Source: an uncultured Clostridia bacterium
GTDB lineage: Bacteria; Bacillota; Clostridia; Christensenellales; UBA1242
Direction: 5' to 3'
DNA length: 64,000 nucleotides
Assembly (NCBI GenBank): GCA_944349515.1
Contig: CALVNE010000003.1
Span: 3,331 to 67,330, forward strand
Part shown: positions 1-64,000 of the stretch, in pieces
Layout of the letters: each line of letters opens with the position of its first letter
How positions within the stretch are numbered: position 1 is the first letter of the stretch
Notes under the pieces: model-generated
The model's database searches: none
The model's input: only the letters and a program-made list of their open reading frames with translations
Told to the model about the DNA's origin: nothing
Made by a program: the position numbers and the translations under genes

Positions 1-179
1 AATTTGAAAAAATAATTTTTCAAAAGCGCAGTTTTCGCTGAAAGTTTATAAACCTTTGAACGCAACTTGCAATTATTACAACACACAACTTTTAAGTAAT
101 GCCTTGCGCTAATAGGTGCAAAATAATCATTGAAATATACATAACATAGGACGTTTTTAAAGATAATATAGGAGGGGAT

Positions 180-1451
180 ATGTTTTTAGATAGAGTTAAA
201 ATTTCCATAAAGGCGGGGAACGGCGGAAGGGGCGCTGTGTCTTTTTTGCGTAATAAAATGACCGCGAACGGCGGACCTGACGGCGGTGACGGCGGGCGCG
301 GAGGCGATGTTGTCTTTCTTGCCACCGACGACCTCAACACCCTCTACCCTTTCCGCTTTAAAAAGAAGTATGTGGCGAGCGACGGTATGCCTGGCGCGCA
401 GAAAAATCAAACAGGGAAAAGTGGCGAAGATTGCGTCATCAAAGTGCCGTCGGGAACAGTGTTAATCAATCCTGAAAATAACAAAATTATCGCCGATTTA
501 AGCGAAAATGGGAAAAAATTTGTGGCGCTGAAAGGCGGAAATGGTGGGCATGGAAACGCGTACTATAAGTCCAGCATTAAGCAGGCGCCGGGCTTTTCGC
601 AACTAGGCGAGGAGACTAAATTGCGCGAGGTTATTTTGGAACTTAAAACCATTGCCGATGTTGGTCTTATCGGCTTCCCAAATGTGGGCAAAAGCACCCT
701 TCTTTCGGTTATCTCCAACGCTAACCCGAAGATTGCCAACTATCCATTCACCACAATATACCCAAACCTTGGCGTGTCGGAGGTGCTTGGCGAGAGTTTT
801 GTGGTTGCCGACATTCCGGGGCTTATTGAAGGCGCAAGCAAGGGGCTGGGACTTGGGCACTACTTTTTAAAACACGTGGAGCGCGTGAGGCTTTTGGTGC
901 ATCTTATCGACATCTCCGAAAGCGACGGGCGCAACATCATCGATGACTACAAAACGATAAACGCCGAGTTAAAGTCGTATAGCGAAGAACTGACTTTAGT
1001 CAAGCAAATTATCGTGTTTTCTAAGTGCGATTTGATTGATGAAAAGACATTGCAGGAGAGACTAGAAAAGTTTGAAAAGACGTATAAAATAAAGGACTAT
1101 CTTCTTCTTTCGTCAGTGACAAATAAGGGCGTGGAGGAACTAAAGAAAAAGATTTTGGAAAACCTCAAAAAAATTCCTAAAAAACCGCCTATCGAGGTGG
1201 AGGACTTCAACTTTGACAAAAAGGACATTTCGTCGTTTGAGATTGTCCGCCATGACGACGGCAGTTTTGAAGTGACCGGAGGGCGCCTTGAAAATTTCGT
1301 GCGCGGAGTGGTGCTTTCAAATACGCAATCTTTCGCCTACTTTCAAAAGAGGCTGAAAGATATGGGCGTTATTGATATGCTACTTGAAAAAGGTATGAAA
1401 AACGGCGATACGGTGATAATTAAGGATATTTCCTTTGTGTATGAGGAGTGA
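180..1451 (+). CDS. obg: GTPase Obg/CgtA
   Basis: 423 aa. Glycine-rich Obg fold (GGRGAVSF..GGPDGGDGGRGGDV), P-loop GFPNVGKST, DIPGLIEGA, C-terminal OCT-like domain. AGGAGG RBS upstream. Confidence 0.95.
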   Translation: MFLDRVKISIKAGNGGRGAVSFLRNKMTANGGPDGGDGGRGGDVVFLATDDLNTLYPFRFKKKYVASDGMPGAQKNQTGKSGEDCVIKVPSGTVLINPENNKIIADLSENGKKFVALKGGNGGHGNAYYKSSIKQAPGFSQLGEETKLREVILELKTIADVGLIGFPNVGKSTLLSVISNANPKIANYPFTTIYPNLGVSEVLGESFVVADIPGLIEGASKGLGLGHYFLKHVERVRLLVHLIDISESDGRNIIDDYKTINAELKSYSEELTLVKQIIVFSKCDLIDEKTLQERLEKFEKTYKIKDYLLLSSVTNKGVEELKKKILENLKKIPKKPPIEVEDFNFDKKDISSFEIVRHDDGSFEVTGGRLENFVRGVVLSNTQSFAYFQKRLKDMGVIDMLLEKGMKNGDTVIIKDISFVYEE

Positions 1452-1454
1452 GAT

Positions 1455-1751
1455 ATGATAACAACAAAACAGAGAGCATTTTTAAGAGGGCTTGGCAATG
1501 CGCTCGACCCGGTGGCACAGGTGGGTAAGGAGGGGCTAACGGAAAACCTTATCACCTCAATTGACTTACTTTTGGAGGCACGCGAACTTGCGAAAATTCG
1601 GGTGCTAAAAAACTGCGACCTCACCGCGAAAATGGTGGCTGAGGAACTTTCAAAATGCCTCAATGCCGACATTGTACAAGTTATCGGCACCGTGGTGATT
1701 TTATACAAAAAATCGACACGCAAAAACTTTAAACACATAGAACTTCCTTAA
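1455..1751 (+). CDS. yhbY: YhbY/CRS1-type RNA-binding protein
   Basis: 98 aa. KQRAFLRGLGNALDPVAQVGKEGLT.. matches the YhbY family. Tightly follows obg. Confidence 0.85.
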   Translation: MITTKQRAFLRGLGNALDPVAQVGKEGLTENLITSIDLLLEARELAKIRVLKNCDLTAKMVAEELSKCLNADIVQVIGTVVILYKKSTRKNFKHIELP

Positions 1752-1789
1752 AAACCGCAGGCTTTTAGGGAAGGCGTGGCACCGCCTCG

Positions 1790-2614
1790 CTATAACACTT
1801 CCTCCTCCTTCAAATTAAAGGTGGTGTTGAACTGCGAAATTATGGCAAAAATTATTAGCACGGTTGCTGTTAGGCAGTAATAAATGGTGGTGCGCACAAA
1901 TAGGGCGGAAAGCACTAAAAGAAAGGAGGAGAGGATATAGCCTTTCACTCTTTTTTTATTGAAAGAATATGCTACAAAATCTTTGAAGGTGAGTTTTTTA
2001 TCCTTTTTATATTTTTGCTTGACTTCTGGGAAAATGTTGTAGTATTTAAAGAGTCTTTCATAGGCGGAAAAGCGGTCTAAAAAGATGAAGTATTTATCGA
2101 AATTGCCGGCGAATGACACAACCTCTCTGTCGTACGAGTAGCATAAAATCACCATTTTTTGCGCCTTATTTTTAATTTTATTGTAAATATCCATAAATTT
2201 GGGTACGGTTAAGTTTTCAAAGTTTGCCAAAATATACAAAAGCGTTTTTACGCCGTTTTCGTGTTCAATGATAAGATATCGGCTGTGTTTTTTGACGTTT
2301 TTGTGCTTTGAAAGGGCGAGTTTCATAAAAAAATTCATTCTTTCATCGTCGCAAACAAGCGAAAAGAACATATTTTCCGCGTCCTCTTTTTCCTTTATCT
2401 TCAAGCCTTCCTTATTCTTTTTCTTTCTGAAAATTAGAAGAAGGGCGACATAAATAACGGCGCTTATAAGGGCGCTAATGAGAAAGGCGAAAGCAAGGCG
2501 TCTAACAAAATACCTCACCCAAACAAAGACGAGCAAGAATATTAGAAAGAACTTTAACACCTCTTGAAAGATTAAACTCAATTTTCTCATGCCTAATTTA
2601 TTGACAAAATGCAT
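1790..2614 (-). CDS. hypothetical membrane protein (TM helices at both ends, soluble middle domain)
   Basis: 274-aa ORF with hydrophobic N- and C-terminal segments. The central part is vaguely restriction-endonuclease-fold-like. No motif recognised with certainty. Confidence 0.5.
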   Translation of the reverse strand: MHFVNKLGMRKLSLIFQEVLKFFLIFLLVFVWVRYFVRRLAFAFLISALISAVIYVALLLIFRKKKNKEGLKIKEKEDAENMFFSLVCDDERMNFFMKLALSKHKNVKKHSRYLIIEHENGVKTLLYILANFENLTVPKFMDIYNKIKNKAQKMVILCYSYDREVVSFAGNFDKYFIFLDRFSAYERLFKYYNIFPEVKQKYKKDKKLTFKDFVAYSFNKKRVKGYILSSFLLVLSALFVRTTIYYCLTATVLIIFAIISQFNTTFNLKEEEVL

Positions 2615-2748
2615 AATTTTAACCTAATTTATTATAAAATGGCGCACAAAATTTCGCCTTTTTGATAAAACGAGGCGCACATTTTAAAAAAGTGAAAAAT
2701 AAGTGGTAATTTGTTGACAAAAAAAATGCAAATTGATAAAATTTTTGT

Positions 2749-3072
2749 ATGAAAGATTTAAAATGCGTTTGTAAATTTTTGGAAGAGCATAAACTTAAAA
2801 ACATCGCGGTCTATGATTTAACCGCTGACGAAAAGACGCACTATGTTGTTGTCGCCACGGCGCTTTCTGCGCAAAATATGAAGGCGGTTGCCGACCTTTT
2901 AAAAGAGGAGTTTGACTATGACGAAAAGATAGAGGGCTACAACAAGGGCGAGTGGATACTCTTTGACATGGACCTCTTCACAATTCACTTATTTTTGCCA
3001 AAAATTCGGGAAAAATATAACCTAGATAAACTCTACAAGCCGAAAAAAATTTCACTGAAAAAAGATAGGTAA
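2749..3072 (+). CDS. rsfS: ribosomal silencing factor RsfS (iojap family)
   Basis: 107 aa. ..KNIAVYDL.., VVATALSAQNMKAVAD, EGYNKGEWILFDMDLFTIHLF are typical RsfS motifs. Confidence 0.85.
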   Translation: MKDLKCVCKFLEEHKLKNIAVYDLTADEKTHYVVVATALSAQNMKAVADLLKEEFDYDEKIEGYNKGEWILFDMDLFTIHLFLPKIREKYNLDKLYKPKKISLKKDR

Positions 3073-3077
3073 CAGTT

Positions 3078-3500
3078 ATGGAAGTTTGTTTTGTTTGCAC
3101 CGGTAACACTTGCCGTTCAATTATGGCGGAGCGTATAGCGAAAAAAATGGCAAAGGATAGAAAAATTAAGGACATCAAGTTTTCCTCTTGCGGAGTGGAC
3201 GCGCGAAAGGAAAACATCGCCGTAAATGCCAAGCGCGTTTTAAAGGAACTTGGCTACGACGCGCGCGACAGAAAGAGCGTGAAACTTAAAAAAATCAAAG
3301 AAAATGTCCTGTATGTGGCAATGACCAGCCCGCTTAAAAGGTACCTTGGCAAACGGTGCATATCTTGCGACGAACTGTATAAGGCGGTGGAGGACCCGTA
3401 CGGGCGCGAGGAAGAATTTTACCGAATCACCGCGCGATTACTTGAAAAAAACATTGAAGTTTTGCTTGATAAAATAGAAAAAATGAGAGGTGAAAAATGA
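3078..3500 (+). CDS. low-molecular-weight protein phosphatase (YwlE-like Arg/Tyr phosphatase)
   Basis: 140 aa. N-terminal CX5R(S) loop VCTGNTCRS. Adjacent to rpiB, as ywlE-ywlF are in B. subtilis. Confidence 0.8.
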   Translation: MEVCFVCTGNTCRSIMAERIAKKMAKDRKIKDIKFSSCGVDARKENIAVNAKRVLKELGYDARDRKSVKLKKIKENVLYVAMTSPLKRYLGKRCISCDELYKAVEDPYGREEEFYRITARLLEKNIEVLLDKIEKMRGEK

Positions 3501-3928
3501 TAATTATGGCAAGCGACCACAGAGGTTACGCACTTAAAGAACAACTTAAAACCTTCTTCAATGAGGAAAACATCATAACCATTGATGTCGGTTCTTACAG
3601 CAAGGAACCGGTGGACTATCCAGACTTTGCCAAACTTGGCATGGAAAAGGTTTTGGAGGATAAAAACAATGTTGGTATCTTTATTTGCGGGTCGGGTATT
3701 GGCATGAGCATGGCGGCAAATCGCAATCCAAAAATTCGTGCGGCGCTTTGTTTAAGCCCAAAAATGGCGGAACTTGCAAGAAAGGATAATGACGCGAACG
3801 TTCTTTGTTTGCCAGCGCTATTCTTAAAGAAAAGAAAGGCGATAAACATTGTGAAAATTTTCCTCACCACCTCTTTTGAGGGCGGTAGGCACGCAAGGCG
3901 CATTAAGAAAATTTCGGGAGAAAAGTAG
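3497..3928 (+). CDS. rpiB: ribose-5-phosphate isomerase B
   Basis: 143 aa. SDHRGYALK.., ICGSGIGMSMAANR motifs of the RpiB/LacAB family. 4-nt overlap with the upstream gene. Confidence 0.9.
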   Translation: MIIMASDHRGYALKEQLKTFFNEENIITIDVGSYSKEPVDYPDFAKLGMEKVLEDKNNVGIFICGSGIGMSMAANRNPKIRAALCLSPKMAELARKDNDANVLCLPALFLKKRKAINIVKIFLTTSFEGGRHARRIKKISGEK

Positions 3929-4690
3929 ATGATAAATGTCATCATTCCTGTGGTGGATAAGCCACAAGTGTATTTACCTATCCTAAACGAAATTGCTGGG
4001 CGCAAAGATTGTCGTCTTTATATTGGCGCGCTAGAAAAATTTAAAGACGTATCCTTTCCGAAGAACGCTGAGGTCAAGTTTTACAAGGCGGACAGCAAAA
4101 AAGAAGAAATTTTAAACTCCCTTCACGCAATAGAGAAAGAGAGAGGACAGGTGATAATAATTAGGCGGCCGCTCGAGAGTGCCGAATTTAAGGCGCTTAT
4201 TGAAAGTAGGGCGGACATTGCATACCTAAAAAAGCCAAAATCTCGATTTTCCGCATGGTGGGCAAATCTTTGGAAGAAACTTATCAAAAAGATTTTCGCC
4301 TTTTACTACTTTGAGGACATTTCGGCAGTTAAGTTCAATGAAAACACCTTCAATCTTATAAGTTCGCTTACAAACCTCTCATACATCACCCGCATTAACC
4401 GCTTTGTGGGGTTGAAAGAGGAGACAATTTCCTCTAAAAATCGTTCGCCACGGCGAGAGTATAATAGAGCGGGAACATTTTTTAAACTTTTCGGCGCAAT
4501 ATTGTTCTTCGCTCTTATGGTATTTATCTCGGTGTTTATCACGATAAGATATCAACCGGTGTCGATAATGGTGCTTATTTCCATTTTGCTTTGTGTGATT
4601 GGAATTGTTGCGCTGTTTATGGCAATACTTAATTTTGTTCGAACGCTCTATGTGGGCAAACTTAGGCATGGGCGCGCAGAAGAGTGTTAG
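3929..4690 (+). CDS. hypothetical protein, C-terminally membrane-anchored (weakly GT-A-like N-terminus)
   Basis: 253-aa ORF starting directly after the rpiB stop. Two C-terminal TM helices. No catalytic motif recognised. Confidence 0.5.
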   Translation: MINVIIPVVDKPQVYLPILNEIAGRKDCRLYIGALEKFKDVSFPKNAEVKFYKADSKKEEILNSLHAIEKERGQVIIIRRPLESAEFKALIESRADIAYLKKPKSRFSAWWANLWKKLIKKIFAFYYFEDISAVKFNENTFNLISSLTNLSYITRINRFVGLKEETISSKNRSPRREYNRAGTFFKLFGAILFFALMVFISVFITIRYQPVSIMVLISILLCVIGIVALFMAILNFVRTLYVGKLRHGRAEEC

Positions 4691-4709
4691 ATATTAAAAG
4701 GAGAAAAAT

Positions 4710-5726
4710 ATGAAAAAAACAAAAATAGCAATCAATGGTTTTGGAAGAATTGGAAGGTTGGCGCTTAGAATTATCTCTAAACGCGACGACGCCGTTGTGG
4801 TGGCAATAAACGACCCATTTTTGACGGCGGATTATGCAAAATATCTATTAGAGCATGACTCCATTCACGGCCACTTCGACGAAAAGGTGACAGTGAAAGA
4901 TGGCAAAATCGTTGTTGGCGGAAAAAAGATTTCTTTTTACGCTGAAATGGAGCCAGCGAACATTCCTTGGAAGAACGACGAGGTTGACGTTGTTATCGAG
5001 TCAACCGGCAAATTCACCTCATGCGATAAAGCCGAGGCGCACTTAAAAGCCGGTGCAAAGAAGGTTGTTGTTTCAGCGCCGGGCAAAAATATGCCGATGT
5101 TTGTTATGGGTGTTAATGAGGAAGAATACACCGATGATATGAAAATTGTTTCCAACGCGTCCTGCACCACCAACTGCCTTGCGCCACTTGTTAAAATTAT
5201 CGATAAGGAGTTCGGCATTGTTGAAGGTATCATGAGCACGGTGCACTCCACAACCGCCACGCAACTCACAGTGGACGGCGTCAGCAAAAAGGATTGGCGC
5301 GGAGGTAGAGCGGCGTCATATAACATCATTCCGTCCTCAACGGGCGCGGCAAAGGCGGTGGGCGAGGTTTATCCAAAGTTAAGAGGTAAACTAACCGGCA
5401 ACAGTTTCCGCGTGCCAACTTTAAACGTGTCGGTTATCGAACTTACTTGCACGCTTAGCAAGGGGACGACCTACGAAAAGATTGTTAAAGCGGTTAAAAG
5501 GGCAAGCGCCAATGAGATGCAGGGCATAGTGGGCTGGACGGAGGAACCAGTGGTGTCAAGCGACTTTATCGGCGACCCGCGTACCTGTATTTTCGATGTA
5601 AATGCGGGCATAATGACTTCGCCTAACTTTGTGCAACTTGTGGCGTGGTACGACAATGAGTGGGGTTATTCCAACAAACTTGTTGACCTTTGTGTTCATG
5701 TGAACAACGCTAAGGCTAAAAAGTAA
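4710..5726 (+). CDS. gap: glyceraldehyde-3-phosphate dehydrogenase (gapA/eukaryote-like class I)
   Basis: 338 aa. [60 protein letters not shown]. Confidence 0.95.
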
Positions 5727-5924
5727 TTTTAAAAGGTGGGCGAAGTGATAGCACAAAATTGAAGGCGAGATTTAGTTAGGCGCATTAATATTTGCTCTAT
5801 TAAAAATCGCATAAGCGACGAGCGTTTTCAAAATTTAAAGAAATTTATCATGAATAAGGTTTTTATTTTGATTACATTGCTGTCACTTTGCTAAAAAACT
5901 TAGCGAAAACGGAAAGGATAAAGT

Positions 5925-6875
5925 ATGAAGAGAGATTTAAGTAAAGATTTAATAGAGGGGCTTCGAGATAGCACGAACTTAGAGTTTGTGAATAATCTCA
6001 ATTTCACCGTTTTTTCGCTCGTCGACCAAGCGCTTAAGGCCCTCTCGAACAAATCTTCCTTTATCCAGCCTGAGAAGGCGTACTTCATGCCGGTCAATGA
6101 GATTTACACCGGCGCTACCACTTCGCAAAGTGCTTACGCCTATTTTTTAGGGATAGCCAACACCGAAATTGAACTAAACTCCACCGACAAAAAACATCTT
6201 TTCAAAAATTTTTGGAAACGCATTGTTAGGGCGTGGAAGATGTCTAAAAAGAAGAAAAAAAAGAAGAAGAAAATTGAGGAGCGCTCGCTGACCGTTGTCA
6301 CAAAGGAAAAATACACCATTGACGACCTTAAAAACGACTTTGTTTTTTACCTTTCCAATTTAATTTCCACCTCTTCAATCATCTATGAATATGAGGACCA
6401 CATCATGGTAGTAGGCAAGGAAGATTTCGGCACAAATGTTAAAATTAACATCTACATCACCATGTATGACGAGAAAAACGGCGTGTTTAAAATGTATAAC
6501 GGGCGCAAAAATCGTTACTACGATGTCGACCTCAACGAGCGGTTCAAAAATTTGGCGAATAAAATGGAAAGTTGTGAAAATTTTGTGAATATGATTAAAA
6601 TTTACAATAGCATTTATTCGCGCGCATACAGCAAAGTGCCAAACCAGATTTTGATAGAAAGTTTGGTTTATAATTGCCCGGCTGTTTTGTTTGAGCATGA
6701 CGTTTACCAAACCTTTTTAAATGTTTCCAACTATATTCGCATGATTGATGTGGACGCCTTGCGCTCAATTTGCGACAACACAAAGTCCATTTTTAAAGAG
6801 AAACTTATCATCGACGCGGGGGCGCAAGTGGAGTTTGCTAAACTTATCCGCGTGCTAGATTCATATAAGATATAA
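5925..6875 (+). CDS. hypothetical protein, possibly a degenerate nucleotidyltransferase-fold protein, with internal poly-Lys tract
   Basis: 316-aa ORF with GGA RBS. The C-terminal ..QILIESLVYNCP.. resembles the helical half of Pol-beta/SMODS-type NTases, but no GS..DxD is present (TEIELN instead). K9 run is encoded at 6245-6272. Confidence 0.55.
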   Translation: MKRDLSKDLIEGLRDSTNLEFVNNLNFTVFSLVDQALKALSNKSSFIQPEKAYFMPVNEIYTGATTSQSAYAYFLGIANTEIELNSTDKKHLFKNFWKRIVRAWKMSKKKKKKKKKIEERSLTVVTKEKYTIDDLKNDFVFYLSNLISTSSIIYEYEDHIMVVGKEDFGTNVKINIYITMYDEKNGVFKMYNGRKNRYYDVDLNERFKNLANKMESCENFVNMIKIYNSIYSRAYSKVPNQILIESLVYNCPAVLFEHDVYQTFLNVSNYIRMIDVDALRSICDNTKSIFKEKLIIDAGAQVEFAKLIRVLDSYKI

Positions 6876-6887
6876 GTGGTATGCAAC

Positions 6888-6928
6888 AAAATATAGTGTA
6901 GTATACAATGAATACTACACTATATTTT
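6888..6928 (+). terminator. perfect 17-bp hairpin (AAAATATAGTGTAGTAT / ATACTACACTATATTTT), member of the GTAGTAT palindrome family
   Basis: Inverted repeat read directly, with a 7-nt loop and trailing T-run. Lies 13 nt after the stop of the 5925..6875 gene. Confidence 0.7.
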
Positions 6929-7117
6929 GAATATAAAGATTTTATTAATTAATTTTGTTCATGTTTTACCAGTAAATCAGCAACCGGGTTAAAAAGTTAA
7001 AAACTTTAAAAGGCGCAACTTTTAAAACACACCATACGCTTTGTTATTTGGTTAATTCATTGGTCTATGCTTACCTATTTTTTTATTTAATTCTATATAA
7101 ATTTAATCTTACTTTTT

Positions 7118-7900
7118 TTATTTAGTTTTATAAAAAATTTTTGTGATACATGAATTTAAAAATTTTGTGGTTGTTATTCGCTTGAAGAAATAAAAGAGGT
7201 GATATTGTCTGCCGATGATGTATTGCGGTTTGAACTTGTCCTTTTCAATTATCTTCATGATTTTCTTGACAGCGTAGGAGAGGGACATTCGTCTTTTTTC
7301 CGTTTTTTCGGTTGGCTTTGTGGAAAGTTCCACAGATTTTCCGTACCTGTCGTTCGTCTCGTAGATTTTTGTTCTATTTTCGGTGAAATTCGTTCTTATA
7401 TCGCCGGGGCAAATTGAGGTGACTTCAATATCGGTTCTACTTAGTTCCATTTTAAGCGACTGCGCAAAACTGTCAATGGCGGACTTGCTTGCGCAGTAAT
7501 ATGCCTTGAAAGGCAGTGGGAAGATGGCGGTTGCAGAGGAAATTATCACAATTTTTGCCTTCTTTTTCATCATAGGAAGGGCGTATTTACAAGCGTTCGT
7601 GGTGCCAAAAAAGTTGACATCAAATTGGCGTTTTGCTTCCTCTTCGCTTATTAGTTCCACCGCGCCAGAAACGCCATAGCCCGCCGAAGTGATTAAAATG
7701 TCAATTCCGCCGTGGGTGAGATAGATATCGTCAAAAATCGCTTTCAACTTCTTTTCATCGGCGACGTCGCATTGATAGTCCTTGCCATTTCGCGATATGT
7801 CGATAACCTTATCGCCTTTTTTTTCAAAACATTCCTTTAAACCCTTACCAACTCCGCTTGACGCGCCGGTTATAACAATCGTTCTTCTTTCAATTCTCAT
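7118..7900 (-). CDS. short-chain dehydrogenase/reductase (SDR)
   Basis: TGASSGVGKG Rossmann motif and YCASK catalytic motif. Start moved to the ATG at 7900, preceded by GGAGAAAAAA; the ORF-track start at 7945 lacks an RBS. Confidence 0.85.
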   Translation of the reverse strand: MRIERRTIVITGASSGVGKGLKECFEKKGDKVIDISRNGKDYQCDVADEKKLKAIFDDIYLTHGGIDILITSAGYGVSGAVELISEEEAKRQFDVNFFGTTNACKYALPMMKKKAKIVIISSATAIFPLPFKAYYCASKSAIDSFAQSLKMELSRTDIEVTSICPGDIRTNFTENRTKIYETNDRYGKSVELSTKPTEKTEKRRMSLSYAVKKIMKIIEKDKFKPQYIIGRQYHLFYFFKRITTTKFLNSCITKIFYKTK

Positions 7901-8062
7901 TTTTTTCTCCAAATATATTTTTAGCACATTTTCTCTTTTTTTCAAAATGATTTGACAGTTATTTCAAAAAAATGTTAGCATATATATGCTTATAGTTGAA
8001 TTTTGTTTAACTACTGGTCTACGGAGCAATAATATTAAAGTATTCGCTTTATGGAGGTAAGC

Positions 8063-8569
8063 ATGAATAAAACCAAAAGAAATTTGATACTAAGTGCGGC
8101 TATTATCAATCTAATCAATATGGTGGCAAATCTAGTTGTCGCCATAATTTACTGCGTAAACCCAGAGTATTATTTTGAAACTCTCGGCACTTACCTAATT
8201 CTCATTTCCTACTATTCCATTTACTTTGTGTTCGTAGAGGTCGTCGCAGGGATTATTGCCAGCATTCTTCTTATCTATTCAGTTAGAAAGAAGGGTAAGT
8301 ATTTCAGAACCTCGCAAAAATATTATATTGCCGGGCTAATAATTGTCATCTTCGCCGGCGGATGGATACCTTGGCTACTCCTCTTCATCTCTATGTTTGT
8401 ACCGGACGTCATCATTATGAACTCGGCGTCGGAAATTCGCCACGAGGAAAGAGCAGAAGAGCGAGAGTATAACGAAAAACGTAAAAAAGTGGAAGAACTT
8501 AGAAAGTTAAAAGAGGACGGGCTTATCACCGAGGAAGAATTCAATAAGCGCCTTATGGACCTTCTTTAA
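8063..8569 (+). CDS. membrane protein with C-terminal SHOCT domain
   Basis: Four hydrophobic helices, then ..LKEDGLITEEEFNKRLMDLL (SHOCT-like). GGAGG lies 5 nt before the ATG at 8063. Confidence 0.7.
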   Translation: MNKTKRNLILSAAIINLINMVANLVVAIIYCVNPEYYFETLGTYLILISYYSIYFVFVEVVAGIIASILLIYSVRKKGKYFRTSQKYYIAGLIIVIFAGGWIPWLLLFISMFVPDVIIMNSASEIRHEERAEEREYNEKRKKVEELRKLKEDGLITEEEFNKRLMDLL

Positions 8570-8577
8570 TAAAAAAT

Positions 8578-8608
8578 ACTGCTTTACCATTTCGGAGAGC
8601 AGTTTTTT
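8578..8608 (+). terminator. rho-independent terminator
   Basis: ACTGCT..AGCAGT stem followed by T6, 9 nt after the stop. Confidence 0.55.
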
Positions 8609-8839
8609 AATATATAGATAGGAAAGTTTTTTGAATATTTTTCTATTAGAATATCATTCCATTAGTTTAATTAATTATTTTAAAATTACAATTCCTACTT
8701 AATTTTTTTCACCCTTTTTAACAAGAATTTTAGCCTGATTTTAACCTTTTATTTCAATGCGGTTTGCTTCATTTTCCGCCATGTAGCATTTTCATAACGC
8801 AACTTTTTTCGCTGTGCAATTTATTTCCCGAAGCGCAAA

Positions 8840-9286
8840 CTATTTTCCTCGGTGCGATTTAAAAAAGTCGGTTAAAAGGCGGGAGCAAACCTCGGAGTAT
8901 TCCTCCAAATTTTCCATTTCCACCTTGTGATTGAGGCGGGTGCTTTCAAAAATCTTTTCGCAAAGGTTGTCGCCAGCCGTCTTTTCGTCTGCGCCATAAT
9001 ACACCTTTTTTATTCTGGCATTGGCAATCGCGCCGGCGCACATCGGGCAAGGTTTAAGGGTGACGTACATCTCGCAGTCCTCAAGGCGCCAATCTTTAAG
9101 TTTACGGCACGCCTTTTTTATGGCGATAATCTCCGCGTGATTTATGGCGCTTTTGGTCTTTTCACGCTTGTTGTAACCCTTTCCAACCACCACGCCATTT
9201 TTAACCACAACGGCGCCGATTGGCACTTCCGCTTTCTTTTTTGCCTTCAAAGCCTCTTCAATTGCTCTTTCCATAAAGATATTCAT
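8840..9286 (-). CDS. tadA: tRNA adenosine(34) deaminase
   Basis: 148 aa. HAEIIAI and PCPMCAGA zinc-binding CDA motifs. Confidence 0.9.
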   Translation of the reverse strand: MNIFMERAIEEALKAKKKAEVPIGAVVVKNGVVVGKGYNKREKTKSAINHAEIIAIKKACRKLKDWRLEDCEMYVTLKPCPMCAGAIANARIKKVYYGADEKTAGDNLCEKIFESTRLNHKVEMENLEEYSEVCSRLLTDFFKSHRGK

Positions 9287-9366
9287 GGCTCTATCTTATT
9301 ACAAATTTAAAATTAAGTCAAATAATGTTTGTATTTTTTTTGTCAATGTGATATTATATCTGACGT

Positions 9367-10380
9367 ATGAAAGCGGAAGAAAAGCAAAAGTATTTTGTTA
9401 AGCGTAACTACTACACTGCTCTTGATGCGAGCAAGGTTTTTTTGTATGTCCTACTGCTTCCGCTTTTGTTTTCCCTGGTGTTTGCCTACATTGGCTACGG
9501 CATCGCAAGTTTAGCGGGGATAGAATTTCTGGAAGGAGAGAATTTTCTAACCGCGCTCTACGAAAACCACCTTTGGTTCACCATTCCCTACTGCCTAATT
9601 TCGCAAATAACCTTTATTTCCGTCTTTTTCGTTTATAACAGCAAAAAAGCGATATCCTTTTCCGCCGTAAAACTTAAAACGAGAAAGATAAGCGCGGTTA
9701 CCACGCTTCTGTCGGCACTTTTTGGCATAGTCTTCGTTGTGGGACTGTATGCGCTCATCGAGGGGTGCTTTGGCGAACTTTTCCGTTTGGGAGGCTTGGA
9801 ATCGTCGGTCACGCCAATACCGCTAGACAACTTTTGGTGGTACCTTTTGAATATCCTACTCTTTGCCATTATTCCGGCGTTTTGCGAGGAGATTATCTTT
9901 CGCGGGGTGGTGCAAAACGGGCTTAGACGCGAATTTGGCAAAATTTTCGCCATTTTTATTTCTGCACTTCTCTTCGCGCTCGTACACCAAAACATCACTC
10001 AGTTTATCTATCCGTTCATCATGGGCGTGGTGTTCAGCGTGGTGGTGGAGTGCACCGGCAACCTCTTTTACGCCATGATAATGCACCTTTTTAACAACAT
10101 AACCTCTCTCACCATTCAATACCTTTTAAACATCGGCGCGCTTACCTTGCCAACCGAAATTACTGCTGTGTATGTTGTGGTCGCTTTGGTGCTTGCCCTC
10201 GTCACCGCTGGGCTATTTTTGCTTTTCTATTTCTTCTACCTTCGCAAAATTAAGAAGGAGGAAGAGGTGGAAGTGGGACAGGTGGAGGAAAACACCATTC
10301 GCCTTAAAAAAGTCCCGCTCATACTCTACATCGGAATTGCCATTTCGGCAATTTTAGTGGTTATAAATGCGGTGATTTAA
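9367..10380 (+). CDS. CPBP family intramembrane glutamic endopeptidase (CAAX protease-like)
   Basis: 337 aa, polytopic. EEIIFRG, FALVHQ, HLFNN motifs. Confidence 0.8.
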   Translation: MKAEEKQKYFVKRNYYTALDASKVFLYVLLLPLLFSLVFAYIGYGIASLAGIEFLEGENFLTALYENHLWFTIPYCLISQITFISVFFVYNSKKAISFSAVKLKTRKISAVTTLLSALFGIVFVVGLYALIEGCFGELFRLGGLESSVTPIPLDNFWWYLLNILLFAIIPAFCEEIIFRGVVQNGLRREFGKIFAIFISALLFALVHQNITQFIYPFIMGVVFSVVVECTGNLFYAMIMHLFNNITSLTIQYLLNIGALTLPTEITAVYVVVALVLALVTAGLFLLFYFFYLRKIKKEEEVEVGQVEENTIRLKKVPLILYIGIAISAILVVINAVI

Positions 10381-10406
10381 TAGTAAAATACTTTTAGGAG
10401 AAAAAC

Positions 10407-11528
10407 TTGGAAACTAGAAAGACCTTTTCGTCACTTTTAATTTATTATATCGTCGTTTGCATCTTCATTGCGGTGCGAATGCTTAGTTATTTTAGTGTGT
10501 TTTCTTTTTTGGGGAGCGCTGGCAATTATATCGTAAATGGGTTTATGCAGGTGGGAGTTTTGTTCCTCTTCTCTATAATCACCTATAAACTTATGAATAA
10601 GCAAACTTTTCGGGCAACTTTTGAGGATTTTAACTATAGAAAAACCTCCTACAAGGTCATCTTTATCGCCATTGGGCTTGGCGTTGTCATCTATTTTCTC
10701 AACGTTTTTGTGTCAAGTTTCTTCTACGCTATTTTAGACGGACTAGGGTATGAGTCGCCCTATGCTTCCTCGTCCGCGGGCGGGAGTGTGTGGTCGCTTA
10801 TTCTCAGTTTAATTTTCACCGCCATTTTGCCGGCAATTTGCGAGGAAACTTTAAACCGTGGTATGCTTTTAAACGGCACGCGCGGGCTTGGCATGAAAAA
10901 GTGTATTCTGCTCAACGGACTACTTTTCGGGCTTCTGCACCTCAACATTGAGCAGTTCTTTTACGCCACACTTATCGGCTTTTTCCTCGGCTTTGTGGTG
11001 TATGTGACGGAGTCTATCTATCCTTGCATGATAATTCACTTTATGAACAATGGTATTGGTGTGGTCCTTTCCTTTTTGACATCAAACGGGTATATTTCGG
11101 GCGGAATTTTCACGCAGTTAAACAACCTTACTTCCGCGAATCCGGTCTTGGGAATTTTGGTTATGAGCGTGGTGTTTGTTGTGCTGGTCTTTCTTCTTGG
11201 AGTGCTGACGCGAATGTTACTGCGCGCATCGGTGGAGGCTAATTTCCACGCCAAACAAAAAGCACTTCAAGACCTCTTCACAAAGTTTGCCTACTTTGAA
11301 GAGGTGGATAAAATTCAAAACGAGAACTCTATCGACGAGAGCGCGGAGGCAAAAGAGGCAATGCTTGATATGGACAAGATTAAGGGCTTTTTGGAAGAGC
11401 ATCCAGACGCCGTTGTAATTAGAACCAAAAAGACAAAAATGAACTCTCTCTCCAAGGCTATTTTAATTTTTACCATTACCATGTCGGCACTTGTGACGAT
11501 ATTTTCCTTTATTTGGGGTGTGATATGA
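10407..11528 (+). CDS. CPBP family intramembrane glutamic endopeptidase, second paralogue
   Basis: 373 aa. CEETLNRG, GLLH, HFMNN motifs. TTG start preceded by AGGAG. Confidence 0.75.
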   Translation: METRKTFSSLLIYYIVVCIFIAVRMLSYFSVFSFLGSAGNYIVNGFMQVGVLFLFSIITYKLMNKQTFRATFEDFNYRKTSYKVIFIAIGLGVVIYFLNVFVSSFFYAILDGLGYESPYASSSAGGSVWSLILSLIFTAILPAICEETLNRGMLLNGTRGLGMKKCILLNGLLFGLLHLNIEQFFYATLIGFFLGFVVYVTESIYPCMIIHFMNNGIGVVLSFLTSNGYISGGIFTQLNNLTSANPVLGILVMSVVFVVLVFLLGVLTRMLLRASVEANFHAKQKALQDLFTKFAYFEEVDKIQNENSIDESAEAKEAMLDMDKIKGFLEEHPDAVVIRTKKTKMNSLSKAILIFTITMSALVTIFSFIWGVI

Positions 11529-11983
11529 TAAATGTGACGATTGTTGCCGTTGGCAATTTAAAGGAAAAGTTTTTTAGTAGCGCTCAAAATGAATATCTTA
11601 AACGACTTTCGGCATTTTGCAAGATTAAAATTGTGGAGTTAAAAGAGTTTAACGAACTTAAAAACATCGACCTCATCAAGGAAAAGGAGGGCGAAGAAAT
11701 CTTAAAACATCTTTCCTCCTATTCCATACTTTTAGATGTTGCAGGAAAGGAGATGTCAAGCGAAGAATTGTCGGAAAATATCGAAAAATTGTCGCTAAAT
11801 ACGTCCTCGCTGACTTTCGTGATAGGTGGCTCTTACGGCGTCAGCGAGAATGTGAAAAGGGCGTGTAAGCAAAAGATTTCCTTTTCCAAGATGACCTTTC
11901 CGCACAACCTTTTCAGAATTATGCTACTTGAACAACTCTACCGCGCTTTTACCATACTTAACGGCAAATCGTATCATAAGTAG
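11525..11983 (+). CDS. rlmH: 23S rRNA (pseudouridine1915-N3)-methyltransferase RlmH
   Basis: MINVTIVAVGNLKEK.., ..FVIGGSYG.. and the SPOUT C-terminus. The ATG at 11525 is preferred over the upstream TTG. Confidence 0.9.
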   Translation: MINVTIVAVGNLKEKFFSSAQNEYLKRLSAFCKIKIVELKEFNELKNIDLIKEKEGEEILKHLSSYSILLDVAGKEMSSEELSENIEKLSLNTSSLTFVIGGSYGVSENVKRACKQKISFSKMTFPHNLFRIMLLEQLYRAFTILNGKSYHK

Positions 11984-11985
11984 CA

Positions 11986-12035
11986 GAATATTTGGTGTGG
12001 TATGCATTGCATACTACACTGTATATTGTTTTTTT
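11986..12035 (+). terminator. hairpin GTGTGGTATGC-ATT-GCATACTACAC plus T-run (GTAGTAT palindrome family)
   Basis: Inverted repeat read directly, followed by T7. Immediately after the rlmH stop. Confidence 0.7.
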
Positions 12036-12319
12036 GTTATTTTATTTTCATACCTACCTTTAAAAAAAGCGGGTTTTAAAATAAAGCGCTTTGTCTATTT
12101 TATTTTGCGCCTTACTTAGGTGTGCGATATAACGTGCTTCTCAATTCACCTCACGCGCTAAGAGTTTGTAACACATTTTTTTGCGTGCAATAATTTTAAG
12201 AGGATAAAATTCATTTTTTTATAGAACTCATTTTTTATTCCCACAAAATTCGCTTTTTATTTCTCATTTATCTCTTTCTAAGTGGCGCATTTTTAAATTT
12301 GAAATATTCATGTTTTTAC

Positions 12320-12348
12320 TTGACAAACTGTTTAAAATTTTGTATCAT
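12320..12348 (+). promoter_or_regulatory. sigmaA-type promoter of the SRP RNA
   Basis: TTGACA (12320-12325), 17-nt spacer, TATCAT (12343-12348). Confidence 0.6.
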
Positions 12349-12352
12349 ATAT

Positions 12353-12628
12353 GCGCTGGGATAGATGGGGAGTTAGCGGTGCCCTGTAACCTGCAATCCG
12401 CTATAGCAGGATTGAACGCTTGCCTAGGAGTAATTTGGTTGAAGATGTGCGTAAAATAAGGGCGTTGAAATCAAGGTCTTATGCAATTGGTAACTCTGAA
12501 CCATGTCAGGTCCTGACGGAAGCATCATTAAGGAGATCTATCGATGTGCCATAAGGTAGCTTTGGTGGAGTTTTTGTTCTACGAAACAGTCAGTCTTATT
12601 ATTTCAAAGCATTCTCTCAGCTATCATC
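12353..12628 (+). ncRNA. ffs: signal recognition particle RNA, long Bacillus-type (with Alu domain)
   Basis: Domain IV core CCATGTCAGGTCCTGACGGAAGCATCA. The 5' GGTGCCCTGTAACC.. is an Alu-like region. Own promoter and terminator. Ends are approximate. Confidence 0.85.
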
Positions 12629-12657
12629 AAAACAAGGTTGAAGCCTTGTTTTTTTGT
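12629..12657 (+). terminator. rho-independent terminator of the SRP RNA
   Basis: AACAAGG-TTGAAG-CCTTGTT followed by T7. Confidence 0.8.
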
Positions 12658-12729
12658 TTTTATTTATATAATTATTGACTAATTTGAATATTTTTGATAT
12701 AATACATCTAACCATAGAGGAGGTAAATT

Positions 12730-13278
12730 ATGGAAAAGAAAAAACTAACACTAACATCATTAAATAAGGAGGAATATCCAGACAAAGAAGTTGAATGTGT
12801 TGTTATTAAAGATATGAAAGCATATGTTCAATATCTTTTGGAAAATGGTGCAAAAATAAGATACGCACAAAAGACAGCTTCTGTTTCAGCAAGAGTTGGG
12901 GTTATTGGAGAAGAAGTTGACACTCGTCCAAGAGTTGAAAGAGATGGACAGGTGTATGTTATCGGCGAAACCAAGGGAAAGGTTAAAGTTGAAGGTAGTA
13001 TGATTGTTAGAAATCCAGATGGAGAAGAGTACATCGTTAAGCCTGATAAATTTGCAAGTAAATATCGTGCAACAAGCGAAAAAGGCGTATATAAGCCAAC
13101 TGATGGACCTATTAAGTATGTTAAAATCGATCAGGATATTGCGTTCACTGCTTCATGGGGTGAGATGTATGGCGCAAAGGGAGCTGTTTTGAATATTTCA
13201 AGTTTAGATGATGTTTATGTTATTCAAAACGAAGCATTTAGCAAAACCTACACTGATGTTGAAAGAACAAAGGAATAA
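12730..13278 (+). CDS. hypothetical protein (no family recognised)
   Basis: 182-aa ORF with strong GAGGAGG RBS. By eye its codon usage resembles rpsB/tsf. Bounded by a bidirectional terminator. Confidence 0.7.
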   Translation: MEKKKLTLTSLNKEEYPDKEVECVVIKDMKAYVQYLLENGAKIRYAQKTASVSARVGVIGEEVDTRPRVERDGQVYVIGETKGKVKVEGSMIVRNPDGEEYIVKPDKFASKYRATSEKGVYKPTDGPIKYVKIDQDIAFTASWGEMYGAKGAVLNISSLDDVYVIQNEAFSKTYTDVERTKE

Positions 13279-13310
13279 AATGTAATTATAAACCAAAAAT
13301 ATAAATAATT

Positions 13311-13363
13311 AAAAAATCACACCAAGTTATCTTTAAAGGTAGATTTTGTGGTGTGATTTTTTT
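13311..13363. terminator. bidirectional terminator between convergent genes
   Basis: AAAAAATCACACCA ... TGGTGTGATTTTTTT, with an A-run on one side and a T-run on the other. Confidence 0.6.
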
Positions 13364-13420
13364 CTATGATGCCGAATGGTGATTGTTTGCGTATTATGTA
13401 AGAGCATGAATTTGTTGCGC

Positions 13421-13612
13421 TTACATCTTTTTCATTTCTTTTTTCATCTTTTCAAGTTTTGGTTCGACCTTGTCTTTCATCTCGTTAATCTCTTTCTTTA
13501 CCGCTTTTTCGCCTTTGTTGACCATGGACTTTGCCTCTTGCGAGTGCTTGTAAAGAAGAGCGCCTGTTATCATGCCTGCACCAAAGCCGAGAAGTGTCAT
13601 TAATTCTTTCAT
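13421..13612 (-). CDS. YtxH-like small membrane-associated protein
   Basis: 63 aa. N-terminal GFGAGMITGALL helix followed by a K/E-rich coiled region. GGGAGGAAGAT precedes the ATG at 13612. Confidence 0.7.
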   Translation of the reverse strand: MKELMTLLGFGAGMITGALLYKHSQEAKSMVNKGEKAVKKEINEMKDKVEPKLEKMKKEMKKM

Positions 13613-13891
13613 ATCTTCCTCCCTATTTATATTTTCTCCAAATTTCGATAAAATATGCAAAACATTGGGACAGACACCAAACTTTTAAAACGCGGACACG
13701 GATATTTAAACATATCCTAACCGCTAAAAGCTTTCTCTTCCCAGTCCTCTTCCCTGTAGGTGATTTTTGATTTATGCTCGCCGGGCAAAGCCCTTCCCCT
13801 CGCAAAATCAAAAATTGATTAAAAGTATGAAAGTCTAGCGCTGTGAGAAAAGTGGTTTTTATTATAGAATGAAATATAATTATTTAAAAAT

Positions 13892-13975
13892 CCATCCCTA
13901 ACTCTTCACTGCGAGCCAACGGCTCGCCTTCACTTTTCACTCTTAACTCCGTTCCGCTAGGAACGGCTCTTTTCT
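13892..13975 (-). repeat. AGTGAAGG-hairpin repeat element (short copy, reverse orientation)
   Basis: The minus strand reads CCGTTCC-TAGC-GGAACGG .. AGTGAAAAGTGAAGG-CGAGCCGTTGGCTCG-CAGTGAAGAGTTAGGGATGG. Confidence 0.8.
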
Positions 13976-14050
13976 TTTTCGACAAAATAACAAAAGATTA
14001 GTTAAGTTAAATTTACGCCCTTTCACATATAGTGCTTTAAGGGGTGGACT

Positions 14051-14953
14051 ATGTTAGGGAAAATTCTTCCGGATAAAATTTGGCTGATTATTAAGGATAA
14101 GGTCAACTTGAAGGCGGTGAACGAAATTCGCTTCCGTGCGGACAAGCCCATTCTTATATCCATGGGCGGTAAAAGTTATTTTCTAAGCCAAAAAGGCATC
14201 TCTTCAAGTTTAAGCGAGGCGTTATATTCCTCGAAAATCGTCATTGAGGACATCATTTTTCGCGCCAGCGAGTGCTCTATTTATTCCGTCAATGAGCAGA
14301 TTAAAAGAGGCTACATCATCACCGAGAACGGGCTGAGAATCGGCATTGGTGGCAATGTGGTGGAGGAGAACGGGCAGGTAAAGACAATGACGAATTTTAA
14401 TAGCATTAATATCAGAATTCCGCACATCGTTAAAAACTGCTCACTCTCGGCTTTTTCTAACATTGTGCATGACGGCATTATCGAAAATACGCTTATAATC
14501 TCTCCGCCGGGATGCGGTAAGACCACGTTCCTACGCGACTTTGTTATGCAACTAAGCGAACGAAACCTTCTATATAACGTTCTCTTGCTTGACGAGCGCG
14601 GGGAACTTGACACCAATTTAAGCGCCAACTTCTTCGACAAAATTGCCTTTTCAAGCAAAAAAATGGGCTTTGAAAACGGCATACGCGCGCTTTCGCCCGA
14701 CCTTATCGTCACCGACGAAGTGGGGCAAGAGGAGGACGTTGACGCCATTTTATACGCCTCCACTTGTGGTGTTAAAATACTCGCGTCCACCCACGCCGAC
14801 AGCATGGAAACCTTTTTAAAGAAGGACCTCTTTCAAAAACTTATCAAGGAAAAGGTCTTTAAGCGCTATGTGCTTTTATCTAAGCGAAACGGACCGGGCA
14901 CATATGAAGGGATTTATAATGAAAACTTCTCGCGTTTGTCAGCAAACTTTTAA
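14051..14953 (+). CDS. spoIIIAA: stage III sporulation protein AA (ATPase)
   Basis: 300 aa. Walker A ISPPGCGKTT and Walker B-like LIVTDEVG. First gene of the spoIIIA cluster. Confidence 0.9.
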   Translation: MLGKILPDKIWLIIKDKVNLKAVNEIRFRADKPILISMGGKSYFLSQKGISSSLSEALYSSKIVIEDIIFRASECSIYSVNEQIKRGYIITENGLRIGIGGNVVEENGQVKTMTNFNSINIRIPHIVKNCSLSAFSNIVHDGIIENTLIISPPGCGKTTFLRDFVMQLSERNLLYNVLLLDERGELDTNLSANFFDKIAFSSKKMGFENGIRALSPDLIVTDEVGQEEDVDAILYASTCGVKILASTHADSMETFLKKDLFQKLIKEKVFKRYVLLSKRNGPGTYEGIYNENFSRLSANF

Positions 14954-14999
14954 AGAGGACAAATTTTTAAAAGGATAAATTTAAAGAGGACAAATTTTT
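14949..14999 (+). repeat. two direct copies of TTTAAAGAGGACAAATTTTT (period 31)
   Basis: Read directly at 14949-14968 and 14980-14999. Copy 1 contains the spoIIIAA stop codon. Confidence 0.85.
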
Positions 15000-15013
15000 T
15001 CGATAAAAACGCT

Positions 15014-15131
15014 TTGCTTAGTAGAATTTACGCCACTTTTGTTAATCGAAAATTACACCATTTGATTAGTCGAACTATTATGATTTAATTGGTCAAATTT
15101 ACGCCACTTGCTAAGTGGAAATCAGCGCCAC
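15014..15131 (+). repeat. five degenerate ~23-24 nt tandem repeats (consensus about TTGnTTAGTnGAAATTACGCCAC)
   Basis: Units start at 15014, 15037, 15062, 15085 and 15108. ATTTACGCC also occurs at 14011. Confidence 0.7.
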
Positions 15132-15153
15132 AAAAAAACTAAAAGGAGGGGAA

Positions 15154-15648
15154 ATGAGATATATTTTGATTGCCTTTCTGTTTATTGTAAGTTTGGTGGT
15201 TGGCTACATTTTTTACAATAAATACGATAAGCGCAAAAAATTTTTCACCGCGCTAATCATGCTTGCCGAAAAACTTTCGGTGGAAATCAACTTCTCGCGT
15301 GAGAGGCTTAAAGTTTTAATTGAAAATTTTGATAAGAACACAGGGCAAAACCTTTTGGGAGTTGATGAGGGCTTTCTTTCCTACCTAGACCGCAAGGAGG
15401 AACTTGACGAGAAGGTGATTTTTAAAAAGGCGGACGTGCTTAAAAAAGAGGAAAAAGACTTTATTCTGCTCTTCTTAAAGACCCTTGGGCGAAGTGATGT
15501 TGAAAATCAAACAAAGGAAATTGCCTCTTTTTCTAGCCGTTTTCAGGAGATGAAAGGCAAATGCGATGTTGAGTACAAAAAATATGGCATGCTTTCTCTG
15601 AAACTTTCCCTTATTGCCGGGCTGTTCTTTGTGATTATTTTAATTTAA
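15154..15648 (+). CDS. spoIIIAB: stage III sporulation protein AB
   Basis: 164 aa with N-terminal TM. Position and size fit SpoIIIAB. AAGGAGGGG RBS before the ATG at 15154. Confidence 0.8.
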   Translation: MRYILIAFLFIVSLVVGYIFYNKYDKRKKFFTALIMLAEKLSVEINFSRERLKVLIENFDKNTGQNLLGVDEGFLSYLDRKEELDEKVIFKKADVLKKEEKDFILLFLKTLGRSDVENQTKEIASFSSRFQEMKGKCDVEYKKYGMLSLKLSLIAGLFFVIILI

Positions 15649-15803
15649 AACGGCGGGACTTTTAGAACTAAATTGATAAGTGGAAGTTTTTAAACTTATA
15701 AGAGAAAGGAAAAACGGTAACGAAAAATTTAAAAAAATGAATTGATTCCTTGCCAGCAAAAAAGTTTTTTTGAGTGTTAAAAAATAGATTAAAAGGGCGC
15801 GTT

Positions 15804-15998
15804 ATGGAGGTTGAAATTATTTTTAAAATTGCCGCCATTGGAATTTTGACTGCGGTGGTCAGCCAAATTCTTAAAAACAGTGGCAAAGACGACATCTCCA
15901 CGCTTGCCACCTTGGCGGGTGTGGTGATTGTGCTTATCATGGTGATTAACCTTATTGCCGACTTGTTCGACACTTTGCGGACGATATTTAATTTCTGA
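15804..15998 (+). CDS. spoIIIAC: stage III sporulation protein AC
   Basis: 64 aa, two TM helices, ..IFKIAAIGILTAVVSQILK..GKD.. typical of SpoIIIAC. Confidence 0.85.
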   Translation: MEVEIIFKIAAIGILTAVVSQILKNSGKDDISTLATLAGVVIVLIMVINLIADLFDTLRTIFNF

Positions 15999-16011
15999 AA
16001 GGAGGGCGAAT

Positions 16012-16404
16012 ATGGATTCTCTTTATAAGATTATCGGCGTTGCGCTTATAACCTGTGTCGCCACGCTTGTTGTTAAGCCTGTTCGCCCTGATTTTGCCGT
16101 TTTTATCTCAGTTGTGGGAGGGATAATCATCATCTTCATGCTTGCCGGCTACCTCACCGACATCTTTGATGTGTTCAACAAAATTTTTAATGTCACCAAT
16201 GTCAACTCGTCGCTCTACAAAATCATCTTTAAAATAATCGGCGTGGGCTATCTTGTGGAGTTCACCGCCAGTCTATGCTCCGACACCGGCAACAACAGCC
16301 TTGGCGATAAGGTGCTGCTTGGCGGAAAGATAGTTATCCTTGTTATGGCACTTCCGATTGTCACCAGCATTCTTGAAATTGTTATGGAGTTACTGCCGAC
16401 ATGA
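16012..16404 (+). CDS. spoIIIAD: stage III sporulation protein AD
   Basis: 130 aa, polytopic. YKIIGVALI.. and ..GVGYLVEFTASLCSDTGN.. motifs. AGGAGG RBS. Confidence 0.85.
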   Translation: MDSLYKIIGVALITCVATLVVKPVRPDFAVFISVVGGIIIIFMLAGYLTDIFDVFNKIFNVTNVNSSLYKIIFKIIGVGYLVEFTASLCSDTGNNSLGDKVLLGGKIVILVMALPIVTSILEIVMELLPT

Positions 16405-17651
16405 CGAAAAGGGAACTTAGAAAAATTAAACGTGTTCGGCGTCGGAAAGGCGGTGCGCTACTTGTTGTGTTTATCATTTTTATTGCCTCATTTTTTGGAA
16501 GTTTTACCATAGACGGCTACGTTTTAAACACGCCATATGTGGTCGCAGAGAGCGAAGAGCAGTCTTTGGAAGAAGAGATACAAGTGGAGGTAGATGAGCA
16601 ACTAGGCGAACTAGATTTTACCGACCTTGAAACATATATTTTGAGCCTTGAAAATTCGGTGAAGGATATGTTCTCCGGTGGGTTTATGGCGAAGGTGGAA
16701 AGTTTGATAAATGGCGACTACATCACCGGCGACAGTTTTCTAACCTCGGTTCTTTCGCTACTTTGGGACGGGCTTTTGGGCTTTTTGCCGATAATTGCCA
16801 GCATTATTGCGGTGTCGATACTGGGCGGAATGGTGGGGAATTTAAAGCCGTCCACCGGCGGGAAGTCGATAGGCAACGTTGTGCATTTTGTCACCTACGG
16901 CGTGGTGATAGTTTTCCTTGGCACAACGCTTGTGGAACTTATTGCGCTTGTAAGTAAAACGTTAACCTCGCTTAAGAGGTTAATGGATATGATTTTTCCG
17001 GTTTTGCTCACCCTTTTAACTGCGGTCGGTGGGAGCGTGTCGGTGGGGCTATATCAGCCGGCAATCGCCATGCTCAGTAACATTTTCATTTCGCTTATCA
17101 CCTATCTTCTTATGCCACTTTTCATTTTCTCGATAATCTTTTCCATAGTCGGCAACCTTTCAAATAATGTTAAACTCGACAAGTTCGTTTCTTTCTTGCA
17201 AGGCACATTCAAATGGACGATTGGACTTCTTTTCACCCTCTTTCTCGGCTTTATCACCATTCAAGGCATATCGGCAAGCGCAGTGGACGGGCTTTCCATT
17301 CGAACGGCTAAGTACACCATTAAAAGTTACGTGCCGATTGTTGGCGGGTATGTCAGCGACGGACTTTCAATTATCATGGCGTCAAGTATGCTCATTAAAA
17401 ATGCCGTCGGCACAGCGGGACTTCTTTTAATTTTGTTTAGCGTGCTTTCACCGGTGATAAACCTAGTTCTCTTTATGCTTTCGCTTAGGTTTATGGCGGG
17501 AATTATCGAGCCGATTGGCGACAAAAAGACGGCAAACTTCATTTCGGACATCTCTAAAAGCATGAGCCTTCTTATCGCCCTTTTGGTGGCGGTGGCGTTC
17601 ATGTATATGGTTATGACGGGGCTGGTTATGTGTAGTTGCAATTTGATTTGA
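16401..17651 (+). CDS. spoIIIAE: stage III sporulation protein AE
   Basis: 416 aa, polytopic membrane protein. 4-nt overlap with spoIIIAD. Conserved operon position. Confidence 0.85.
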   Translation: MTKRELRKIKRVRRRKGGALLVVFIIFIASFFGSFTIDGYVLNTPYVVAESEEQSLEEEIQVEVDEQLGELDFTDLETYILSLENSVKDMFSGGFMAKVESLINGDYITGDSFLTSVLSLLWDGLLGFLPIIASIIAVSILGGMVGNLKPSTGGKSIGNVVHFVTYGVVIVFLGTTLVELIALVSKTLTSLKRLMDMIFPVLLTLLTAVGGSVSVGLYQPAIAMLSNIFISLITYLLMPLFIFSIIFSIVGNLSNNVKLDKFVSFLQGTFKWTIGLLFTLFLGFITIQGISASAVDGLSIRTAKYTIKSYVPIVGGYVSDGLSIIMASSMLIKNAVGTAGLLLILFSVLSPVINLVLFMLSLRFMAGIIEPIGDKKTANFISDISKSMSLLIALLVAVAFMYMVMTGLVMCSCNLI

Positions 17652-17699
17652 AAATATTGCCTGAGCAAATAAAAAAGTGTTCTGTGAAAATAAATTGAA

Positions 17700-17962
17700 T
17701 AGTGAAGAGAAGGCATTGCAAACGCAAGGTTTTTGAGTGAAGGGAAGGCGCAATGCCTTCCAGTGAAGGAACGCTAGCACGTTCAGTGAAGGAAAGACTG
17801 CGTCTTTCAGTGAAGGTGAACCGGCAAACGCAGAGCGTTTGAGTGAAGGCGAACCGCCGGTTCACAGTGAAGGCGAGGCGGCGCCTCGCAGTGAAGAGAA
17901 GTCTATCGACTTCTAGTGAAGGCGAACCTTTGGTTCGCAGTTGTGGAAAGTTTTTGAAAGTG
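17700..17962 (+). repeat. AGTGAAGG-hairpin tandem array (9 units plus AGTTGTGG tail)
   Basis: AGTGAAG starts at 17701, 17736, 17762, 17785, 17809, 17842, 17866, 17890 and 17915; AGTTGTGG at 17939. Each interval holds a short palindrome. Confidence 0.95.
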
Positions 17963-18059
17963 CGATAATACTATAAATCTTTTAACAAATGCCAAAATCG
18001 ATTTAAGCAAAAACTTACAATTTTAAATTACAATAAATTTTTTCTTTCTCTAAATCAAT

Positions 18060-18184
18060 CCGCAACTGCGAGGCAGTGCCTCGCCTTCACTGAACGCGTC
18101 AGTGTTCCTTCACTGCAAACCGCAAGGTTTGCCTTCACTGGAAAGATGCAATCTTTCCCTTCACTAAAAAATCTACGATTTTTT
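18060..18184 (-). repeat. AGTGAAGG-hairpin tandem array, reverse orientation (4 units plus tail motif)
   Basis: CCGCAACT at 18060; CCTTCACT at 18084, 18107, 18132 and 18158. The last hairpin AAAAAATC-TAC-GATTTTTT abuts the spoIIIAF AAGGAG. Confidence 0.95.
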
Positions 18185-18195
18185 AAGGAGTTTTT

Positions 18196-18708
18196 ATGAG
18201 CGGAATTTCTGCATGGTTATTGTCAATCACAGGCGTGATACTTTTGTCGGTTTTAAGCGAGTTTATTTTGCCGGAGGGGCAGATAAATAGGTACACCAAA
18301 GTGATTTTTGCCTTTGTTACCATTTTTGTTATCATTTCACCGCTTCCGTCGCTACTAGACAAAGAGATAGACTTTTCTTTCCCTTCCTATGATTCCGCGC
18401 TTCAAGAGGACTATCTTCACGAGATAAACCTCAGCAAGCTCAGCGCCTTGCAAACCGACCTTCAATCCGAACTTGAAAATGCGGGTATTTACAATGTGAG
18501 CATTTCCATTTCGGCGAACGCGTACAGCGAAAATTTGCAGATTTATGGAATTTATGTCGAACTTTGCGATGTGTCATTTTCTGCCGATTTTGAAAATAAA
18601 AATGTTAGTGAGGCAAAGCGAGCAATAGAAGAGATAATTTCATATATGCCAGCGCTTAGTGATGTGCCGATAACGTATGATGTCGACAAACGCGGAGCGT
18701 TTGAGTGA
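18196..18708 (+). CDS. spoIIIAF: stage III sporulation protein AF
   Basis: 170 aa. The N-terminal double TM (..WLLSITGVILLSVLSEFILPEG..YTKVIF..) resembles SpoIIIAF. AAGGAG RBS. Confidence 0.8.
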   Translation: MSGISAWLLSITGVILLSVLSEFILPEGQINRYTKVIFAFVTIFVIISPLPSLLDKEIDFSFPSYDSALQEDYLHEINLSKLSALQTDLQSELENAGIYNVSISISANAYSENLQIYGIYVELCDVSFSADFENKNVSEAKRAIEEIISYMPALSDVPITYDVDKRGAFE

Positions 18709-18811
18709 AGGGAAAGCCTTGCTTTCCAGTAAAGGAATGCCAAAGGCATTCAGTGAAGGGAAACCTGTCGGTTTTCAGTGAAGGCGAACCTTTGGTTCGC
18801 AGTTGCGGAAT
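18687..18811 (+). repeat. AGTGAAGG-hairpin tandem array beginning inside the spoIIIAF 3' end
   Basis: CAAACGC-GGA-GCGTTTG at 18687. AGTGAAGG/AGTAAAGG at 18704, 18728, 18752 and 18777; AGTTGCGG at 18801. Confidence 0.95.
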
Positions 18812-18951
18812 GTGTTAGAGGGCAAAATTTAAAAAATTTCCTCTCAAAAACCAAAGAAAGATTTAGAGTGTGTAAGTCGGGCGTTGATAGGTTTTGTGTA
18901 ATGCTAATTAAAGCATATGACCACTCTAATCAAAACCACTTTATGGTGCCG

Positions 18952-18987
18952 CAGTGAAAAACGAAGAAAGAAAAGTTGTGGAAAAGG
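18952..18987 (+). repeat. solo tail module of the repeat family
   Basis: CAGTGAAAAACGAAGAAAGAAAAGTTGTGGAAAAGG matches the tails at 53596 and 24787 (reverse complement). Confidence 0.7.
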
Positions 18988-19023
18988 CGGAGAGGCGAAA
19001 ACAGCATATTTTAAGGAGTGGAT

Positions 19024-19539
19024 ATGGATAAGTTAAAAGAGTTGTATAACAAAATAAAATCGGTTAAGCACATTGAAATTTATCTTGCGCTAATACTGTG
19101 CGTAATTGTTGCGCTGTGTTACTTTTTCTTCCTTAGCCCTGAGAGTGACAAAAAAGAGGAAAATTCGACAGAAAATTACACTAACGCTGTAGAATATGCC
19201 GACTATCTCGAGCATAAATTATGTAATGTATTGTCCGACATGACGGGGGTTAAAAGTGTCAGTGCTATAGTCACGCTGGACGGAGGGTTCACCTATGAAT
19301 ACGCGGTCGACTCTGAACAGAACACCACAAACTCCGGTTCGTCCTCCACCTCCGTTACAACGGACACGACAATTTTAGTTGACGGACAGCCAATAATCGT
19401 CAAAGTGAATTATCCAAAAATAAAGGGGGTGGTGATAGTTGCCGAGGGAAGTGAAGATTTTAGTGTGAAGATGAACATTTTGGAAGCGGTGCAGACCTTG
19501 CTGGAAATAAGTGCCAGCGACATAACAGTGTTATATTAA
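19024..19539 (+). CDS. spoIIIAG: stage III sporulation protein AG
   Basis: N-terminal TM. C-terminal ..PKIKGVVIVAEGSEDFSVKMNILEAVQTLLEISASDITV is a SpoIIIAG signature. AAGGAG lies 5 nt before the ATG at 19024. Confidence 0.85.
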   Translation: MDKLKELYNKIKSVKHIEIYLALILCVIVALCYFFFLSPESDKKEENSTENYTNAVEYADYLEHKLCNVLSDMTGVKSVSAIVTLDGGFTYEYAVDSEQNTTNSGSSSTSVTTDTTILVDGQPIIVKVNYPKIKGVVIVAEGSEDFSVKMNILEAVQTLLEISASDITVLY

Positions 19540-19558
19540 TTTTTAAAAGGAGAATAAA

Positions 19559-20023
19559 ATGAAAAAGAGAACAAAAATAATCATTCTTTCACTTATGATT
19601 GTGCTTCTTGGCGTGACGGGATATCTCAACATCGTTTTAAATAACAACATAACGCCAACAACCACAACGACCACTACTTCGATGTATGTTTCCTATCGTA
19701 ATGACAGAGAAACTTTGCGCGACCAACAAATTCTTTATTACGATGCCATAATCGATAACGAATCTTCTAGTGAGGAAGCGGTGAAAAAAGCCGAGGAGGC
19801 TAAAATGCAACTTATCGAGAACATGGGCAAGGAGTTCGAGGCAGAAACTGCCGTTAAAAATTGCGGTTTTTCCGATTGCATCGTGTCGATAACGGACCCT
19901 AACGTCAATGTGGTTGTGCAATGCGCGTCGATTACCAACGAGGAAAACATGGTTATCACCGACGCCGTTAGAAGTGCCTTGCAGATTGACGCGAAATATA
20001 TCATCATAATTCCTGCTGAATAA
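19559..20023 (+). CDS. spoIIIAH: stage III sporulation protein AH (SpoIIIAH-like)
   Basis: 154 aa with N-terminal TM, last gene of the cluster. Call rests mainly on position and topology. Confidence 0.65.
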   Translation: MKKRTKIIILSLMIVLLGVTGYLNIVLNNNITPTTTTTTTSMYVSYRNDRETLRDQQILYYDAIIDNESSSEEAVKKAEEAKMQLIENMGKEFEAETAVKNCGFSDCIVSITDPNVNVVVQCASITNEENMVITDAVRSALQIDAKYIIIIPAE

Positions 20024-20085
20024 ACTTAAATTGTTTGCTTTTTATAAAAAGATATGCTAAAATGGTGCTGTAAAAGGGGTATTTT

Positions 20086-20457
20086 ATGGCAGTTAAGTCA
20101 GAAGATAGCAAAAATAAAGGCAAAATTACGCTCGACCGCAACATTTTGGTGTCGATTATTGATTTGGCAACAAAAGAGATTAACGGCGTGGAAAGTATTT
20201 ACAACAAAAACCGACCGTTTATAAAAAGAATGTTCAATCGATATGATGACGGGGTGCAAGTTAGGTTTGAAAAGAACGGCGCACTGACCATTGATGTTTA
20301 TATTAAGATTTATGTCGGCTTTAATGTGCCGGATATCGCTTTCCGTGTGCAAGAGAACATAAGAAACTCGCTTGCCACCATGGTGGCGTTAAAGCCGATG
20401 AAGATAAACGTGCATATTGTGGACGTCGAGTGCGACAAAGAGGTGAGCGATGCGTAG
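20086..20457 (+). CDS. Asp23/Gls24 family envelope stress protein
   Basis: 123 aa. ..GKITLDRNILVSIIDLATKEINGV.. is typical of Asp23. Same position as yqhY after spoIIIA in B. subtilis. Confidence 0.85.
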   Translation: MAVKSEDSKNKGKITLDRNILVSIIDLATKEINGVESIYNKNRPFIKRMFNRYDDGVQVRFEKNGALTIDVYIKIYVGFNVPDIAFRVQENIRNSLATMVALKPMKINVHIVDVECDKEVSDA

Positions 20458-20827
20458 GGACGCAAGAGTTGGCGCCTTCAAACTTATCTTTGAAACCCTT
20501 TTTAAGGACGCGGAAGAGGAAACGCTTAACGAAATAATTAGCCCACTTAAGGAAGCGGACATCAAGTTTTGCGAGGATATCTTTAGTGCCTACACTAAGC
20601 ACAGGAAGGAACTTGAGAGCGAGGTGTCGGCGCACTTAAAAAACTTCGACATTTCGCGCGTTTATCGCATCGACCTTGCGCTCATTTACCTTGCCTTAAC
20701 AGAAATTAAGTACCTTTCCACTCCTAAGGCGGTGGCAATGAACGAGGCGATTGAAATTTCTAAAAAATATTCCACCTCCGACAGCAAAAGATTTATAAAT
20801 GGTGTACTTTCGGCGATAATAGGTTAG
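20450..20827 (+). CDS. nusB: transcription antitermination factor NusB
   Basis: 125 aa. RRDARVGAFKLIF.. and the NusB helical fold pattern. Synteny asp23-nusB-xseA. Confidence 0.85.
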   Translation: MRRDARVGAFKLIFETLFKDAEEETLNEIISPLKEADIKFCEDIFSAYTKHRKELESEVSAHLKNFDISRVYRIDLALIYLALTEIKYLSTPKAVAMNEAIEISKKYSTSDSKRFINGVLSAIIG

Positions 20828-20828
20828 T

Positions 20829-22025
20829 ATGGATTCAATCAGTGTCACAAAGTTTAATAGCATTGTTAGAGATATCTTTAACAGCGAGGAACTTCTCCAC
20901 AACATCAGTATTGTTGGAGAAGTTTTTGGCGTGTCAAGAGCAAAGTCCGCCATTTACTTTTCGCTGAAAGACGAAGAAAGCACGCTCCCTTGCATAACCT
21001 TCAATCAAGACCTTTTTGATGAGATAAAAGAAGGGGACTTAGTGACCATACAAGGTTCGCCTAACTTCTATGTTAAAAGCGGGCGCTTTAATTTTATCAC
21101 CTATAAGATTGCGCCAGCGGGGCTGGGGATTCTATATCAACGCTTTGTGGAACTAAAAAACAAACTAGAAAAAGAGGGCTTGTTCGCCGAGGAACACAAA
21201 AAACCTATGCCTAAAAGTATCAAGCGAATCGGCGTTGTAACAAGCAAAGACGGCGCGGTTATTCAAGATATTAAGAATGTTGCATGGCGTCGAAATCCGT
21301 CGGTCGACATCGTGCTTTACCCGTGTAAGGTGCAAGGGAACGGCGCGGAAAAGGAAATTGTGGAAGGAATTGACTTCTTTTCGAACTACGATAAAGTCGA
21401 CGCCGTGATTGTGGCGCGAGGCGGTGGCTCCATGGAAGATTTATCCGCCTATAACACCGAGATTGTGGCGCGTTCGGCGTATAACTGCAACAAATTCCTT
21501 GTTTCTGCGGTGGGGCATGAGGTGGATTTTACAATTATCGACTTTGTCAGCGATTTGCGTGCGCCAACGCCGAGTGCCGCGGCAGAATTACTTACCGAGG
21601 ATAGGCAAAAGGAAAGGTTGAATTTTGGGCATATTTACAGTAAACTTACAAGGCAACTTAATGCCTACATTGCCGACAACTTAGATTTGTACAACAACCT
21701 AACTTCCTCGTTTTTAACCCGCGCTGAGGATTTACTTGAAGATAAAAAGGCGAGGTTATTAACGGGAGTAAATAAACTTTCCTATCTCTCAGAAAAACTT
21801 ATAACGCGCGCTCAGCATGAACTTGAACTAAAACTTAGCGCTTTGCCAAGTTTAAACCCGTACAACGTGCTTAAACGAGGTTACGCGAAGGTGGAGCAAA
21901 ACGGGAAGCCTATAAAGCGCGTCTTGGATGTGGACGAGAAAACGCCGGTCGCTATTTACCTGCAAGACGGGGAACTAATTGCAAGTGTTCAAGAAAAAAT
22001 TTATAAAGAACAAAAGAATGTGTGA
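20829..22025 (+). CDS. xseA: exodeoxyribonuclease VII large subunit
   Basis: 398 aa. N-terminal OB fold (VSKFN..I.GEV..), ..GVVTS..GAVIQDI.., ..ARGGGS.EDL.. Confidence 0.9.
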   Translation: MDSISVTKFNSIVRDIFNSEELLHNISIVGEVFGVSRAKSAIYFSLKDEESTLPCITFNQDLFDEIKEGDLVTIQGSPNFYVKSGRFNFITYKIAPAGLGILYQRFVELKNKLEKEGLFAEEHKKPMPKSIKRIGVVTSKDGAVIQDIKNVAWRRNPSVDIVLYPCKVQGNGAEKEIVEGIDFFSNYDKVDAVIVARGGGSMEDLSAYNTEIVARSAYNCNKFLVSAVGHEVDFTIIDFVSDLRAPTPSAAAELLTEDRQKERLNFGHIYSKLTRQLNAYIADNLDLYNNLTSSFLTRAEDLLEDKKARLLTGVNKLSYLSEKLITRAQHELELKLSALPSLNPYNVLKRGYAKVEQNGKPIKRVLDVDEKTPVAIYLQDGELIASVQEKIYKEQKNV

Positions 22026-22039
22026 ATAAGGAGAAATAA

Positions 22040-22255
22040 ATGGAAAAATTAATATATGAAGATGCCATAAAGGAATTAGAGGAGATAACAAATAAACTCG
22101 ACAGCGAAAGTTTGCCGCTAAGTAAAAGCGAGGAACTTTTTTCGCGCGCGCTAGAACTTGCCAAATTTTGCCAAAAGGAACTATCTAAATCCACCAAAAA
22201 ACTCTTTGAAATAAAGAAGGAGTTTGATAGCATTCAAGAGGAGGAAAGCGAATGA
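22040..22255 (+). CDS. xseB: exodeoxyribonuclease VII small subunit
   Basis: 71 aa. ..YEDAIKELEEI...L.. helical protein directly after xseA. Confidence 0.85.
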   Translation: MEKLIYEDAIKELEEITNKLDSESLPLSKSEELFSRALELAKFCQKELSKSTKKLFEIKKEFDSIQEEESE

Positions 22256-23979
22256 AACTAAGTAAACTTGTCGGCGAGCGCTATAAAGAAACGCCAAATG
22301 GAGCACAACTTAAAAGCCACATCTTGCTTCTTCGCGCGGGCTACATAAAGCAGGTGAGCACCGGTATTTTTTCCATGCTTCCACCAGCGCAGAGAGTGAG
22401 CCAAAAAATTCAAAATATCATCCGCGAAGAGATGAACGCCATCGGCGGTCAAGAGGTCTTATTCCCTGTTGTTATGCCAAGGGAACTTTGGGAGATGTCT
22501 GGGCGCTACCAAACCATTCAAGAGGAACTACTCCGCTTTAAAGACAGAACTGGTCACGATATGCTCTTAGGTATGACGCATGAAGAGGCGGCTGTTCACA
22601 TGGTTATGAACACCGTGAAAAGCCACGACGAACTCCCTTGCATGATTTATCAAATTCAAACCAAATATCGTGACGAGGCGCGCCCACGCGGTGGACTTAT
22701 TCGCGTTAGAGAATTTCTTATGAAGGACGCCTACTCCTTTCACACTTCGCAGGAGGATTTGGATAGTTACTACAAAAAAGTCTATGACGCCTACAACAGA
22801 ATCTACAAGCGCATTGGGCTTAAAAACTTCATATCCGTGAAGTCCGACAGCGGCATTATGGGCGGTAAGGTGGCGGATGAGTTTATGCTTGTCACCGACA
22901 GCGGAGAAGATAGGCTTGTGCTGTGCGATAAGTGCGGGTATAAGGCGAACATGGAGGTCGCAAGTGGCGTCAAAACTCCAAACGCAGAATGCGAGATGAA
23001 AGAACTTGAAGAGGTTTTCACAGGTAACGCCAAAACGATTGAAGAACTATGCCACTACCTTGAAATAAAGCCGGAAGAGACCGTCAAGGCGGTGTGCTAT
23101 GTAACAAGCGAGGAAAAACTTGTTGTGGCGTTTCTTCGTGGCGACTATGAGATTAACGAAAAGAAACTAGCAAAACTTTGTAAGAGCGAAATTAAAGTTG
23201 CCGACACCGACAAATTTGGTTTGGTGGCGGGCAATATTGGTTGTGTCAACTTGACCGTGCCAGAGGATGCACTTGTTTTCTATGACACCTCAATTGCGGG
23301 CTTAACAAATTTCGTCACCGGTGCCAACCGTGCAGATTACCACCTAAAGAATGTGTGCGCTTCGCGTGATTTGGCGGGCGTAAGTTATAACGATATTGCG
23401 CTTGTGAAAGAGGGCGATTGTTGCCCTGTGTGCGGGGAAAAATTGAGGCTGACGCGCGGTATTGAGATAGGCAACATCTTCCAACTCGGCACAAAATACA
23501 CCAAAACCATGGGCATGAAGGTCAGCATGCCAAACGGAAGCAGTATGGAGCCAATCATGGGTTGCTATGGCATAGGAATAGGCAGGGCGCTTGCCAGCAT
23601 AATTGAAGAAAAGGGCGATGATAAGGGTATTGTTTGGCCGATGACGGTTGCGCCATGGCAGGTGCATTTCTGCCCACTTCGACTTGACGACGAAAATGTT
23701 TCGGCGGTGGCTGACGAACTCTATAAGAAGATGCTTGACGCTGGCATTGAGGTGCTGTACGATGACCGCATTGTTTCCGCTGGCGTGAAACTCACTGACA
23801 GCGAACTTATGGGCATGCCAATTCGCGTGGTGATTAGCCCTAAAACCATGGCAAACGGCACAGCCGAAGTGACCATGCGCGAAACTGGCGAAACAAACTT
23901 CATTCCTCTTCAAAACCTCCTAAGCGAACTTAAAGCCATAATCGAAGATGAGATAGAAGAAATAAACAAAAATCTTTGA
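22252..23979 (+). CDS. proS: proline--tRNA ligase (bacterial type with INS editing domain)
   Basis: 575 aa. Class II motifs (..FRDE.RPRGGLIRVREF..; ..GCYGIGIGR..). 4-nt overlap with xseB. Confidence 0.95.
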   Translation: MKLSKLVGERYKETPNGAQLKSHILLLRAGYIKQVSTGIFSMLPPAQRVSQKIQNIIREEMNAIGGQEVLFPVVMPRELWEMSGRYQTIQEELLRFKDRTGHDMLLGMTHEEAAVHMVMNTVKSHDELPCMIYQIQTKYRDEARPRGGLIRVREFLMKDAYSFHTSQEDLDSYYKKVYDAYNRIYKRIGLKNFISVKSDSGIMGGKVADEFMLVTDSGEDRLVLCDKCGYKANMEVASGVKTPNAECEMKELEEVFTGNAKTIEELCHYLEIKPEETVKAVCYVTSEEKLVVAFLRGDYEINEKKLAKLCKSEIKVADTDKFGLVAGNIGCVNLTVPEDALVFYDTSIAGLTNFVTGANRADYHLKNVCASRDLAGVSYNDIALVKEGDCCPVCGEKLRLTRGIEIGNIFQLGTKYTKTMGMKVSMPNGSSMEPIMGCYGIGIGRALASIIEEKGDDKGIVWPMTVAPWQVHFCPLRLDDENVSAVADELYKKMLDAGIEVLYDDRIVSAGVKLTDSELMGMPIRVVISPKTMANGTAEVTMRETGETNFIPLQNLLSELKAIIEDEIEEINKNL

Positions 23980-23995
23980 GGACTCAAAGATTTTT
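23968..23995 (+). terminator. 13-bp hairpin AAAAATCTTTGAG-GA-CTCAAAGATTTTT overlapping the proS stop; head of the repeat array
   Basis: Read directly. Stem plus T5. The TGA stop (23977-23979) lies in the left arm. Confidence 0.75.
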
Positions 23996-23996
23996 G

Positions 23997-24123
23997 AGTG
24001 AAGGCAAAAATCACAGATTTTTGCAGTGAAGGCGAGCAAATGCTCGCAGTGAAGGAACGCTGACGCGTTCAGTGAAGGCGAGCCGGTGGCTCGCAGTTGT
24101 GGATGATTTTAGAAAGTGAAGGG
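23997..24123 (+). repeat. AGTGAAGG-hairpin tandem array (4 units plus tail)
   Basis: AGTGAAGG at 23997, 24025, 24048 and 24071. AGTTGTGG at 24095, followed by ATGATTTTAGAAAGTGAAGGG. Confidence 0.95.
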
Positions 24124-24216
24124 TTTGGGAAAGTTTTAAGTTTTTGTTGCATCATAACTTTGTTAGTTTGATTAGATTATAATTCTAAACGGCATCTTAT
24201 TTGAATAAAATATTGT

Positions 24217-24774
24217 ATGAAAAAAAATTCTTTGCGCTGGGCTTTTAAGGTGCTTGTTTTATCCATTTGCCTATCCATTATTTTCAGTTTGTTTTCGCAA
24301 AGTTTACTGCCAACGTTGTCGCCATTTTTCTCGGTCTTTGTGATAATTTTTTTTATTTTTGTGGCGGTGGTGTTCGATATGATTGCCGTTGCCTTCACAA
24401 CAATTAGCGAAGAAAAACTTTTGCCATACAAAGAGGAAAAAGGTTATAATGTGGCGCTGTCACTCTGCAAAAATGCCGACAGAGTGGCGTCGTTTGGCGG
24501 AGATGTGGTGGGCGATATTTGCGGAATTTTGAGCGGTGCCGGCGGTGTAAGTTTGGTTATAAATATGAACATTCAAGACGCCGAACTTAATCTACTTGTG
24601 ACGTGTTTAGTGAGCAGTTTGATTGCGGGAATCACCATTTTCTGCAAGGCGATTATGAAAACCTACGCCCTCGATAATTGCGTTAAAATCGCCCTCAAAA
24701 CCGGCTCGCATTTGGAGTTTAAAAAGAAGAAACAAAGCGCAGAAAAGAAAAACGATAAGGAAAACAAAGTTTAA
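24217..24774 (+). CDS. hypothetical polytopic membrane protein
   Basis: 185-aa ORF with several TM helices and a K-rich tail. No family recognised. Confidence 0.55.
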   Translation: MKKNSLRWAFKVLVLSICLSIIFSLFSQSLLPTLSPFFSVFVIIFFIFVAVVFDMIAVAFTTISEEKLLPYKEEKGYNVALSLCKNADRVASFGGDVVGDICGILSGAGGVSLVINMNIQDAELNLLVTCLVSSLIAGITIFCKAIMKTYALDNCVKIALKTGSHLEFKKKKQSAEKKNDKENKV

Positions 24775-24786
24775 AACCCCGCATTC

Positions 24787-24825
24787 CCTTTTCCACAACT
24801 TTCACTTTTCACTCTTCACTTTATA
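24787..24825 (-). repeat. solo tail module of the repeat family (reverse orientation)
   Basis: The plus strand reads CCCTTTTCCACAACTTTCACTTTTCACTCTTCACTT, the reverse complement of AAGTGAAGAGTGAAAAGTGAAAGTTGTGGAAAAGGG. Confidence 0.8.
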
Positions 24826-24837
24826 ATAATAAATTGC

Positions 24838-24866
24838 TTTACAAAATTCGAGAAGGGTGCTATAAT
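24838..24866 (+). promoter_or_regulatory. sigmaA-type promoter, apparently giving a leaderless mRNA
   Basis: TTTACA, 17-nt spacer, extended -10 TGcTATAAT (24858-24866). The ATG of the next gene is at 24874 with no SD between. Confidence 0.5.
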
Positions 24867-24873
24867 ATGGCGT

Positions 24874-25944
24874 ATGGAAATTTTTAGTCATTCGCTTATT
24901 CATGCGCTTGAGGAAGTGTTGAAGATGATGCCGATTCTCTTTTTGGCATATCTTCTTGTTTCATACCTTTCGCACGACCACAATCATAAATTTTCCGGAT
25001 TTTTAAGCAAAAAGAAAAAGACAAGTGTTTTGTATGCGTCCTTTTTAGGTTGCGTTCCGCAGTGCGGTTTTAGTTCTGTTATTGCCGACCTATATTCAAG
25101 GCAAAAGGTGACGCTCGGCACGCTTATAGCGGTGTTTGTGGCGACGAGCGACGAGGCGATTCCTATCATGATTGCCACGCCGAATCAAATTTTGAATATG
25201 CTCCTACTTATCGGCATAAAGATAGTGCTTGCCCTCCTTTGGGGCTATGGCATTGATTTTGTGGTGGAAATTTTTTCTAAAATCTATAAAAAACACAAGC
25301 AAAAAAGGGCGCAAAAAGAAATTCAAAGCGAAAAGGCGTTCGGAAAAACCTTGCAAGTGTTAAATAAAGAGAATGGCCAAAATGCCGGCGGGGTTTTGGA
25401 AGTTTCGCTTAAAGCAAGTGGCGAGGGTGTTGCCAATACGGCTGAGGTCGAAGAAGAGCACTCGCATCACCACCACATTCACGAGTGCGGGCATATACAC
25501 AGTGACACTTGCGATGAGCATTGCCACCATGACGAACAGTGTTGTGTTGACAACATCTTCCTTGACGCCTTTAAGCACACGCTGGAAATTGCTATCTACA
25601 TTTTTATCGCCACATTTATCATTAATATTCTCATCGAGTACTTTACGCTTGACATCTTCACCACCATTCTCACCGATAACGCCATAATTCAAATTCTCAT
25701 CGCGTGCGTGCTGGGGCTTATTCCAAACTGCGCCTCGTCGGTGTTACTTGTGGAACTTTTCACCTTGGGCGCACTGTCTTTCCCAGCGCTTGTTGCGGGG
25801 CTATCGACCGGCGCGGGCGTGGGGCTTGTTGTGCTAGTCACGCGCAACCGGAACGTCCTAAAAAATCTCGGCATACTTGTACTTCAACTTTGCATTGGCA
25901 TAATAAGTGGACTTGTGGTGCTGGGGTTTTATCAACTTGTTTAA
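24874..25944 (+). CDS. putative metal-ion transporter (ArsP_2/DUF2899-like permease) with His/Cys-rich loop
   Basis: 356 aa, polytopic. ..FLGCVPQCGFSSV..ATSDEAIP.. resembles the putative 10-TM heavy-metal exporter family. Loop EEHSHHHHIHECGHIHSDTCDEHCHHDEQCC. Confidence 0.65.
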   Translation: MEIFSHSLIHALEEVLKMMPILFLAYLLVSYLSHDHNHKFSGFLSKKKKTSVLYASFLGCVPQCGFSSVIADLYSRQKVTLGTLIAVFVATSDEAIPIMIATPNQILNMLLLIGIKIVLALLWGYGIDFVVEIFSKIYKKHKQKRAQKEIQSEKAFGKTLQVLNKENGQNAGGVLEVSLKASGEGVANTAEVEEEHSHHHHIHECGHIHSDTCDEHCHHDEQCCVDNIFLDAFKHTLEIAIYIFIATFIINILIEYFTLDIFTTILTDNAIIQILIACVLGLIPNCASSVLLVELFTLGALSFPALVAGLSTGAGVGLVVLVTRNRNVLKNLGILVLQLCIGIISGLVVLGFYQLV

Positions 25945-26135
25945 GCTCTCACAATTAGTGTTTAGGCGAATAAATTTGCCTAAAATATATCCACTCATGT
26001 CTTTCTTTTATGGTATAAATTATTAAAGTTAGATAATAGTGGTAGTAAAACCGAATAAATTTGTGCTGAAATTTCGAAAAATCACTTTCGGCGCGTTAAG
26101 ATTTATAAACATTTCATAAAAATATGCGAAAATGC

Positions 26136-26164
26136 TTGCAAAAAGCATTTTTTTGTGTTATAAT
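26136..26164 (+). promoter_or_regulatory. sigmaA-type promoter of rpsB-tsf
   Basis: TTGCAA, 17-nt spacer, extended -10 TGtTATAAT. Leaves a ~175-nt leader. Overlaps the hairpin AAATGCTT-GCAA-AAGCATTT. Confidence 0.55.
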
Positions 26165-26343
26165 CGTGCCGTCATTGGACAAATAAGCACTCAAAGTAAA
26201 TTTTTAAACAGGTTGCCTGAACGCTTGCAAACTTTGGTTATGTGTTTTAAATTATGAATTTGTTTGCAGGTAAAAGAGTAATCTTGGGTTGGTTTAAAGA
26301 GTTAAAACTTTGAGGAAGGACAAAAACTAGGAGGTAAAAAATT

Positions 26344-27261
26344 ATGTCAGTTATTTCAATGAAACAACTTCTTGAGGCTGGTGTTCATTTCGGTCACCAA
26401 ACAAGAAAGTGGAACCCAAAGATGAAGGAATACATCTTCACTGCAAGAAATGATATTCACATCTTAAATCTGGAACTCACATCAGAGCAAATCGACAAGG
26501 CGTACAGTTTTGTTCGCGATGTTGTGGCTTCCGGAAAGAGCGTGCTTTTTGTTGGAACAAAGAAGCAAGCACAAGAGGCAGTTAAGGAAGAGGCAGAGCG
26601 TTGTGGAATGTTCTATGTCAACACTCGTTGGCTCGGCGGAACTTTGACTAACTTCAAAACAATCAGAAACAGAATTGAGAGATTAAACAAACTCAATCAA
26701 ATGGAAAAGGTGGGCGAATTCGACCTTCTTCCTAAGAAAGAGGTTGCTCTTTTAAAACAAGAAAGAGATAAACTCGAAAAGAACCTCGGCGGAATTAAGG
26801 ATATGCATGAACTTCCGGGCGTACTTTTCGTTGTTGACCCAACCAACGAAAAAATTTGCGTTCATGAAGCAAACATCTTAAACATTCCGGTTGTATCGCT
26901 TGTTGACACAAACTGCGACCCATCAAATGTCACAGTGGTAATTCCTGGAAATGACGATGCTATCCGCTCGGTTAAACTCATTGCAAGCGCGATTGCAGAC
27001 GCTGTTATCGAAGCAAGAGAGGGTGTTTCTATGCAGAAGAACGAAGAAGAGGAAGACGAGAAGGTTGACCTTGAAAGTTTGCTCACAGAGGCTAAGCCTA
27101 GCCTAGAACTTGCCGAGGCAGGCGAAGAGGTTAAAAAGAAAAAACCTAAGAAAAAGCCGGCTAAAAAGGTAGAAAAAACCGAAAAGGTTGAAGATAGCAA
27201 AGAAGAAAAGAAAGAAGAAGTAAAAGAAGAAAAAGTAGAAGAAAATAAAGACGCTGAGTAA
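26344..27261 (+). CDS. rpsB: 30S ribosomal protein S2 with K/E-rich C-terminal extension
   Basis: 305 aa. [22 protein letters not shown].. AGGAGG RBS. Confidence 0.95.
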
Positions 27262-27447
27262 GTTTAAACTTTAAAATTACCGCGTAAAAAACTTACCATT
27301 TTAAGGCACAAAAGTGGTTATCACTTAAAGCGCCAAGCAAAAATTGTTTTTAAATAGGCGCTTTCCTTTAGGCGGAAACAATGTTTACTAGAGATAAAAG
27401 CGCTTGAGGTTTAACACAAAAAATTAATTTTTAAAAGGAGATATGTT

Positions 27448-28107
27448 ATGAGTTTTACTGCACAAGATGTTGCAAAATTAAGACAACAAACCGGCGTTGG
27501 TATGATGGAGTGCAAAAAGGCGCTCACAGAATCCAATGGCGATTTTGAAAAGGCGATTGTTATCCTTCGCGAAAGAGGCTTGAAGGCGGTTGACAAAAAG
27601 CAAAGCAGAATTGCTTCCGAGGGGCTTGTTGCTTCCTATATCCACATGGGTGGAAGAATCGGCGTTTTGGTTGAGGTTAACTGCGAAACCGATTTCGTGG
27701 CTAAGAGCGAAGATTTCCAGGTTTTAGTTAAGGATATTGCTATGCAAATTGCCGCTGCAAACCCTAAATATGTTCGCGAAGAGGAAGTGGACCCAGCAGA
27801 ACTTGAAAAGGAAAAGGAAATTTTGAAGGCGCAAGCGCTTAACGAGGGCAAACCTGCAAGCATCGTTGAAAGAATGATTGAAGGAAGAATTAAAAAGTAT
27901 TATGAGGACGTTTGCCTTTTAAATCAGCCTTTTGTTAAGGATAGCAGTAAAACAATTAAAGATGTCCTAACTGAGGCAACCTTAAAAATTGGCGAGAAGA
28001 TTTCGGTTAGACGTTTTGTTCGTTACGAACTTGGCGAAGGACTTGAAAAAAGAAACGAGAACCTTGCCGAAGAGGTTGCAAAGCAAGTTGCAAGCGTTAA
28101 CAAGTAA
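27448..28107 (+). CDS. tsf: translation elongation factor Ts (short form)
   Basis: 219 aa. ..VAKLRQQTGVGMMECKKAL.., ..IGVLVEVNCETDFVAK.. Confidence 0.95.
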   Translation: MSFTAQDVAKLRQQTGVGMMECKKALTESNGDFEKAIVILRERGLKAVDKKQSRIASEGLVASYIHMGGRIGVLVEVNCETDFVAKSEDFQVLVKDIAMQIAAANPKYVREEEVDPAELEKEKEILKAQALNEGKPASIVERMIEGRIKKYYEDVCLLNQPFVKDSSKTIKDVLTEATLKIGEKISVRRFVRYELGEGLEKRNENLAEEVAKQVASVNK

Positions 28108-28108
28108 G

Positions 28109-28146
28109 AAAAAGGATAAAGCCTAATAGGTTTTATCCTTTTTCTT
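28109..28146 (+). terminator. rho-independent terminator of tsf
   Basis: AAAGGATAAA ... TTTATCCTTT stem with a trailing T-run, 2 nt after the stop. Confidence 0.8.
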
Positions 28147-28292
28147 AGTGAAGGGAAAGACTGCGTCTTTCCAGTGAAGGTGAACCATTGGTTCACAGTG
28201 AAGGCGAGGCGGTGCCTCGCAGTGAAGGGAAATCAAAGATTTCCAGTTGTGGAAGATTTTAGAAAGTGAAGAGTTGTGGTAGGTTAAGAGTG
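28147..28292 (+). repeat. AGTGAAGG-hairpin tandem array (4 units plus full tail)
   Basis: AGTGAAGG at 28147, 28173, 28197 and 28221; AGTTGTGG at 28245. The tail AAGATTTTAGAAAGTGAAGAGTTGTGGTAGG.. runs into the stop of the truncated GT2 gene. Confidence 0.95.
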
Positions 28293-28580
28293 AATATCAT
28301 CTTGGTCACAGCAGGCATAGTAGTCAAATGTTGAAGGAGCATTTTGGATAAGGGTGGCAAAACTTTTCCCGAACCCTAAATTCCCCCTCCCACAAGATAT
28401 ATCGATAGGGAAACCTTTCTTTTTATATTTCTCTAAAATTTGAACAGTCTTATCCGAACTTCCGTCATCGCGCACAAACAGTGTGAGGTTGACGTCTTTT
28501 TGATTAAACACACTATCTAAAAGTTCGCGCAGATATTTTTCACCGTTGTAAGTGCTTAAAAGAACTGCCACGTTATTCAT
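28284..28580 (-). pseudogene. 5' fragment of a family-2 glycosyltransferase gene (truncated just after the DxD motif)
   Basis: MNNVAVLLSTYNGEKYL..VRDDGSSD..CDQDDI then HS-stop. Only 98 aa against roughly 300 expected. AAGGAG RBS before the ATG at 28580. Confidence 0.75.
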
Positions 28581-28653
28581 ATATATCTCCTTTATTTCAA
28601 TAATCATTATATCATTCTCAATATTGTCTTTCAAAGTAATTGCAACAATTTAC

Positions 28654-28686
28654 GAAAAAAGTTGAACGATTATGTTCAACTTTTTT
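28654..28686 (-). terminator. rho-independent terminator of rpmB
   Basis: GTTGAAC-GATTAT-GTTCAAC flanked by A6/T6, directly after the rpmB stop on the minus strand. Confidence 0.75.
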
Positions 28687-28861
28687 AGTTAGCCTTTTTG
28701 TTGGCGGTTTTGATGCATTTTGTGCAAGCCCTAACTCTTTTTCCGTTAATTTCGGTTTCTTGAAGATTAACATCATATTTTCTTGGAGCCTTATTATTGG
28801 CATGGCTGACAGTTTTGCCGTCCATCTTGCCTTTTCCGCAGATTTCACAAACTCTACTCAT
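28685..28861 (-). CDS. rpmB: 50S ribosomal protein L28
   Basis: 58 aa, hand-translated: MSRVCEICGKGKMDGKTVSHANNKAPRKYDVNLQETEINGKRVRACTKCIKTANKKAN. AGGAG RBS. Below the ORF-track size cutoff; the listed 28618..28848 ORF is the wrong frame. Confidence 0.9.
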   Translation of the reverse strand: MSRVCEICGKGKMDGKTVSHANNKAPRKYDVNLQETEINGKRVRACTKCIKTANKKAN

Positions 28862-29702
28862 TTCCTTTCTCCTTTTATAATTTTATTTACGCGTTTTATT
28901 TTAGCACACTTTATTTAAAAAATCAACTGTTTTCGTCATTTTGTTTGCCTTTTTTAATTATTTAGGTAGTCCGCGCGCCTTTATACCACTTTTAAATAGT
29001 CTTTTGCTAGTTTCTAAGCCGAGTTTTCGAAGGTCGATGTTTTTTAACGAAGAGAGAATAAGTTAGTCCCTGCTTTCATACCATATTAATAGGTCGAGTT
29101 GGGCGGATGGCTTTAAAGAGTCGAGGCTTATTCAAACTTTATAATATCTATGTGCGCAATCTTTTATTTAAAATTTGACGGCGGGCATGACAACGGGCGC
29201 TGTGTGTAAATTTTAAAATTAGTGGCGGGCGATGTATATAAATTTGGGCGTTCGCTTGACCTTGCGAAGATATGGTAAATTGCTTTTTTGAAACAAAATT
29301 AAAATTTGCCTTTTTAATTTTATCATCATGCGGGTGGCGCTTGTGGGGCAGAGTTTGTGCCTTTATCCTCTCAGTATTTATATTTCAAATTTAGCGCTAA
29401 CCACTAAAATGGCGTAAAGCATTTGATTTTTGTTGAATTTTGCAAAATGCGCCTTGATTATTTTTTCAAAAATAAACAATAAGATAAAAAATGAAAAAAA
29501 TTTTGCATAATTTTTGAAAAAAATATTTTTTTTGCTTAAAATTACTTGCGGAAAAATAGACAATGTTGTATCATATACTTAGGCATAAAGTTAATATTTT
29601 GGCAAGCATTTAATTTGATGTTTGCCCGAAGCCTATGCGCACGATTGGGCTTTGAATTATTCTCAAAAGCCACTAAGGTGCATCTCTTTGTGGAGGATTC
29701 TT

Positions 29703-30053
29703 TTGACCGTAGACACCAAAAACTATTATGGAAATATCTCGATTAGCGACAAGGCGATACGCACTGTCGCTGGTTTTGTTGCCATGGATTGTTATGGTGT
29801 GGTCGACCTTGTTTCAAAGAATATTAAAGACAGCGCTCGCGAGTTTTTCAAAAAGGAATCCTATTCGCGCGGTGTTACTGTCAGTCATATCGACAACCGA
29901 ATTTTCATCGACATACATTGCATTTTGAAGTATGGCGTTTCTATCTCTGCGGTTGCCGAATCGTTAAAAAAATCAGTTAAATATACAATTGAAAACTTCA
30001 CAGGCATGATTGTTGACACTGTGAATGTTCACGTTGTTGGCGTTAGAGTTTAG
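29703..30053 (+). CDS. Asp23/Gls24 family protein (YloU-like)
   Basis: ..NYYGNISISDKAIRTVAGFVAMDCYGVV.. Proposed TTG start at 29703, 5 nt after GGAGGA. Upstream of the DAK2 gene, as yloU-yloV. Confidence 0.75.
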   Translation: MTVDTKNYYGNISISDKAIRTVAGFVAMDCYGVVDLVSKNIKDSAREFFKKESYSRGVTVSHIDNRIFIDIHCILKYGVSISAVAESLKKSVKYTIENFTGMIVDTVNVHVVGVRV

Positions 30054-30064
30054 GAGTTAGTTTT

Positions 30065-31699
30065 ATGCAAAAATCGATTAACGGTGCGTCGTTCCGCAAA
30101 ATGGTGCTTGCGGGCGTCAGCCTTTTAGAACAAAATAAAGAGTATATTGATTCACTTAATGTTTTCCCTGTGCCGGACGGTGACACGGGTACGAATATGT
30201 TTCTCACAATGAAGTCTGCGATGACGGAGATAAATAAGTGCATGAATAACGATATGTCCGCGCTTTCCGAGGCATTCAGTAAGGGCGCACTTCGCGGGGC
30301 GAGGGGAAACAGCGGTGTTATAACCTCTCAAATTTTCAAAGGCTTTTGTTCAGTGACCGCCGGTTGCAAGGAGATTTCCACCAAAGATTTTGCTAAAGCC
30401 ATGCAAGAGGGCGCTACCATTGCTTACAAAGCGGTGACCAAACCGAAAGAGGGAACCATTTTAACCGTGATTCGTGTTATGGCGGAAAACGCTGTGGCAC
30501 TCGCAAAAAAGCACGAGGACTTTGAGGTTTTCCTTAAAAAAGTTATCGACACCGGTGAGGAGATTTTGAAGCAGACTCCAGAAATGCTGCCTGTGCTTAA
30601 AAAAGCGGGTGTGGTAGACTCCGGCGGGCGCGGTATTTTGGTGATTTTTACCGGCTTCTATCGCTACATCATGGGCGATGAGGACCTCGAGATAACTTTC
30701 GAGGACGATAAACAGCCTCAAAGCGTTGACGATGTGATTGCCGACATCAACAACCTTGGTGACATTGAGTTTGGCTACTGCACCGAGTATATGATTATCC
30801 ATATGCACAAAAAGACCACCGAGGTTGACATCGACAAACTCCGCGAAAAACTTATGGAAATAGGCGATTCGGTTATCTGTATCGGCGATTTGTCGCTTGT
30901 TAAAGTACACGTGCATACCAACGAACCTAATAAGGCGCTTGGCTATGCGCTGGAACTTGGCGAACTTTTCAACTTGAAGATTGAAAATATGCGCGAGCAG
31001 AACCGCGAACTTAAAAAGAAGGCTCAGGCGGTGGAAGAGAGCAAGGAAATGGGCATGATTTCGGTTGCTCCGGGCGACGGGCTTGCCTCCATTTTCCGCG
31101 ACCTTACCGTGGACGAAATTATTGTGGGCGGGCAAACTATGAACCCAAGCGCAGAGGATATCGCCAATGCTGCCGACAAGGTGCCGGCAAGAACGGTTTT
31201 TGTTTTCCCTAACAACAAAAATATTGTGCTTGCAGCAGAGCAGGCAAACGATGTGACAAATAAAAATTTGGTGATCATTCCAACCAAAAGTGTGCCGGAA
31301 GGTATTTCGGCGGCGATTGCGTTTAACCCTGAGGCTAGTGTGGAGGAGAATAAAACCGCCATGCTCGACGCCATCAAGTCGGTGCGCTCTGGGCAAGTGA
31401 CATATGCTGTTCGCGACACTCATGTGGACGGCTTTGACCTTAGAAAGGGCGAGATTATCGGCTTGGACGATAAGGCGATCTTAGCAAAAGGCAACTTAGT
31501 GGGTGACACAACCGAAAAACTTATCGAATCAATGTTTGACGACAGCATTATAAACATCACCCTCTTTTACGGCGAAGATATTCGCGAGGACGAGGCGAAC
31601 GCTCTTCAAGAAAAACTTGCTGAGAAATATCCAGAGTGTGAGGTGACCGTGGCAAATGGCGGGCAACCGGTTTATTACTACATCATTTCGCTGGAGTAA
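30065..31699 (+). CDS. DAK2 domain fusion protein (YloV-like)
   Basis: 544 aa. N-terminal DhaL-type ..LNVFPVPDGDTGTNM.. and ..RGNSGVI.. C-terminal DegV-like half. Confidence 0.9.
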   Translation: MQKSINGASFRKMVLAGVSLLEQNKEYIDSLNVFPVPDGDTGTNMFLTMKSAMTEINKCMNNDMSALSEAFSKGALRGARGNSGVITSQIFKGFCSVTAGCKEISTKDFAKAMQEGATIAYKAVTKPKEGTILTVIRVMAENAVALAKKHEDFEVFLKKVIDTGEEILKQTPEMLPVLKKAGVVDSGGRGILVIFTGFYRYIMGDEDLEITFEDDKQPQSVDDVIADINNLGDIEFGYCTEYMIIHMHKKTTEVDIDKLREKLMEIGDSVICIGDLSLVKVHVHTNEPNKALGYALELGELFNLKIENMREQNRELKKKAQAVEESKEMGMISVAPGDGLASIFRDLTVDEIIVGGQTMNPSAEDIANAADKVPARTVFVFPNNKNIVLAAEQANDVTNKNLVIIPTKSVPEGISAAIAFNPEASVEENKTAMLDAIKSVRSGQVTYAVRDTHVDGFDLRKGEIIGLDDKAILAKGNLVGDTTEKLIESMFDDSIINITLFYGEDIREDEANALQEKLAEKYPECEVTVANGGQPVYYYIISLE

Positions 31700-31956
31700 A
31701 TTATGTTTTAATGTTTTTTGGATATCTGTTTAGGCATAATAATGTGTATAAAAAAGTAAACCAAAAGTAAAATTTGAATATTGAGCGCAAGCAAATGCCT
31801 TTATTATAGGATAAGGCGGGCGCTCCTTTTTTATGTAATTTATCAAAAATCTATGTTTCTTTAGTTATATTAAAATAACAAAGTGTGCAATTATATAATT
31901 TGGTTTGCGTTATAAAATGCTTTTTGTGTTTAAAATAAGGAAAGATAAAATTTTTA

Positions 31957-31984
31957 TTGACATTTTTCGATTTTGTGGTACAAT
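31957..31984 (+). promoter_or_regulatory. sigmaA-type promoter of the 628-aa orphan gene
   Basis: TTGACA, 16-nt spacer, extended -10 TGgTACAAT. AGAGGTAGG RBS before the ATG at 32002. Confidence 0.55.
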
Positions 31985-32001
31985 AAATGTAAGAGGTAGG
32001 A

Positions 32002-33888
32002 ATGGATAACTTTTCAAGGGAAAGCGAAATCATTGAATTTGCGGAAAAATATTTCGCCATGAGCGCCGACGAGGCGGAACAGGCGCTTTTAAAGACCAAG
32101 GCTAAAAAGTTCTATAACGAAAGTTATCTGTACGCAGTTTTAAGTGCCATTAAGCCGTATTTCGATAGGTTCATAGCCCTAACGCCCGTTGACCTTCAAC
32201 GCAAGATTGGCAGAGTGGCGTTTGAAAATTTGAATTTTTTCGACATTTCTCAGTATGAAAAGCCGGGCGACATCTTTTTGCGCCTTCGCAAGTTTTTTGA
32301 GGAAACCAGCGACTTTGGAATAAATCCGTATAAAATTTTTTACTCCTCTGTCATCTCAAAGGCGCACCTTTTCTATAATAAGGAGGGGCAGTGCAGTAAT
32401 TTTAAAAGCGATACCGCTAACTTCAAGGCGGTGTCAAGCGCCATTTCGCGTCAACTTGGCATTGATAAAAAGAAAGTGGCGAAGATGTATGAAAGGTGTT
32501 CCACCCTTTGCTATAAGGTTGATGTTGTGAAGGTGAGCGATAACTACACCGCTTTGAGGCTTCTTTTCATAAATTCTCGACCGCTACTAGACGGCGTGGA
32601 GGTAAAGGAAATTTTGCGAAACAATCCAACTCTTTACGCTTGCTCTAAAAGCACCATTTCTTTGGCTTTTTCCTATCTAAAAGAAAAGGCGGAAATCTAC
32701 AAGGCGCGTACTAAAGACGAGCGTAACCTTTCTGAGATTTTGGCGTCATGGATAAAGAACAACTCTACGGCACTCGCACTAAATGTGAAAGGTATGCGAG
32801 AAAAAGAGGGCGCGCTTACCAAGTTTTTACAGACCTTTGCAAGTAAAAGCGAGGTAGACGCTGTTATAAATTCCATTTTTGACAACCCAACAAACATCTG
32901 CGCGATAAACAAAATTTCAAGCGACACCTTTTTCAAAAACAACAACTACATATCGACTATTAGAACCCTCATCACTTACCTTGACAACGATAGCGGATGC
33001 CCGGTGAACACCATAAGATATCTAATGAAGTCGAAACTTGTATATTCGGTGGACGGCGAGAGATTGAAACAATTTTTGGAAAAAGTTAAAGACGCCGACC
33101 AACTTAATAAAACAAATATCATGCAAAAATTTGCGGAACGTGGCGACGCCGTTTTTGGCTATTTCAACAAGTTTACCGATGAGCAGATTATCGAAAAACT
33201 CATGACAAACAAGATTCTTTTCCCAATCAAACTCTACAACATGACCAAATCGGCTATTGCACAGAAGTTTTATGAGGTATTTTCGAATAATGCCGATGGA
33301 AATTTCGAGTATTTTAACCGACTTTTACGAAAGAACTATTACTATGAAATCATATGCCGAAATTTAGATTTCGCCGAGGAGTACCTTCGCGAATTTGATT
33401 TCGATTTGCGTGAAAAGGCTGACCTTAGGGGTGTGGCTGAGAACATCAAAAACGCCGTGCTTTCCTTTACAAGTGCCTATGTTGAATACGCCGACCGCTA
33501 TATTAAAACAACCATGCGCGAGGACGTGAAGGACTATCAAATGGCGGTTCGAGGCGTTAAAAAAGAGATTGAAAACCTCTATAATGAAGGCGCTATTTTG
33601 GCGCGAGAGCGATACGAAAATGTCGACGAATTATACGAAACTTTCAAGAAAAACACGGAAGAAAAGTTATCTATTCATAACAATCCTATTTTTCGGCGCG
33701 ATAACTTTTTAAGGAAGTTAATGGAGGCGTCTAAGGTGCTTGAAAAGGACGCCACTACAAGGCAACTTACAATCTATGACAACTTCACCATCGACAAGGA
33801 TAAAGAGGAGGCTTACAAATCTTTGAAAACTGCGCTTAACAGTATGCTTGCTCTTCAAAAGCATGAAGGCGAAAAAGTTAAGGTTTAA
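32002..33888 (+). CDS. hypothetical large alpha-helical protein (no family recognised; weak mTERF-like repeat flavour)
   Basis: 628-aa uninterrupted ORF with its own promoter, RBS and terminator. Helix-rich, no TM, no catalytic motif seen. Confidence 0.65.
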   Translation: MDNFSRESEIIEFAEKYFAMSADEAEQALLKTKAKKFYNESYLYAVLSAIKPYFDRFIALTPVDLQRKIGRVAFENLNFFDISQYEKPGDIFLRLRKFFEETSDFGINPYKIFYSSVISKAHLFYNKEGQCSNFKSDTANFKAVSSAISRQLGIDKKKVAKMYERCSTLCYKVDVVKVSDNYTALRLLFINSRPLLDGVEVKEILRNNPTLYACSKSTISLAFSYLKEKAEIYKARTKDERNLSEILASWIKNNSTALALNVKGMREKEGALTKFLQTFASKSEVDAVINSIFDNPTNICAINKISSDTFFKNNNYISTIRTLITYLDNDSGCPVNTIRYLMKSKLVYSVDGERLKQFLEKVKDADQLNKTNIMQKFAERGDAVFGYFNKFTDEQIIEKLMTNKILFPIKLYNMTKSAIAQKFYEVFSNNADGNFEYFNRLLRKNYYYEIICRNLDFAEEYLREFDFDLREKADLRGVAENIKNAVLSFTSAYVEYADRYIKTTMREDVKDYQMAVRGVKKEIENLYNEGAILARERYENVDELYETFKKNTEEKLSIHNNPIFRRDNFLRKLMEASKVLEKDATTRQLTIYDNFTIDKDKEEAYKSLKTALNSMLALQKHEGEKVKV

Positions 33889-34038
33889 AATTGAAATGAG
33901 ATAAGCAACATCAGCAATCATTATCATTTTAAAACAAAAAATATATATAAAACCAAATAGATATAAAATATAAAACCTAATAATATTAAACCAACTTATC
34001 AAAATTTATCAATTAGATTATATTGTTAAGAGCAACAG

Positions 34039-34063
34039 AGGTGACAATTTTCGTCACCTTTTA
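34039..34063 (+). terminator. rho-independent terminator
   Basis: AGGTGAC-AATTTTC-GTCACCT followed by a T-rich run. Confidence 0.55.
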
Positions 34064-34177
34064 CTATTTTTACTGATGAGATTTTTCCTTCTTCTCAAGT
34101 TATTTTTATTATTTTATCATTTTGTTTGCAAATATTTTTCATTTATATTATAATACCTCTGTTATAAGGAGAAATTT

Positions 34178-34744
34178 ATGAATGAAATGGTTGATGAAAT
34201 TTTTTCATCACTAAAAAACGACCTAGAAAAAGCATATTCCCACCAGCAAGATGAATATCTTGTTATAAGGGCGGGACGCGCAAATCCGCATATCCTCGAC
34301 AAGGTTGTGGTGGAGTATTACGGCGTGATGACGCCAATTAACCAAATGGGAACTATCTCGGTGTCTGAGGCGAGAATTTTGAATATCAACATTTGGGACG
34401 CCAGTCAAATCAAAAATGTTGTTAAGGCAATCAACCAAGCGGACATCGGCATTTCACCTACCGACGACGGCAAAACAATTAGGCTTGTTTTTCCGGCGCT
34501 CACCGAAGAGCGAAGAAAGGAAATTTGCAAAAATGTTCGCAAAATTTGCGAGGAAACCAAGGTTGCCATGCGAAACGCTAGGCGCGATTCCCTTGATATG
34601 CTTAAAGACTTGAAGAAGGATAACGCTCTCTCTGAGGATGAGTTTGCGGGGTTTGAAAAGGACGTGCAGAAGATGATTGATAAGTATACTGGGCTTGCTG
34701 ACGCGCTTGCAGACGAGAAAGAGGACGAGGTTATGAAAGTCTAA
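34178..34744 (+). CDS. frr: ribosome recycling factor
   Basis: 188 aa. ..IRAGRANPHILDKVVVEYYG..TPINQ.. Confidence 0.95.
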   Translation: MNEMVDEIFSSLKNDLEKAYSHQQDEYLVIRAGRANPHILDKVVVEYYGVMTPINQMGTISVSEARILNINIWDASQIKNVVKAINQADIGISPTDDGKTIRLVFPALTEERRKEICKNVRKICEETKVAMRNARRDSLDMLKDLKKDNALSEDEFAGFEKDVQKMIDKYTGLADALADEKEDEVMKV

Positions 34745-34755
34745 GTGGGAGTTAT

Positions 34756-35442
34756 ATGAAAAATTTACCTAATCACATTGCTTTTATCATGGACGGCAAT
34801 AGGCGCTGGGCAAAAAAACGCGGGCTTTCTAAGACGCTTGGGCATAAAAAGGGCGCTGAAGTGCTGGTGAACACTATTAAAAGTTTGTGTGAGTTTAAAG
34901 AGGTAAAGTATGCTTCCTTTTTCGCCTTTTCCACGGAAAATTGGAACCGTGAAAAGTCGGAAGTTGACGCCATTTTCGCGCTTGTTGAGGATATTTTTAA
35001 TAAACATGAAGAGGAATTTAAAAAACTTAACATCAAGTTTGTGTTTGTGGGCGACATCTCGCGTTTTCCAAAATCTATGCAAGAAAGACTTATAAAAGTC
35101 AGCGAAAATAGCAAAAATAATACAGGTTTAACCGTCCAACTTGCGCTAAATTACGGCGGGCGCGACGATATTGTGCAGGCGGTTAACAAACTTATTGAAA
35201 GTGGCGCTTGTAATGTGACGGAAGAAGATATTAAGAGGAATTTACTCACCTATCCCGCGCCGGATATCGACTTTTTGATAAGAACGAGCGGCGAGGAGAG
35301 AATTTCCAACTTTATGCTCTTTCAACTTGCTTACAGCGAATTCTACTTTCCAAAATACTTTTGGCCGTCTTTCAATAGAAGAAAACTTCTTAAAGCACTT
35401 AAAATTTATTCTAAAAGAAACAGAAGATTCGGAGGAAATTAA
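34756..35442 (+). CDS. uppS: isoprenyl transferase (undecaprenyl diphosphate synthase)
   Basis: 228 aa. HIAFIMDGNRRWA, ..FAFSTENWNR.., ..LIRTSGE.RISNF.. Confidence 0.95.
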   Translation: MKNLPNHIAFIMDGNRRWAKKRGLSKTLGHKKGAEVLVNTIKSLCEFKEVKYASFFAFSTENWNREKSEVDAIFALVEDIFNKHEEEFKKLNIKFVFVGDISRFPKSMQERLIKVSENSKNNTGLTVQLALNYGGRDDIVQAVNKLIESGACNVTEEDIKRNLLTYPAPDIDFLIRTSGEERISNFMLFQLAYSEFYFPKYFWPSFNRRKLLKALKIYSKRNRRFGGN

Positions 35443-36404
35443 TGAAAAAACGTGTGTATTCATCAGTGCTTATAGTGCTAATAATAGCGATACTATTTGT
35501 GCTTAAAATTTTTGTTAGCGACTATTTCTTTGACGCATTTTTCGGCATAATCGCTTGCCTTGCCTCTTTTGAAATGTCTAAACTTTTATCTAAAACTAAA
35601 AGATATAACTTCTCAGTGCTAGCGGTAATTTTCCCGGCGCTAATACTCGCATGCCACTTAATTTGCTCGCACTACGCAAGCGTACAAGGCGACATCTATT
35701 GGATACTTTGGGCAATCCTCATTGACTTTGCGCTTATGCTTGTGGTGCTTGGTGGCACATATCTCATTCAACTTATGCGCAGAAAACGCGTGCTTGAAGA
35801 GATGACAACGCGTGAGGTTAAAAATATGTCGGTCTATAAATTTGCCTTCAAAAAGTGCCTCAACACGCTTATTATTTTCGTTTATCCGGCATTCTTCTTC
35901 CTATTCATGGTTTTTATCAACCATATGGGAAGTTTTCCGCTCGGGAAACTCTCGGGGCTGGAGGTTGACTTCTCTATCTTCATTTTGATGACCGCGATTT
36001 TAATTCCAATGCTGTCCGACACCTTCGCCATGCTCACCGGTTCGCTTATCGGCGGAAAAAAACTTTGCCCAAGGATAAGCCCGGGCAAGACCATCTCCGG
36101 CACGGTTGGTGGCGCGCTTTGGACGCTCCTTCTCATGTCTGCCGTTTGGCTAATTTTTGCCAATATCTCCGGATACAAATTTATGTACAGCAGTTTTCCA
36201 ATTTGGGCGTATTTAATTGTGGTACTTTTTGGTGTCATAGTTGCCGTAATGGGCGACCTCTTTGAGTCCATTTTGAAAAGGCACTCCGGCGTCAAGGACA
36301 GCGGGCGCATGATTCCGGGGCACGGCGGAATGCTCGACAGAATCGACTCTTACATCTTTATGGCGCCGTACATTTTGCTGGCATTCTGGATTTTCGCACT
36401 ATAA
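35442..36404 (+). CDS. cdsA: phosphatidate cytidylyltransferase
   Basis: 320 aa, polytopic. ..ISPGKTISG.. and ..GDLFESILKR..GVKDSG..IPGHGGMLDRIDS.. signature. Confidence 0.9.
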   Translation: MKKRVYSSVLIVLIIAILFVLKIFVSDYFFDAFFGIIACLASFEMSKLLSKTKRYNFSVLAVIFPALILACHLICSHYASVQGDIYWILWAILIDFALMLVVLGGTYLIQLMRRKRVLEEMTTREVKNMSVYKFAFKKCLNTLIIFVYPAFFFLFMVFINHMGSFPLGKLSGLEVDFSIFILMTAILIPMLSDTFAMLTGSLIGGKKLCPRISPGKTISGTVGGALWTLLLMSAVWLIFANISGYKFMYSSFPIWAYLIVVLFGVIVAVMGDLFESILKRHSGVKDSGRMIPGHGGMLDRIDSYIFMAPYILLAFWIFAL

Positions 36405-36477
36405 ACTCTTAATTTCAACTTTTGTCAGAAATAATAGTTGCTTTTTTTAGACATGCATATGAAGAAATAGTGTTATA

Positions 36478-36785
36478 AATATAAACTATGTGATGTTAAA
36501 ATTTAAGCAAGTTAAATTTTAAATTTTGCTAACGCAAAAACACAATAAATTGTGTTCATCACATAGTATGTATGACCATCAGTCTCACTCAAATGTGACT
36601 TCGTCACGCTTGGTTCGACTTCCGATAATATAAACTATGTGATGTTAAAATTTTATTCACATAAAATTTTAATAAATTCTAAGGAATTTTGCGTGCTTCG
36701 CCCGCCATCACAGTTTGAATGAACATCAGTCTCACTCAAATGTGACTTCGTCACGCTTGGTTCGACTTTCGATAATATAAATGTA
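36478..36785 (+). repeat. ~147-bp tandem cassette repeat with conserved boundaries and divergent cores
   Basis: AATATAAACTATGTGATGTTAAAATTT at 36478 and 36627. CATCAGTCTCACTCAAATGTGACTTCGTCACGCTTGGTTCGACTT(C/T)CGATAATATAAA at 36577 and 36724. Confidence 0.9.
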
Positions 36786-36929
36786 TTTAAACTGCGAGGG
36801 TAACAATTTAGGTAAAAGTAGGCTTGAACACATATTAAAAACGCGCCACGCTGAACGCAAATTCGCATATGCTGGGCGCTGCAATACCAACGATTTTAAG
36901 AAACTCATGGATTTAGTAGGAGCAATTTA

Positions 36930-38192
36930 ATGACAACTTTTCTTTATGTTTTACTTGCTATTGTGGTGCTTTTGTTCATGGTCATGGTTCATGAGTTGGG
37001 GCATTACATTGCGGGAAAAATCTTAAAATTCAAAATAACAGAGTTTTCTATCGGCTTTGGTAAAGCCATATTTTCGCATACATCAAAAAAGACGGGCGAA
37101 AAGTTTTCTCTTCGCATTTTTCCGCTTGGAGGGTACTGTTCCTTCTATGGCGAAGATGACGACGGCTCGGGAGAAGCGGACGATAAAAAGGGCGAAGATA
37201 ATAGCACCGTGGTGGAAGTAAAGGAAAATATTGCCACCGAAAAAGGCGAACTTGAAAAGAGTGGCAAAGATGTGATTGACCTACAAAAAACAGAGGGCGT
37301 GCCTTTCAACAGTCAAAAGCCGTGGAAAAGGATAATCGTCTTTCTCGCCGGCGTCACCATGAATTTTATCACCGCCATACTCTTTTCGTGGATACTTCTC
37401 TGCACGGTCGGCTACGATGTGCCTCAAATTATCAATTTCAGCCAAACAGTCAACGTGGTTGAAACTAGCGAAGGTACCGAAAGTATCTTTCAAAAGGGCG
37501 ACGTTATCACGCATATAAACGGGCAGAAAATCGACTTTGCCTTTGGCGTGAATTTCACAACGGCAATCTCCGAGGAAAAGGCAAAAGCGGAGGAATTTTA
37601 TAAGACAAGTGCCGACGGCGAGGTGTATACCTTTCAAATGACGGTGCGCCGCGATGGCGAGAGCGTTGTTTTAGAAAATGTGCAAATTGTTCGTGAGGAA
37701 ATTGAGATCACAAACAGCGACACCGGCGAGGTGACAACAACATATAACTACCTCATGGGTCTTGAAAGCACCGAGGATTTTGTTTGCATCGAGGCGCATA
37801 AGTACGGCTTTTTCGAGGGGCTTGGGCGGGCATTTTCCATGGCGTTCGGCTTTGCGTGGGTTGTGCTGAAAAGTTTGTGGCTGCTTATCACCTTTCAAAT
37901 TCCAATCACAGAAATGGGTGGAACAATCACCACAATTGCCACCATGGCAGAGTACACGGCAATCAATCCGGCAAATATCCTCATTTTCATACCGCTTATC
38001 TCGGCGAACCTTGCCATATTTAACCTGTTGCCATTTCCGGCGCTGGACGGCGCGCACGTTCTCTTCACGGTCATCGAGTGGATACGCGGAAAGCCGATAA
38101 ATCGCAAGGTGGAAAACACCATTCACTTTGTTGGCATTTGCATACTTTTCGCCTTTGTCGTCCTTGTCGACATCCTCCACTTCGTGCTTTAG
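36930..38192 (+). CDS. rseP: RIP metalloprotease RseP/RasP (site-2 protease, M50)
   Basis: 420 aa. HELGHY in TM1, central PDZ-like region, ..NLLPFPALDG.. Confidence 0.9.
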   Translation: MTTFLYVLLAIVVLLFMVMVHELGHYIAGKILKFKITEFSIGFGKAIFSHTSKKTGEKFSLRIFPLGGYCSFYGEDDDGSGEADDKKGEDNSTVVEVKENIATEKGELEKSGKDVIDLQKTEGVPFNSQKPWKRIIVFLAGVTMNFITAILFSWILLCTVGYDVPQIINFSQTVNVVETSEGTESIFQKGDVITHINGQKIDFAFGVNFTTAISEEKAKAEEFYKTSADGEVYTFQMTVRRDGESVVLENVQIVREEIEITNSDTGEVTTTYNYLMGLESTEDFVCIEAHKYGFFEGLGRAFSMAFGFAWVVLKSLWLLITFQIPITEMGGTITTIATMAEYTAINPANILIFIPLISANLAIFNLLPFPALDGAHVLFTVIEWIRGKPINRKVENTIHFVGICILFAFVVLVDILHFVL

Positions 38193-38312
38193 AGCATGGT
38201 TATACGCCATGCTTTTTTGTTAGGCAGAAGTTTTACGAAACATCATATTAAAAATCTCATATAATTTAGGACAATTTCACTTAATTAAAAGCAAATATTA
38301 ATCAAAAACGAC

Positions 38313-38341
38313 TTGACAAAATGGCGTGTTGTTTATAAAAT
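38313..38341 (+). promoter_or_regulatory. sigmaA-type promoter, apparently giving a leaderless mRNA
   Basis: TTGACA (38313-38318), 17-nt spacer, TAAAAT (38336-38341). ATG at 38349 with no SD. Confidence 0.45.
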
Positions 38342-38348
38342 ATATAGT

Positions 38349-39878
38349 ATGAATTTTGAGCAGGAATTTAACAAAAAGTTTGGCGAGCGATTTCCAAATT
38401 TATACTTAAAAAATGTTGTGGTGAGCGGAGACAGTTGCGCGGTGACCTTCCTTTATCCGTCCACTGACGAAACACTTACTGACGCCGAAAAAGAAGAAAT
38501 AACAAAGTTTGTGGAAGAAAAGTTAGGGCTTGCCAATTTAAAACTTAAAGTTAAATTTATGAAGGCGTATGTTGAAGAAAAGTTGATAAGAAAGGAACTT
38601 TCTAACATTTTGGAAGATAAGTTTAAGTTGTTAAACACCTATATTCGCGACGAAGATATCAAAGTAGAGATAACAAATATCGACTGCAACATAACCTTCG
38701 ATGTCAGTCCAAGAATTGCACAGTTTTTTGCCGATAACAAGGTTTCGGCGTTTCTTTCAAAGGATTTAAAAAAGAATTTTTTAACCAATTTCAACATCAA
38801 CCTCAATGTGCTAAGCGATAAAGTGGACGAGGTAGAACTAGAAAGCGTACAACTTAAAACGTCGGCGCGTCGAACACAGCGCTATGATGTTTTAATTATC
38901 AAAGAGGTGATTGGGGGAAATATCCCAACAAAGCCGGAGTATATCTCTTTCATTCAGTCGCCTAAGTCCTCGGTGATACTCGCTGGCTACATATCCGATT
39001 TTGAGCGGAAGGACTTTGTTATAAAAAAAGGCACGCGCGCGGGTCAGCAAAAGGCTTACTATAAGTTTAACCTCACCGACCACAAGGGCAAAATTGAGTG
39101 CATTTACTTCTGCCCTAAGAAAAACGAGGCGGTTATGGACGCGCTTGAAGAGAATATGTTCCTTCTACTTCACGGCGATGTTAGGCTGGGGCTTAACAAC
39201 AAACTTGTGCTGTATATCGACAAACTTGCGCTTGCCAGCGAAACGGAACAAAGGGAAGAAACTATCGAACGAGCGTCCGCAAAAGAGGTGGAAATTGAGC
39301 GTCTTGGCGCGCTGGAACAGGACAATATGTTCGGCGAAGTGGAAAAGTACAACCGAAAAATCATGGACCACAACATCGTGGTGTTCGACGTGGAAACAAC
39401 CGGGCTTAATCCGGAGTTTGACCAAATCATCGAACTTGGTGCGGTGAAGATTGAAAAGGGCAACATCGTGGAAAAATTTTCCACTTTCGTCAAGCCGACC
39501 ATTGAAATTCCGTATGAGGTGACCGAACTTACCCATATTTCGAACGATATGGTGGAGGACGCGCCGGAGATTGAGGACGTCATCAAGCAGTTTTACGATT
39601 TTTCGAAGGAGTGCGTGCTATGCGGACACAATATTATAAATTTCGACATAAAATTTATCCGCCGATTTGGTAAATTGCAGAATTTGGAATTTGACAACGA
39701 CCTCATCGACACCATGAATGAAGCGCGCGTTTCTCGACTTAAAATTTCGCGTTTCAACCTTGGCACAGTGACTAAGGCGCTGGGCATTGAACTTAAAGGC
39801 GCACACCGGGCATGGAACGACGCCTTCGCCACGGCGCAAGTGCTTTTAAAACTCAACGAACTCGGCAAGAAATTGTGA
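38349..39878 (+). CDS. PolC-N-terminal-like protein: N-domain plus OB fold plus DEDDh 3'-5' exonuclease, no polymerase/PHP part
   Basis: 509 aa. OB-like ..YYKFNLTDHKGKIECIYF... Exo I VVFDVETTG, Exo II GHNIINFDIKF, Exo III HRAWNDAFATAQV. Sits where polC lies in frr-uppS-cdsA-rseP-(proS)-polC-rimP synteny. Confidence 0.75.
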   Translation: MNFEQEFNKKFGERFPNLYLKNVVVSGDSCAVTFLYPSTDETLTDAEKEEITKFVEEKLGLANLKLKVKFMKAYVEEKLIRKELSNILEDKFKLLNTYIRDEDIKVEITNIDCNITFDVSPRIAQFFADNKVSAFLSKDLKKNFLTNFNINLNVLSDKVDEVELESVQLKTSARRTQRYDVLIIKEVIGGNIPTKPEYISFIQSPKSSVILAGYISDFERKDFVIKKGTRAGQQKAYYKFNLTDHKGKIECIYFCPKKNEAVMDALEENMFLLLHGDVRLGLNNKLVLYIDKLALASETEQREETIERASAKEVEIERLGALEQDNMFGEVEKYNRKIMDHNIVVFDVETTGLNPEFDQIIELGAVKIEKGNIVEKFSTFVKPTIEIPYEVTELTHISNDMVEDAPEIEDVIKQFYDFSKECVLCGHNIINFDIKFIRRFGKLQNLEFDNDLIDTMNEARVSRLKISRFNLGTVTKALGIELKGAHRAWNDAFATAQVLLKLNELGKKL

Positions 39879-40041
39879 TAAAAGTGATATTAAAAATTTA
39901 AGGCGGGTTTAAAACTTTCAAAATGATTGCATAGTGTATCCTTTTGCAGTGGTTTATCAAATTTTTGGCGGAATAATCTTTCGCTTGCACCTTTGAATTT
40001 TACAATTTTAGCAAAAAATTTGAAAAAAGTATTAAAATGTC

Positions 40042-40070
40042 TTGCTTTTTTTGATTTTATTGGCTATAAT
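40042..40070 (+). promoter_or_regulatory. sigmaA-type promoter of the rimP-nusA-infB operon
   Basis: TTGCTT, 17-nt spacer, TATAAT (40065-40070). Confidence 0.5.
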
Positions 40071-40088
40071 AAAGATATCTTGTGGCAG

Positions 40089-40120
40089 GGAGTGGGCAAT
40101 GTTTGCTCACTCTTTGTGTT
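40089..40120 (+). promoter_or_regulatory. leader hairpin plus U-rich tract (possible NusA-dependent attenuator)
   Basis: GGAGTGGGCAA-TGT-TTGCTCACTCT (11 bp including 2 G-U pairs) followed by TTGTGTT, just before the rimP RBS. Confidence 0.4.
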
Positions 40121-40135
40121 AATAGGAGGAATTTT

Positions 40136-40594
40136 ATGGCAAAAGTTAAAGAAATTTGCGAAGCAAAAATACGCCCAATAATTGAAGAAATGGAATATGA
40201 ACTTGTTGAAGTTGAGTATAAAAAGGAATACGACGGCATGAGCCTCATCTTCACTATCGACAAAGACGAGGGCGTGACGATTGACGACTGCGAAATCGTC
40301 AACAAAAAAATTGACCCGATTATCGACGAACTCAACCCAACCGACGACCAACCTTTCACGCTTGTGGTGTCAAGTCCGGGTTTGGATAGACAACTTAAGT
40401 CGGATCGCGACCTTAGGCGGGCTATAGATAAGGAAGTGGAACTTACGCTCTTTTCTAAGGAAAATGGCAAGAAGAATTTTGAGGGCACGCTCACAAAATT
40501 CGACGAAAAAAGCGTGACCTTGCTTGTTAAGGACGAGGAAAAGGTTTTCGAGCGCGACAAGATTGCAGGCTTGAAACTTGTCATTAAATTTTAG
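40136..40594 (+). CDS. rimP: ribosome maturation factor RimP
   Basis: 152 aa. ..YELVEVEY..., ..VSSPGLDRQLK.. AGGAGG RBS before the ATG at 40136. Confidence 0.9.
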   Translation: MAKVKEICEAKIRPIIEEMEYELVEVEYKKEYDGMSLIFTIDKDEGVTIDDCEIVNKKIDPIIDELNPTDDQPFTLVVSSPGLDRQLKSDRDLRRAIDKEVELTLFSKENGKKNFEGTLTKFDEKSVTLLVKDEEKVFERDKIAGLKLVIKF

Positions 40595-40614
40595 GAAAAA
40601 TTAAGGAGAAAAAA

Positions 40615-41775
40615 ATGGTAAATAAAGACTTTTTTAAGGCACTAGACGACCTAGAACAGGAACGAAAAATTGACAAAGCAACTTTCATTCAAACGTTAGA
40701 GACGGCACTTACTTCGGCTTACAAAAAGGTGTATGGCGAGGCAAAAAGCGCCATGGTCAAACTCTATCCAGAACGCAACACCATTAGGATTTATTCCTAT
40801 AAAACGGTGGTGGACGAAGTGACGGACGAGGATAAGGAAATCTCGCTTGAAGAGGCAAGAAAGCAGAAGAAGTCATATAAAGTGGGCGATATTGTTGCGG
40901 TTGAGGAAACAACAAAGGACTTCGGCAGAATCGCAGCACAAACGGCAAAGCAAGTTGTTATGCAAAAGTTAAGAGAACTTGAAAGGCAACAGGCAGCAAG
41001 CGAACTTTCCGAGAAAGAGGACGAACTTTTAACAACGGTTGTTAAGCGCATAGATGGCGACAATGTTTTTGTGCAGATTGCCGGCACCAACACCGAAGGC
41101 GCACTTATGAAACAAGACCAAATTCCGGGCGACAAATTCCAAGTCGGCGACAGGGTTAAGGTGTATGTGAAAAAGATTAAAGACTCCTTCCGCGGACCGC
41201 AAATCCAAGTGTCGCGAAGCAACATCGGCTTTGTTAGAAAACTTTTTGAACTTGAAATACCTGAGGTTGCCAGCGGTGAGGTGATAATTAAGAACATCGC
41301 GCGCGACGCGGGTAACAGAACCAAGGTTGCCGTTTACAGCGATAAGCCTAATGTGGACGCTGTGGGCGCTTGCGTGGGAAATAGAGGCTCAAGAATTAAC
41401 ACCATTGTCAACGAACTCAATGGCGAAAAAATTGACCTTGTCGAATATTCCGACGACCCGCTTGAATACATTGCAAGAGCGCTTAGCCCAGCAAAGGTGC
41501 TCTCCGTGGAAACCAATGACAGCCTCAATATGAGCCAAGTTATCGTGCCGGACGACAAACTTTCGCTTGCCATAGGTAAGGGCGGGCAGAATGTTAGGCT
41601 TGCTGCCAAACTCACCGGCTGGAAAATTGATGTTAAGCCAGAAAGTTATGTGAAACCGGTGAAAGAGGAGAAGGAAACAGAGTACGAACTCACCGAACTT
41701 ACCGACGAGGACTCCTTCAACTCGATGAGCGACCTTGACGACCTTGAAGAGATTAACGGCGACGAGGAAAACTGA
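40615..41775 (+). CDS. nusA: transcription termination/antitermination factor NusA
   Basis: 386 aa. N-domain, S1 (..GDIV.V..), two KH domains (..AVGACVGNRGSRI.., ..LAIGKGGQNVRLA..), acidic tail. Confidence 0.95.
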   Translation: MVNKDFFKALDDLEQERKIDKATFIQTLETALTSAYKKVYGEAKSAMVKLYPERNTIRIYSYKTVVDEVTDEDKEISLEEARKQKKSYKVGDIVAVEETTKDFGRIAAQTAKQVVMQKLRELERQQAASELSEKEDELLTTVVKRIDGDNVFVQIAGTNTEGALMKQDQIPGDKFQVGDRVKVYVKKIKDSFRGPQIQVSRSNIGFVRKLFELEIPEVASGEVIIKNIARDAGNRTKVAVYSDKPNVDAVGACVGNRGSRINTIVNELNGEKIDLVEYSDDPLEYIARALSPAKVLSVETNDSLNMSQVIVPDDKLSLAIGKGGQNVRLAAKLTGWKIDVKPESYVKPVKEEKETEYELTELTDEDSFNSMSDLDDLEEINGDEEN

Positions 41776-42032
41776 TGCAAGAAAGGTTAAGAATGTGTAT
41801 CGTCTGTCGCGAACATAGCGACAAAAAGGAACTTGTGCGCATTGTTAAGAACAAAAACGGCGAAATCTTTTTAGATCTTACCGGCAAGGCAAACGGCAGA
41901 GGCGCGTACATTTGCAAGTCGAAGGAGTGCTTTTTGAAACTCAAAAAAACAAGGGCGCTAAACCGTGCTTTTAAATGCGAAATTCCACTTGAAATTTACG
42001 ATAAACTTGGAGAGGAAATTGAAAACGCTTAA
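41775..42032 (+). CDS. ylxR: YlxR/RnpM family (DUF448) RNA-binding protein
   Basis: 85 aa. ..RMCIVCRE...K.ELVRIV...GRGAYIC.. Confidence 0.85.
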   Translation: MQERLRMCIVCREHSDKKELVRIVKNKNGEIFLDLTGKANGRGAYICKSKECFLKLKKTRALNRAFKCEIPLEIYDKLGEEIENA

Positions 42033-42300
42033 CGGTCTTTTAAATATCTGCCGAAAGGCGGGCTACCTTATTATCGGCGGGGAAAATATTAAAAGCAACA
42101 CGCATAAAATGTATTTAATCTTACTCGATAAAACTGCGGGTGCGTCACTTAGGCGCGAGTTAAACTTCCTTTCGTCTGAAAGAAAAATTCCGCTTGCGGA
42201 AGTGGAAAACCTTGCAGAACTTCTTGGCATTTTGAATTGCAAGGCGGTGGCGATAAAGAATAAAGCGCTCAGCAACGAAGTTTTTTCGCTTTTGCCTTGA
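42019..42300 (+). CDS. ylxQ: L7Ae-family ribosomal-protein-like protein YlxQ
   Basis: ..LLNICRKAGYLIIGGENI.. Conserved position between ylxR and infB. Proposed TTG start at 42019 after GGAGAGG; the start is uncertain (ORF open from 41965). Confidence 0.6.
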   Translation: MKTLNGLLNICRKAGYLIIGGENIKSNTHKMYLILLDKTAGASLRRELNFLSSERKIPLAEVENLAELLGILNCKAVAIKNKALSNEVFSLLP

Positions 42301-42465
42301 AAATTTATAAAAAAAGTAGTAGAATAATTTAGGCATGGCTAGCGCTTATAACATTTTCGTCCTCGTTAAATTTAGCAAAAAAGTCTTTTAAATTATCCAA
42401 CTTTTTAGTTAGCATAAATATGCTTAAAGCGGGAAACGCAAATTTCATTATAAAAGGAGAATATT

Positions 42466-44892
42466 TTGGCAAATCAATTAAACGGACTTAAAACAATAAA
42501 CAACTTACAAAGAGACGGCTCTTTGCAGAATTTATTATTGTCAATCAAAGATTCCAAACTTGAGGTGGATGCTTTTTCTAAAAAACTTCAAGAGAAAAAG
42601 CAAAATTTGCAGGCAAAACTCCGCGAAGAAGAAAAGTTAAAAGAGCAAAAGGTGGAACAGGTCAAGGCGGAAGAAAAGAAAGTGGAACCCGCTTCACCAA
42701 ACAAGCAAGTTGAAGAAAAAAGAGAGAATAAAGAATTTAAGCAAGATAGCAACAAATTTCGTAAATTCGATAATTCAAATAACCAAAACAAGAAGAATTT
42801 TCAACCGGGTAAAAAGCCACCGTTCAACAAAAATACCCCGCAAAATGGCGCAAAAAAACCTTTTGTTTCCACAAAAGCAAACAACTTTAAAAGTTTTGCG
42901 CCAACCGAAAGTAGCAGTGTTTTAGCACAGCCAGAACGCAACTTTGGCAATAAAAACAAGCGCCGTAATGTGGAAGAAACAAAGAAACAGCAAAGGCAAA
43001 AAACAAGCGAGCGCTATAACGGCAATGACAACAACATCTATGTACTCGACGACGAAAACGGCTTTGAAGAAACGATAATGGGATCGCGCAAACTTATCAA
43101 AAAGAAGAAAGAGGTGCAAACCGTTATCGCGCCAAAGATATCCCATGCGGTTCTAACAAGCCGAGAAATTACCATAAAAGATTTGAGCGAGAAAATTGGT
43201 AAGCCGGTTGCTGAAATTGTTAAAAAATGTATGCTACTTGGCATAATGGCAACCATAAACAGCACCATAGATTTTGACACTTGCGAACTTATTTGCTCCG
43301 ACTTTGGCATAACGCTGGAACTTAAACTCGACAAAAGTTACGAGGAAAAACTTATCGACTCGTCAAGTGACGACGATGAAAAGAATATGGTGAAGCGTCC
43401 ACCGGTTGTCACTGTTATGGGTCACGTCGACCACGGCAAAACCTCCCTTCTCGACGCGTTCAGAAAGAGCAATGTTGCTCTCGGCGAGGCGGGCGGTATA
43501 ACGCAAAAAATCGGCGCTTATCAAATAACTTTCAACAACGAAAAAATCACCTTTATCGACACACCAGGTCACGCGGCATTCACACAAATGCGTGCGCGCG
43601 GGGCGGAAGTTACGGATATCGCCATTTTGGTTGTTGCGGCTGACGACGGCATCATGCCTCAAACGGTGGAGGCGATTAACCACATTAAGGCTGCGGGCGT
43701 TCCGATGATTGTTGCTATCAACAAAATGGATAAGCCGGGCGCAAACCCAGAGCGCGTCAAACAGCAACTCACCGAGCACGGCATCTTGCCAGAGGAGTGG
43801 GGCGGAACCGCCATTTGTATTCCAATCTCCGCCAAAACTGGCATGGGCTTAGACGAACTTAAAAAGATGATTTTGCTCGTTGCCGAAATGGAAGACTTGA
43901 AGGCAAATCCTAACCGCATGGCAACCGGTGTTGTTATTGAGGCGGAACTTGACAAGTCGCGCGGACCTGTGGCAACCGTGCTTGTTAAGAACGGCACACT
44001 CAAAGTGGGCGACTCAATAATTAGCGGTATCACCTACGGCAAGGTCAAGGCGATGTTCGACGAGAACGGCAAGCCGGTTAAAAAAGCCACGCCGTCCACA
44101 CCAGTTGCTGTAATGGGCTTCAATGAAGTGCCATCTTCGGGCGACCAAGTGTATGCGGTGGAGGACTCTCTTTCTAAGCAAGTCATCAACGAAAGAATCA
44201 ACAAAATCAAAGCCGAGCGCGCTAAGCAGACTTCGGGCGTCAGCGCCGACGACTTTATGTCGAGAGTGCATGAGGGCAGTTTGAAGAACCTCAACATCAT
44301 AATAAAGGCGGACACGCAAGGTTCGGTTGAGGCACTTAAAAACTCGCTTGAAGCAATAAGAAATGAGGAAGTTAAGGTGGTCACCATTCACAGCGGTGCG
44401 GGCGCAATCACCGAAAGCGACCTTGTTTTGGCGCAAACCACCGGCGCAACGGTCATCGCTTTCAACATAAAAACACCATCTAAAACCATGCAAATGGCGG
44501 AGTCACTTAAAGTGCCGGTGTTTGAAACCAAAATTATTTACGAGGCTATCGACGAAATCACCAAGATGTCTAAGGGCATGATGACAACAAAGTACGAGGA
44601 AAAATATATCGGTTCGGCAGAGATACGGGCGGTGTTTAAACTCTCTAGTGCTGGCAAAATTGCCGGAAGTTATGTCACCGACGGCAAAATACAGCGTAAC
44701 GCCATCGCTAAAATTATGCGCGGAGGCGAAGTTGTTTTCGAAACGAGTGTTGAATCGCTTAAAATCGTTAAAGATGAAAAGGCAGAGGTTAATAAGGGCT
44801 TTGAGTGCGGAGTTAAGTTTAAAGACAACTTCGATTTTCAAGAGGGCGACATGGTGGAATATTATGTTAAAGAAGAGGTTAAGCGAGATTAA
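42466..44892 (+). CDS. infB: translation initiation factor IF-2
   Basis: 808 aa. K/E/N-rich N-terminus. G domain VTVMGHVDHGKTSLLD, DTPGH, NKMD. TTG start after AAGGAG. Confidence 0.95.
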   Translation: MANQLNGLKTINNLQRDGSLQNLLLSIKDSKLEVDAFSKKLQEKKQNLQAKLREEEKLKEQKVEQVKAEEKKVEPASPNKQVEEKRENKEFKQDSNKFRKFDNSNNQNKKNFQPGKKPPFNKNTPQNGAKKPFVSTKANNFKSFAPTESSSVLAQPERNFGNKNKRRNVEETKKQQRQKTSERYNGNDNNIYVLDDENGFEETIMGSRKLIKKKKEVQTVIAPKISHAVLTSREITIKDLSEKIGKPVAEIVKKCMLLGIMATINSTIDFDTCELICSDFGITLELKLDKSYEEKLIDSSSDDDEKNMVKRPPVVTVMGHVDHGKTSLLDAFRKSNVALGEAGGITQKIGAYQITFNNEKITFIDTPGHAAFTQMRARGAEVTDIAILVVAADDGIMPQTVEAINHIKAAGVPMIVAINKMDKPGANPERVKQQLTEHGILPEEWGGTAICIPISAKTGMGLDELKKMILLVAEMEDLKANPNRMATGVVIEAELDKSRGPVATVLVKNGTLKVGDSIISGITYGKVKAMFDENGKPVKKATPSTPVAVMGFNEVPSSGDQVYAVEDSLSKQVINERINKIKAERAKQTSGVSADDFMSRVHEGSLKNLNIIIKADTQGSVEALKNSLEAIRNEEVKVVTIHSGAGAITESDLVLAQTTGATVIAFNIKTPSKTMQMAESLKVPVFETKIIYEAIDEITKMSKGMMTTKYEEKYIGSAEIRAVFKLSSAGKIAGSYVTDGKIQRNAIAKIMRGGEVVFETSVESLKIVKDEKAEVNKGFECGVKFKDNFDFQEGDMVEYYVKEEVKRD

Positions 44893-45128
44893 TCTCTTTT
44901 TTTTCTTTTTTTATTTTGTTTTTTGCGCCAAAAAATATATAATATATCTGTGACAAGCCATTTTAAAGTGGAATTTTGCTTTTGAGGCGGGATTTTAAAC
45001 ATATTAAAAGGAAGTTTTTTTAAAGCGGAAGAATCAGTTGTTTCTTTGCGTATAAGAATGTTTTGTAAGTAAAAACTCCACTTTCAAATGTTGGTTAAAT
45101 AAGTTACAACACGATTTAGGAGGGAAAT

Positions 45129-45512
45129 ATGTCTAATAGGCAACAGCGCGCCAATAGCGAAATATTGAAGTGCTTAACAGAGATTATTAAAGATAAGATG
45201 AACGACCCACGGCTTGACAAAATTATCAGCGTCACTGAGGTCAGTGTCAGCCCGGATTTTAAATTTTGCAAGGTGAAAATAAGCGTTTTAGATGTGAAGG
45301 ACATCGAGGGCGTCACGAAAGTTTTGCAGAAATCAGAAGGCTTTATCAAGCGCGAACTTGGCAAAATGCTTGATATGCCTTTTATGCCGAAACTTAAATT
45401 TGAGGTCGACAAGGGCGCGATAAGTGTTTTGCGCGTCGAGGAAATTTTAAAAAATCTTAATATTCCACCTGAGGAGGAAGAGAATGGCGACGATAACACC
45501 GGCAAAGATTAA
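45129..45512 (+). CDS. rbfA: ribosome-binding factor A
   Basis: 127 aa. ..RANSEILKCLTEIIKD.MNDPRL..ISVTEV.VSPD.. Confidence 0.9.
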   Translation: MSNRQQRANSEILKCLTEIIKDKMNDPRLDKIISVTEVSVSPDFKFCKVKISVLDVKDIEGVTKVLQKSEGFIKRELGKMLDMPFMPKLKFEVDKGAISVLRVEEILKNLNIPPEEEENGDDNTGKD

Positions 45513-46443
45513 AGAAAGAATTAAAAGTGCAAAGAAAGTGGCAATTTTCGGACATTTGCACCCGGACCTAGACTGCTTTGGCGCAATGTTCGGCGCAAAA
45601 TATATGTGCGAAAGTCTGGGCGTGAAATGTGATATCTTTTCCAACTTCGCAGATGACTTGTTCTTACTTGGTATCTTTCCAAAAAGTGAAATTAAAACAA
45701 AATTCGATAAAAGTAAATACGATTTAATTTTGATTGTCGATTGCCACACTTTTGAACGCATTGATGCGCTTTATCGCGAGGATTTGGCGAGCAAAGATAT
45801 TCTTATAATCGACCACCATGAGCAGATTTTCGACGATACAGATATCGAATTTTATATTCGGTCTGATAAGTGCTCGGCAAGCATAGTTATCTACGACCTT
45901 CTTAAGATGTTTAAGATTAAACTAATGCCGGAGGTGGCAACATATATCTACGCAGGAATTGTTGGCGACACGGACAGATTTCTTCACAACAACACCACGC
46001 CCGAGGTGTTCGACTGCGCTTCGAAACTTGTTAAGGCGGGCGCCGACGTTCAAAAAGTCTACGATGTTGTTTATCGCTCAATGACAATGAGTCAAATACA
46101 TCTTCGAAACTTCCTTTTTGAAAATTTAACGGAGTTCAGTGAGAAGGTTTGCTATGTTGTTGTCAGCAAAGCGGACCTCGCGAAACTGCACGCCACAGTG
46201 GAGGACCTAAAGATGTTTGTGAATGATATCAATCTGATTAAAAAGTACAGCGCGGTTGTGGTGGCGTATGAGGTGGAAGAAAATAACTACAAAGTCAGCA
46301 TGAGGGCAAAAAATAACGCCGAGGTGCTGAGCGTGGCGGTTAGACACGGCGGTGGCGGGCATAAAATGGCTGCGGGTTTTTCGCTTGTGGGCAACAAACG
46401 CGCCGTTTTAAGCGAGATAAAAAAGATTTGCAAGGAGTTTTAA
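45484..46443 (+). CDS. nrnA: DHH/DHHA1 phosphoesterase (NrnA-like oligoribonuclease / pAp phosphatase)
   Basis: 319 aa. ..GHLHPDLDCFG.., ..IIDHHE.., ..GDTDRF.., ..GGGGHKMAAG.. Confidence 0.85.
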   Translation: MATITPAKIKERIKSAKKVAIFGHLHPDLDCFGAMFGAKYMCESLGVKCDIFSNFADDLFLLGIFPKSEIKTKFDKSKYDLILIVDCHTFERIDALYREDLASKDILIIDHHEQIFDDTDIEFYIRSDKCSASIVIYDLLKMFKIKLMPEVATYIYAGIVGDTDRFLHNNTTPEVFDCASKLVKAGADVQKVYDVVYRSMTMSQIHLRNFLFENLTEFSEKVCYVVVSKADLAKLHATVEDLKMFVNDINLIKKYSAVVVAYEVEENNYKVSMRAKNNAEVLSVAVRHGGGGHKMAAGFSLVGNKRAVLSEIKKICKEF

Positions 46444-47303
46444 TGCATCAACCTTATGAAAAAAGCGGAATTATCTTAATCAACAAGCCGAAAGGTATTT
46501 CGTCCAATGCGGTTGTAAACATTGTCAAAAAAACGCTTGGCGCCAAAAAGTGCGGTCACCTTGGAACGCTCGACCTTGAAGGCGAGGGACTTTTGCCGGT
46601 CACGGTCAATCATGCCACCAAACTTTTTGACTACTTTTTAGGTAAGGATAAAACTTACGAGGCGAACTTTCAGTTCGGGGCGGAAACTGACACGCTCGAC
46701 ACCTCTGGCAAAGTGATAAAAGAGGCAGGGGTCAATTTTAGCGCCGACGACCTTGAAAGTGCAGTGCAGTTTTTCACAAAAAAATATCCTCAACTTCCTC
46801 CGCAATACTCAGCGAAGAAGGTGGGCGGAAAGGTGGCGTACCTTGAGGCGCGAAAGGGCGAAAAAGTTGACCTTAAACCCAAAGAGGTGGAAATTTATTC
46901 TTTCAAGGTTTTAAAGAAAATTTCAAAAGATATCTACCGCTTTGAAATTTCGTGTTCAAGCGGAACCTACATTCGTAGCCTTGCTCGCGACCTTGCATAC
47001 TACCTCGGCACATATGGTAGTATGCAATGCATACTACGCACAAGGTGTGGTGGTTTCTATCTTAAAGACGCCTCCACACTTGAAGAGTTAAAGGCGGGGA
47101 AATTTAACCTAATTGAAATGGATAGCGTGTTCGATTATGAGAAAATTTATCTAACCGACGAGGAATTTTTTAAGTTAGATAACGGGCAGAAATTAAAGCC
47201 CACCTTAAGTGACGGCAAGTTTAGACTATATCATAATTCGCAGTTTTTGGGCGTGGGCGAGGTAGCAAAAGGCGTGCTTAAATTTAAACTGAGGCTATAT
47301 TAA
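46443..47303 (+). CDS. truB: tRNA pseudouridine(55) synthase
   Basis: ..GIILINKPKGISS..., ..GHLGTLD.. catalytic Asp motif. The ATG at 46443 overlaps the nrnA stop (TAATG) and follows AAGGAG. Confidence 0.9.
   Translation: MHQPYEKSGIILINKPKGISSNAVVNIVKKTLGAKKCGHLGTLDLEGEGLLPVTVNHATKLFDYFLGKDKTYEANFQFGAETDTLDTSGKVIKEAGVNFSADDLESAVQFFTKKYPQLPPQYSAKKVGGKVAYLEARKGEKVDLKPKEVEIYSFKVLKKISKDIYRFEISCSSGTYIRSLARDLAYYLGTYGSMQCILRTRCGGFYLKDASTLEELKAGKFNLIEMDSVFDYEKIYLTDEEFFKLDNGQKLKPTLSDGKFRLYHNSQFLGVGEVAKGVLKFKLRLY
47017..47037 (+). repeat. GTAGTATGC-AAT-GCATACTAC palindrome inside the truB coding sequence
   Basis: Read directly. An extra GCATACTAC lies at 46995. Same core as the intergenic palindromes at 11995 and 53677. 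Confidence 0.85.
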
Positions 47304-47543
47304 TAGGTTAAAAATTAAGTTAGCACAATAAATTTAAGGCTAAAAATTGCAAAATGATAGCGAAAAAAATTGCAATTCTTAAAAATGATTATAACAGCAA
47401 TGATATTGAGCCTTTTAAGAAAATGTGCGACAATAATGCGCGACAATAATTTTGAAAATCTATTTAAAAAATATTTTAAACGAAAAATTTTTGATAACAA
47501 AATCTATGCTTTCGAGTAAGTAAACACTAAAAAAGGAGTTAAC

Positions 47544-48404
47544 ATGGGGAAAATTTTGTTCGGTCCGGCGGGGAACAGCCAATCCTTCTTCGACGAGGGG
47601 CATTCGGCAACGCTTGAGGCGCCAAAGTGGGTAAGCGAAAGAGGACTTGACCTTTTTGAATATAGTTTTGGGCAAGGGTATCGCATGAGCGCGGATATGG
47701 CAAAAAAGATAGGCGACGAATTTAAAAAGTACAACATTGAAATGTCGGTGCACGCACCGTATTTCATCAATTTTGCCAATCCCGACGAGGAGATGTACTT
47801 AAAAAGTGTCGGTTACCTAAGTACCGGCATAAAGTTTTTGAAGAGTTTTGGCGCTAAGCGCATGGTTTTTCACCCGGCGTCTTGCGGAAAACTCACGCGT
47901 GACGAGGCAGTGGCGCTCATGACGAACCGTCTTAAAGAAACCATGCCAAAACTTGAAGAGGAACTTGGTGACGACCTCTATCTTTGTCCGGAAACCATGG
48001 GTAAGACCATGCAAATTGGCACTTTTAAAGAGATTATCGACCTATGCACAATCTCTCCGCGCCTTCTTCCCACCTTCGACTTTGGGCATATCAACGCGCT
48101 GACGCAAGGCTCGCTCAAAACGCCAGACGATTTTAGGCGGATATTTGACTATTCCTTCGAGAAACTTGGCGACCGCACAAAGATAGCGCACATTCACTTT
48201 TCGAAAATTCAGTACGGCGCCAAAGGCGAGATAAGGCACTTGACCTTCGATGACGAAATTTACGGACCGCGTTTTGAAGATTTGGTGAATGTTTTAATCG
48301 ACCTCGACCTTTCTTGTCATGTGATTTGCGAGTCCTCCGGCACCATGGCTGAGGATGCAAAAACAATGAAAGATATTTACCTCAAAACACTTGCAAAAAC
48401 CTAA
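47544..48404 (+). CDS. xylose-isomerase-like TIM-barrel protein (AP endonuclease family 2 / endonuclease IV-like)
   Basis: 286 aa. ..SVHAPYFINFANPD.., ..MVFHPAS.., ..LCPETMG.., ..FDFGHINA.. resemble the Nfo-type metal-binding pattern. AAGGAG RBS. Confidence 0.7.
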   Translation: MGKILFGPAGNSQSFFDEGHSATLEAPKWVSERGLDLFEYSFGQGYRMSADMAKKIGDEFKKYNIEMSVHAPYFINFANPDEEMYLKSVGYLSTGIKFLKSFGAKRMVFHPASCGKLTRDEAVALMTNRLKETMPKLEEELGDDLYLCPETMGKTMQIGTFKEIIDLCTISPRLLPTFDFGHINALTQGSLKTPDDFRRIFDYSFEKLGDRTKIAHIHFSKIQYGAKGEIRHLTFDDEIYGPRFEDLVNVLIDLDLSCHVICESSGTMAEDAKTMKDIYLKTLAKT

Positions 48405-48529
48405 AAGTTGTGCTATACTAATTTAGTTATTGGTGCAGTGCATCAAACGTTTTAGCGCATGTAGGTTTAAATAAATTTGGTTTTATCTATAAGTTTGCGC
48501 GCATTAAAATTTATGATTAGGAGAAAATT

Positions 48530-49090
48530 ATGGTAACAGCAGGAGATTTTAGAAAAGGTACAACTTTTGAAATGGACGGCGCGGTTTATAACGTCATCGA
48601 ATTTATGCACGTAAAACCGGGCAAGGGTTCGCCATTTGTTAGGGCGAAGATTAAAAACGTCATGACCGGGCAAGTGAGAGAGGAAACTTTCAACCCAAGC
48701 GACAAATTTCAAGAGGCAGTCATCGAGAAAAAAGAGATGCTCTATCTTTACAACGACGGCGACCTCTACTACTTTATGGATAACGAAACTTACGAGCAAA
48801 TGCCACTCAATAAGGAGGTTGTTGCGGATGTGCTCAACTTCGTCACTGAGAACATGAACACCACCATGTATATCTACAAGGGCGTGCCGTTCGCCGTTTA
48901 TCCACCAACTTTCGTGGAACTTGAAGTTGTCGACACCGAACCGGGCATTCAGGGCGACACCTCTAAGGCGTCCAAAAAACCGGCAAAACTTATCACCGGC
49001 TACACAATCAACGTGCCACTTTTCGTCAACATTGGCGACATCATTCGCGTGGATACCCGCGACGGTTCATATATGGAAAAGGTGAAGTAA
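48530..49090 (+). CDS. efp: translation elongation factor P
   Basis: 186 aa. ..[37 protein letters not shown].. Confidence 0.95.
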
Positions 49091-49248
49091 GTTTTCGCAG
49101 TTTAGCGCTTATTGATTTTAACGTGGTAAAATTTGCCATATTTAAAGGTTGCATTATCGTAATTTGAGCCAAACGGTTTAACGCGCCAAATGTTTAAAAA
49201 AACACAACTTTAAAATGTGGCGTGGCAAATATATGCGTGTTCTACTAA

Positions 49249-49276
49249 AAGATTAATCGCAAGGTTAGTCTTTTTT
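49249..49276 (+). terminator. candidate rho-independent terminator
   Basis: AAGATTAATC-GCAA-GGTTAGTCTT (2 G-U pairs) followed by a T-run. About 160 nt after the efp stop. Confidence 0.45.
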
Positions 49277-49373
49277 GTTGTTCAAATTTACTTGATTTAT
49301 TTTCAAATTTGTTCTATACTTAAAAGGTCGAAAGTTTAGTAAATTTTAAAATTTTTAACTCAAAGAGGGTGTT

Positions 49374-51797
49374 ATGTTAGATAAAAAGTATAATATAGGG
49401 GAAAAAGAGGCAAAGTGGCAAAAGTTTTGGCAGGAAAATGGGATATATAAGTTCGACCCGAAGTCGAATAAACCCACTTTTTCTATTGACACTCCGCCAC
49501 CAACCGTCAGCGGGAAGTTGCACATTGGGCATATTTCCGGTTTCACGCAAGCCGACATGATTGCGCGCTATCAGCGTATGCAAGGAAAAAACCTCTTCTA
49601 TCCGCTCGGCTTTGACAACAACGGGCTTCCAACCGAACTACTCGTCGAGAAGGAAAAGAAAATACGAGCGCACTCCCTTCCTCGCGAGGAATTTACGCAA
49701 ATCGCCCTCGATTTAGTGGCAAAATACAACCAGTCCTATCGCGATATGATGGTGAAGGCGGGCATGAGTTGCGATTTAGAACTTGGATACGATACTATTG
49801 ACCAAAAAAGCCAAAAAACAAGCCAAAAGTCCTTTATTGAACTCGCCAAAAAGGGGATTGCATACCGCGCGAACAAGCCTTCTCCTTGGTGCTGTAAGTG
49901 CCGAACTAGCGTTGCCGAACTTGAACTTGAAGATAAGGAACTTGACAGCGTTTTCAACTATTTGAATTTCCGCTTGGCAGACGGCTCAGGGACCATTCCT
50001 ATCGCCACTACGCGTCCAGAGTTTTTGCCGGCATGCGTGGCAATTTTCGTAAATCCAGAAGATGAGCGATACAAAAACCTCGTCGGCAAAAAGGTTAAAG
50101 TGCCACTTTTTGAGGAAAATGAAGTGACAATTTTATCCGATAGCAAGGTGGGCATCGATAAGGGTACCGGCATTGTTATGTGCTGTACCTTTGGCGACCA
50201 AACAGACGTGGAGTGGTGGAAAGAGTATCACCTTCCGCTTAAACAGGCGATTGATGAGGCGGGCAGAATGACCGAAATCGCCGGGAAATATGCTGGGCTT
50301 AAAGTGCTTGAGGCGCGAAAGGCGGTTATTGAAGATTTGAAAAACCAGGGCTACATCTTTAAACAAGACCCTATCAAACACTCAGTTAAAGTGCACGAAA
50401 GGTGCGAGGAGCCAATTGAATTTCTTTCCAAAAAGCAGTGGTTTATTCGCACATCCACGCCGGAACTTAAAGCAAAGTGGGCGGAACTTGGCGAAAAATT
50501 AATTTGGCGCCCTGAGAGCATGAAAGTGAGGTACATGACTTGGGTTAACAACCTAAATCAAGACTGGTCGATATCGCGCCAACGCTATTTCGGCGTTCCT
50601 TTCCCGGTTTGGTATTGCGCTGAGTGCGGAGAGCCTATCTTTGCGGACGAGCAAGATTTGCCGGTTAATCCTCTCACCAACCAGCCAAAAATTTCGAAGT
50701 GCCATAAGTGCGGTTGTGCGGAGTTTGTGCCAGAAAGCGACGTTATGGACACTTGGGCGACATCTTCTGTTACACCACAAATTAATTGTAATTGGGCAGA
50801 CGATGAGGAAGGGTGCAAAAGGCGTATGCCAATGGATATGCGCTTTTGCGGGCGAGATATCATCACCACTTGGAGTTTGCGCACGATTATAAAGGCATAT
50901 TATCATCAAAATTGCCTACCTTGGAAAATGCTTATAGTTAACGGTTGGGTTATGGCTGACAAAGGCATAAAAATAAGCAAGCACTTATCTAATTCAAAAA
51001 TGGATTTACAGGAAATTCTTTCTACTTACGGCGCCGATGTGGTTAGATATTGGTGTGCGATTGGCGCTTATGGGCGCGATGTAATGTTCAGCGACGACGG
51101 TTTAAAAGACGGTTACAAACTTTTAAATAAACTTTGGAATGCGTCGAAATTTGTCCTCTCCTTCCTTGAAGATTACACGCCGAAAAAACCAAAACAAGTT
51201 CTGCCAATGGATAGATACATCATGCACAAGTTTAATGACGCCTTTAAGAAAACTTGCGCGCAGTACGATAGCGTCGAAATGGGCTACGCCAAAGCGGAAA
51301 TAGAAAAATTCTTCTGGAACTTCTGCGATAACTACATCGAACTTGCCAAAAACCGCTTGTATAAGCCAGAAGTTTACGGCGAGGAGGCAAAAGAGTCCGC
51401 GCAGTGGGCGTGCTACAATGTTCTTTTGGGCGTTATTAAAATTTTCGCTATCACCATGCCACATATAACCGAGGAAATCTATCAAGACTACTTCCGAAAA
51501 TTTGAGGGAGAAAAGAGCATTCATCTCACCGTTTTGAAACCTATCGACATTGAGGCGGAGGAAAATATCATTCAAAACGGCGACGAGGTTTTGGAAATCG
51601 TTTCAAAAGTTCGTCAGTTTAAGAGCGAAAATAAACTTAGTTTGAAAACGGAAATTGCCGATATTACCATTCAAAGCCAGAAACTAGCATTCATTATATC
51701 TTGCGAAAGCGACATCAAAGCCGTAACCTCGGTGCGCGAGATAAAGTTTGAAGAGGGCGACTTCTCGGTTGCCATTGGTGAGGTTATTGGAGAGTAA
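49374..51797 (+). CDS. valS: valine--tRNA ligase (short, archaeal-like type without C-terminal coiled coil)
   Basis: 807 aa. IDTPPPTVSGKLHIGH, ..LGFDNNGLPTE.., editing-domain TTRPEFLPACVAIFVNPEDERY, degenerate KMSKS (KISKHLSNS). Confidence 0.85.
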   Translation: MLDKKYNIGEKEAKWQKFWQENGIYKFDPKSNKPTFSIDTPPPTVSGKLHIGHISGFTQADMIARYQRMQGKNLFYPLGFDNNGLPTELLVEKEKKIRAHSLPREEFTQIALDLVAKYNQSYRDMMVKAGMSCDLELGYDTIDQKSQKTSQKSFIELAKKGIAYRANKPSPWCCKCRTSVAELELEDKELDSVFNYLNFRLADGSGTIPIATTRPEFLPACVAIFVNPEDERYKNLVGKKVKVPLFEENEVTILSDSKVGIDKGTGIVMCCTFGDQTDVEWWKEYHLPLKQAIDEAGRMTEIAGKYAGLKVLEARKAVIEDLKNQGYIFKQDPIKHSVKVHERCEEPIEFLSKKQWFIRTSTPELKAKWAELGEKLIWRPESMKVRYMTWVNNLNQDWSISRQRYFGVPFPVWYCAECGEPIFADEQDLPVNPLTNQPKISKCHKCGCAEFVPESDVMDTWATSSVTPQINCNWADDEEGCKRRMPMDMRFCGRDIITTWSLRTIIKAYYHQNCLPWKMLIVNGWVMADKGIKISKHLSNSKMDLQEILSTYGADVVRYWCAIGAYGRDVMFSDDGLKDGYKLLNKLWNASKFVLSFLEDYTPKKPKQVLPMDRYIMHKFNDAFKKTCAQYDSVEMGYAKAEIEKFFWNFCDNYIELAKNRLYKPEVYGEEAKESAQWACYNVLLGVIKIFAITMPHITEEIYQDYFRKFEGEKSIHLTVLKPIDIEAEENIIQNGDEVLEIVSKVRQFKSENKLSLKTEIADITIQSQKLAFIISCESDIKAVTSVREIKFEEGDFSVAIGEVIGE

Positions 51798-51943
51798 GTT
51801 TGAAACACTTTTTATAACGCATTTTCACAAATCTTACCATGCACCGCGCGAAAGTTGTTGTTTTTCATGCGACTTATATAAAAAGCGAGGTATTTGACTT
51901 AAAAATTTTGTTCAAAACTAAGTTTGTTATATGTAAATAAAAC

Positions 51944-51983
51944 CACTTTAAAAACATTTTAACGCTTGTTAAAGTGTTTTTTT
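51944..51983 (+). terminator. candidate rho-independent terminator
   Basis: CACTTTAA ... TTAAAGTG with a 17-nt loop, followed by T7. Confidence 0.45.
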
Positions 51984-52158
51984 GTTGCAATAATTTTGTC
52001 ACTGCGCCAGTTATTTTCCATTTTATAAATTGCAAAAATTATATTTGTTATCATATCAATTAAGATTCCGCGCAAGAATATATCACATTGAAAAAACGCC
52101 TGTTTATCTAAAATGTTTAGTGGCAATAATAGAAAATATATAGATAAAAGAGGTGAAA

Positions 52159-53160
52159 ATGAAGTACGATACAGTGAAATTCAGGCGCCAACCGAAGATT
52201 ATCGGGTCCTATTCAATCGTGGGACCGAAGGAGGGTGCGGGTAATTTCAAGGACTATTTCGACTATATCATGAAAAACGACCTTTTCGGCGAAAAGACCT
52301 TCGAAAAGGCGGAAAGGAAGATGATTGAAACCGCTATCACGGGCGCCATACAAAAGGCGAAACTCAATATGCGCGATATAAACATTTTGGTGGCGGGCGA
52401 CCTGCTAAACCAAATAATTTCCTCCTCCTATGCGGCGCGTGCCTTTGATTTCCCCTACTTAGGCGTATACGGCGCTTGTTCCACAATGGCGGAAGGTATT
52501 GCGGTGGCGTCTACGCTTGTGGACGGAGGATATTTTGAAAATGTGGTATGTTGCACAGCCTCGCACTTCTCCACCGCGGAGCGTCAATATCGTTTTCCGC
52601 TGGAACTTGGCAATCAGCGTCCGCCGGTGTCGCAGTGGACGGTGACGGGCGCCGGCAGTTGCGTGCTTTCGCAAAAGGGCAAGGGTCCGCGCGTGACAAT
52701 GGCAACATTCGGCAAGGTCATCGATTGGGGTGTGGTGGACGTCAATAATATGGGCGCCGCAATGGCACCTGCGTGCGCGCAGACCATGCTTGCTCACTTT
52801 GAAAACACAAAAACCACGCCGGACGACTACGACCTTATCGCGACAGGCGACCTTGGCAAACTCGGCAGCGAAATTCTCATCGACTTAATGGAAGATAACG
52901 GCGTAAAGTTGGGGCTTAACTATAGCGATTGCGGGCAAATGTATTTTAGGCGCGACCAAGATACTCTTTGTGGGGCGTCTGGTTGCGGGTGCAGTGCCAC
53001 CGTTTTCAATTCCTACATTATGAAAAAATTGCAAGACGGGCAGTACAAACGGGTGCTATTTATGCCAACGGGCGCGCTACTTAGCACCACCGCCACACAA
53101 CAAGGCGAAAGCATTCCCGGGGTTTGCCACGCGCTGGTCATTGAAGCGTACGAGGAGTGA
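52159..53160 (+). CDS. spoVAD: stage V sporulation protein AD (thiolase-like)
   Basis: ..VKFRRQPKIIGSYSIVGPKEG.., ..GACSTMAE... ATG at 52159 after AGAGGTG. Confidence 0.9.
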   Translation: MKYDTVKFRRQPKIIGSYSIVGPKEGAGNFKDYFDYIMKNDLFGEKTFEKAERKMIETAITGAIQKAKLNMRDINILVAGDLLNQIISSSYAARAFDFPYLGVYGACSTMAEGIAVASTLVDGGYFENVVCCTASHFSTAERQYRFPLELGNQRPPVSQWTVTGAGSCVLSQKGKGPRVTMATFGKVIDWGVVDVNNMGAAMAPACAQTMLAHFENTKTTPDDYDLIATGDLGKLGSEILIDLMEDNGVKLGLNYSDCGQMYFRRDQDTLCGASGCGCSATVFNSYIMKKLQDGQYKRVLFMPTGALLSTTATQQGESIPGVCHALVIEAYEE

Positions 53161-53209
53161 GGCTAAACAAGATGTAAAACGAAAATTATTTTAAAAGGTG
53201 GAGCGAAAA

Positions 53210-53578
53210 ATGGAAATGTTTATAGATTATTTGTGGGTGTTTCTGATAGGCGGAATCGTGTGTATGATTGGTGAGATTTTAATTATCACCACGAACATAA
53301 CTTCGGCGCGCATTCTGGTGACATTTGTGCTTGTTGGCGTCTTTTTAGAGGCGGTTGGACTGTTTGACTACATTTCCGATTTTGCCGGCGCTGGAATTAA
53401 TGTGCCCATCATTGGCTTTGGTGCTTCACTTGCAAAAGGTGCGATTGGTGCGGTTAAAACGCAAGGGATACTCGGCATATTCACCGGCGGACTGACGGCA
53501 ACGGCGGGTGGCATTGCCGCGGCGGTCATCTTTGCCTTTATCTTCGCGCTTATTTTTCACTCACACACGAAAAAGTAA
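53210..53578 (+). CDS. spoVAE: stage V sporulation protein AE (SpoVAC/SpoVAEB family)
   Basis: ..FLIGGIVCMIGEIL.., ..DFAGAGINVPIIGFGASLAKG.., ..GIFTGGLTATAGGIAAA.. Confidence 0.85.
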   Translation: MEMFIDYLWVFLIGGIVCMIGEILIITTNITSARILVTFVLVGVFLEAVGLFDYISDFAGAGINVPIIGFGASLAKGAIGAVKTQGILGIFTGGLTATAGGIAAAVIFAFIFALIFHSHTKK

Positions 53579-53632
53579 TGAAAGGCAGAGGCTTTCAGTG
53601 AAAAGAGAAACGTGAAAAGTTGTGGAAGATTG
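53579..53632 (+). repeat. short copy of the repeat family (weak hairpin plus tail)
   Basis: ..GGCTTTCAGTGAAAAGAGAAACGTGAAAAGTTGTGGAAGATT, starting 1 nt after the spoVAE stop. Confidence 0.8.
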
Positions 53633-53676
53633 AGATTATTGATTTTATATAATAAAAATTGTTAATACAAAATGTA

Positions 53677-53700
53677 GTGTAGTATGCAATGCGTAATACA
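53677..53700 (+). repeat. decayed copy of the GTAGTATGCA palindrome
   Basis: GTGTAGTATGCAATGC followed by a degenerate right arm GTAATACA. Confidence 0.6.
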
Positions 53701-53738
53701 TCATAAATTGTGGTATTATGCCATTTCATTTGCTATTT

Positions 53739-53930
53739 TCTAAGCTTTTCCACAACTTGTAAAACGCAGTCTTTCCTTCACTGCGAGGCTCTATATTTAT
53801 TCACTTTTCACTTTTTATAATTTTACCACAACTTTTCAATTCTTCACGTTTCACCGAAAACCGTTAGGTTTTCTAAAATCTACCACAACTTTTCACGTTT
53901 CACTTTTCACTCAAAAATCTTCGATTTTTG
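53739..53930 (-). repeat. repeat-family array in reverse orientation with three tail modules, starting at the yunB stop
   Basis: The minus strand reads CAAAAATC-GAA-GATTTTTG AGTGAAAAGTGAAACGTGAAAAGTTGTGGTAGATTTTAGAA .. GAAAAGTTGTGGTAAAAT .. CGCAGTGAAGGAAAGACTGCGTTTT..AGTTGTGGAAAAGC. Confidence 0.9.
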
Positions 53931-54602
53931 CTACCCGCTCGGAGCGAGATTTATGATATTGTCACTACCTAAATACACCTCCGGTACTTTACCCGGGAGG
54001 ACGCTTTCGGTGACTAAAAATTCGGTTACGCTGTCAACGGTGGAGGAGTATGTGGGCAGAACAAGGCTGACGTTGGCGTGAAGTTCGATATAAAGCGAGT
54101 GCATGGTTTGATTGATACCGGCGCTGACGAAACTGCTACGGAAGGACGATGTCATGGCGCCAATTTGCACAATTTTAACATTGATTTTCGGCCCTAAACC
54201 CACTAGAAATGGCAAGCCCGTGAAGGTGCCAAGCGCGATATCTACGCCTTCCTTTCCCATGCGGTCGAGGTAGACTTGCGCAACCTGGTAAAATCTACGC
54301 GCCAAATTGTTCACAAGCACGGTGTCAACAGCGATAAGCGAAATGTCGCCGTGAGCGTCATACGAAATTTCCACGATGTCCTCATAAGTCACATTCTGTT
54401 CGGCGATGACGTCATAGACAGCGTCACTCACGGCGGAGGTTGAGAGGGTGTAGATGAGGGCGCGTGTGGTCTCTTTAACGACCGGGTTTACTACATAAAA
54501 AATGTAAAGAATAATCGACACGAGGATAAGAAAAAGAAAGGTGAGCGCAATGTTAATCCTTCTTTTACGCGATTTTCTTTGTAAATAGCAGAGTTTTTTC
54601 AC
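53931..54602 (-). CDS. yunB: sporulation protein YunB
   Basis: 223 aa. N-terminal TM. ..DIALGTFTGLPFLVGLGPKI.V.. and ..SSFRSSFVSAGINQT.H.LY.. are typical YunB motifs. Confidence 0.85.
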   Translation of the reverse strand: MKKLCYLQRKSRKRRINIALTFLFLILVSIILYIFYVVNPVVKETTRALIYTLSTSAVSDAVYDVIAEQNVTYEDIVEISYDAHGDISLIAVDTVLVNNLARRFYQVAQVYLDRMGKEGVDIALGTFTGLPFLVGLGPKINVKIVQIGAMTSSFRSSFVSAGINQTMHSLYIELHANVSLVLPTYSSTVDSVTEFLVTESVLPGKVPEVYLGSDNIINLAPSG

Positions 54603-54654
54603 GCTTTATATATATGCTCGCAAAGTTTGTATCTTTCCAAATTCAAAAAAATAG

Positions 54655-54708
54655 GCATTTTTTTGTCGATTTTTCCGTTGTTAATATGCATTTTTTGTCG
54701 ATTTTTCC
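54655..54708 (+). repeat. two direct copies of GCATTTTTTGTCGATTTTTCC (period 33) in the divergent promoter region
   Basis: Read directly at 54655-54676 and 54688-54708. Confidence 0.8.
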
Positions 54709-54852
54709 CTTATTTTTGAAAAATTTTGGTTTTATCGCGATTTTATTTTTCTTTTTTCGAAAAAATCGTTATAATAATCATGGTGTAGTATTGAATTAAA
54801 ATGTTTTATGCACAAATTTGGTGCTTAAAAATACTATCGCAAAGGTGGAAAA

Positions 54853-55584
54853 ATGGAAGAAAAAAAAGATTTATCAAATGCCAGACGCTTTCTTCAAGCG
54901 TATAACAACATAGATTACGCCATTCGAACTCGCTATAATCTGAATAGAAGCATGGGCTTTTCCGAACTTATTAGGCGCAGTGTGGCGCTAAACTACATCG
55001 TCAGAAAGTATGAGGACGACCTAATAGACTTTGGCAGGCTGAGAAACGCCATAGTGCATGGCAATGAAGATTACATAATGGCGGAACCGCACTACGAGGT
55101 GGTGGAGCAAATCGAGAAGATTGAGCGTCTTTTAACAACCCCGCCCAAGGCACTTGAAACTGTTTGCCGTCGCGATGTGCTAACAATTTCTTGCGATAAA
55201 TCCATGCGCGAGGCGATAATTTTGATTGCGTCGTCCTCTTACTCCAACATTCCTGTTTTCAACAATCAAAATGAAATAATAGGCGTGGCGAACGGGCAGA
55301 AAATTTTGGATTCCTTCGGCAAATACCTAATTACGGGCGGTAAGGCGGATATTTTCCTCGATAATGTTAAGATTGAGGATATGCTTTCTAAAATTGAAAA
55401 TAGCAATTACTACATCTTTGCGAACAAAGATTTAACGGTGGAGCAGGCGCTGGAATTTTTCCATAATAACTCGAAATTACTTGCCATTCTTGTCACGAAA
55501 AACGGCGGAGCCAAGGAAAAACCGCTTGGCATTATCACCGGCACCGATGTTATTAAGATGAACAGCATTTTGGAAAACTATTGA
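54853..55584 (+). CDS. HEPN-like (Rx4H) N-terminal domain fused to a CBS pair
   Basis: 243 aa. ..FGRLRNAIVHG.. matches the HEPN RN-x3-H motif. The C-terminal half has two CBS-like repeats (..SNIPVFNNQNEIIGV.., ..PLGIITGTDVI..). Confidence 0.7.
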   Translation: MEEKKDLSNARRFLQAYNNIDYAIRTRYNLNRSMGFSELIRRSVALNYIVRKYEDDLIDFGRLRNAIVHGNEDYIMAEPHYEVVEQIEKIERLLTTPPKALETVCRRDVLTISCDKSMREAIILIASSSYSNIPVFNNQNEIIGVANGQKILDSFGKYLITGGKADIFLDNVKIEDMLSKIENSNYYIFANKDLTVEQALEFFHNNSKLLAILVTKNGGAKEKPLGIITGTDVIKMNSILENY

Positions 55585-55710
55585 TCTTTTTAAAAGCGCA
55601 CTTTAGAGCGTATTACAACTCATAAATTTGTTTTCTATCCTTGAAGGTATATGATGTTAGGGAGTTTTACTACAAATTGCCTCATGTTTTTTGAAAAATA
55701 ACAAAAAAAG

Positions 55711-55739
55711 TTGACAATGCTCTAAAATTTAGTTATCAT
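55711..55739 (+). promoter_or_regulatory. sigmaA-type promoter of the ileS leader
   Basis: TTGACA, 17-nt spacer, TATCAT. Confidence 0.6.
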
Positions 55740-55745
55740 ATTAGA

Positions 55746-56025
55746 GTATGTAGAACCGCCAAGTTTAAGGTAGGTTTTACAGTATATTCACAATAAAGGC
55801 GTTTGAGGAAAGACAACACCTCTCCGCGTTCGTCATTTAAGAGAGTTGCCGTGTGGTGCGAGGCAATATGACAGCGGAAAGGTTATCACTTTTCGAGCCT
55901 CCTTTCTGAAACTTAGTAAGAGAGGACGGGACTTCCCGTGATAGAAGGCGTGGGTGATTGCCCACAAAGTGAAACAAGTGGTTAACTTTCTTAGCGAAGT
56001 CTTGTTTTGCTAAGAAATTTTTTTT
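55746..56025 (+). promoter_or_regulatory. T-box riboswitch leader, isoleucine specifier (AUC)
   Basis: AGAGAG box with GTGGTGCGAGGC (stem I). ATC codon at 55885-55887 followed by A. Degenerate T-box AAGTGGTTAAC. Terminator TCTTAGC..GCTAAGA plus T8. Confidence 0.75.
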
Positions 56026-56036
56026 GGAGGAAGAAA

Positions 56037-59000
56037 ATGTATAAAAAAGTGGATTCAAAACTCGATTTTGTGGGAAACGAAGAAAAAATTTTGAAATTTT
56101 GGCAGGAAAAAAATATCGTCGATAAGGCGCTTAATTTAAACAAGGATAGCGGAAAAAATTTTGTCCTTCATGACGGACCTCCAACAGCAAACGGAAAACC
56201 TCATATTGGGCATGTTTTAACGCGCGCTATGAAAGACGTCATTCCACGATACAAGTCGATGAAGGGCTACTATATTTTCCGCAAAGCAGGCTGGGATACA
56301 CACGGGCTACCGGTTGAGGTGGAGGTTGAAAAGGAACTTGGCTTAAATGGCAAAAAGGATATTGAAAACTACGGCATAGATAAGTTTATTGACCTATGCA
56401 AATCTTCCGTTTGGAAATATAAATCTATGTGGGAAGATTTAACGAATAAAATCGCCTATTGGGTGGATATGAAAAATCCATACATCACTTACGACAATTC
56501 CTACATCGAAAGTGTGTTTTGGGCGCTTAAAGAAATGGATAAAAAGGGGCTTATCTATCAAGGTCACAAGGTTGTGCCTTACTGCCCAAGGTGCGGAACA
56601 AGTTTGTCGAAGGCGGAACTTGAGAACGGCGATAACTATAAGATTGTTAAAGATAAATCTATCTTTGTGAAATTTAAAAGTTTGCACGAAAAAAACACAT
56701 ATTTCCTTGTATGGACGACCACTCCTTGGACGCTTCCTTCCAACATTGCGCTTTGCATGAATCCAGATGAAGATTACACAAAGTTTGAGTGTGACAAAGT
56801 AAATTATATTATGCTAGACAAACTTATTCCAACCTTGTTTGAAGAGGACACTTACAAGAAGATTTACACCAAAAAGGGCAAGGAATTTGAAAATCAAAAA
56901 TACGAACCACTTTTTAACTATGCAAAAGATGTAGAGAAAGGCTTTATTGTCACGGTCGACAACTACGTGACAACCGACGACGGTACGGGTATTGTGCATA
57001 TTGCGCCGGCGTTTGGCGAAGATGACGCCTCGGTTGGGAAGAAATACGGCTTAACGTTCGTTCAGTTTGTGGACGAGGCTGGCAAGATGACCAAGGAAAC
57101 TGACTACGAGGGCGTGCCGGTTAAAGAGGCAAATGCGCCAATCATAGAAAAGCTAAAACAAGAGGGGAAACTTTTCAAAGTTCAACCAATCGAGCACTCA
57201 TATCCGCACTGTTGGAGATGCAAGAGTCCACTTTTATATTACGCGCAAGACGCTTGGTTTGTGCGAACCACAGCCATTCGCGACGAACTTGTTAAAAACA
57301 ACCAAAAAATCAATTGGATTCCAGACCATATCAAAAATGGCAGAATGGGAAACTTCCTTGCCAATAACATCGATTGGAATATTTCAAGAAATAGGTATTG
57401 GGGCACGCCACTTCCATTTTGGAAATGCGAAAATGGCCATGTTCACGTTGTGGGTAGCGTCAAGGAACTAAAGGAACTTTCCGGCGTCACCGGCGACTTT
57501 GACCTTCACAAGCCGACGCTAGATAAAATCACTTTCCCATGCCCAAAATGTGGCAAAACAATGAAAAGAACGCCAGAGGTTATGGACTGCTGGTTCGACA
57601 GTGGCTCAATGCCTTTTGCGCAATATCACTATCCTTTTGAAAATAAAGATATCTTCGAAAAGGCGTTTTGTGCCGACTATATCAGCGAGGCGATTGACCA
57701 AACAAGAGGTTGGTTTAACACGCTTCTTTCCGTCAACACTGCGGTGTTCGGAAAATCTCCGTTTAAGGCGTGCAATGTGCTTGGCTTAGTTCTGGATAAA
57801 AACGGCTTGAAAATGAGTAAGAGTTTAAAAAACGGAGTGGACCCTTGGGACGTTCTTTCCAAATATGGCGCGGACGGCGTTAGGTGGTATTTCTTTTCAA
57901 GTTGCAATCCGGCGCAAGGTTTGCCGTTCATCGAAGAAAACCTTGTTGACCTTCAAAGAAAATTTATGGGCACTCTTTGGAACGTCTATTGCTTCTATGT
58001 TCTGTATGCAGAGATTGATAAAATCGATCCAACAAAATATTCTCTTTCCGATTGCAAACTTTCCTTCCTTGATAAGTGGCTACTTTCCGATTTTAATGCA
58101 CTCATCAAAATTGTCGACGAGAATTTAGACAAGTATGATATGCAAACGCCAGCAAAGGCGATAAGCGAGTTTGTGGATAAACTTTCAAATTGGTACATCA
58201 GGCGCTCGCGCGAGAGATTTTGGGGAAGTGAGGAGAGCGAGGATAAGAAATCGGCATACAAAACGCTTTATGAAGTTTTGGTGAATTTGTCGAAATTAAT
58301 TGCGCCATTTGTGCCGTTTATTGCCGAGGAAATCTATCAAAACCTTGTTAGAAGTTTGGATAAAAACGTTCCAGAAAGCGTGCATTTTTGCAGATTTCCA
58401 GAGGCTGACGAGAAACTCATTGACCGCTCCTTAAATGAAGGAATGGATAAGGTTTTGGAAATCGTTCTTTTGGGCAGAGCCTGCCGAAGTGCAAGCAATG
58501 TGAAAAATAGGCAACCTCTTTCCAAGGTGCTTGTTTGCACAAAAGACGAACTTAGCCTTGACAACGAACTTGTTGAACTAATCAAAGACGAACTTAACGT
58601 TGAGAACTTAGAAATTCTTCACAATGCCGACGAATTTGTTTCCTATGAAATTAAGCCTCAACTTAGAACGGTTGGTCCAAAATATGGCAAATTTTTGGGA
58701 GAAATTAAAAATTACCTCTCCTCGGCAAATGCCAACGAAATTGTAAATAGTGTGAGAAACAAAAAGGAAATTTCCTTTGAGGTGGACGGCGAAAAAATCG
58801 TTTTGTCGGAAAGCGACCTTTTAATTACGCTTAAAAATAAAGAGGGCTTTTCCAGCGAAACCAACGGCAATATCACAGTTGTGCTTGACACATCTCTAAA
58901 CGCCGACCTCATCGAAAAGGGTATGATAAAAGAGTTTATTAGCAAAGTGCAAAACTATAGAAAAGAGAGCGGTTTTGAAGTTGTCAATCACATTAAAATT

Positions 59001-59165
59001 GAGATTAGTGGCGATGAAAATTTGACAAAAACGCTCTTAAGTCACAGCACTTTCATTATGAAAGGCACGCTTAGCGATGTTGTTAAAATAGGCGCAGATG
59101 GAACGCATTCCTTCGAATTTGAATTTGGCGAAAAAAATGTGACGGTGGCAATTTCAAAAGTATAA
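56037..59165 (+). CDS. ileS: isoleucine--tRNA ligase, type 2 (eukaryote-like)
   Basis: 1042 aa. ..HDGPPTANGKPHIGH.., ..GWDTHGLPVE.., KMSKSLKNG. The long C-terminal extension is typical of IleRS2. GGAGGA RBS before the ATG at 56037. Confidence 0.95.
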   Translation: MYKKVDSKLDFVGNEEKILKFWQEKNIVDKALNLNKDSGKNFVLHDGPPTANGKPHIGHVLTRAMKDVIPRYKSMKGYYIFRKAGWDTHGLPVEVEVEKELGLNGKKDIENYGIDKFIDLCKSSVWKYKSMWEDLTNKIAYWVDMKNPYITYDNSYIESVFWALKEMDKKGLIYQGHKVVPYCPRCGTSLSKAELENGDNYKIVKDKSIFVKFKSLHEKNTYFLVWTTTPWTLPSNIALCMNPDEDYTKFECDKVNYIMLDKLIPTLFEEDTYKKIYTKKGKEFENQKYEPLFNYAKDVEKGFIVTVDNYVTTDDGTGIVHIAPAFGEDDASVGKKYGLTFVQFVDEAGKMTKETDYEGVPVKEANAPIIEKLKQEGKLFKVQPIEHSYPHCWRCKSPLLYYAQDAWFVRTTAIRDELVKNNQKINWIPDHIKNGRMGNFLANNIDWNISRNRYWGTPLPFWKCENGHVHVVGSVKELKELSGVTGDFDLHKPTLDKITFPCPKCGKTMKRTPEVMDCWFDSGSMPFAQYHYPFENKDIFEKAFCADYISEAIDQTRGWFNTLLSVNTAVFGKSPFKACNVLGLVLDKNGLKMSKSLKNGVDPWDVLSKYGADGVRWYFFSSCNPAQGLPFIEENLVDLQRKFMGTLWNVYCFYVLYAEIDKIDPTKYSLSDCKLSFLDKWLLSDFNALIKIVDENLDKYDMQTPAKAISEFVDKLSNWYIRRSRERFWGSEESEDKKSAYKTLYEVLVNLSKLIAPFVPFIAEEIYQNLVRSLDKNVPESVHFCRFPEADEKLIDRSLNEGMDKVLEIVLLGRACRSASNVKNRQPLSKVLVCTKDELSLDNELVELIKDELNVENLEILHNADEFVSYEIKPQLRTVGPKYGKFLGEIKNYLSSANANEIVNSVRNKKEISFEVDGEKIVLSESDLLITLKNKEGFSSETNGNITVVLDTSLNADLIEKGMIKEFISKVQNYRKESGFEVVNHIKIEISGDENLTKTLLSHSTFIMKGTLSDVVKIGADGTHSFEFEFGEKNVTVAISKV

Positions 59166-59177
59166 TAAGGAAAAAGT

Positions 59178-60023
59178 ATGAGAACGGCAGAGTGGAAAGA
59201 TTATAAGGTGATATCAACTGGCGACGGGTATAAACTGGAAAGGTGGGGCAAGTTTAACTTGCTCCGACCAGACCCGCAGGTCATTTGGCACGCAAAAAGC
59301 AATCTATTTAAGCGCAACGATGTTGACGCGTACTACGAAAAGCGTGAGGGCGGAGGGCTTTGGCACTATAATAAAAAGTTGCCAGAAAGTTGGCAGATTT
59401 CCTATGAAGATATGAGGTTTATTGTCAAACCTATGGGCTTCAAGCACACCGGAATTTTCCCAGAGCAAGCCGTCAATTGGGAGTATATGCAAAAACTCGT
59501 TAAAGAAAGCGGGCGAGAGGTGAAAATTTTAAACCTTTTTGCTTACACCGGCGGGGCATCGGTGGCGCTATCGAAGGCGGGTGCCTTAGTCACCCATGTT
59601 GACGCGTCAAAAGGCATGGTGGAGCGCGCGAAAGAGAATGCGAAACTCAACAACATTTCAAATATTCGCTTTATTGTGGACGATTGCCAAAAGTTTATCG
59701 AGCGCGAGATAAGGCGCGGGAGTTTCTATGACGCGATTGTCATGGACCCACCAAGTTACGGCAGAGGTCCAAGTGGTGAAATGTGGAAACTCGAGGACAA
59801 CCTTGCCGAATTTATCGACCTCACCAAAAAGGTGCTCTCAAAAAATCCGCTTTTTGTGCTTATAAATTCCTACACAACCGGGCTGCAACCAACCGTGCTT
59901 GCCAACCTTTTAAAGGGCGCGTTTGGCGAAGAGGGTGTTGAGGCGGACGAGATTGGACTTTTAACCGAAGAGGAATACATTTTGCCATGTGGCGCAACGG
60001 GGGTGAAAGTATGGAACAATTAG
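59178..60023 (+). CDS. class I SAM-dependent methyltransferase (RlmI/RlmK-like rRNA methyltransferase family)
   Basis: 281 aa. ..ILNLFAYTGGASVA.. (SAM motif I), ..VMDPPSYGRG.. (DPP motif). Confidence 0.75.
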   Translation: MRTAEWKDYKVISTGDGYKLERWGKFNLLRPDPQVIWHAKSNLFKRNDVDAYYEKREGGGLWHYNKKLPESWQISYEDMRFIVKPMGFKHTGIFPEQAVNWEYMQKLVKESGREVKILNLFAYTGGASVALSKAGALVTHVDASKGMVERAKENAKLNNISNIRFIVDDCQKFIEREIRRGSFYDAIVMDPPSYGRGPSGEMWKLEDNLAEFIDLTKKVLSKNPLFVLINSYTTGLQPTVLANLLKGAFGEEGVEADEIGLLTEEEYILPCGATGVKVWNN

Positions 60024-60709
60024 ATGTGCTATATGAAGATAACCAAATTGTGGTGGTGATTAAACCGCAGAATGTTCCCACGCAAAGCGACATTACGGGC
60101 GACACCGATATGCTCACGCTTGTCAAAAGGTATGTGAAGGAAAAATACAACAAGCCGGGTGAGGCGTTCGTTGGGCTTGTGCATAGACTGGATAGACCAA
60201 CCGGCGGAATCATGGTGTTTGCGCGAAATTCTAAGTCGGCAAAGCGTCTTTCGGAGCAATTTTTGACGCACGAGGTGGAGAAGGTTTACTACGCGGTGAC
60301 AACAAAAGTTGTGCGAGAGAAAAGTAAAACGCTTGTCAACTATCTTGAAAAAAACGAAAAGGAAAATATCGTCAAAGTGGTGCCAATGCTCACAAGTGGT
60401 GCGAAAAAGGCGGAACTATCCTATAAGGAACTTGAAAACAACGGCACGGAAAGTCTGCTAGAAGTACGCTTGCAGACGGGGCGCAGTCACCAAATCCGCG
60501 TGCAACTTGCCTCTTTCGGCTATCCGCTGTATGGCGACGCAAAATATGGCAAAAATAAGAGTGTGGCGTCCAAAAACTTGGGTCTTTGGGCGGGGAAACT
60601 CTCTTTCACGCACCCAACTACCAAGGACAAAATGGTGTTTATGGTCTGCCCGGACATGACAGCACTGCCATGGAAAAAATTCAACATGGAAAGATATTTT
60701 GTGAGGTAG
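60011..60709 (+). CDS. RluA-family pseudouridine synthase
   Basis: ..GLVHRLDRPTGGIMVFA.. and ..GRSHQIRVQLA.. The ATG at 60011 follows GGGGGTGA and overlaps the upstream gene by 13 nt. Confidence 0.85.
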   Translation: MEQLDVLYEDNQIVVVIKPQNVPTQSDITGDTDMLTLVKRYVKEKYNKPGEAFVGLVHRLDRPTGGIMVFARNSKSAKRLSEQFLTHEVEKVYYAVTTKVVREKSKTLVNYLEKNEKENIVKVVPMLTSGAKKAELSYKELENNGTESLLEVRLQTGRSHQIRVQLASFGYPLYGDAKYGKNKSVASKNLGLWAGKLSFTHPTTKDKMVFMVCPDMTALPWKKFNMERYFVR

Positions 60710-60710
60710 T

Positions 60711-62492
60711 ATGAAAAATAGAGCGGAAATTGAAGAAAAATACAAGTGGGATATCACCAAATTTTGTAAAAGCGACGACGATTTTTACAAACGCCTAAAT
60801 TCGCTCGGCAACAAAATTAAAGTTATCAAAACCTACGAGGGGAAGTTAACTCAAGATGACATCCTCTTTGAATGCCTTGAAAAATGCTATGCTTTAAACA
60901 AGGAGTTCGGCTTTTTGACGCTTTACAGCGAACTTTCCAAAAAGGTGGATAATGCCGACACCATGGCGAATGAGATGTGCGATAAACTCAGCATTCTTGG
61001 CACAAAATATTCCACCTATTCCGCGTATATCGACGTTGAACTTGCCGGCTTTAGCGACGAAAAACTGAAAAATTTGCAGAAAGATAGGCGCTTTAAAAAC
61101 TATAAGCGCTTCTTTCAGGCGGTTAGGCGAAGTAAAAAACATATTCTCTCTAAGAGTGAGGAACTTTTGATATCCAAACTAGGCGACTTTTTGGGCGGAT
61201 ATTCCGACAACTTCGATAAATTCGCCGACGTCGACCTTGACTTTGGTGAGATTGAGGACTCGAGCAAAAAGAAGCACCCTTTCAACCAATCTAACTTTAC
61301 TCTCTATGCGGAAAGCGAGGATAGAACGCTTAGGAAAAATGCCTACAAGCGAATGAACGGCAAATTTGGCGAATTTATCAACTTTATCGCGAATAATTAC
61401 GCTAGCGATGTCAAAGAGGCTTGCACTTTCGCAAAAATTAGGAACTATAAGTCCGCTCTTTCACGGGAGATTTACGAAGAGGAAACAAGCGAGAAGGTCT
61501 ACTACATGCTCCTAAAAAAGGTGCGCGAAAATGTTAAAATTCTGCAAGATTTTTACGAAATTAAGCGTAAAGCATTAAAACTTGACCGCGTGGCAATCTA
61601 CGATACCTTCGCGCCAATTTCAAAGATGCCGAAACTTAAATTTACCTTTGAAGAGGCGACCGAGTTAATCAAAAAAGCATTAAATGTACTTGGCGATGAC
61701 TATGTTGCACTAATTGATAAGGCGGTGAAGGAGCGCTGGATAGATGTCTATCCTAATCTCAATAAGGATAGCGGGGCGTTTTCGTGGGGGTGCTACGGCG
61801 CAACACCAGTGGTGCTTTGCAACTTTGAGGGGAATTTGTCCTCCGTGTTCACGCTTGCGCATGAACTTGGGCACGCCATGCACTCATATCTATCCAACAC
61901 GCACCAGCCTATCCAGACGGCGGGCTATGTTATCTTTGTGGCAGAGGTAGCAAGTATAACAAATGAAATGCTCCTTCTCGATTATCTTCTTAAAAACGCT
62001 AAGACAGATGAAGAGAAAAAGTATTATTGCGACTATTTTCTCACCGAAGTGCGCTCCACCATTTTTAGACAGACTATGTTCAGCGAGTTTGAGGAGTGGG
62101 CGCATAAGACCTTCGAAAGTGGCGAGGCGCTGACAAGGGAGAGTATGTGCAAGACCTACAAAAATTTAAACGATTTTTACCACGGCAAAGATGTGGAAGA
62201 GATTGACGAAATGCAGTACGAGTGGGCACGCATACCACACTTCTATTCGCATTTCTATGTCTATAAATACGCCACGGGCATGATTTCGGCAATCAATATC
62301 GCACGAAATATCTTAAAGAAAATTGATGGCGCAGTGGAACAATACAAAAAATTCCTTTCATCTGGTTCAACCGCCAGCCCTATCACACTTTTAAAGCGAT
62401 GCGGCGCGGACCTAGAAAAAGAAGAAACCTACGATGCCGTTTTCGCCTACTGCAAAGACTATGTTAAAAATATGGAAAAGTTGGTGAAATAA
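60711..62492 (+). CDS. pepF: oligoendopeptidase F (M3B)
   Basis: 593 aa. HELGHAMH zinc motif and typical PepF length. Confidence 0.9.
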   Translation: MKNRAEIEEKYKWDITKFCKSDDDFYKRLNSLGNKIKVIKTYEGKLTQDDILFECLEKCYALNKEFGFLTLYSELSKKVDNADTMANEMCDKLSILGTKYSTYSAYIDVELAGFSDEKLKNLQKDRRFKNYKRFFQAVRRSKKHILSKSEELLISKLGDFLGGYSDNFDKFADVDLDFGEIEDSSKKKHPFNQSNFTLYAESEDRTLRKNAYKRMNGKFGEFINFIANNYASDVKEACTFAKIRNYKSALSREIYEEETSEKVYYMLLKKVRENVKILQDFYEIKRKALKLDRVAIYDTFAPISKMPKLKFTFEEATELIKKALNVLGDDYVALIDKAVKERWIDVYPNLNKDSGAFSWGCYGATPVVLCNFEGNLSSVFTLAHELGHAMHSYLSNTHQPIQTAGYVIFVAEVASITNEMLLLDYLLKNAKTDEEKKYYCDYFLTEVRSTIFRQTMFSEFEEWAHKTFESGEALTRESMCKTYKNLNDFYHGKDVEEIDEMQYEWARIPHFYSHFYVYKYATGMISAINIARNILKKIDGAVEQYKKFLSSGSTASPITLLKRCGADLEKEETYDAVFAYCKDYVKNMEKLVK

Positions 62493-62580
62493 AATCAAAT
62501 CTCGTAAGCAAAAAATATCTTTTAATAAAGAATTATTTTTAAAGTGATTTTAAATAACGAAAATTTATAAAAATGAACAG

Positions 62581-62606
62581 AAGTGCGGAAAAATGCACTT
62601 TTTTTC
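62581..62606 (+). terminator. rho-independent terminator
   Basis: AAGTGC-GGAAAAAT-GCACTT followed by T7. Confidence 0.55.
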
Positions 62607-62797
62607 AAAAAAAATAGAAAAAATCACCATTTTTTTAACATTTTTTGATTTTTTAATAAAATCTACTTATGTTTTAAATGATGAATTTTTTGTTATCATA
62701 AACTTTTTATTATGATGTTTTTACTATAATTTGTTATCATGGCTTTTCTTAATTTATTTTTTGTTACTTGTAGGATATTGTTAAACCTAAGCAAATT

Positions 62798-63835
62798 TTA
62801 AGCCACGCTGGAATTTAGGGCGTCGATAATGGAATTGTCAACAACTTCGCTGAACGGCGATTTCTCGGTGATGACATCAGCGTTGAGCATAACGCTCAAG
62901 AGCCTATCGAAACTTTCGCTGGTCATCGACATGGTTGCGCTCCAAGCGTTGATTGCCACATATTGCTCAACAGCCACTTGCAGTTCGCTTATGGTGTTGC
63001 CGTCGAAGGACGGTAGTAGCGCTTGTGCAACAGCATAGGAGTTGTCGTTCTCGATGTTGGTGACAATATAATTGTATCCGCGTTTAACCGCCGTTAAAAA
63101 TTTCTCCACAACATCGCTATGTTCGTCGATATAGTTTTCGCGGGCGATAAAGCAGGTGTATGGGATTGAGCCAGAAAGTTCGCCTAAACTTGCCACAATC
63201 TCAGAGCCAGCAACAGCGTTTGTGACATTTGTTGCCGTCGGCTCGAACAAGGTGCAGTATTTAACTGTGCTATCATTTTCCCAAACGCTTGCTGTGAGGT
63301 CGAAAGCAACATCGGTTCTTAAATTTATTTGGTCAGCACCAGCGCCGATTTCGTAGCCTTGCGACTCGATGATATATTGAAGAGTCATTGCAGGAAGTCC
63401 GCCAGCCCTTCCACCGATTATCGTTTCGCCAACAAGATCTGCCAAGGTGAAATCCGCGTCAGCCTCTTTGGAAACGATGAACGAGCCGTCGCACTGCGTC
63501 AGTTGCCCGAACACAACAGGGGCATTCGACACGCCCTCTTGATTGGTGTAAACTGCCGTTTCAGGACCCGCCAAAATCATGTCGGCAGAACCCGAAAGAA
63601 GTGCGCTCATGGAAGTGTTGGAACCACCACCGTTTGTTAAGGTGACGGTTAAGCCTTCATCTTCAAAATAACCATTGTTCATGGCAACATACAGCGGAGC
63701 GTAGAAGATACTGTGAGTAACTTCGTTGAGTTCAATTTTGTTGTAGTCTTTTTTATTGCAACCGAACAAAAGCCCACAGCAAGTCACCATAAGTAACGCC
63801 AAGCAGAGCACAGAAAGTCTTTTAAAAATTTTCAT
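62798..63835 (-). CDS. ABC transporter substrate-binding lipoprotein (NMT1/SsuA/TauA-like)
   Basis: 345 aa. Signal peptide with lipobox LLFGC. ..HSIFYAPLYVA...GYF.. is typical of the NMT1/THI5-like family. GGAGG RBS. Confidence 0.8.
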   Translation of the reverse strand: MKIFKRLSVLCLALLMVTCCGLLFGCNKKDYNKIELNEVTHSIFYAPLYVAMNNGYFEDEGLTVTLTNGGGSNTSMSALLSGSADMILAGPETAVYTNQEGVSNAPVVFGQLTQCDGSFIVSKEADADFTLADLVGETIIGGRAGGLPAMTLQYIIESQGYEIGAGADQINLRTDVAFDLTASVWENDSTVKYCTLFEPTATNVTNAVAGSEIVASLGELSGSIPYTCFIARENYIDEHSDVVEKFLTAVKRGYNYIVTNIENDNSYAVAQALLPSFDGNTISELQVAVEQYVAINAWSATMSMTSESFDRLLSVMLNADVITEKSPFSEVVDNSIIDALNSSVA

Positions 63836-64000
63836 TTTTCCTCCTTACAAATAAAGTGTATGTTTTTGGAGGCGTTTTTGTTTTTAAACTCTTCAAATTT
63901 TTAGTATATTTCACTCTTAGCGTGAATAACAATATATTTTGCTGAATTTTTAGAGCGCGATGCGTTATCCTCTTATGATGTGCTACAATTCCTGCGCTAT

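Follow-up and report, generated by a model that had tools for sequence, protein, structure and literature searches.

What occupies the gap between spoIIIAE and spoIIIAF in this uncultured Clostridia bacterium, and does it belong to sporulation at all? In the window, by which we mean the whole 64-kb stretch of DNA that was analysed, spoIIIAE (16401..17651, + strand; Pfam Spore_III_AE, E = 7e-67) and spoIIIAF (18196..18708, + strand; Pfam Spore_III_AF) lie 544 bp apart, and two mirror-image arrays of short hairpins stand between them. On the + strand, nine AGTGAAG(G/A) linkers, starting at 17701, 17736, 17762, 17785, 17809, 17842, 17866, 17890 and 17915, are each accompanied by their own G/C-closed hairpin in units of 35, 26, 23, 24, 33, 24, 24, 25 and 24 nt. 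This sense array (17701..17946) is closed by AGTTGTGG, which starts at 17939 within a tail module, CAGTTGTGGAAAGTTTTTGAAAG (17938..17960, + strand; family consensus CAGTTGTGGAAGATTTTAGAA). After an AT-rich spacer (17947..18059, GC 20%) comes the antisense array (18060..18165, - strand), with the tail motif CCGCAACT at 18060 and four hairpin units, CCTTCACT standing at 18084, 18107, 18132 and 18158. A head hairpin, AAAAAATC-TAC-GATTTTTT (18166..18184), follows directly 5' of the Shine-Dalgarno sequence AAGGAG of spoIIIAF (18185-18190). spoIIIAF keeps a Shine-Dalgarno sequence of its own.

A preliminary description, made from the letters of this region, had given the motif positions on both strands correctly throughout, and Pfam confirmed the flanking genes. 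Its observation that every interval holds its own palindrome also holds, with stems of 5-8 bp (closing G-C pair included) and loops of 3-6 nt. Two measurements changed: the last hairpin, placed 1 nt before AAGGAG, in fact adjoins it with no gap, and the spacer, rightly called AT-rich, is not ~97 bp but 113 bp between the two 8-mers, or 91 nt when the extended inverted tails are included. The inverted-repeat arms (17915-17957 and 18049-18091) are 74% complementary. Inside the sense array, a further head hairpin, caaacgc-aga-gcgtttg (17825..17841, + strand), splits a tgaacc hairpin. A head CAAACGC-N2-4-GCGTTTG followed by an AGTGAA-type linker opens the arrays at 18687, in the relative L022 and at 5190 in the relative L011, with 7 nt between head and linker in L011 and none elsewhere. 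The internal head may therefore mark another element, fused to the first or nested within it.

Such repeats could in principle be produced by chimeric or collapsed short reads, as the preliminary description had warned. All of the assemblies compared are short-read metagenome assemblies, and two Logan contigs end within the sense array, which would fit such an artefact. However, the locus is base-identical in four other assemblies from four samples, which span all or most of it; these four do not include a full-length identical contig, L055, that is probably the window's own source record. A fifth contig is identical over the last 85 bp before spoIIIAF, which is all that it covers. Moreover, all 31-mers across 17690-18190 are unique in the window, and homologous arrays are found at other loci in other species. 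An assembly artefact is thus hardly credible.

The arrays are not a singular feature of the operon, as became clear from a census of the motif, a check that the preliminary description had proposed. AGTGAAGG occurs in 25 copies in the window against 1.38 expected (0/100 shuffles as high), and arrays or fragments stand at ~9 places besides this locus, ~10 in all. One hairpin unit with heptads lies upstream of spoIIIAA (13904..13942, - strand). After proS, a head hairpin overlapping the stop codon is followed by four units and a tail (23967..24122, + strand), and a heptad with a tail fragment (AGTGAAGAGTGAAAAGTGAAAGTTGTGG) lies upstream of an ArsP_2 gene (24780..24822, - strand). After tsf, identified by synteny with the relative L067, four units and a tail (28147..28280, + strand) begin right behind a terminator-like hairpin with a T-run (28107-28146). 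A second tail-to-tail pair, between the convergent spoVAEB and yunB (53597..53925; + part 53597-53640, - part 53750-53925), consists chiefly of tail and heptad modules with a single degenerate hairpin unit. The neighbours are unrelated housekeeping and sporulation genes (by Pfam: spoIIIA genes, proS, spoVA, yunB and others). In our sample of the 64-kb window and ~150 kb of fragments from relatives, related arrays or fragments were also present in about four uncultured Clostridia genomes. What stands in the spoIIIAE-spoIIIAF gap is a single locus of a fast-changing repeat family, not a unique device of the sporulation operon.

The members share a modular build of a head hairpin, n units and a tail. 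The head reads CAAA(CGC or AATC)-loop-(GCG or GATT)TTTG. Each unit combines the invariant linker AGTGAAG with a G...C-closed hairpin, whose stem and loop vary in sequence while the structure is conserved, and the closing tail module follows the consensus given above (also given as CAGTTGTGGAAGATTTTAGA). Tails were found at 18060 (-), 18801, 24095, 28245, 53618, 53757 (-), 53833 (-) and 53890 (-), and in the relatives L011, L022 and L054. A fixed head hairpin, 1-9 units and a CAGTTGTGG tail recur at at least 10 loci in 4-5 genomes. Identical hairpin alleles recur across loci and species: GAAAGACTGCGTCTTTC is common to 17785 and 28147, GCGAACCTTTGGTTCGC to 17915 and 18777, and GGAAATCAAAGATTTCC to 28221 and the relative L063. 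Heptad runs such as AGTGAAGAGTGAAAAGTGAAAG also occur without hairpins.

It is the pairing of the stems that is most strictly kept. Among 23 distinct units, 98.1% of stem cells are paired, with changes on both sides at all seven pairs, and none of 500 shuffles reaches this value; sliding the partner by 1-3 columns leaves only 29-45% paired. In the same units, five of the seven stem columns carry 2-5 pair types at appreciable frequency, and the two outermost pairs are more than 90% conserved. At least six consecutive pairs are present in 40 of 51 inter-motif segments, and at least six terminal Watson-Crick pairs in only 3.3e-4 of window 17-mers outside the arrays. Such nearly perfect pairing across many different stems argues that the hairpin has a role, be it in mobilisation or for the host, since a purely neutral element would be expected to degenerate. 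The wobble cells (3 G-U vs 2 A-C) show no strand preference, so that selection at the RNA level and at the DNA level are not separable.

A third array (18687..18808, + strand) lies at the 3' end of spoIIIAF and comprises a head hairpin (18687-18703), four hairpin units and the tail AGTTGCGG. It is inverted relative to the array at 18060-18165 (arms 18048-18094 and 18774-18820, 81% complementary), so that spoIIIAF is bracketed by inverted arrays. The last eight codons of spoIIIAF and its stop (TGA, 18706-18708) are encoded by the head hairpin and the first AGTGAAGG, and SpoIIIAF ends in ...ITYDVDKRGAFE in the window vs ...ITYDDTKIL in relatives. By this comparison, the array has replaced the final codons of the gene and provides its stop. 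The gap between spoIIIAF and spoIIIAG is 309 bp in the window vs 12-48 bp in the four relatives compared, in which the third array is absent; three additional relatives have gaps of 11-67 bp between the called genes. A tail-like fragment, CAGTGAAAAACGAAGAAAGAAAAGTTGTGG (18953..18985, + strand), stands upstream of spoIIIAG.

That the arrays were inserted inside the spoIIIA operon, as proposed earlier from the sequence, is borne out by the same intergenic region in relatives. Since five relatives have ordinary spoIIIAE-spoIIIAF junctions of 9-83 bp without the element (L069, 11; L070, 30; L065, 83; L071, 9; L072, 10 bp), the arrays in the window are insertions; L067 has 195 bp of unrelated sequence at this place. 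The relatives L061 and L063 have SpoIIIAE proteins that are 99% identical, yet they carry unrelated content at this junction, and L069, a nearer relative of L061 and L063 than the genome of the window, has a clean junction. The junction is thus probably a hotspot of fast turnover. Upstream of spoIIIAA, an array of opposite orientation is present in L054 and L063 and none in L069, and the site after proS holds the tail part alone in L061. Close relatives thus differ in whether a given orthologous site holds an element. Of the hallmarks of a MITE, empty sites are known, but no terminal inverted repeat or target-site duplication is definable, and neighbouring decayed copies blur the boundaries. 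An association with sporulation was considered and rejected, since arrays in relatives adjoin plsC-like, S1-domain, RimK-like, plsX and ftsY genes.

The elements occupy intergenic sites and gene ends, mostly with the head against the gene and the tail toward the centre of the intergenic region. All ten arrays within ~60 nt of a stop codon lie in the sense of that gene, and the TGA of the motif is the stop in two of them. Antisense arrays upstream of genes are found at 18060-18165, 13904-13942 and 24780-24822 and at 6237-6298 in L011. The consistent sense placement behind stop codons, and the invariant linker beside stems and loops that vary freely under strictly kept pairing, would suit a host-selected RNA element. 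In such an element, single-stranded AGUGAAG heptamers, regularly spaced between arbitrary hairpins, would form a multivalent platform or sponge that binds an RNA-binding protein or, by the weak resemblance of GAAGG to a Shine-Dalgarno sequence, the ribosome; or the units would be dedicated stabiliser or processing modules of 3' untranslated and intercistronic regions. CsrB/RsmZ- and CrcZ-type sponges display short motifs between or on hairpins, and the layout here is analogous to theirs. We nevertheless regard this explanation as unlikely. The antisense arrays upstream of genes and the wobble pairs without strand bias stand against it, and a patchy distribution even between genomes with 99% identical SpoIIIAE is unlike a conserved regulatory RNA. 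A purely mRNA-level role does not fit the array after tsf, because this array lies beyond the terminator-like hairpin. Moreover, only the sense strand carries TGA, so that the sense bias is explicable by selection against read-through translation.

Some of the same facts would be expected of an element that acts in DNA, where cruciforms or single-stranded hairpins, together with AGTGAAG, would be binding or cleavage sites (for instance for a nucleoid protein, gyrase, a recombinase or an HUH nuclease) and a chromosome-level effect would be selected. The palindromes are symmetric and have no strand-specific wobble bias, and arrays occur in both orientations and beyond the terminator-like hairpin. 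E. coli BIMEs are bound by gyrase and IHF (cf. PMC3479197, PMC3733652), which offers an analogy. On the other hand, 6-8 bp is a short stem for cruciform extrusion, the scan of 39 window ORFs yielded no candidate protein, and the model does not predict that arrays behind stop codons lie strictly in the sense of the gene. We consider it improbable.

Whatever maintains the hairpins, the units in a polycistronic spoIIIA mRNA would form a stack of stable hairpins (predicted energies of -3.6 to -11.6 kcal/mol per unit in the sense array) and, together with the inverted array, could form an imperfect duplex of ~100 bp. The pairing of the two arrays in a read-through RNA, suggested in the preliminary description, is indeed predicted: the full fold reaches a minimum free energy of -207.7 kcal/mol vs -139.5 for local hairpins only (z = -10.4). 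The companion suggestion, that termination in the arrays splits the operon, is not indicated by the sequence, because the hairpins are followed by CAGUGAAGG and have no U-tract. CAGTGAAGG lies directly 3' of each unit hairpin. Without U-tracts the units are not canonical terminators and should not terminate transcription; no terminator-like site was called inside the arrays, and only the A/T-rich head hairpins resemble bidirectional terminators. The AT-rich spacer contains no convincing sigma-70-like promoter on the + strand and one weak match (9 of 12) on the - strand (17995-17968). Transcribed hairpin stacks would probably act as RNA-decay barriers, and blocking of exonucleases and RNA processing by the arrays are plausible. 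Most probably, the arrays would act as an exonuclease barrier or a processing site and so make the stability and translation of spoIIIAE independent of those of spoIIIAF.

We then ask whether the family is already known under another name. Searches of Rfam at gathering and permissive thresholds returned the SRP RNA (12356-12620) as the sole match, with chance-level scores in the arrays (E = 0.27-8.6) and a sole CRISPR-DR match at E = 7.5; no catalogued RNA family matches the arrays. Blastn against phages and plasmids gave no match. Viral contigs gave no real match, since 14 matches to the three-unit pattern were plain tandem repeats. A scan of a genome collection for three consecutive units found 53 loci, among which the only true relatives were L011 and L022, both uncultured Clostridia; the other 51 were rejected as ordinary perfect tandem repeats from unrelated phyla, mostly coding or simple. 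A metagenome scan with a tail-specific pattern found the single locus L054. Scanning the window and relatives for clusters of perfect hairpins with other linkers, by structure only, returned only AT-rich low-complexity palindromes. Among the 39 window ORFs scanned with Pfam, there was no transposase, RAYT, Cas or Nop protein. In the literature on the motif, on hairpin arrays and on REP in Clostridia, we found no description of an AGTGAAG-hairpin family.

Arrays in which constant and variable segments alternate regularly recall CRISPR, and tandem units bounded by sequence-variable, palindromic stems recall the TIGR-Tas arrays, whose stems are variable yet consistently palindromic, without repeat conservation, and are missed by conservation-based repeat finders (PMC12045711; bioRxiv 10.64898/2026.09.09.750476). 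A guide-RNA or defence array of either kind, with units processed to small RNAs, is nevertheless very improbable here. CRISPR direct repeats are 23-50 nt long and are set apart by unique spacers, whereas here just 8-9 nt are constant and each variable segment is a 15-19-mer complementary to itself. A leader is lacking, and the 39 window ORFs scanned include neither a cas gene nor a tas gene with a Nop domain. The repeat period of 23-26 nt falls short of 36 nt; with this period and loops of 3-6 nt, a TIGR-Tas stem-loop array was rejected on anatomy. Small arrays are dispersed at ~10 sites in 64 kb beside housekeeping genes, and nothing comparable was seen in viral contigs, phages or plasmids.

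The REP/BIME elements are closer. They are short extragenic palindromes with a single-stranded tag beside the hairpin, lie mostly 3' of genes and often in operons, and form head-tail arrays and tail-to-tail or head-head dimers 20-100 bp apart; compensatory changes preserve their hairpins, copy number varies among close relatives, and transcribed copies stabilise or attenuate mRNA (PMC3733652, PMC3116915, PMC3049150). The elements described here are likewise extragenic, with a tag and hairpin, tail-to-tail pairs, compensatory changes and copy variation, and they agree in copy number and in size with the 20-40 nt of REP units (23-26 nt stem-loop units with 6-8 bp stems, ~10 loci in 64 kb). By definition, a REP/BIME palindrome carries the conserved tetranucleotide GTAG or CGTC at one of its ends (PMC3733652). 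In contrast, neither tetranucleotide flanks the hairpins here, and the tag is (C)AGTGAAG(G). Also different are the absence of a family-wide stem consensus (20 or more variants of the stem, a different one in every unit of an array), the arrangement of units in long direct tandem arrays between a distinct head and a distinct tail module, and the lack of a cognate RAYT gene (IS200/IS605-like, Y1/HUH) flanked by the repeats among the 39 window ORFs scanned. REP/BIME and REPINs belong to Gammaproteobacteria with RAYT tyrosine transposases, whereas the host of the AGTGAAG family is a member of Clostridia. The text of the Di Nocera survey makes no mention of Firmicutes or Clostridia.

Compared by build, the pneumococcal BOX element is also similar, being intergenic, from a Firmicute, and made of fixed end modules with a variable number of internal ones. 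BOX elements (boxA-(boxB)n-boxC) are co-transcribed as 3' or 5' extensions of operons with a predicted tight fold, and can change the ends of coding sequences (PMC3049150). However, boxB is ~45 nt long and conserved in sequence, whereas the units here have 23-26 nt with only a 7-8-nt linker conserved. Transcribed REP/BIME, BOX, ERIC and Correia elements act as modules of the RNA-decay or processing type (PMC3049150, PMC3733652, PMC3116915). The preliminary description could not match the architecture to CRISPR, REP/BIME, BOX, RUP, ERIC or MITE families; REP/BIME dimers and modular BOX elements are nevertheless close conceptual relatives.

Three further families are comparable in part. Cyanobacterial STRR repeats are tandem heptamers in intergenic regions, 'small dispersed repeats' are very small, nested, palindromic mobile units, and mycobacterial MIRUs lie between the cistrons of operons, oriented in the sense direction and overlapping stop codons. 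Their sequences are not known to be related to the AGTGAAG family, and to our knowledge none of them combines an invariant heptamer linker with sequence-variable hairpins.

We therefore favour, with a probability of roughly 60%, the explanation that three copies of a modular interspersed repeat, specific to this lineage and not described before, lie at this locus and belong to a mobile or expanding family akin to REP/BIME or BOX elements. Such a family may have spread by copy-and-insert of whole or partial elements, through an enzyme that could act on single-stranded DNA and read the invariant single-stranded motif beside a hairpin, for which the reading of GTAG and the REP hairpin by RAYT would be the model. 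Arrays may grow, shrink and recombine at the 8-9-nt linker, and the present spoIIIAE-spoIIIAF gap would have arisen from at least two, probably three, tail-to-tail insertions, like a REP 'TT dimer' or REPIN. The absence of a transposase or RAYT among the 39 window ORFs scanned counts against a mobile repeat, as does the lack of a definable terminal inverted repeat or target-site duplication. It is also conceivable, though rather improbable, that one 24-nt module by itself is what moves or functions, with AGTGAAG single-stranded and the hairpin recognised by shape alone. A structure-reading enzyme would then extend arrays by single units, or an RNA-binding protein would read the modules and use the arrays as multivalent platforms. 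A candidate for the enzyme would be a single-stranded-DNA nuclease of the HUH/Y1 type, with its cleavage site at AGTGAAG beside any G/C-closed hairpin. If true, bacterial interspersed repeats would here be recognised in a novel way, with sequence read in the linker and only structure in the palindrome, which would explain why the hairpins stay perfect while their sequence drifts.

Returning to the modular interspersed repeat, the finding brings a family from Clostridia to the few bacterial interspersed palindromic repeats on record, known mainly from Proteobacteria and streptococci. Its design is unusual, with an invariant 7-8-nt single-stranded linker and, in each unit of an array, a different hairpin that always pairs perfectly. 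The array stems are a clean natural covariation experiment, in which the shape of the hairpin is what is maintained; therefore, its reader, be it an enzyme of mobilisation or a factor of the host, must be specific for structure. Arrays of this kind interrupt short-read assemblies and go unnoticed by repeat finders, so that metagenome-assembled genomes probably contain more of them than has been reported. Finally, the spoIIIA genes, which are normally close and probably co-expressed, are split here by 544 + 309 nt of highly structured sequence, and the operon evidently still works in this widely sampled spore-former.

The 544 bp between spoIIIAE (16401-17651) and spoIIIAF (18196-18708) lie among spoIIIAA-AF and spoIIIAH, all assigned by Pfam. 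This distance agrees with the preliminary description, as do the AGTGAAG(G/A) starts on the + strand (17701, 17736, 17762, 17785, 17809, 17842, 17866, 17890 and 17915), the closing variant AGTTGTGG at 17939 and the mirror motifs on the - strand (CCGCAACT at 18060; CCTTCACT at 18084, 18107, 18132 and 18158). The window holds 25 copies of AGTGAAGG where 1.38 would be expected, a number reached in none of 100 shuffles. Examined segment by segment, every inter-motif segment indeed holds its own palindrome, closed by a pair of the motif's last G and the C preceding the next motif; in the rest of the window, the fraction of 17-mers with at least six terminal Watson-Crick pairs is just 3.3e-4. The two tails are separated by a spacer that is AT-rich as described (GC 20%) but measures 113 bp rather than about 97 bp, or 91 nt when the extended inverted arms are included. 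An assembly artefact is unlikely, because the locus is base-identical in four other assemblies (short-read metagenome assemblies from four samples) that span all or most of it and each 31-mer across it is unique within the window. A fifth contig, which covers the 85 bp immediately 5' of spoIIIAF, is identical there as well. One more contig (L055) is identical over the full length and is not counted among the four; it is probably the record from which the window itself derives.

The elements are modular. A head hairpin (CAAACGC-N2-4-GCGTTTG or CAAAAATC-N3-GATTTTTG) is followed by n units of AGTGAAG plus G-stem-loop-stem-C, 23-26 nt each, and by a tail, CAGTTGTGGAAGATTTTAGAA, after which further AGTGAAR or GTTGTGG pieces often come. 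Heptamer runs without hairpins are also present, such as AGTGAAGAGTGAAAAGTGAAAGTTGTGG at 24780-24822. Within the + array (17701-17946), an internal head hairpin at 17825-17841 breaks up a tgaacc hairpin, so this array is probably two elements, joined or nested.

With regard to the hairpins, 23 distinct units with a 17-nt variable part were compared, one more 17-nt segment, a non-hairpin from the relative L063, being excluded. The 7-bp stem was paired in 98.1% of cells, with both-sided changes at all seven stem pairs (48 cells), and the observed covariation score was reached by none of 500 shuffles; partner registers shifted by 1-3 columns gave 29-45% pairing. The loop sequences showed no conservation. 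Wobble cells were balanced (3 G-U vs 2 A-C), and thus the data are silent on whether an RNA hairpin of one strand or a DNA palindrome is maintained. Moreover, some hairpins at separate loci and in different species are identical including their loops (17785 and 28147; 17915 and 18777; 28221 and L063; 4214 and 6639 of the metagenome contig L054 and L063), which points to spread of the shared hairpins by copying rather than independent origin.

The arrays are not a singular feature of this operon, since the motifs and hairpins recur elsewhere in the window and in relatives. Family members lie upstream of spoIIIAA (13904-13942, -), directly 3' of spoIIIAF (18687-18808, +), 3' of proS (23967-24122, +) and 3' of tsf (28147-28280, +; tsf identified by synteny with the relative L067), and a pair lies between the convergent spoVAEB and yunB (53597-53640, +, and 53750-53925, -). 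The motif also recurs at 24780-24822 (-) and, as a fragment, at 18953-18985 (+). Inverted arrays therefore flank spoIIIAF on both sides, with 81% complementarity between the arms 18048-18094 and 18774-18820. When public collections were scanned for the pattern, three true relatives emerged, namely L054 and two species-representative genomes labelled 'uncultured Clostridia bacterium' (L011 and L022), each with linker and tail as in the window and mostly different hairpins. The remaining 51 genome matches and all 14 viral matches were ordinary perfect tandem repeats.

Syntenic loci in relatives were reached via SpoIIIAF homologues. The spoIIIAE|AF gap is element-free in five of them (L069, 11 bp; L070, 30 bp; L065, 83 bp; L071, 9 bp; L072, 10 bp), which bears out the view of the arrays as insertions inside the spoIIIA operon. 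In L063 and L064 the gap is occupied by a smaller pair, again tail to tail; L061 and L062 have only tail fragments and other sequence there, and L067 has 195 bp of unrelated sequence. Protein identities place the window outside the group of L069, L061 and L063. As the junction is filled in the window and in L061/L063 but clean in L069, either separate insertions hit this junction or a precise loss took place. L061 and L063 share 99% identical SpoIIIAE with unrelated intergenic content, indicating turnover much faster than coding divergence. Within species the arrays are stable: the window locus does not differ between samples, L054 matches L063, and L063 matches L064. After proS, L061 has the tail part only, whereas in the window four hairpin units separate the stop codon from that tail, which suggests that arrays expand or contract beside existing modules. 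Only in the window does the spoIIIAF|AG gap reach 309 bp; it is 12-48 bp in the four relatives compared, and three more have called-gene gaps of 11-67 bp. SpoIIIAF ends in ...ITYDVDKRGAFE in the window and in ...ITYDDTKIL in relatives, a replacement implying that the head hairpin and first AGTGAAGG encode a new C-terminus and stop codon; in L011 the stop codon likewise lies inside the motif.

The region upstream of spoIIIAA (window 13965-14050; L054 6680-6750; L061, L063, L065 and L069) is conserved in all relatives, with a Spo0A-box-like TTCGACAAAA and, immediately 5' of the start codon, a CATATAGTGCTTTAAGGGG segment, and repeat elements always end short of it. The array there (13904-13942) is opposite in orientation to those of L054 (6593-6670) and L063 (2355-2420), with modules rearranged, and is absent from L069, indicating inversion, rearrangement or independent insertion. 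Three copies of AATTTACGCC lie on the + strand where 0.27 would be expected. One (14010) precedes spoIIIAA, and the other two (15025 and 15096) fall in the 161-bp gap spoIIIAA|AB, which also contains 3.6 copies of a 15-nt tandem repeat, CAAATTTTTAAAAGGA (14943-14999); part of the promoter region may have been duplicated. The more distant L067 (SpoIIIAF 63% identical) is without the AGTGAAG family and has other tandem repeats in its spoIIIA operon: 5.7 copies of a 22-nt unit TTTTAGAGTTAATGCAGTCGTT, similar to the tail GCAGTTGTGGAAGATTTTAGA, at spoIIIAB|AC (7780-7903), and A-rich repeats of 12-21 nt in the 353-bp spoIIIAG|AH gap (11020-11370).

Each of the ten arrays that are no more than about 60 nt away from a stop codon lies in the sense of that gene, and antisense copies have their head adjoining a start codon. 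TGA occurs once per unit on the sense strand only, so selection against translational read-through after gene-end insertion may partly explain the bias. Termination, one effect that had been proposed, is not indicated: no unit hairpin was called terminator-like, and CAGUGAAGG rather than a U-tract follows. Read-through of the operon is expected from sequence. The predicted fold of the 544-nt intercistronic RNA has -207.7 kcal/mol (z = -10.4) against -139.5 kcal/mol for local hairpins alone, so that the earlier suggestion of pairing between the inverted arrays is thermodynamically favoured in prediction; during transcription, local hairpins would form first. If they behave as REP/BIME, BOX, ERIC and Correia elements do (PMC3049150, PMC3733652), the arrays would likely shield the upstream mRNA segment from 3' exonucleases, and the long duplex would possibly be cut endonucleolytically. 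Translation of spoIIIAF would rely on the gene's own Shine-Dalgarno sequence, which begins directly 3' of the final hairpin. Because the tsf array is located past a terminator-like hairpin, an RNA role cannot account for everything.

Elsewhere in the window, a sequence of about 100 nt (...catcagtctcactcaaatgtgacttcgtcacgcttggttcgactt(c/t)cgataatataaa...) is present twice in direct orientation between cdsA and rseP (36560-36850). ctatgtgatgttaaaatt comes after the first copy and is also found some 140 nt 5' of that copy. The copies gave no Rfam match at the gathering threshold and could represent either a non-coding RNA that was duplicated or a different family of repeats. A bacterial large SRP RNA (12356-12620, +; RF01854, 153.5 bits) is 92% identical in nucleotides in L054. 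The following segment 12664-13427, with a 182-aa ORF (12730-13278, weak PGDYG match), is missing from L054 at the syntenic place, and L062 and L063 have a 183-aa gene called at a place that corresponds, by position, to this ORF; 13428-13656 is 87% identical to L054, with flanking genes lower (75-77%). A 116-aa ORF adjoining the tsf array (28284-28634, -) has a Glycos_transf_2 match confined to the N-terminal part of that domain and may be what is left of a gene that the element or a rearrangement truncated. At the usual polC place before rimP-nusA-infB lies a 521-aa protein (38313-39878, +) with OB-fold and DEDDh/RNase_T exonuclease domain, far too short to be full PolC, and a 628-aa ORF (32002-33888, +) is without Pfam match.

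CRISPR and intrinsic terminators are ruled out on anatomy. TIGR-Tas stem-loop arrays have 'variable but always palindromic' stems in common with the family, but its loops of 3-6 nt and period of 23-26 nt do not suit such an array, and no tas gene was present among the window ORFs scanned. The claim of no fit to known families holds in that the arrays gave no match in Rfam or in phage or plasmid collections, and literature searches found no description of an AGTGAAG hairpin-array family; it does not hold for behavior, in which REP/BIME/REPIN and BOX elements are the closest systems. The family differs from REP in that it lacks a GTAG or CGTC tag and its stem sequence is not conserved, and no RAYT was seen among the window ORFs scanned. 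The AGTGAAG repeats are real and reproducible, and they form a family not catalogued before but of a known kind, interspersed intergenic palindromic or modular repeats, distinguished by the combination of an invariant linker, hairpins conserved in structure only and rapid turnover. Its movement and function are what we infer from these comparisons. The spoIIIAE|AF locus is of interest mainly as an example that such elements are tolerated inside an essential sporulation operon.

Follow-up and report, generated by a model that had tools for sequence, protein, structure and literature searches.

The window, the whole 64-kb stretch of DNA analysed here, carries core-chromosome genes including obg, gap, the SRP RNA gene, the spoIIIA operon, proS, rpsB, tsf, rpmB and frr, together with uppS, cdsA, nusA, infB, truB, efp, tRNA synthetase genes, spoVA and yunB. 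Its ProS shares 96% identity with the Candidatus Caccovivens faecavium protein, which places the window close to that taxon, whereas look-ups of exact matches to ProS and to the protein with the SpoVAC/SpoVAEB domain returned none. Contigs from ERR4096359 are 100% identical to the window, and DNA of its species is present in both ERR4096359 and ERR4096565. About ten arrays of a repeated element, in both orientations, lie within the window. The arrays and the features adjoining the one that follows tsf (hereafter the tsf array) are as follows.

13878 to 13966, minus strand: array with one hairpin, GCGAGCC-GTT-GGCTCGC, amid heptamers, upstream of a small minus-strand gene; variant tail AGTTAGGGATGGATTTTT, head hairpin CCGTTCC-TAGC-GGAACGG.
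17701 to 17962, plus strand: longest array, nine units and tail AGTTGTGGAAAGTTTTTGAAAGTG, just 3' of spoIIIAE; one unit is broken by a CAAACGC-AGA-GCGTTTG hairpin.
18040 to 18184, minus strand: inverted array of four units with tail AGTTGCGG and head hairpin AAAAAATC-GTA-GATTTTTT; adjoins the spoIIIAF ribosome-binding site and lies tail to tail with the array at 17701 to 17962, as in a REPIN.
18687 to 18820, plus strand: array with head hairpin CAAACGC-GGA-GCGTTTG, four units and tail AGTTGCGG; the spoIIIAF stop codon is the TGA in its first linker (18706-18708).
18953 to 18990, plus strand: degenerate, hairpin-free mini-array, AGTGAAA AACGAAG AAAGAAA AGTTGTGG, upstream of spoIIIAG.
23967 to 24122, plus strand: array following proS, headed by a 13-bp A/T-rich terminator-like hairpin, with four units and tail AGTTGTGGATGATTTTAGAA AGTGAAG.
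24785 to 24820, minus strand: 'empty' array, AGTGAAG AGTGAAA AGTGAAA GTTGTGG, without hairpins.
28105 to 28146, plus strand: intrinsic terminator of tsf, a 20-bp stem and then TTTTTCTT, directly 5' of the tsf array.
28147 to 28292, plus strand: tsf array, four units of AGTGAAG plus hairpin and then the tail; hairpins GGAAAGAC-TGC-GTCTTTCC, GTGAACC-ATT-GGTTCAC, GCGAGGC-GGT-GCCTCGC and GGAAATC-AAA-GATTTCC, all four perfect; tail AGTTGTGG AAGATTTTAGAA AGTGAAG AGTTGTGG TAGGTTAAG AGTGAAT.
28284 to 28634, minus strand: truncated glycosyltransferase-2 ORF of 116 aa, the frame of which ends within the tail of the tsf array.
53580 to 53637, plus strand: unit-type hairpin GAAAGGC-AGA-GGCTTTC and, after it, an empty array (AGTGAAA AGAGAAA CGTGAAA AGTTGTGG AAGATT), 3' of a gene with a SpoVAC/SpoVAEB domain.
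53740 to 53931, minus strand: three decayed or empty arrays after yunB, with half-hairpins (GCCTCGC alone; GAAAGACTGCGTTTTACA) and three AGTTGTGG tails.

Side-by-side comparison of all loci resolves a modular element composed of a head, hairpins and a tail. The head is a run of direct heptamer repeats, AGTGAAG, AGTGAAA or the degenerate AGTTAAG and AGCGAAG, and is A-rich in some copies (AAAGAAA); the heptamers are purine-rich, and their degenerate forms can be summarised as AGTKAAG/AAAGAAA. Often the run is preceded by a hairpin of the form CAAAAATC-NNN-GATTTTTG or CAAACGC-NNN-GCGTTTG. Each element holds 0 to 9 hairpins, every one of them placed between successive heptamers in a module of about 24 nt. 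A conserved tail of about 20 nt, AGTTGTGGAWGATTTTAGAA, of the form AGTTGTGG-A-W-R-ATTTTAGAA, closes the element, and there is no conservation past it. A reading of the tail as a sigma-70 promoter with TTGTGG as its -35 box was rejected, a -10 box being not consistently present. This architecture of invariant heptamer linkers, hairpins conserved in shape only and a conserved tail is unusual, and it separates two signals cleanly, conservation of sequence in linker and tail and conservation of shape alone in the hairpins.

Hairpin-free elements of the form (AGTGAAR)3 AGTTGTGG, the 'empty' arrays, are found at 24785-24820 and about 53890-53912 on the minus strand and at 53597-53625 on the plus strand, and decayed half-hairpins are present at 53740-53931 and in the related sequence L281. 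Units within any one array are all in direct orientation, inversion occurring only between whole arrays (17701-18184), and a covariance-model search found no solitary units outside arrays in the window. Arrays at separate loci share a common order of unit types, with GGAAxxC at the start and GCGAxxC or GAAAGGC at the end, and identical units occur among them; whole arrays are thus homologous, beyond single units. The tail module, the heptamer-only arrays, the homology of whole arrays and the polymorphism within species were absent from the original prediction.

The 64-kb window contains 25 copies of the string AGTGAAGG, whereas dinucleotide-preserving shuffles give 1.38 +/- 1.10 (maximum 4). 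The terminal G of AGTGAAGG makes a closing G-C pair with the C just before the next AGTG in 27 of 28 units. With its flanks, a hairpin reads ...GTGAAG|G-stem-C|AGTG on one strand and CACT|G-stem-C|CTTCAC on the opposite strand. A constant single-stranded linker of 8 to 9 nt had been proposed. Folding supports an unpaired constant linker; its length is 7 nt, the heptamer AGTGAAG, since the terminal G is paired. On re-reading the sequence, all coordinates and sequences quoted earlier for the four units at 28147-28244 are correct, the related cores at 17874 and 28205, at 24079 and 13911 (minus strand) and at 17923 and 18785 are present as claimed, and the exact core recurrences at 17792 and 28155 and at 17923 and 18785 are likewise found.

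The hairpins are closed by G-C, with stems of 6-9 bp and loops of 3-6 nt. Units were picked by their flanks alone, both for the test of self-complementarity and for the formal counting of pairs. Among the 28 units of the window, 5.86 of the outer 7 core positions are Watson-Crick paired, compared with 2.7 after dinucleotide shuffling of the cores and 3.4 after permutation of the 3' arms across units, and the observed value is reached in 0 of 500 shuffles. The cores are not identical copies, 27 of the 28 in the window being distinct. In an alignment of 28 distinct units with 17-nt cores, taken from the window and its relatives and also the source of the covariance model, 97.4% of cells are paired and both sides have changed in 7 of 7 pairs; doubly changed cells number 58 versus 18 +/- 4 in shuffles, and sliding the partner by 1-3 columns lowers pairing to 28-46%. 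Across shuffled and slid controls together, 28-71% of stem positions are paired versus 97% observed. Each stem position shows 2-5 pair types. The earlier suggestion that structure is kept while sequence is not, with compensatory changes between copies, is therefore borne out by shuffles, by pair counting (including the count of stem covariation that had been proposed) and by folds. The hairpins are under structural constraint with compensatory change.

One compensatory series can be followed through its intermediate, from G-UGAACC/GGUUCA-C at 28173 (U-A) by way of G-CGAACC/GGUUCA-C at 17842, with a C.A mismatch, to G-CGAACC/GGUUCG-C at 17915 and 18777 (C-G). The 5' arms are always purine-rich, with the consensus G-N-R-A-R-N-C. 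When the tsf array and its upstream flank are folded as RNA or as DNA, the tsf terminator is followed by four independent hairpins joined by 7-nt unpaired linkers (z = -6.3 for RNA and -9.9 for DNA). The constraint appears to act on a single-stranded form. Stem mismatches comprise 6 G.T and 6 A.C, a small sample, and the asymmetry between G.U and A.C, tried as a discriminator of RNA from DNA, is uninformative at such a sample size. Chance matches with the same flanks, amounting to about 50 in the metagenome collection, 19 in the viral collection and most of those in genomes, have cores that are not hairpins, with stems of at most 4 bp.

The repeat family is previously undescribed and belongs to a lineage of Candidatus Caccovivens-like gut Clostridia. 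Uncultured Clostridia MAGs E10__bin241 (CALWEZ), E14__bin171 (CALWGA), BRZ_PH__bin59 (CALVZE) and BRZ_DN__bin59 share the linker and tail and have different hairpins, and the linker variant AGCGAAG is found in the related sequences L146 and L147. AGTGAAG and the tail are exactly conserved across species that are about 20-25% diverged in nucleotide sequence. Array positions are not conserved between species, and array relics are found at orthologous sites in species at that same divergence. In more distant relatives the syntenic 21 kb holds no such arrays, and a de novo search there for analogous arrays with other linkers returned only chance pairs of A/T-rich hairpins. BLAST against phage and plasmid collections gave no match, a scan of a metagenome collection yielded one family-bearing contig only (L219), and a scan of a viral collection yielded no family member. 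A literature search for the motif string returned primers only. At the gathering threshold of Rfam 15 only the SRP RNA (12356-12620) passes in the window, and permissive Rfam scans of the arrays gave chance-level matches only, among them a CRISPR match that scored 14.7 bits where the gathering score is 35 (E = 6).

Within-species comparisons, at 98-99% nucleotide identity, show how the arrays vary. A 562-bp segment, 28119-28680, holding the tsf array and the truncated glycosyltransferase ORF, is missing from L141-L144, and L141, with no array there, has a different hairpin with the same flanks in place of the tsf terminator. Another species carries a different gene, of 391 aa, between tsf and rpmB. 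A clean insertion was considered for the 562-bp difference and rejected, there being no target-site duplication and only CTTTTT microhomology; the presence of other genes at this spot in other species instead marks it as a variable hot spot, and the tsf array is located at a rearrangement junction. Units of the array after proS vary among strains whose neighbouring 185-aa protein is identical: they are [GCGAGC][GAACGC][GCGAGCC] in the window and L232 and [GCGAGC][GGAAGTC][GAAAACC] in L233, L235 and L231, and the final unit is [GCGAACC] in L234. Tails and upstream DNA of this array also vary between strains. At the site orthologous to the empty array of 24785-24820, L141 has an array with two hairpins, beyond which synteny breaks, and some arrays coincide with rearrangement points or synteny breaks. 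The spoIIIAE-AF-AG arrays are identical, bar two point differences, in six independent metagenome assemblies, so the arrays are not assembly artefacts, and the longest array (17701-17962) is identical in L373, L377 and L378. Taken over these comparisons, the family appears to be mostly stable, with occasional exchange or loss of units by recombination or by slippage at linkers.

The nearest analogy among known systems is with REP/BIME elements of Proteobacteria. These too are short G+C-rich hairpins scattered between genes, frequently at 3' ends of genes and within operons; they form clusters joined by constant linkers and vary from strain to strain, and roles in the protection of mRNA 3' ends and in termination have been proposed for them. 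What defines REP elements is a conserved tetranucleotide tag, GTAG or CGTC, on one side of the hairpin at its base (PMC3733652). Of the original proposal that the arrays are REP/BIME-like, the analogy holds, and membership fails on three features tested: the arrays lack the tag, their palindromes are conserved in shape alone and not in sequence, and their units are in direct tandem where the REPs of BIMEs alternate. They differ further in a linker that is an invariant heptamer also found as plain tandem repeats, in the conserved 20-nt tail and in the Clostridia host. BOX elements of Streptococcus pneumoniae, boxA-(boxB)n-boxC, resemble the arrays in having a head, an internal repeat of variable number and a tail, and in being intergenic, hairpin-forming and variable in copy number. 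BOX modules, however, are 45-59 nt long and conserved in sequence, compared with about 24 nt and structure only here, and the sequences are unrelated.

Cyanobacterial STRR and the TAACTGA repeats of Beggiatoaceae are intergenic tandem heptamers, unstructured on their own and present in 2-6 copies per set (PMC4679880). The hairpin-free (AGTGAAR)3 arrays qualify as contiguous intergenic heptamers of this kind, and only at 24785-24820(-), 53597-53625(+) and 53890-53912(-); the hairpin-bearing arrays exceed the definition. STRR and TAACTGA repeats, in contrast, are contiguous, without interspersed hairpins or tail, consist of a different heptamer and are found for the most part immediately 5' of start codons. 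The attC sites of integrons are recombination sites in which secondary structure is likewise conserved and sequence is not, but they are imperfect palindromes 57-141 nt long, flank cassettes, depend on IntI and carry R''/L''/L'/R' boxes and extrahelical bases, none of which is seen here; the hairpins of the arrays are perfect and span 16-21 nt. CRISPR arrays also alternate a constant repeat with a variable segment and differ between strains; their repeats, however, are 23-50 nt long, their spacers are unique and non-palindromic, and cas genes lie nearby, whereas here a repeat of only 7 nt alternates with palindromes of 13-21 nt that recur as a small set, the loci are many and small, and domain searches of the window turned up nothing of the cas type. 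The arrays are neither CRISPR nor attC sites, nor are they a stack of intrinsic terminators or a CsrB-like sponge.

The interpretation considered best, with a little better than even confidence, is that of a lineage-specific, modular, non-coding intergenic repeat family, REP/BIME- or BOX-like without membership of either, with a proposed role at transcript ends and a spread driven by recombination. Arrays would spread and be reshuffled by ectopic recombination or gene conversion, with slippage at the identical linkers in addition, and a dedicated transposase would not be involved. By position and by analogy with REP, the property selected would be folding of the hairpins in the transcript, because most arrays sit just behind a gene in sense orientation. 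Family-wide, among arrays with an identifiable upstream ORF, 18 of 23 (~78%) share its orientation, and 13 of these 18 begin within 60 nt of the upstream stop or overlap it; 5 of the 23 are antisense to the neighbouring gene. Folded hairpins could form a beads-on-a-string barrier against 3'-to-5' exonucleases, or a transcript-end or insulator structure, and from their placement they probably act as 3'-end RNA structures. The three arrays inside the spoIIIA operon would certainly be transcribed, provided that the operon forms one transcript. With the original idea of stacked 3'-UTR stabiliser or terminator hairpins this position is compatible, and the lack of U-tracts, the arrays that come after a strong terminator and the antisense arrays speak against it.

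Several points weigh against a role in RNA. Some arrays come after a strong terminator, and with such a terminator directly before the tsf array little read-through RNA may reach its hairpins. The equal counts of G.T and A.C mismatches, few as they are, lack the surplus of wobble pairs that selection on sense-strand RNA should leave. The orientation bias could equally reflect the direction of replication, because most genes here are on one strand.

An alternative, judged unlikely, is that the hairpins are neutral or selfish, that their complementarity is restored by intrastrand template switching at replication and that they persist through slippage and gene conversion. Template-switch (quasi-palindrome) correction could maintain arm complementarity in place of selection, and the balanced mismatch counts, which carry no RNA signature, the presence of arrays in both orientations, the decayed half-hairpins and empty arrays and the identical units at distant loci, a sign of copying, are all compatible with it. 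It accounts poorly for the purine-rich 5' arms and the constant G-C closure that the species have in common, for an orientation biased relative to upstream genes and for arrays kept at orthologous sites despite about 20-25% nucleotide divergence.

Decidedly unlikely is the proposal that these are true REP/RAYT elements, mobilised as units or whole arrays by an IS200/IS605-like Y1 (HUH) transposase encoded elsewhere in the genome, which would recognise the folded hairpin together with the CAGTGAAG head on single-stranded DNA and cut and paste or copy it. The adjoining of each hairpin by a conserved single-stranded motif, the defined and asymmetric ends, a head and a tail that lack terminal inverted repeats, the presence/absence differences and unit turnover within species and the strand bias of arrays would all suit such an enzyme. 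RAYTs, however, recognise a specific imperfect hairpin, and here hairpin sequences are unconserved, units are direct and not alternating, and the GTAG/CGTC tag that defines the two REP superfamilies (PMC3733652) is absent. Searches by tblastn with approximate IS200/IS608 TnpA queries, limited in sensitivity, gave no Y1 transposase match in the window and about 750 kb of related DNA, and Pfam analysis of about 40 window proteins revealed no transposase or integrase. The spoIIIA arrays, moreover, are unchanged over six assemblies, bar the two point differences.

That AGTGAAG and the tail stay exactly the same from species to species, with hairpins variable, hints at a putative trans-acting reader. 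Two improbable proposals build on this. In one the arrays would be binding sites for a factor that reads the heptamer, either an omega-like binder of double-stranded DNA or a CsrB/RsmZ-type sponge for an RNA-binding protein or small RNA. Contiguous heptamer runs without hairpins fit such a factor. The omega repressor of inc18 plasmids binds direct WATCACW heptads, and we take AGTGAAG to resemble WGTGATW, the reverse complement of the omega heptad. Against this stand the spread of about ten loci over 64 kb in both orientations with no promoter or terminator of their own, positions not conserved between species, the lack of a GGA-in-loop pattern and of an Rfam match, and the lack of a candidate binder. 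Sponge RNAs of the CsrB/RsmZ type come from a single conserved gene or a small number of them, each with a promoter and terminator of its own, and display GGA in hairpin loops, whereas here it is the loops that vary, and the constant motif sits between hairpins; the sponge layout raised in the original prediction is accordingly not supported. Intrastrand triplexes, Shine-Dalgarno mimics, cre sites and CodY boxes were set aside as presumably poor matches to the array sequence.

The other proposal, with an equally slim chance, is a putative sequence-specific machine, such as a single-strand recombinase or nuclease, that would read AGTGAAG and insert, delete or swap hairpin 'cassettes'. If it existed, the arrays would represent a new hairpin-cassette array, integron/attC-like in the recognition of shape and CRISPR-like in layout, and such editing would explain the conservation of linker and tail, the replacement of whole units and the coincidence with rearrangement junctions.

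Least probable is a stack of intrinsic terminators with the stopping of transcription as its main function, for which arrays stand behind stop codons and the CAAAAATC-NNN-GATTTTTG head hairpins bear a T-run, but the unit hairpins are followed by AGTGAAG and not by a U-tract and are uncalled in sense orientation by a terminator scan that picks out only head hairpins (e.g. 23967-23996) and the tsf terminator, the tsf array is already preceded by that complete terminator, and termination at the three arrays within the spoIIIA operon would cut off downstream genes.

The recombination-driven repeat family favoured above bears on several wider matters. Dispersed palindromic repeats have been much studied in Proteobacteria and streptococci and hardly at all in gut Clostridia. 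With its sequence and shape signals apart, the family offers a natural test bed for whether the hairpins of REP-like elements are kept up by selection on RNA, by recognition of DNA or by templated repair. The arrays mark hot spots of indels and rearrangement, and they break short-read assemblies, which is relevant to the quality of MAGs and the typing of strains from this uncultured lineage. The initial genome-wide pattern scan returned mostly ordinary tandem repeats, which served as a negative control, and flagged two related MAGs.

Within the spoIIIA operon the hairpin arrays, in which AGTGAAG heptamers alternate with short hairpins before a conserved tail, reach into coding sequence. At window 18687-18708 an array provides spoIIIAF with its final codons and its stop codon, the 3' end of the gene consisting of the array's head hairpin followed by a TGA that lies within the first AGTGAAG; the ORF has a different ending in related species. 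The second heptamer of an array likewise forms the end of an ORF in L041, a related contig. Two further arrays lie tail to tail at window 17701-18184 with a 100-nt A/T-rich spacer between them; the gap between spoIIIAE and spoIIIAF is only about 40 nt in other species. The layout of this pair is REPIN-like, and a long imperfect hairpin can be formed by it. Three assemblies cover the whole pair and carry it in identical form; partial contigs are consistent with this arrangement. Short-read contigs of the same strain end within arrays, e.g. the end of L145 (window 17813), the start of L232 (window 24049) and the starts of L374-L376, thus array repeats fragment the assemblies of this lineage.

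The spacer between tsf and rpmB is a variable hot spot, compared here for window 28119-28680 versus L141 3673-3690 (a same-species strain) and L146 16297-17636 (a related contig). In the window it contains a truncated GT2 gene and a hairpin array, in same-species strains the place is empty, and in Candidatus Caccovivens faecavium it is occupied by an opposite-strand gene of 391 aa.

Downstream of proS, the intergenic site held by a hairpin array in the window is taken in related contigs by a separate small repeat family, distinct from the arrays, with GCTGTCGAAACATCTCA and ...TCGACTACGCTCAGGATGACA. GCTGTCGAAACATCTCA includes TGTCGAA, which is Spo0A-box-like. Members are:
L146 11800-11930, downstream of proS
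L147 11800-11990, downstream of proS
L150 12330-12420
One related species has the 185-aa gene that separates proS from the ArsP_2 gene in inverted orientation (window 24203-24713 versus L150 11761-12271). In the window, arrays of opposite orientation lie on the two sides of this gene.

A second form of the array element is A-rich: a run of (AAAGAAA/AATAAGA)n leads into the AGTTGTGG tail known from the hairpin arrays. Even relatives without AGTGAAG-hairpin arrays have this form, which lies at:
window 18953-18990
L326 about 4030-4180, minus strand
L149 11745-11790
L147 5886-5935
L331 7895-7950
L098

Hairpin arrays also often adjoin a structured element of about 170-230 nt, present in several copies:
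window 13620-13905, minus strand
L041 2343-2574
L147 6011-6186 and 419-571
L272 2219-2448
L148 4275-4458
L124 6518-6670
L123 2092-2254
L219 4675-4825
RNAalifold gives 30 pairs in two helices, 12 of them with compensatory changes, and the unpaired conserved stretches are AAAATCAC..ACAGGGAAGAGGAYTG and GTAGCGGTTAG. In the window a 63-aa ORF (13421-13612, minus strand) lies downstream; the downstream gene varies among copies. The element has no match in Rfam and may be either a new small RNA or leader or a MITE. The sole above-threshold Rfam family within the window is:
window 12356-12620, plus strand, Bacterial large SRP RNA (153.5 bits)
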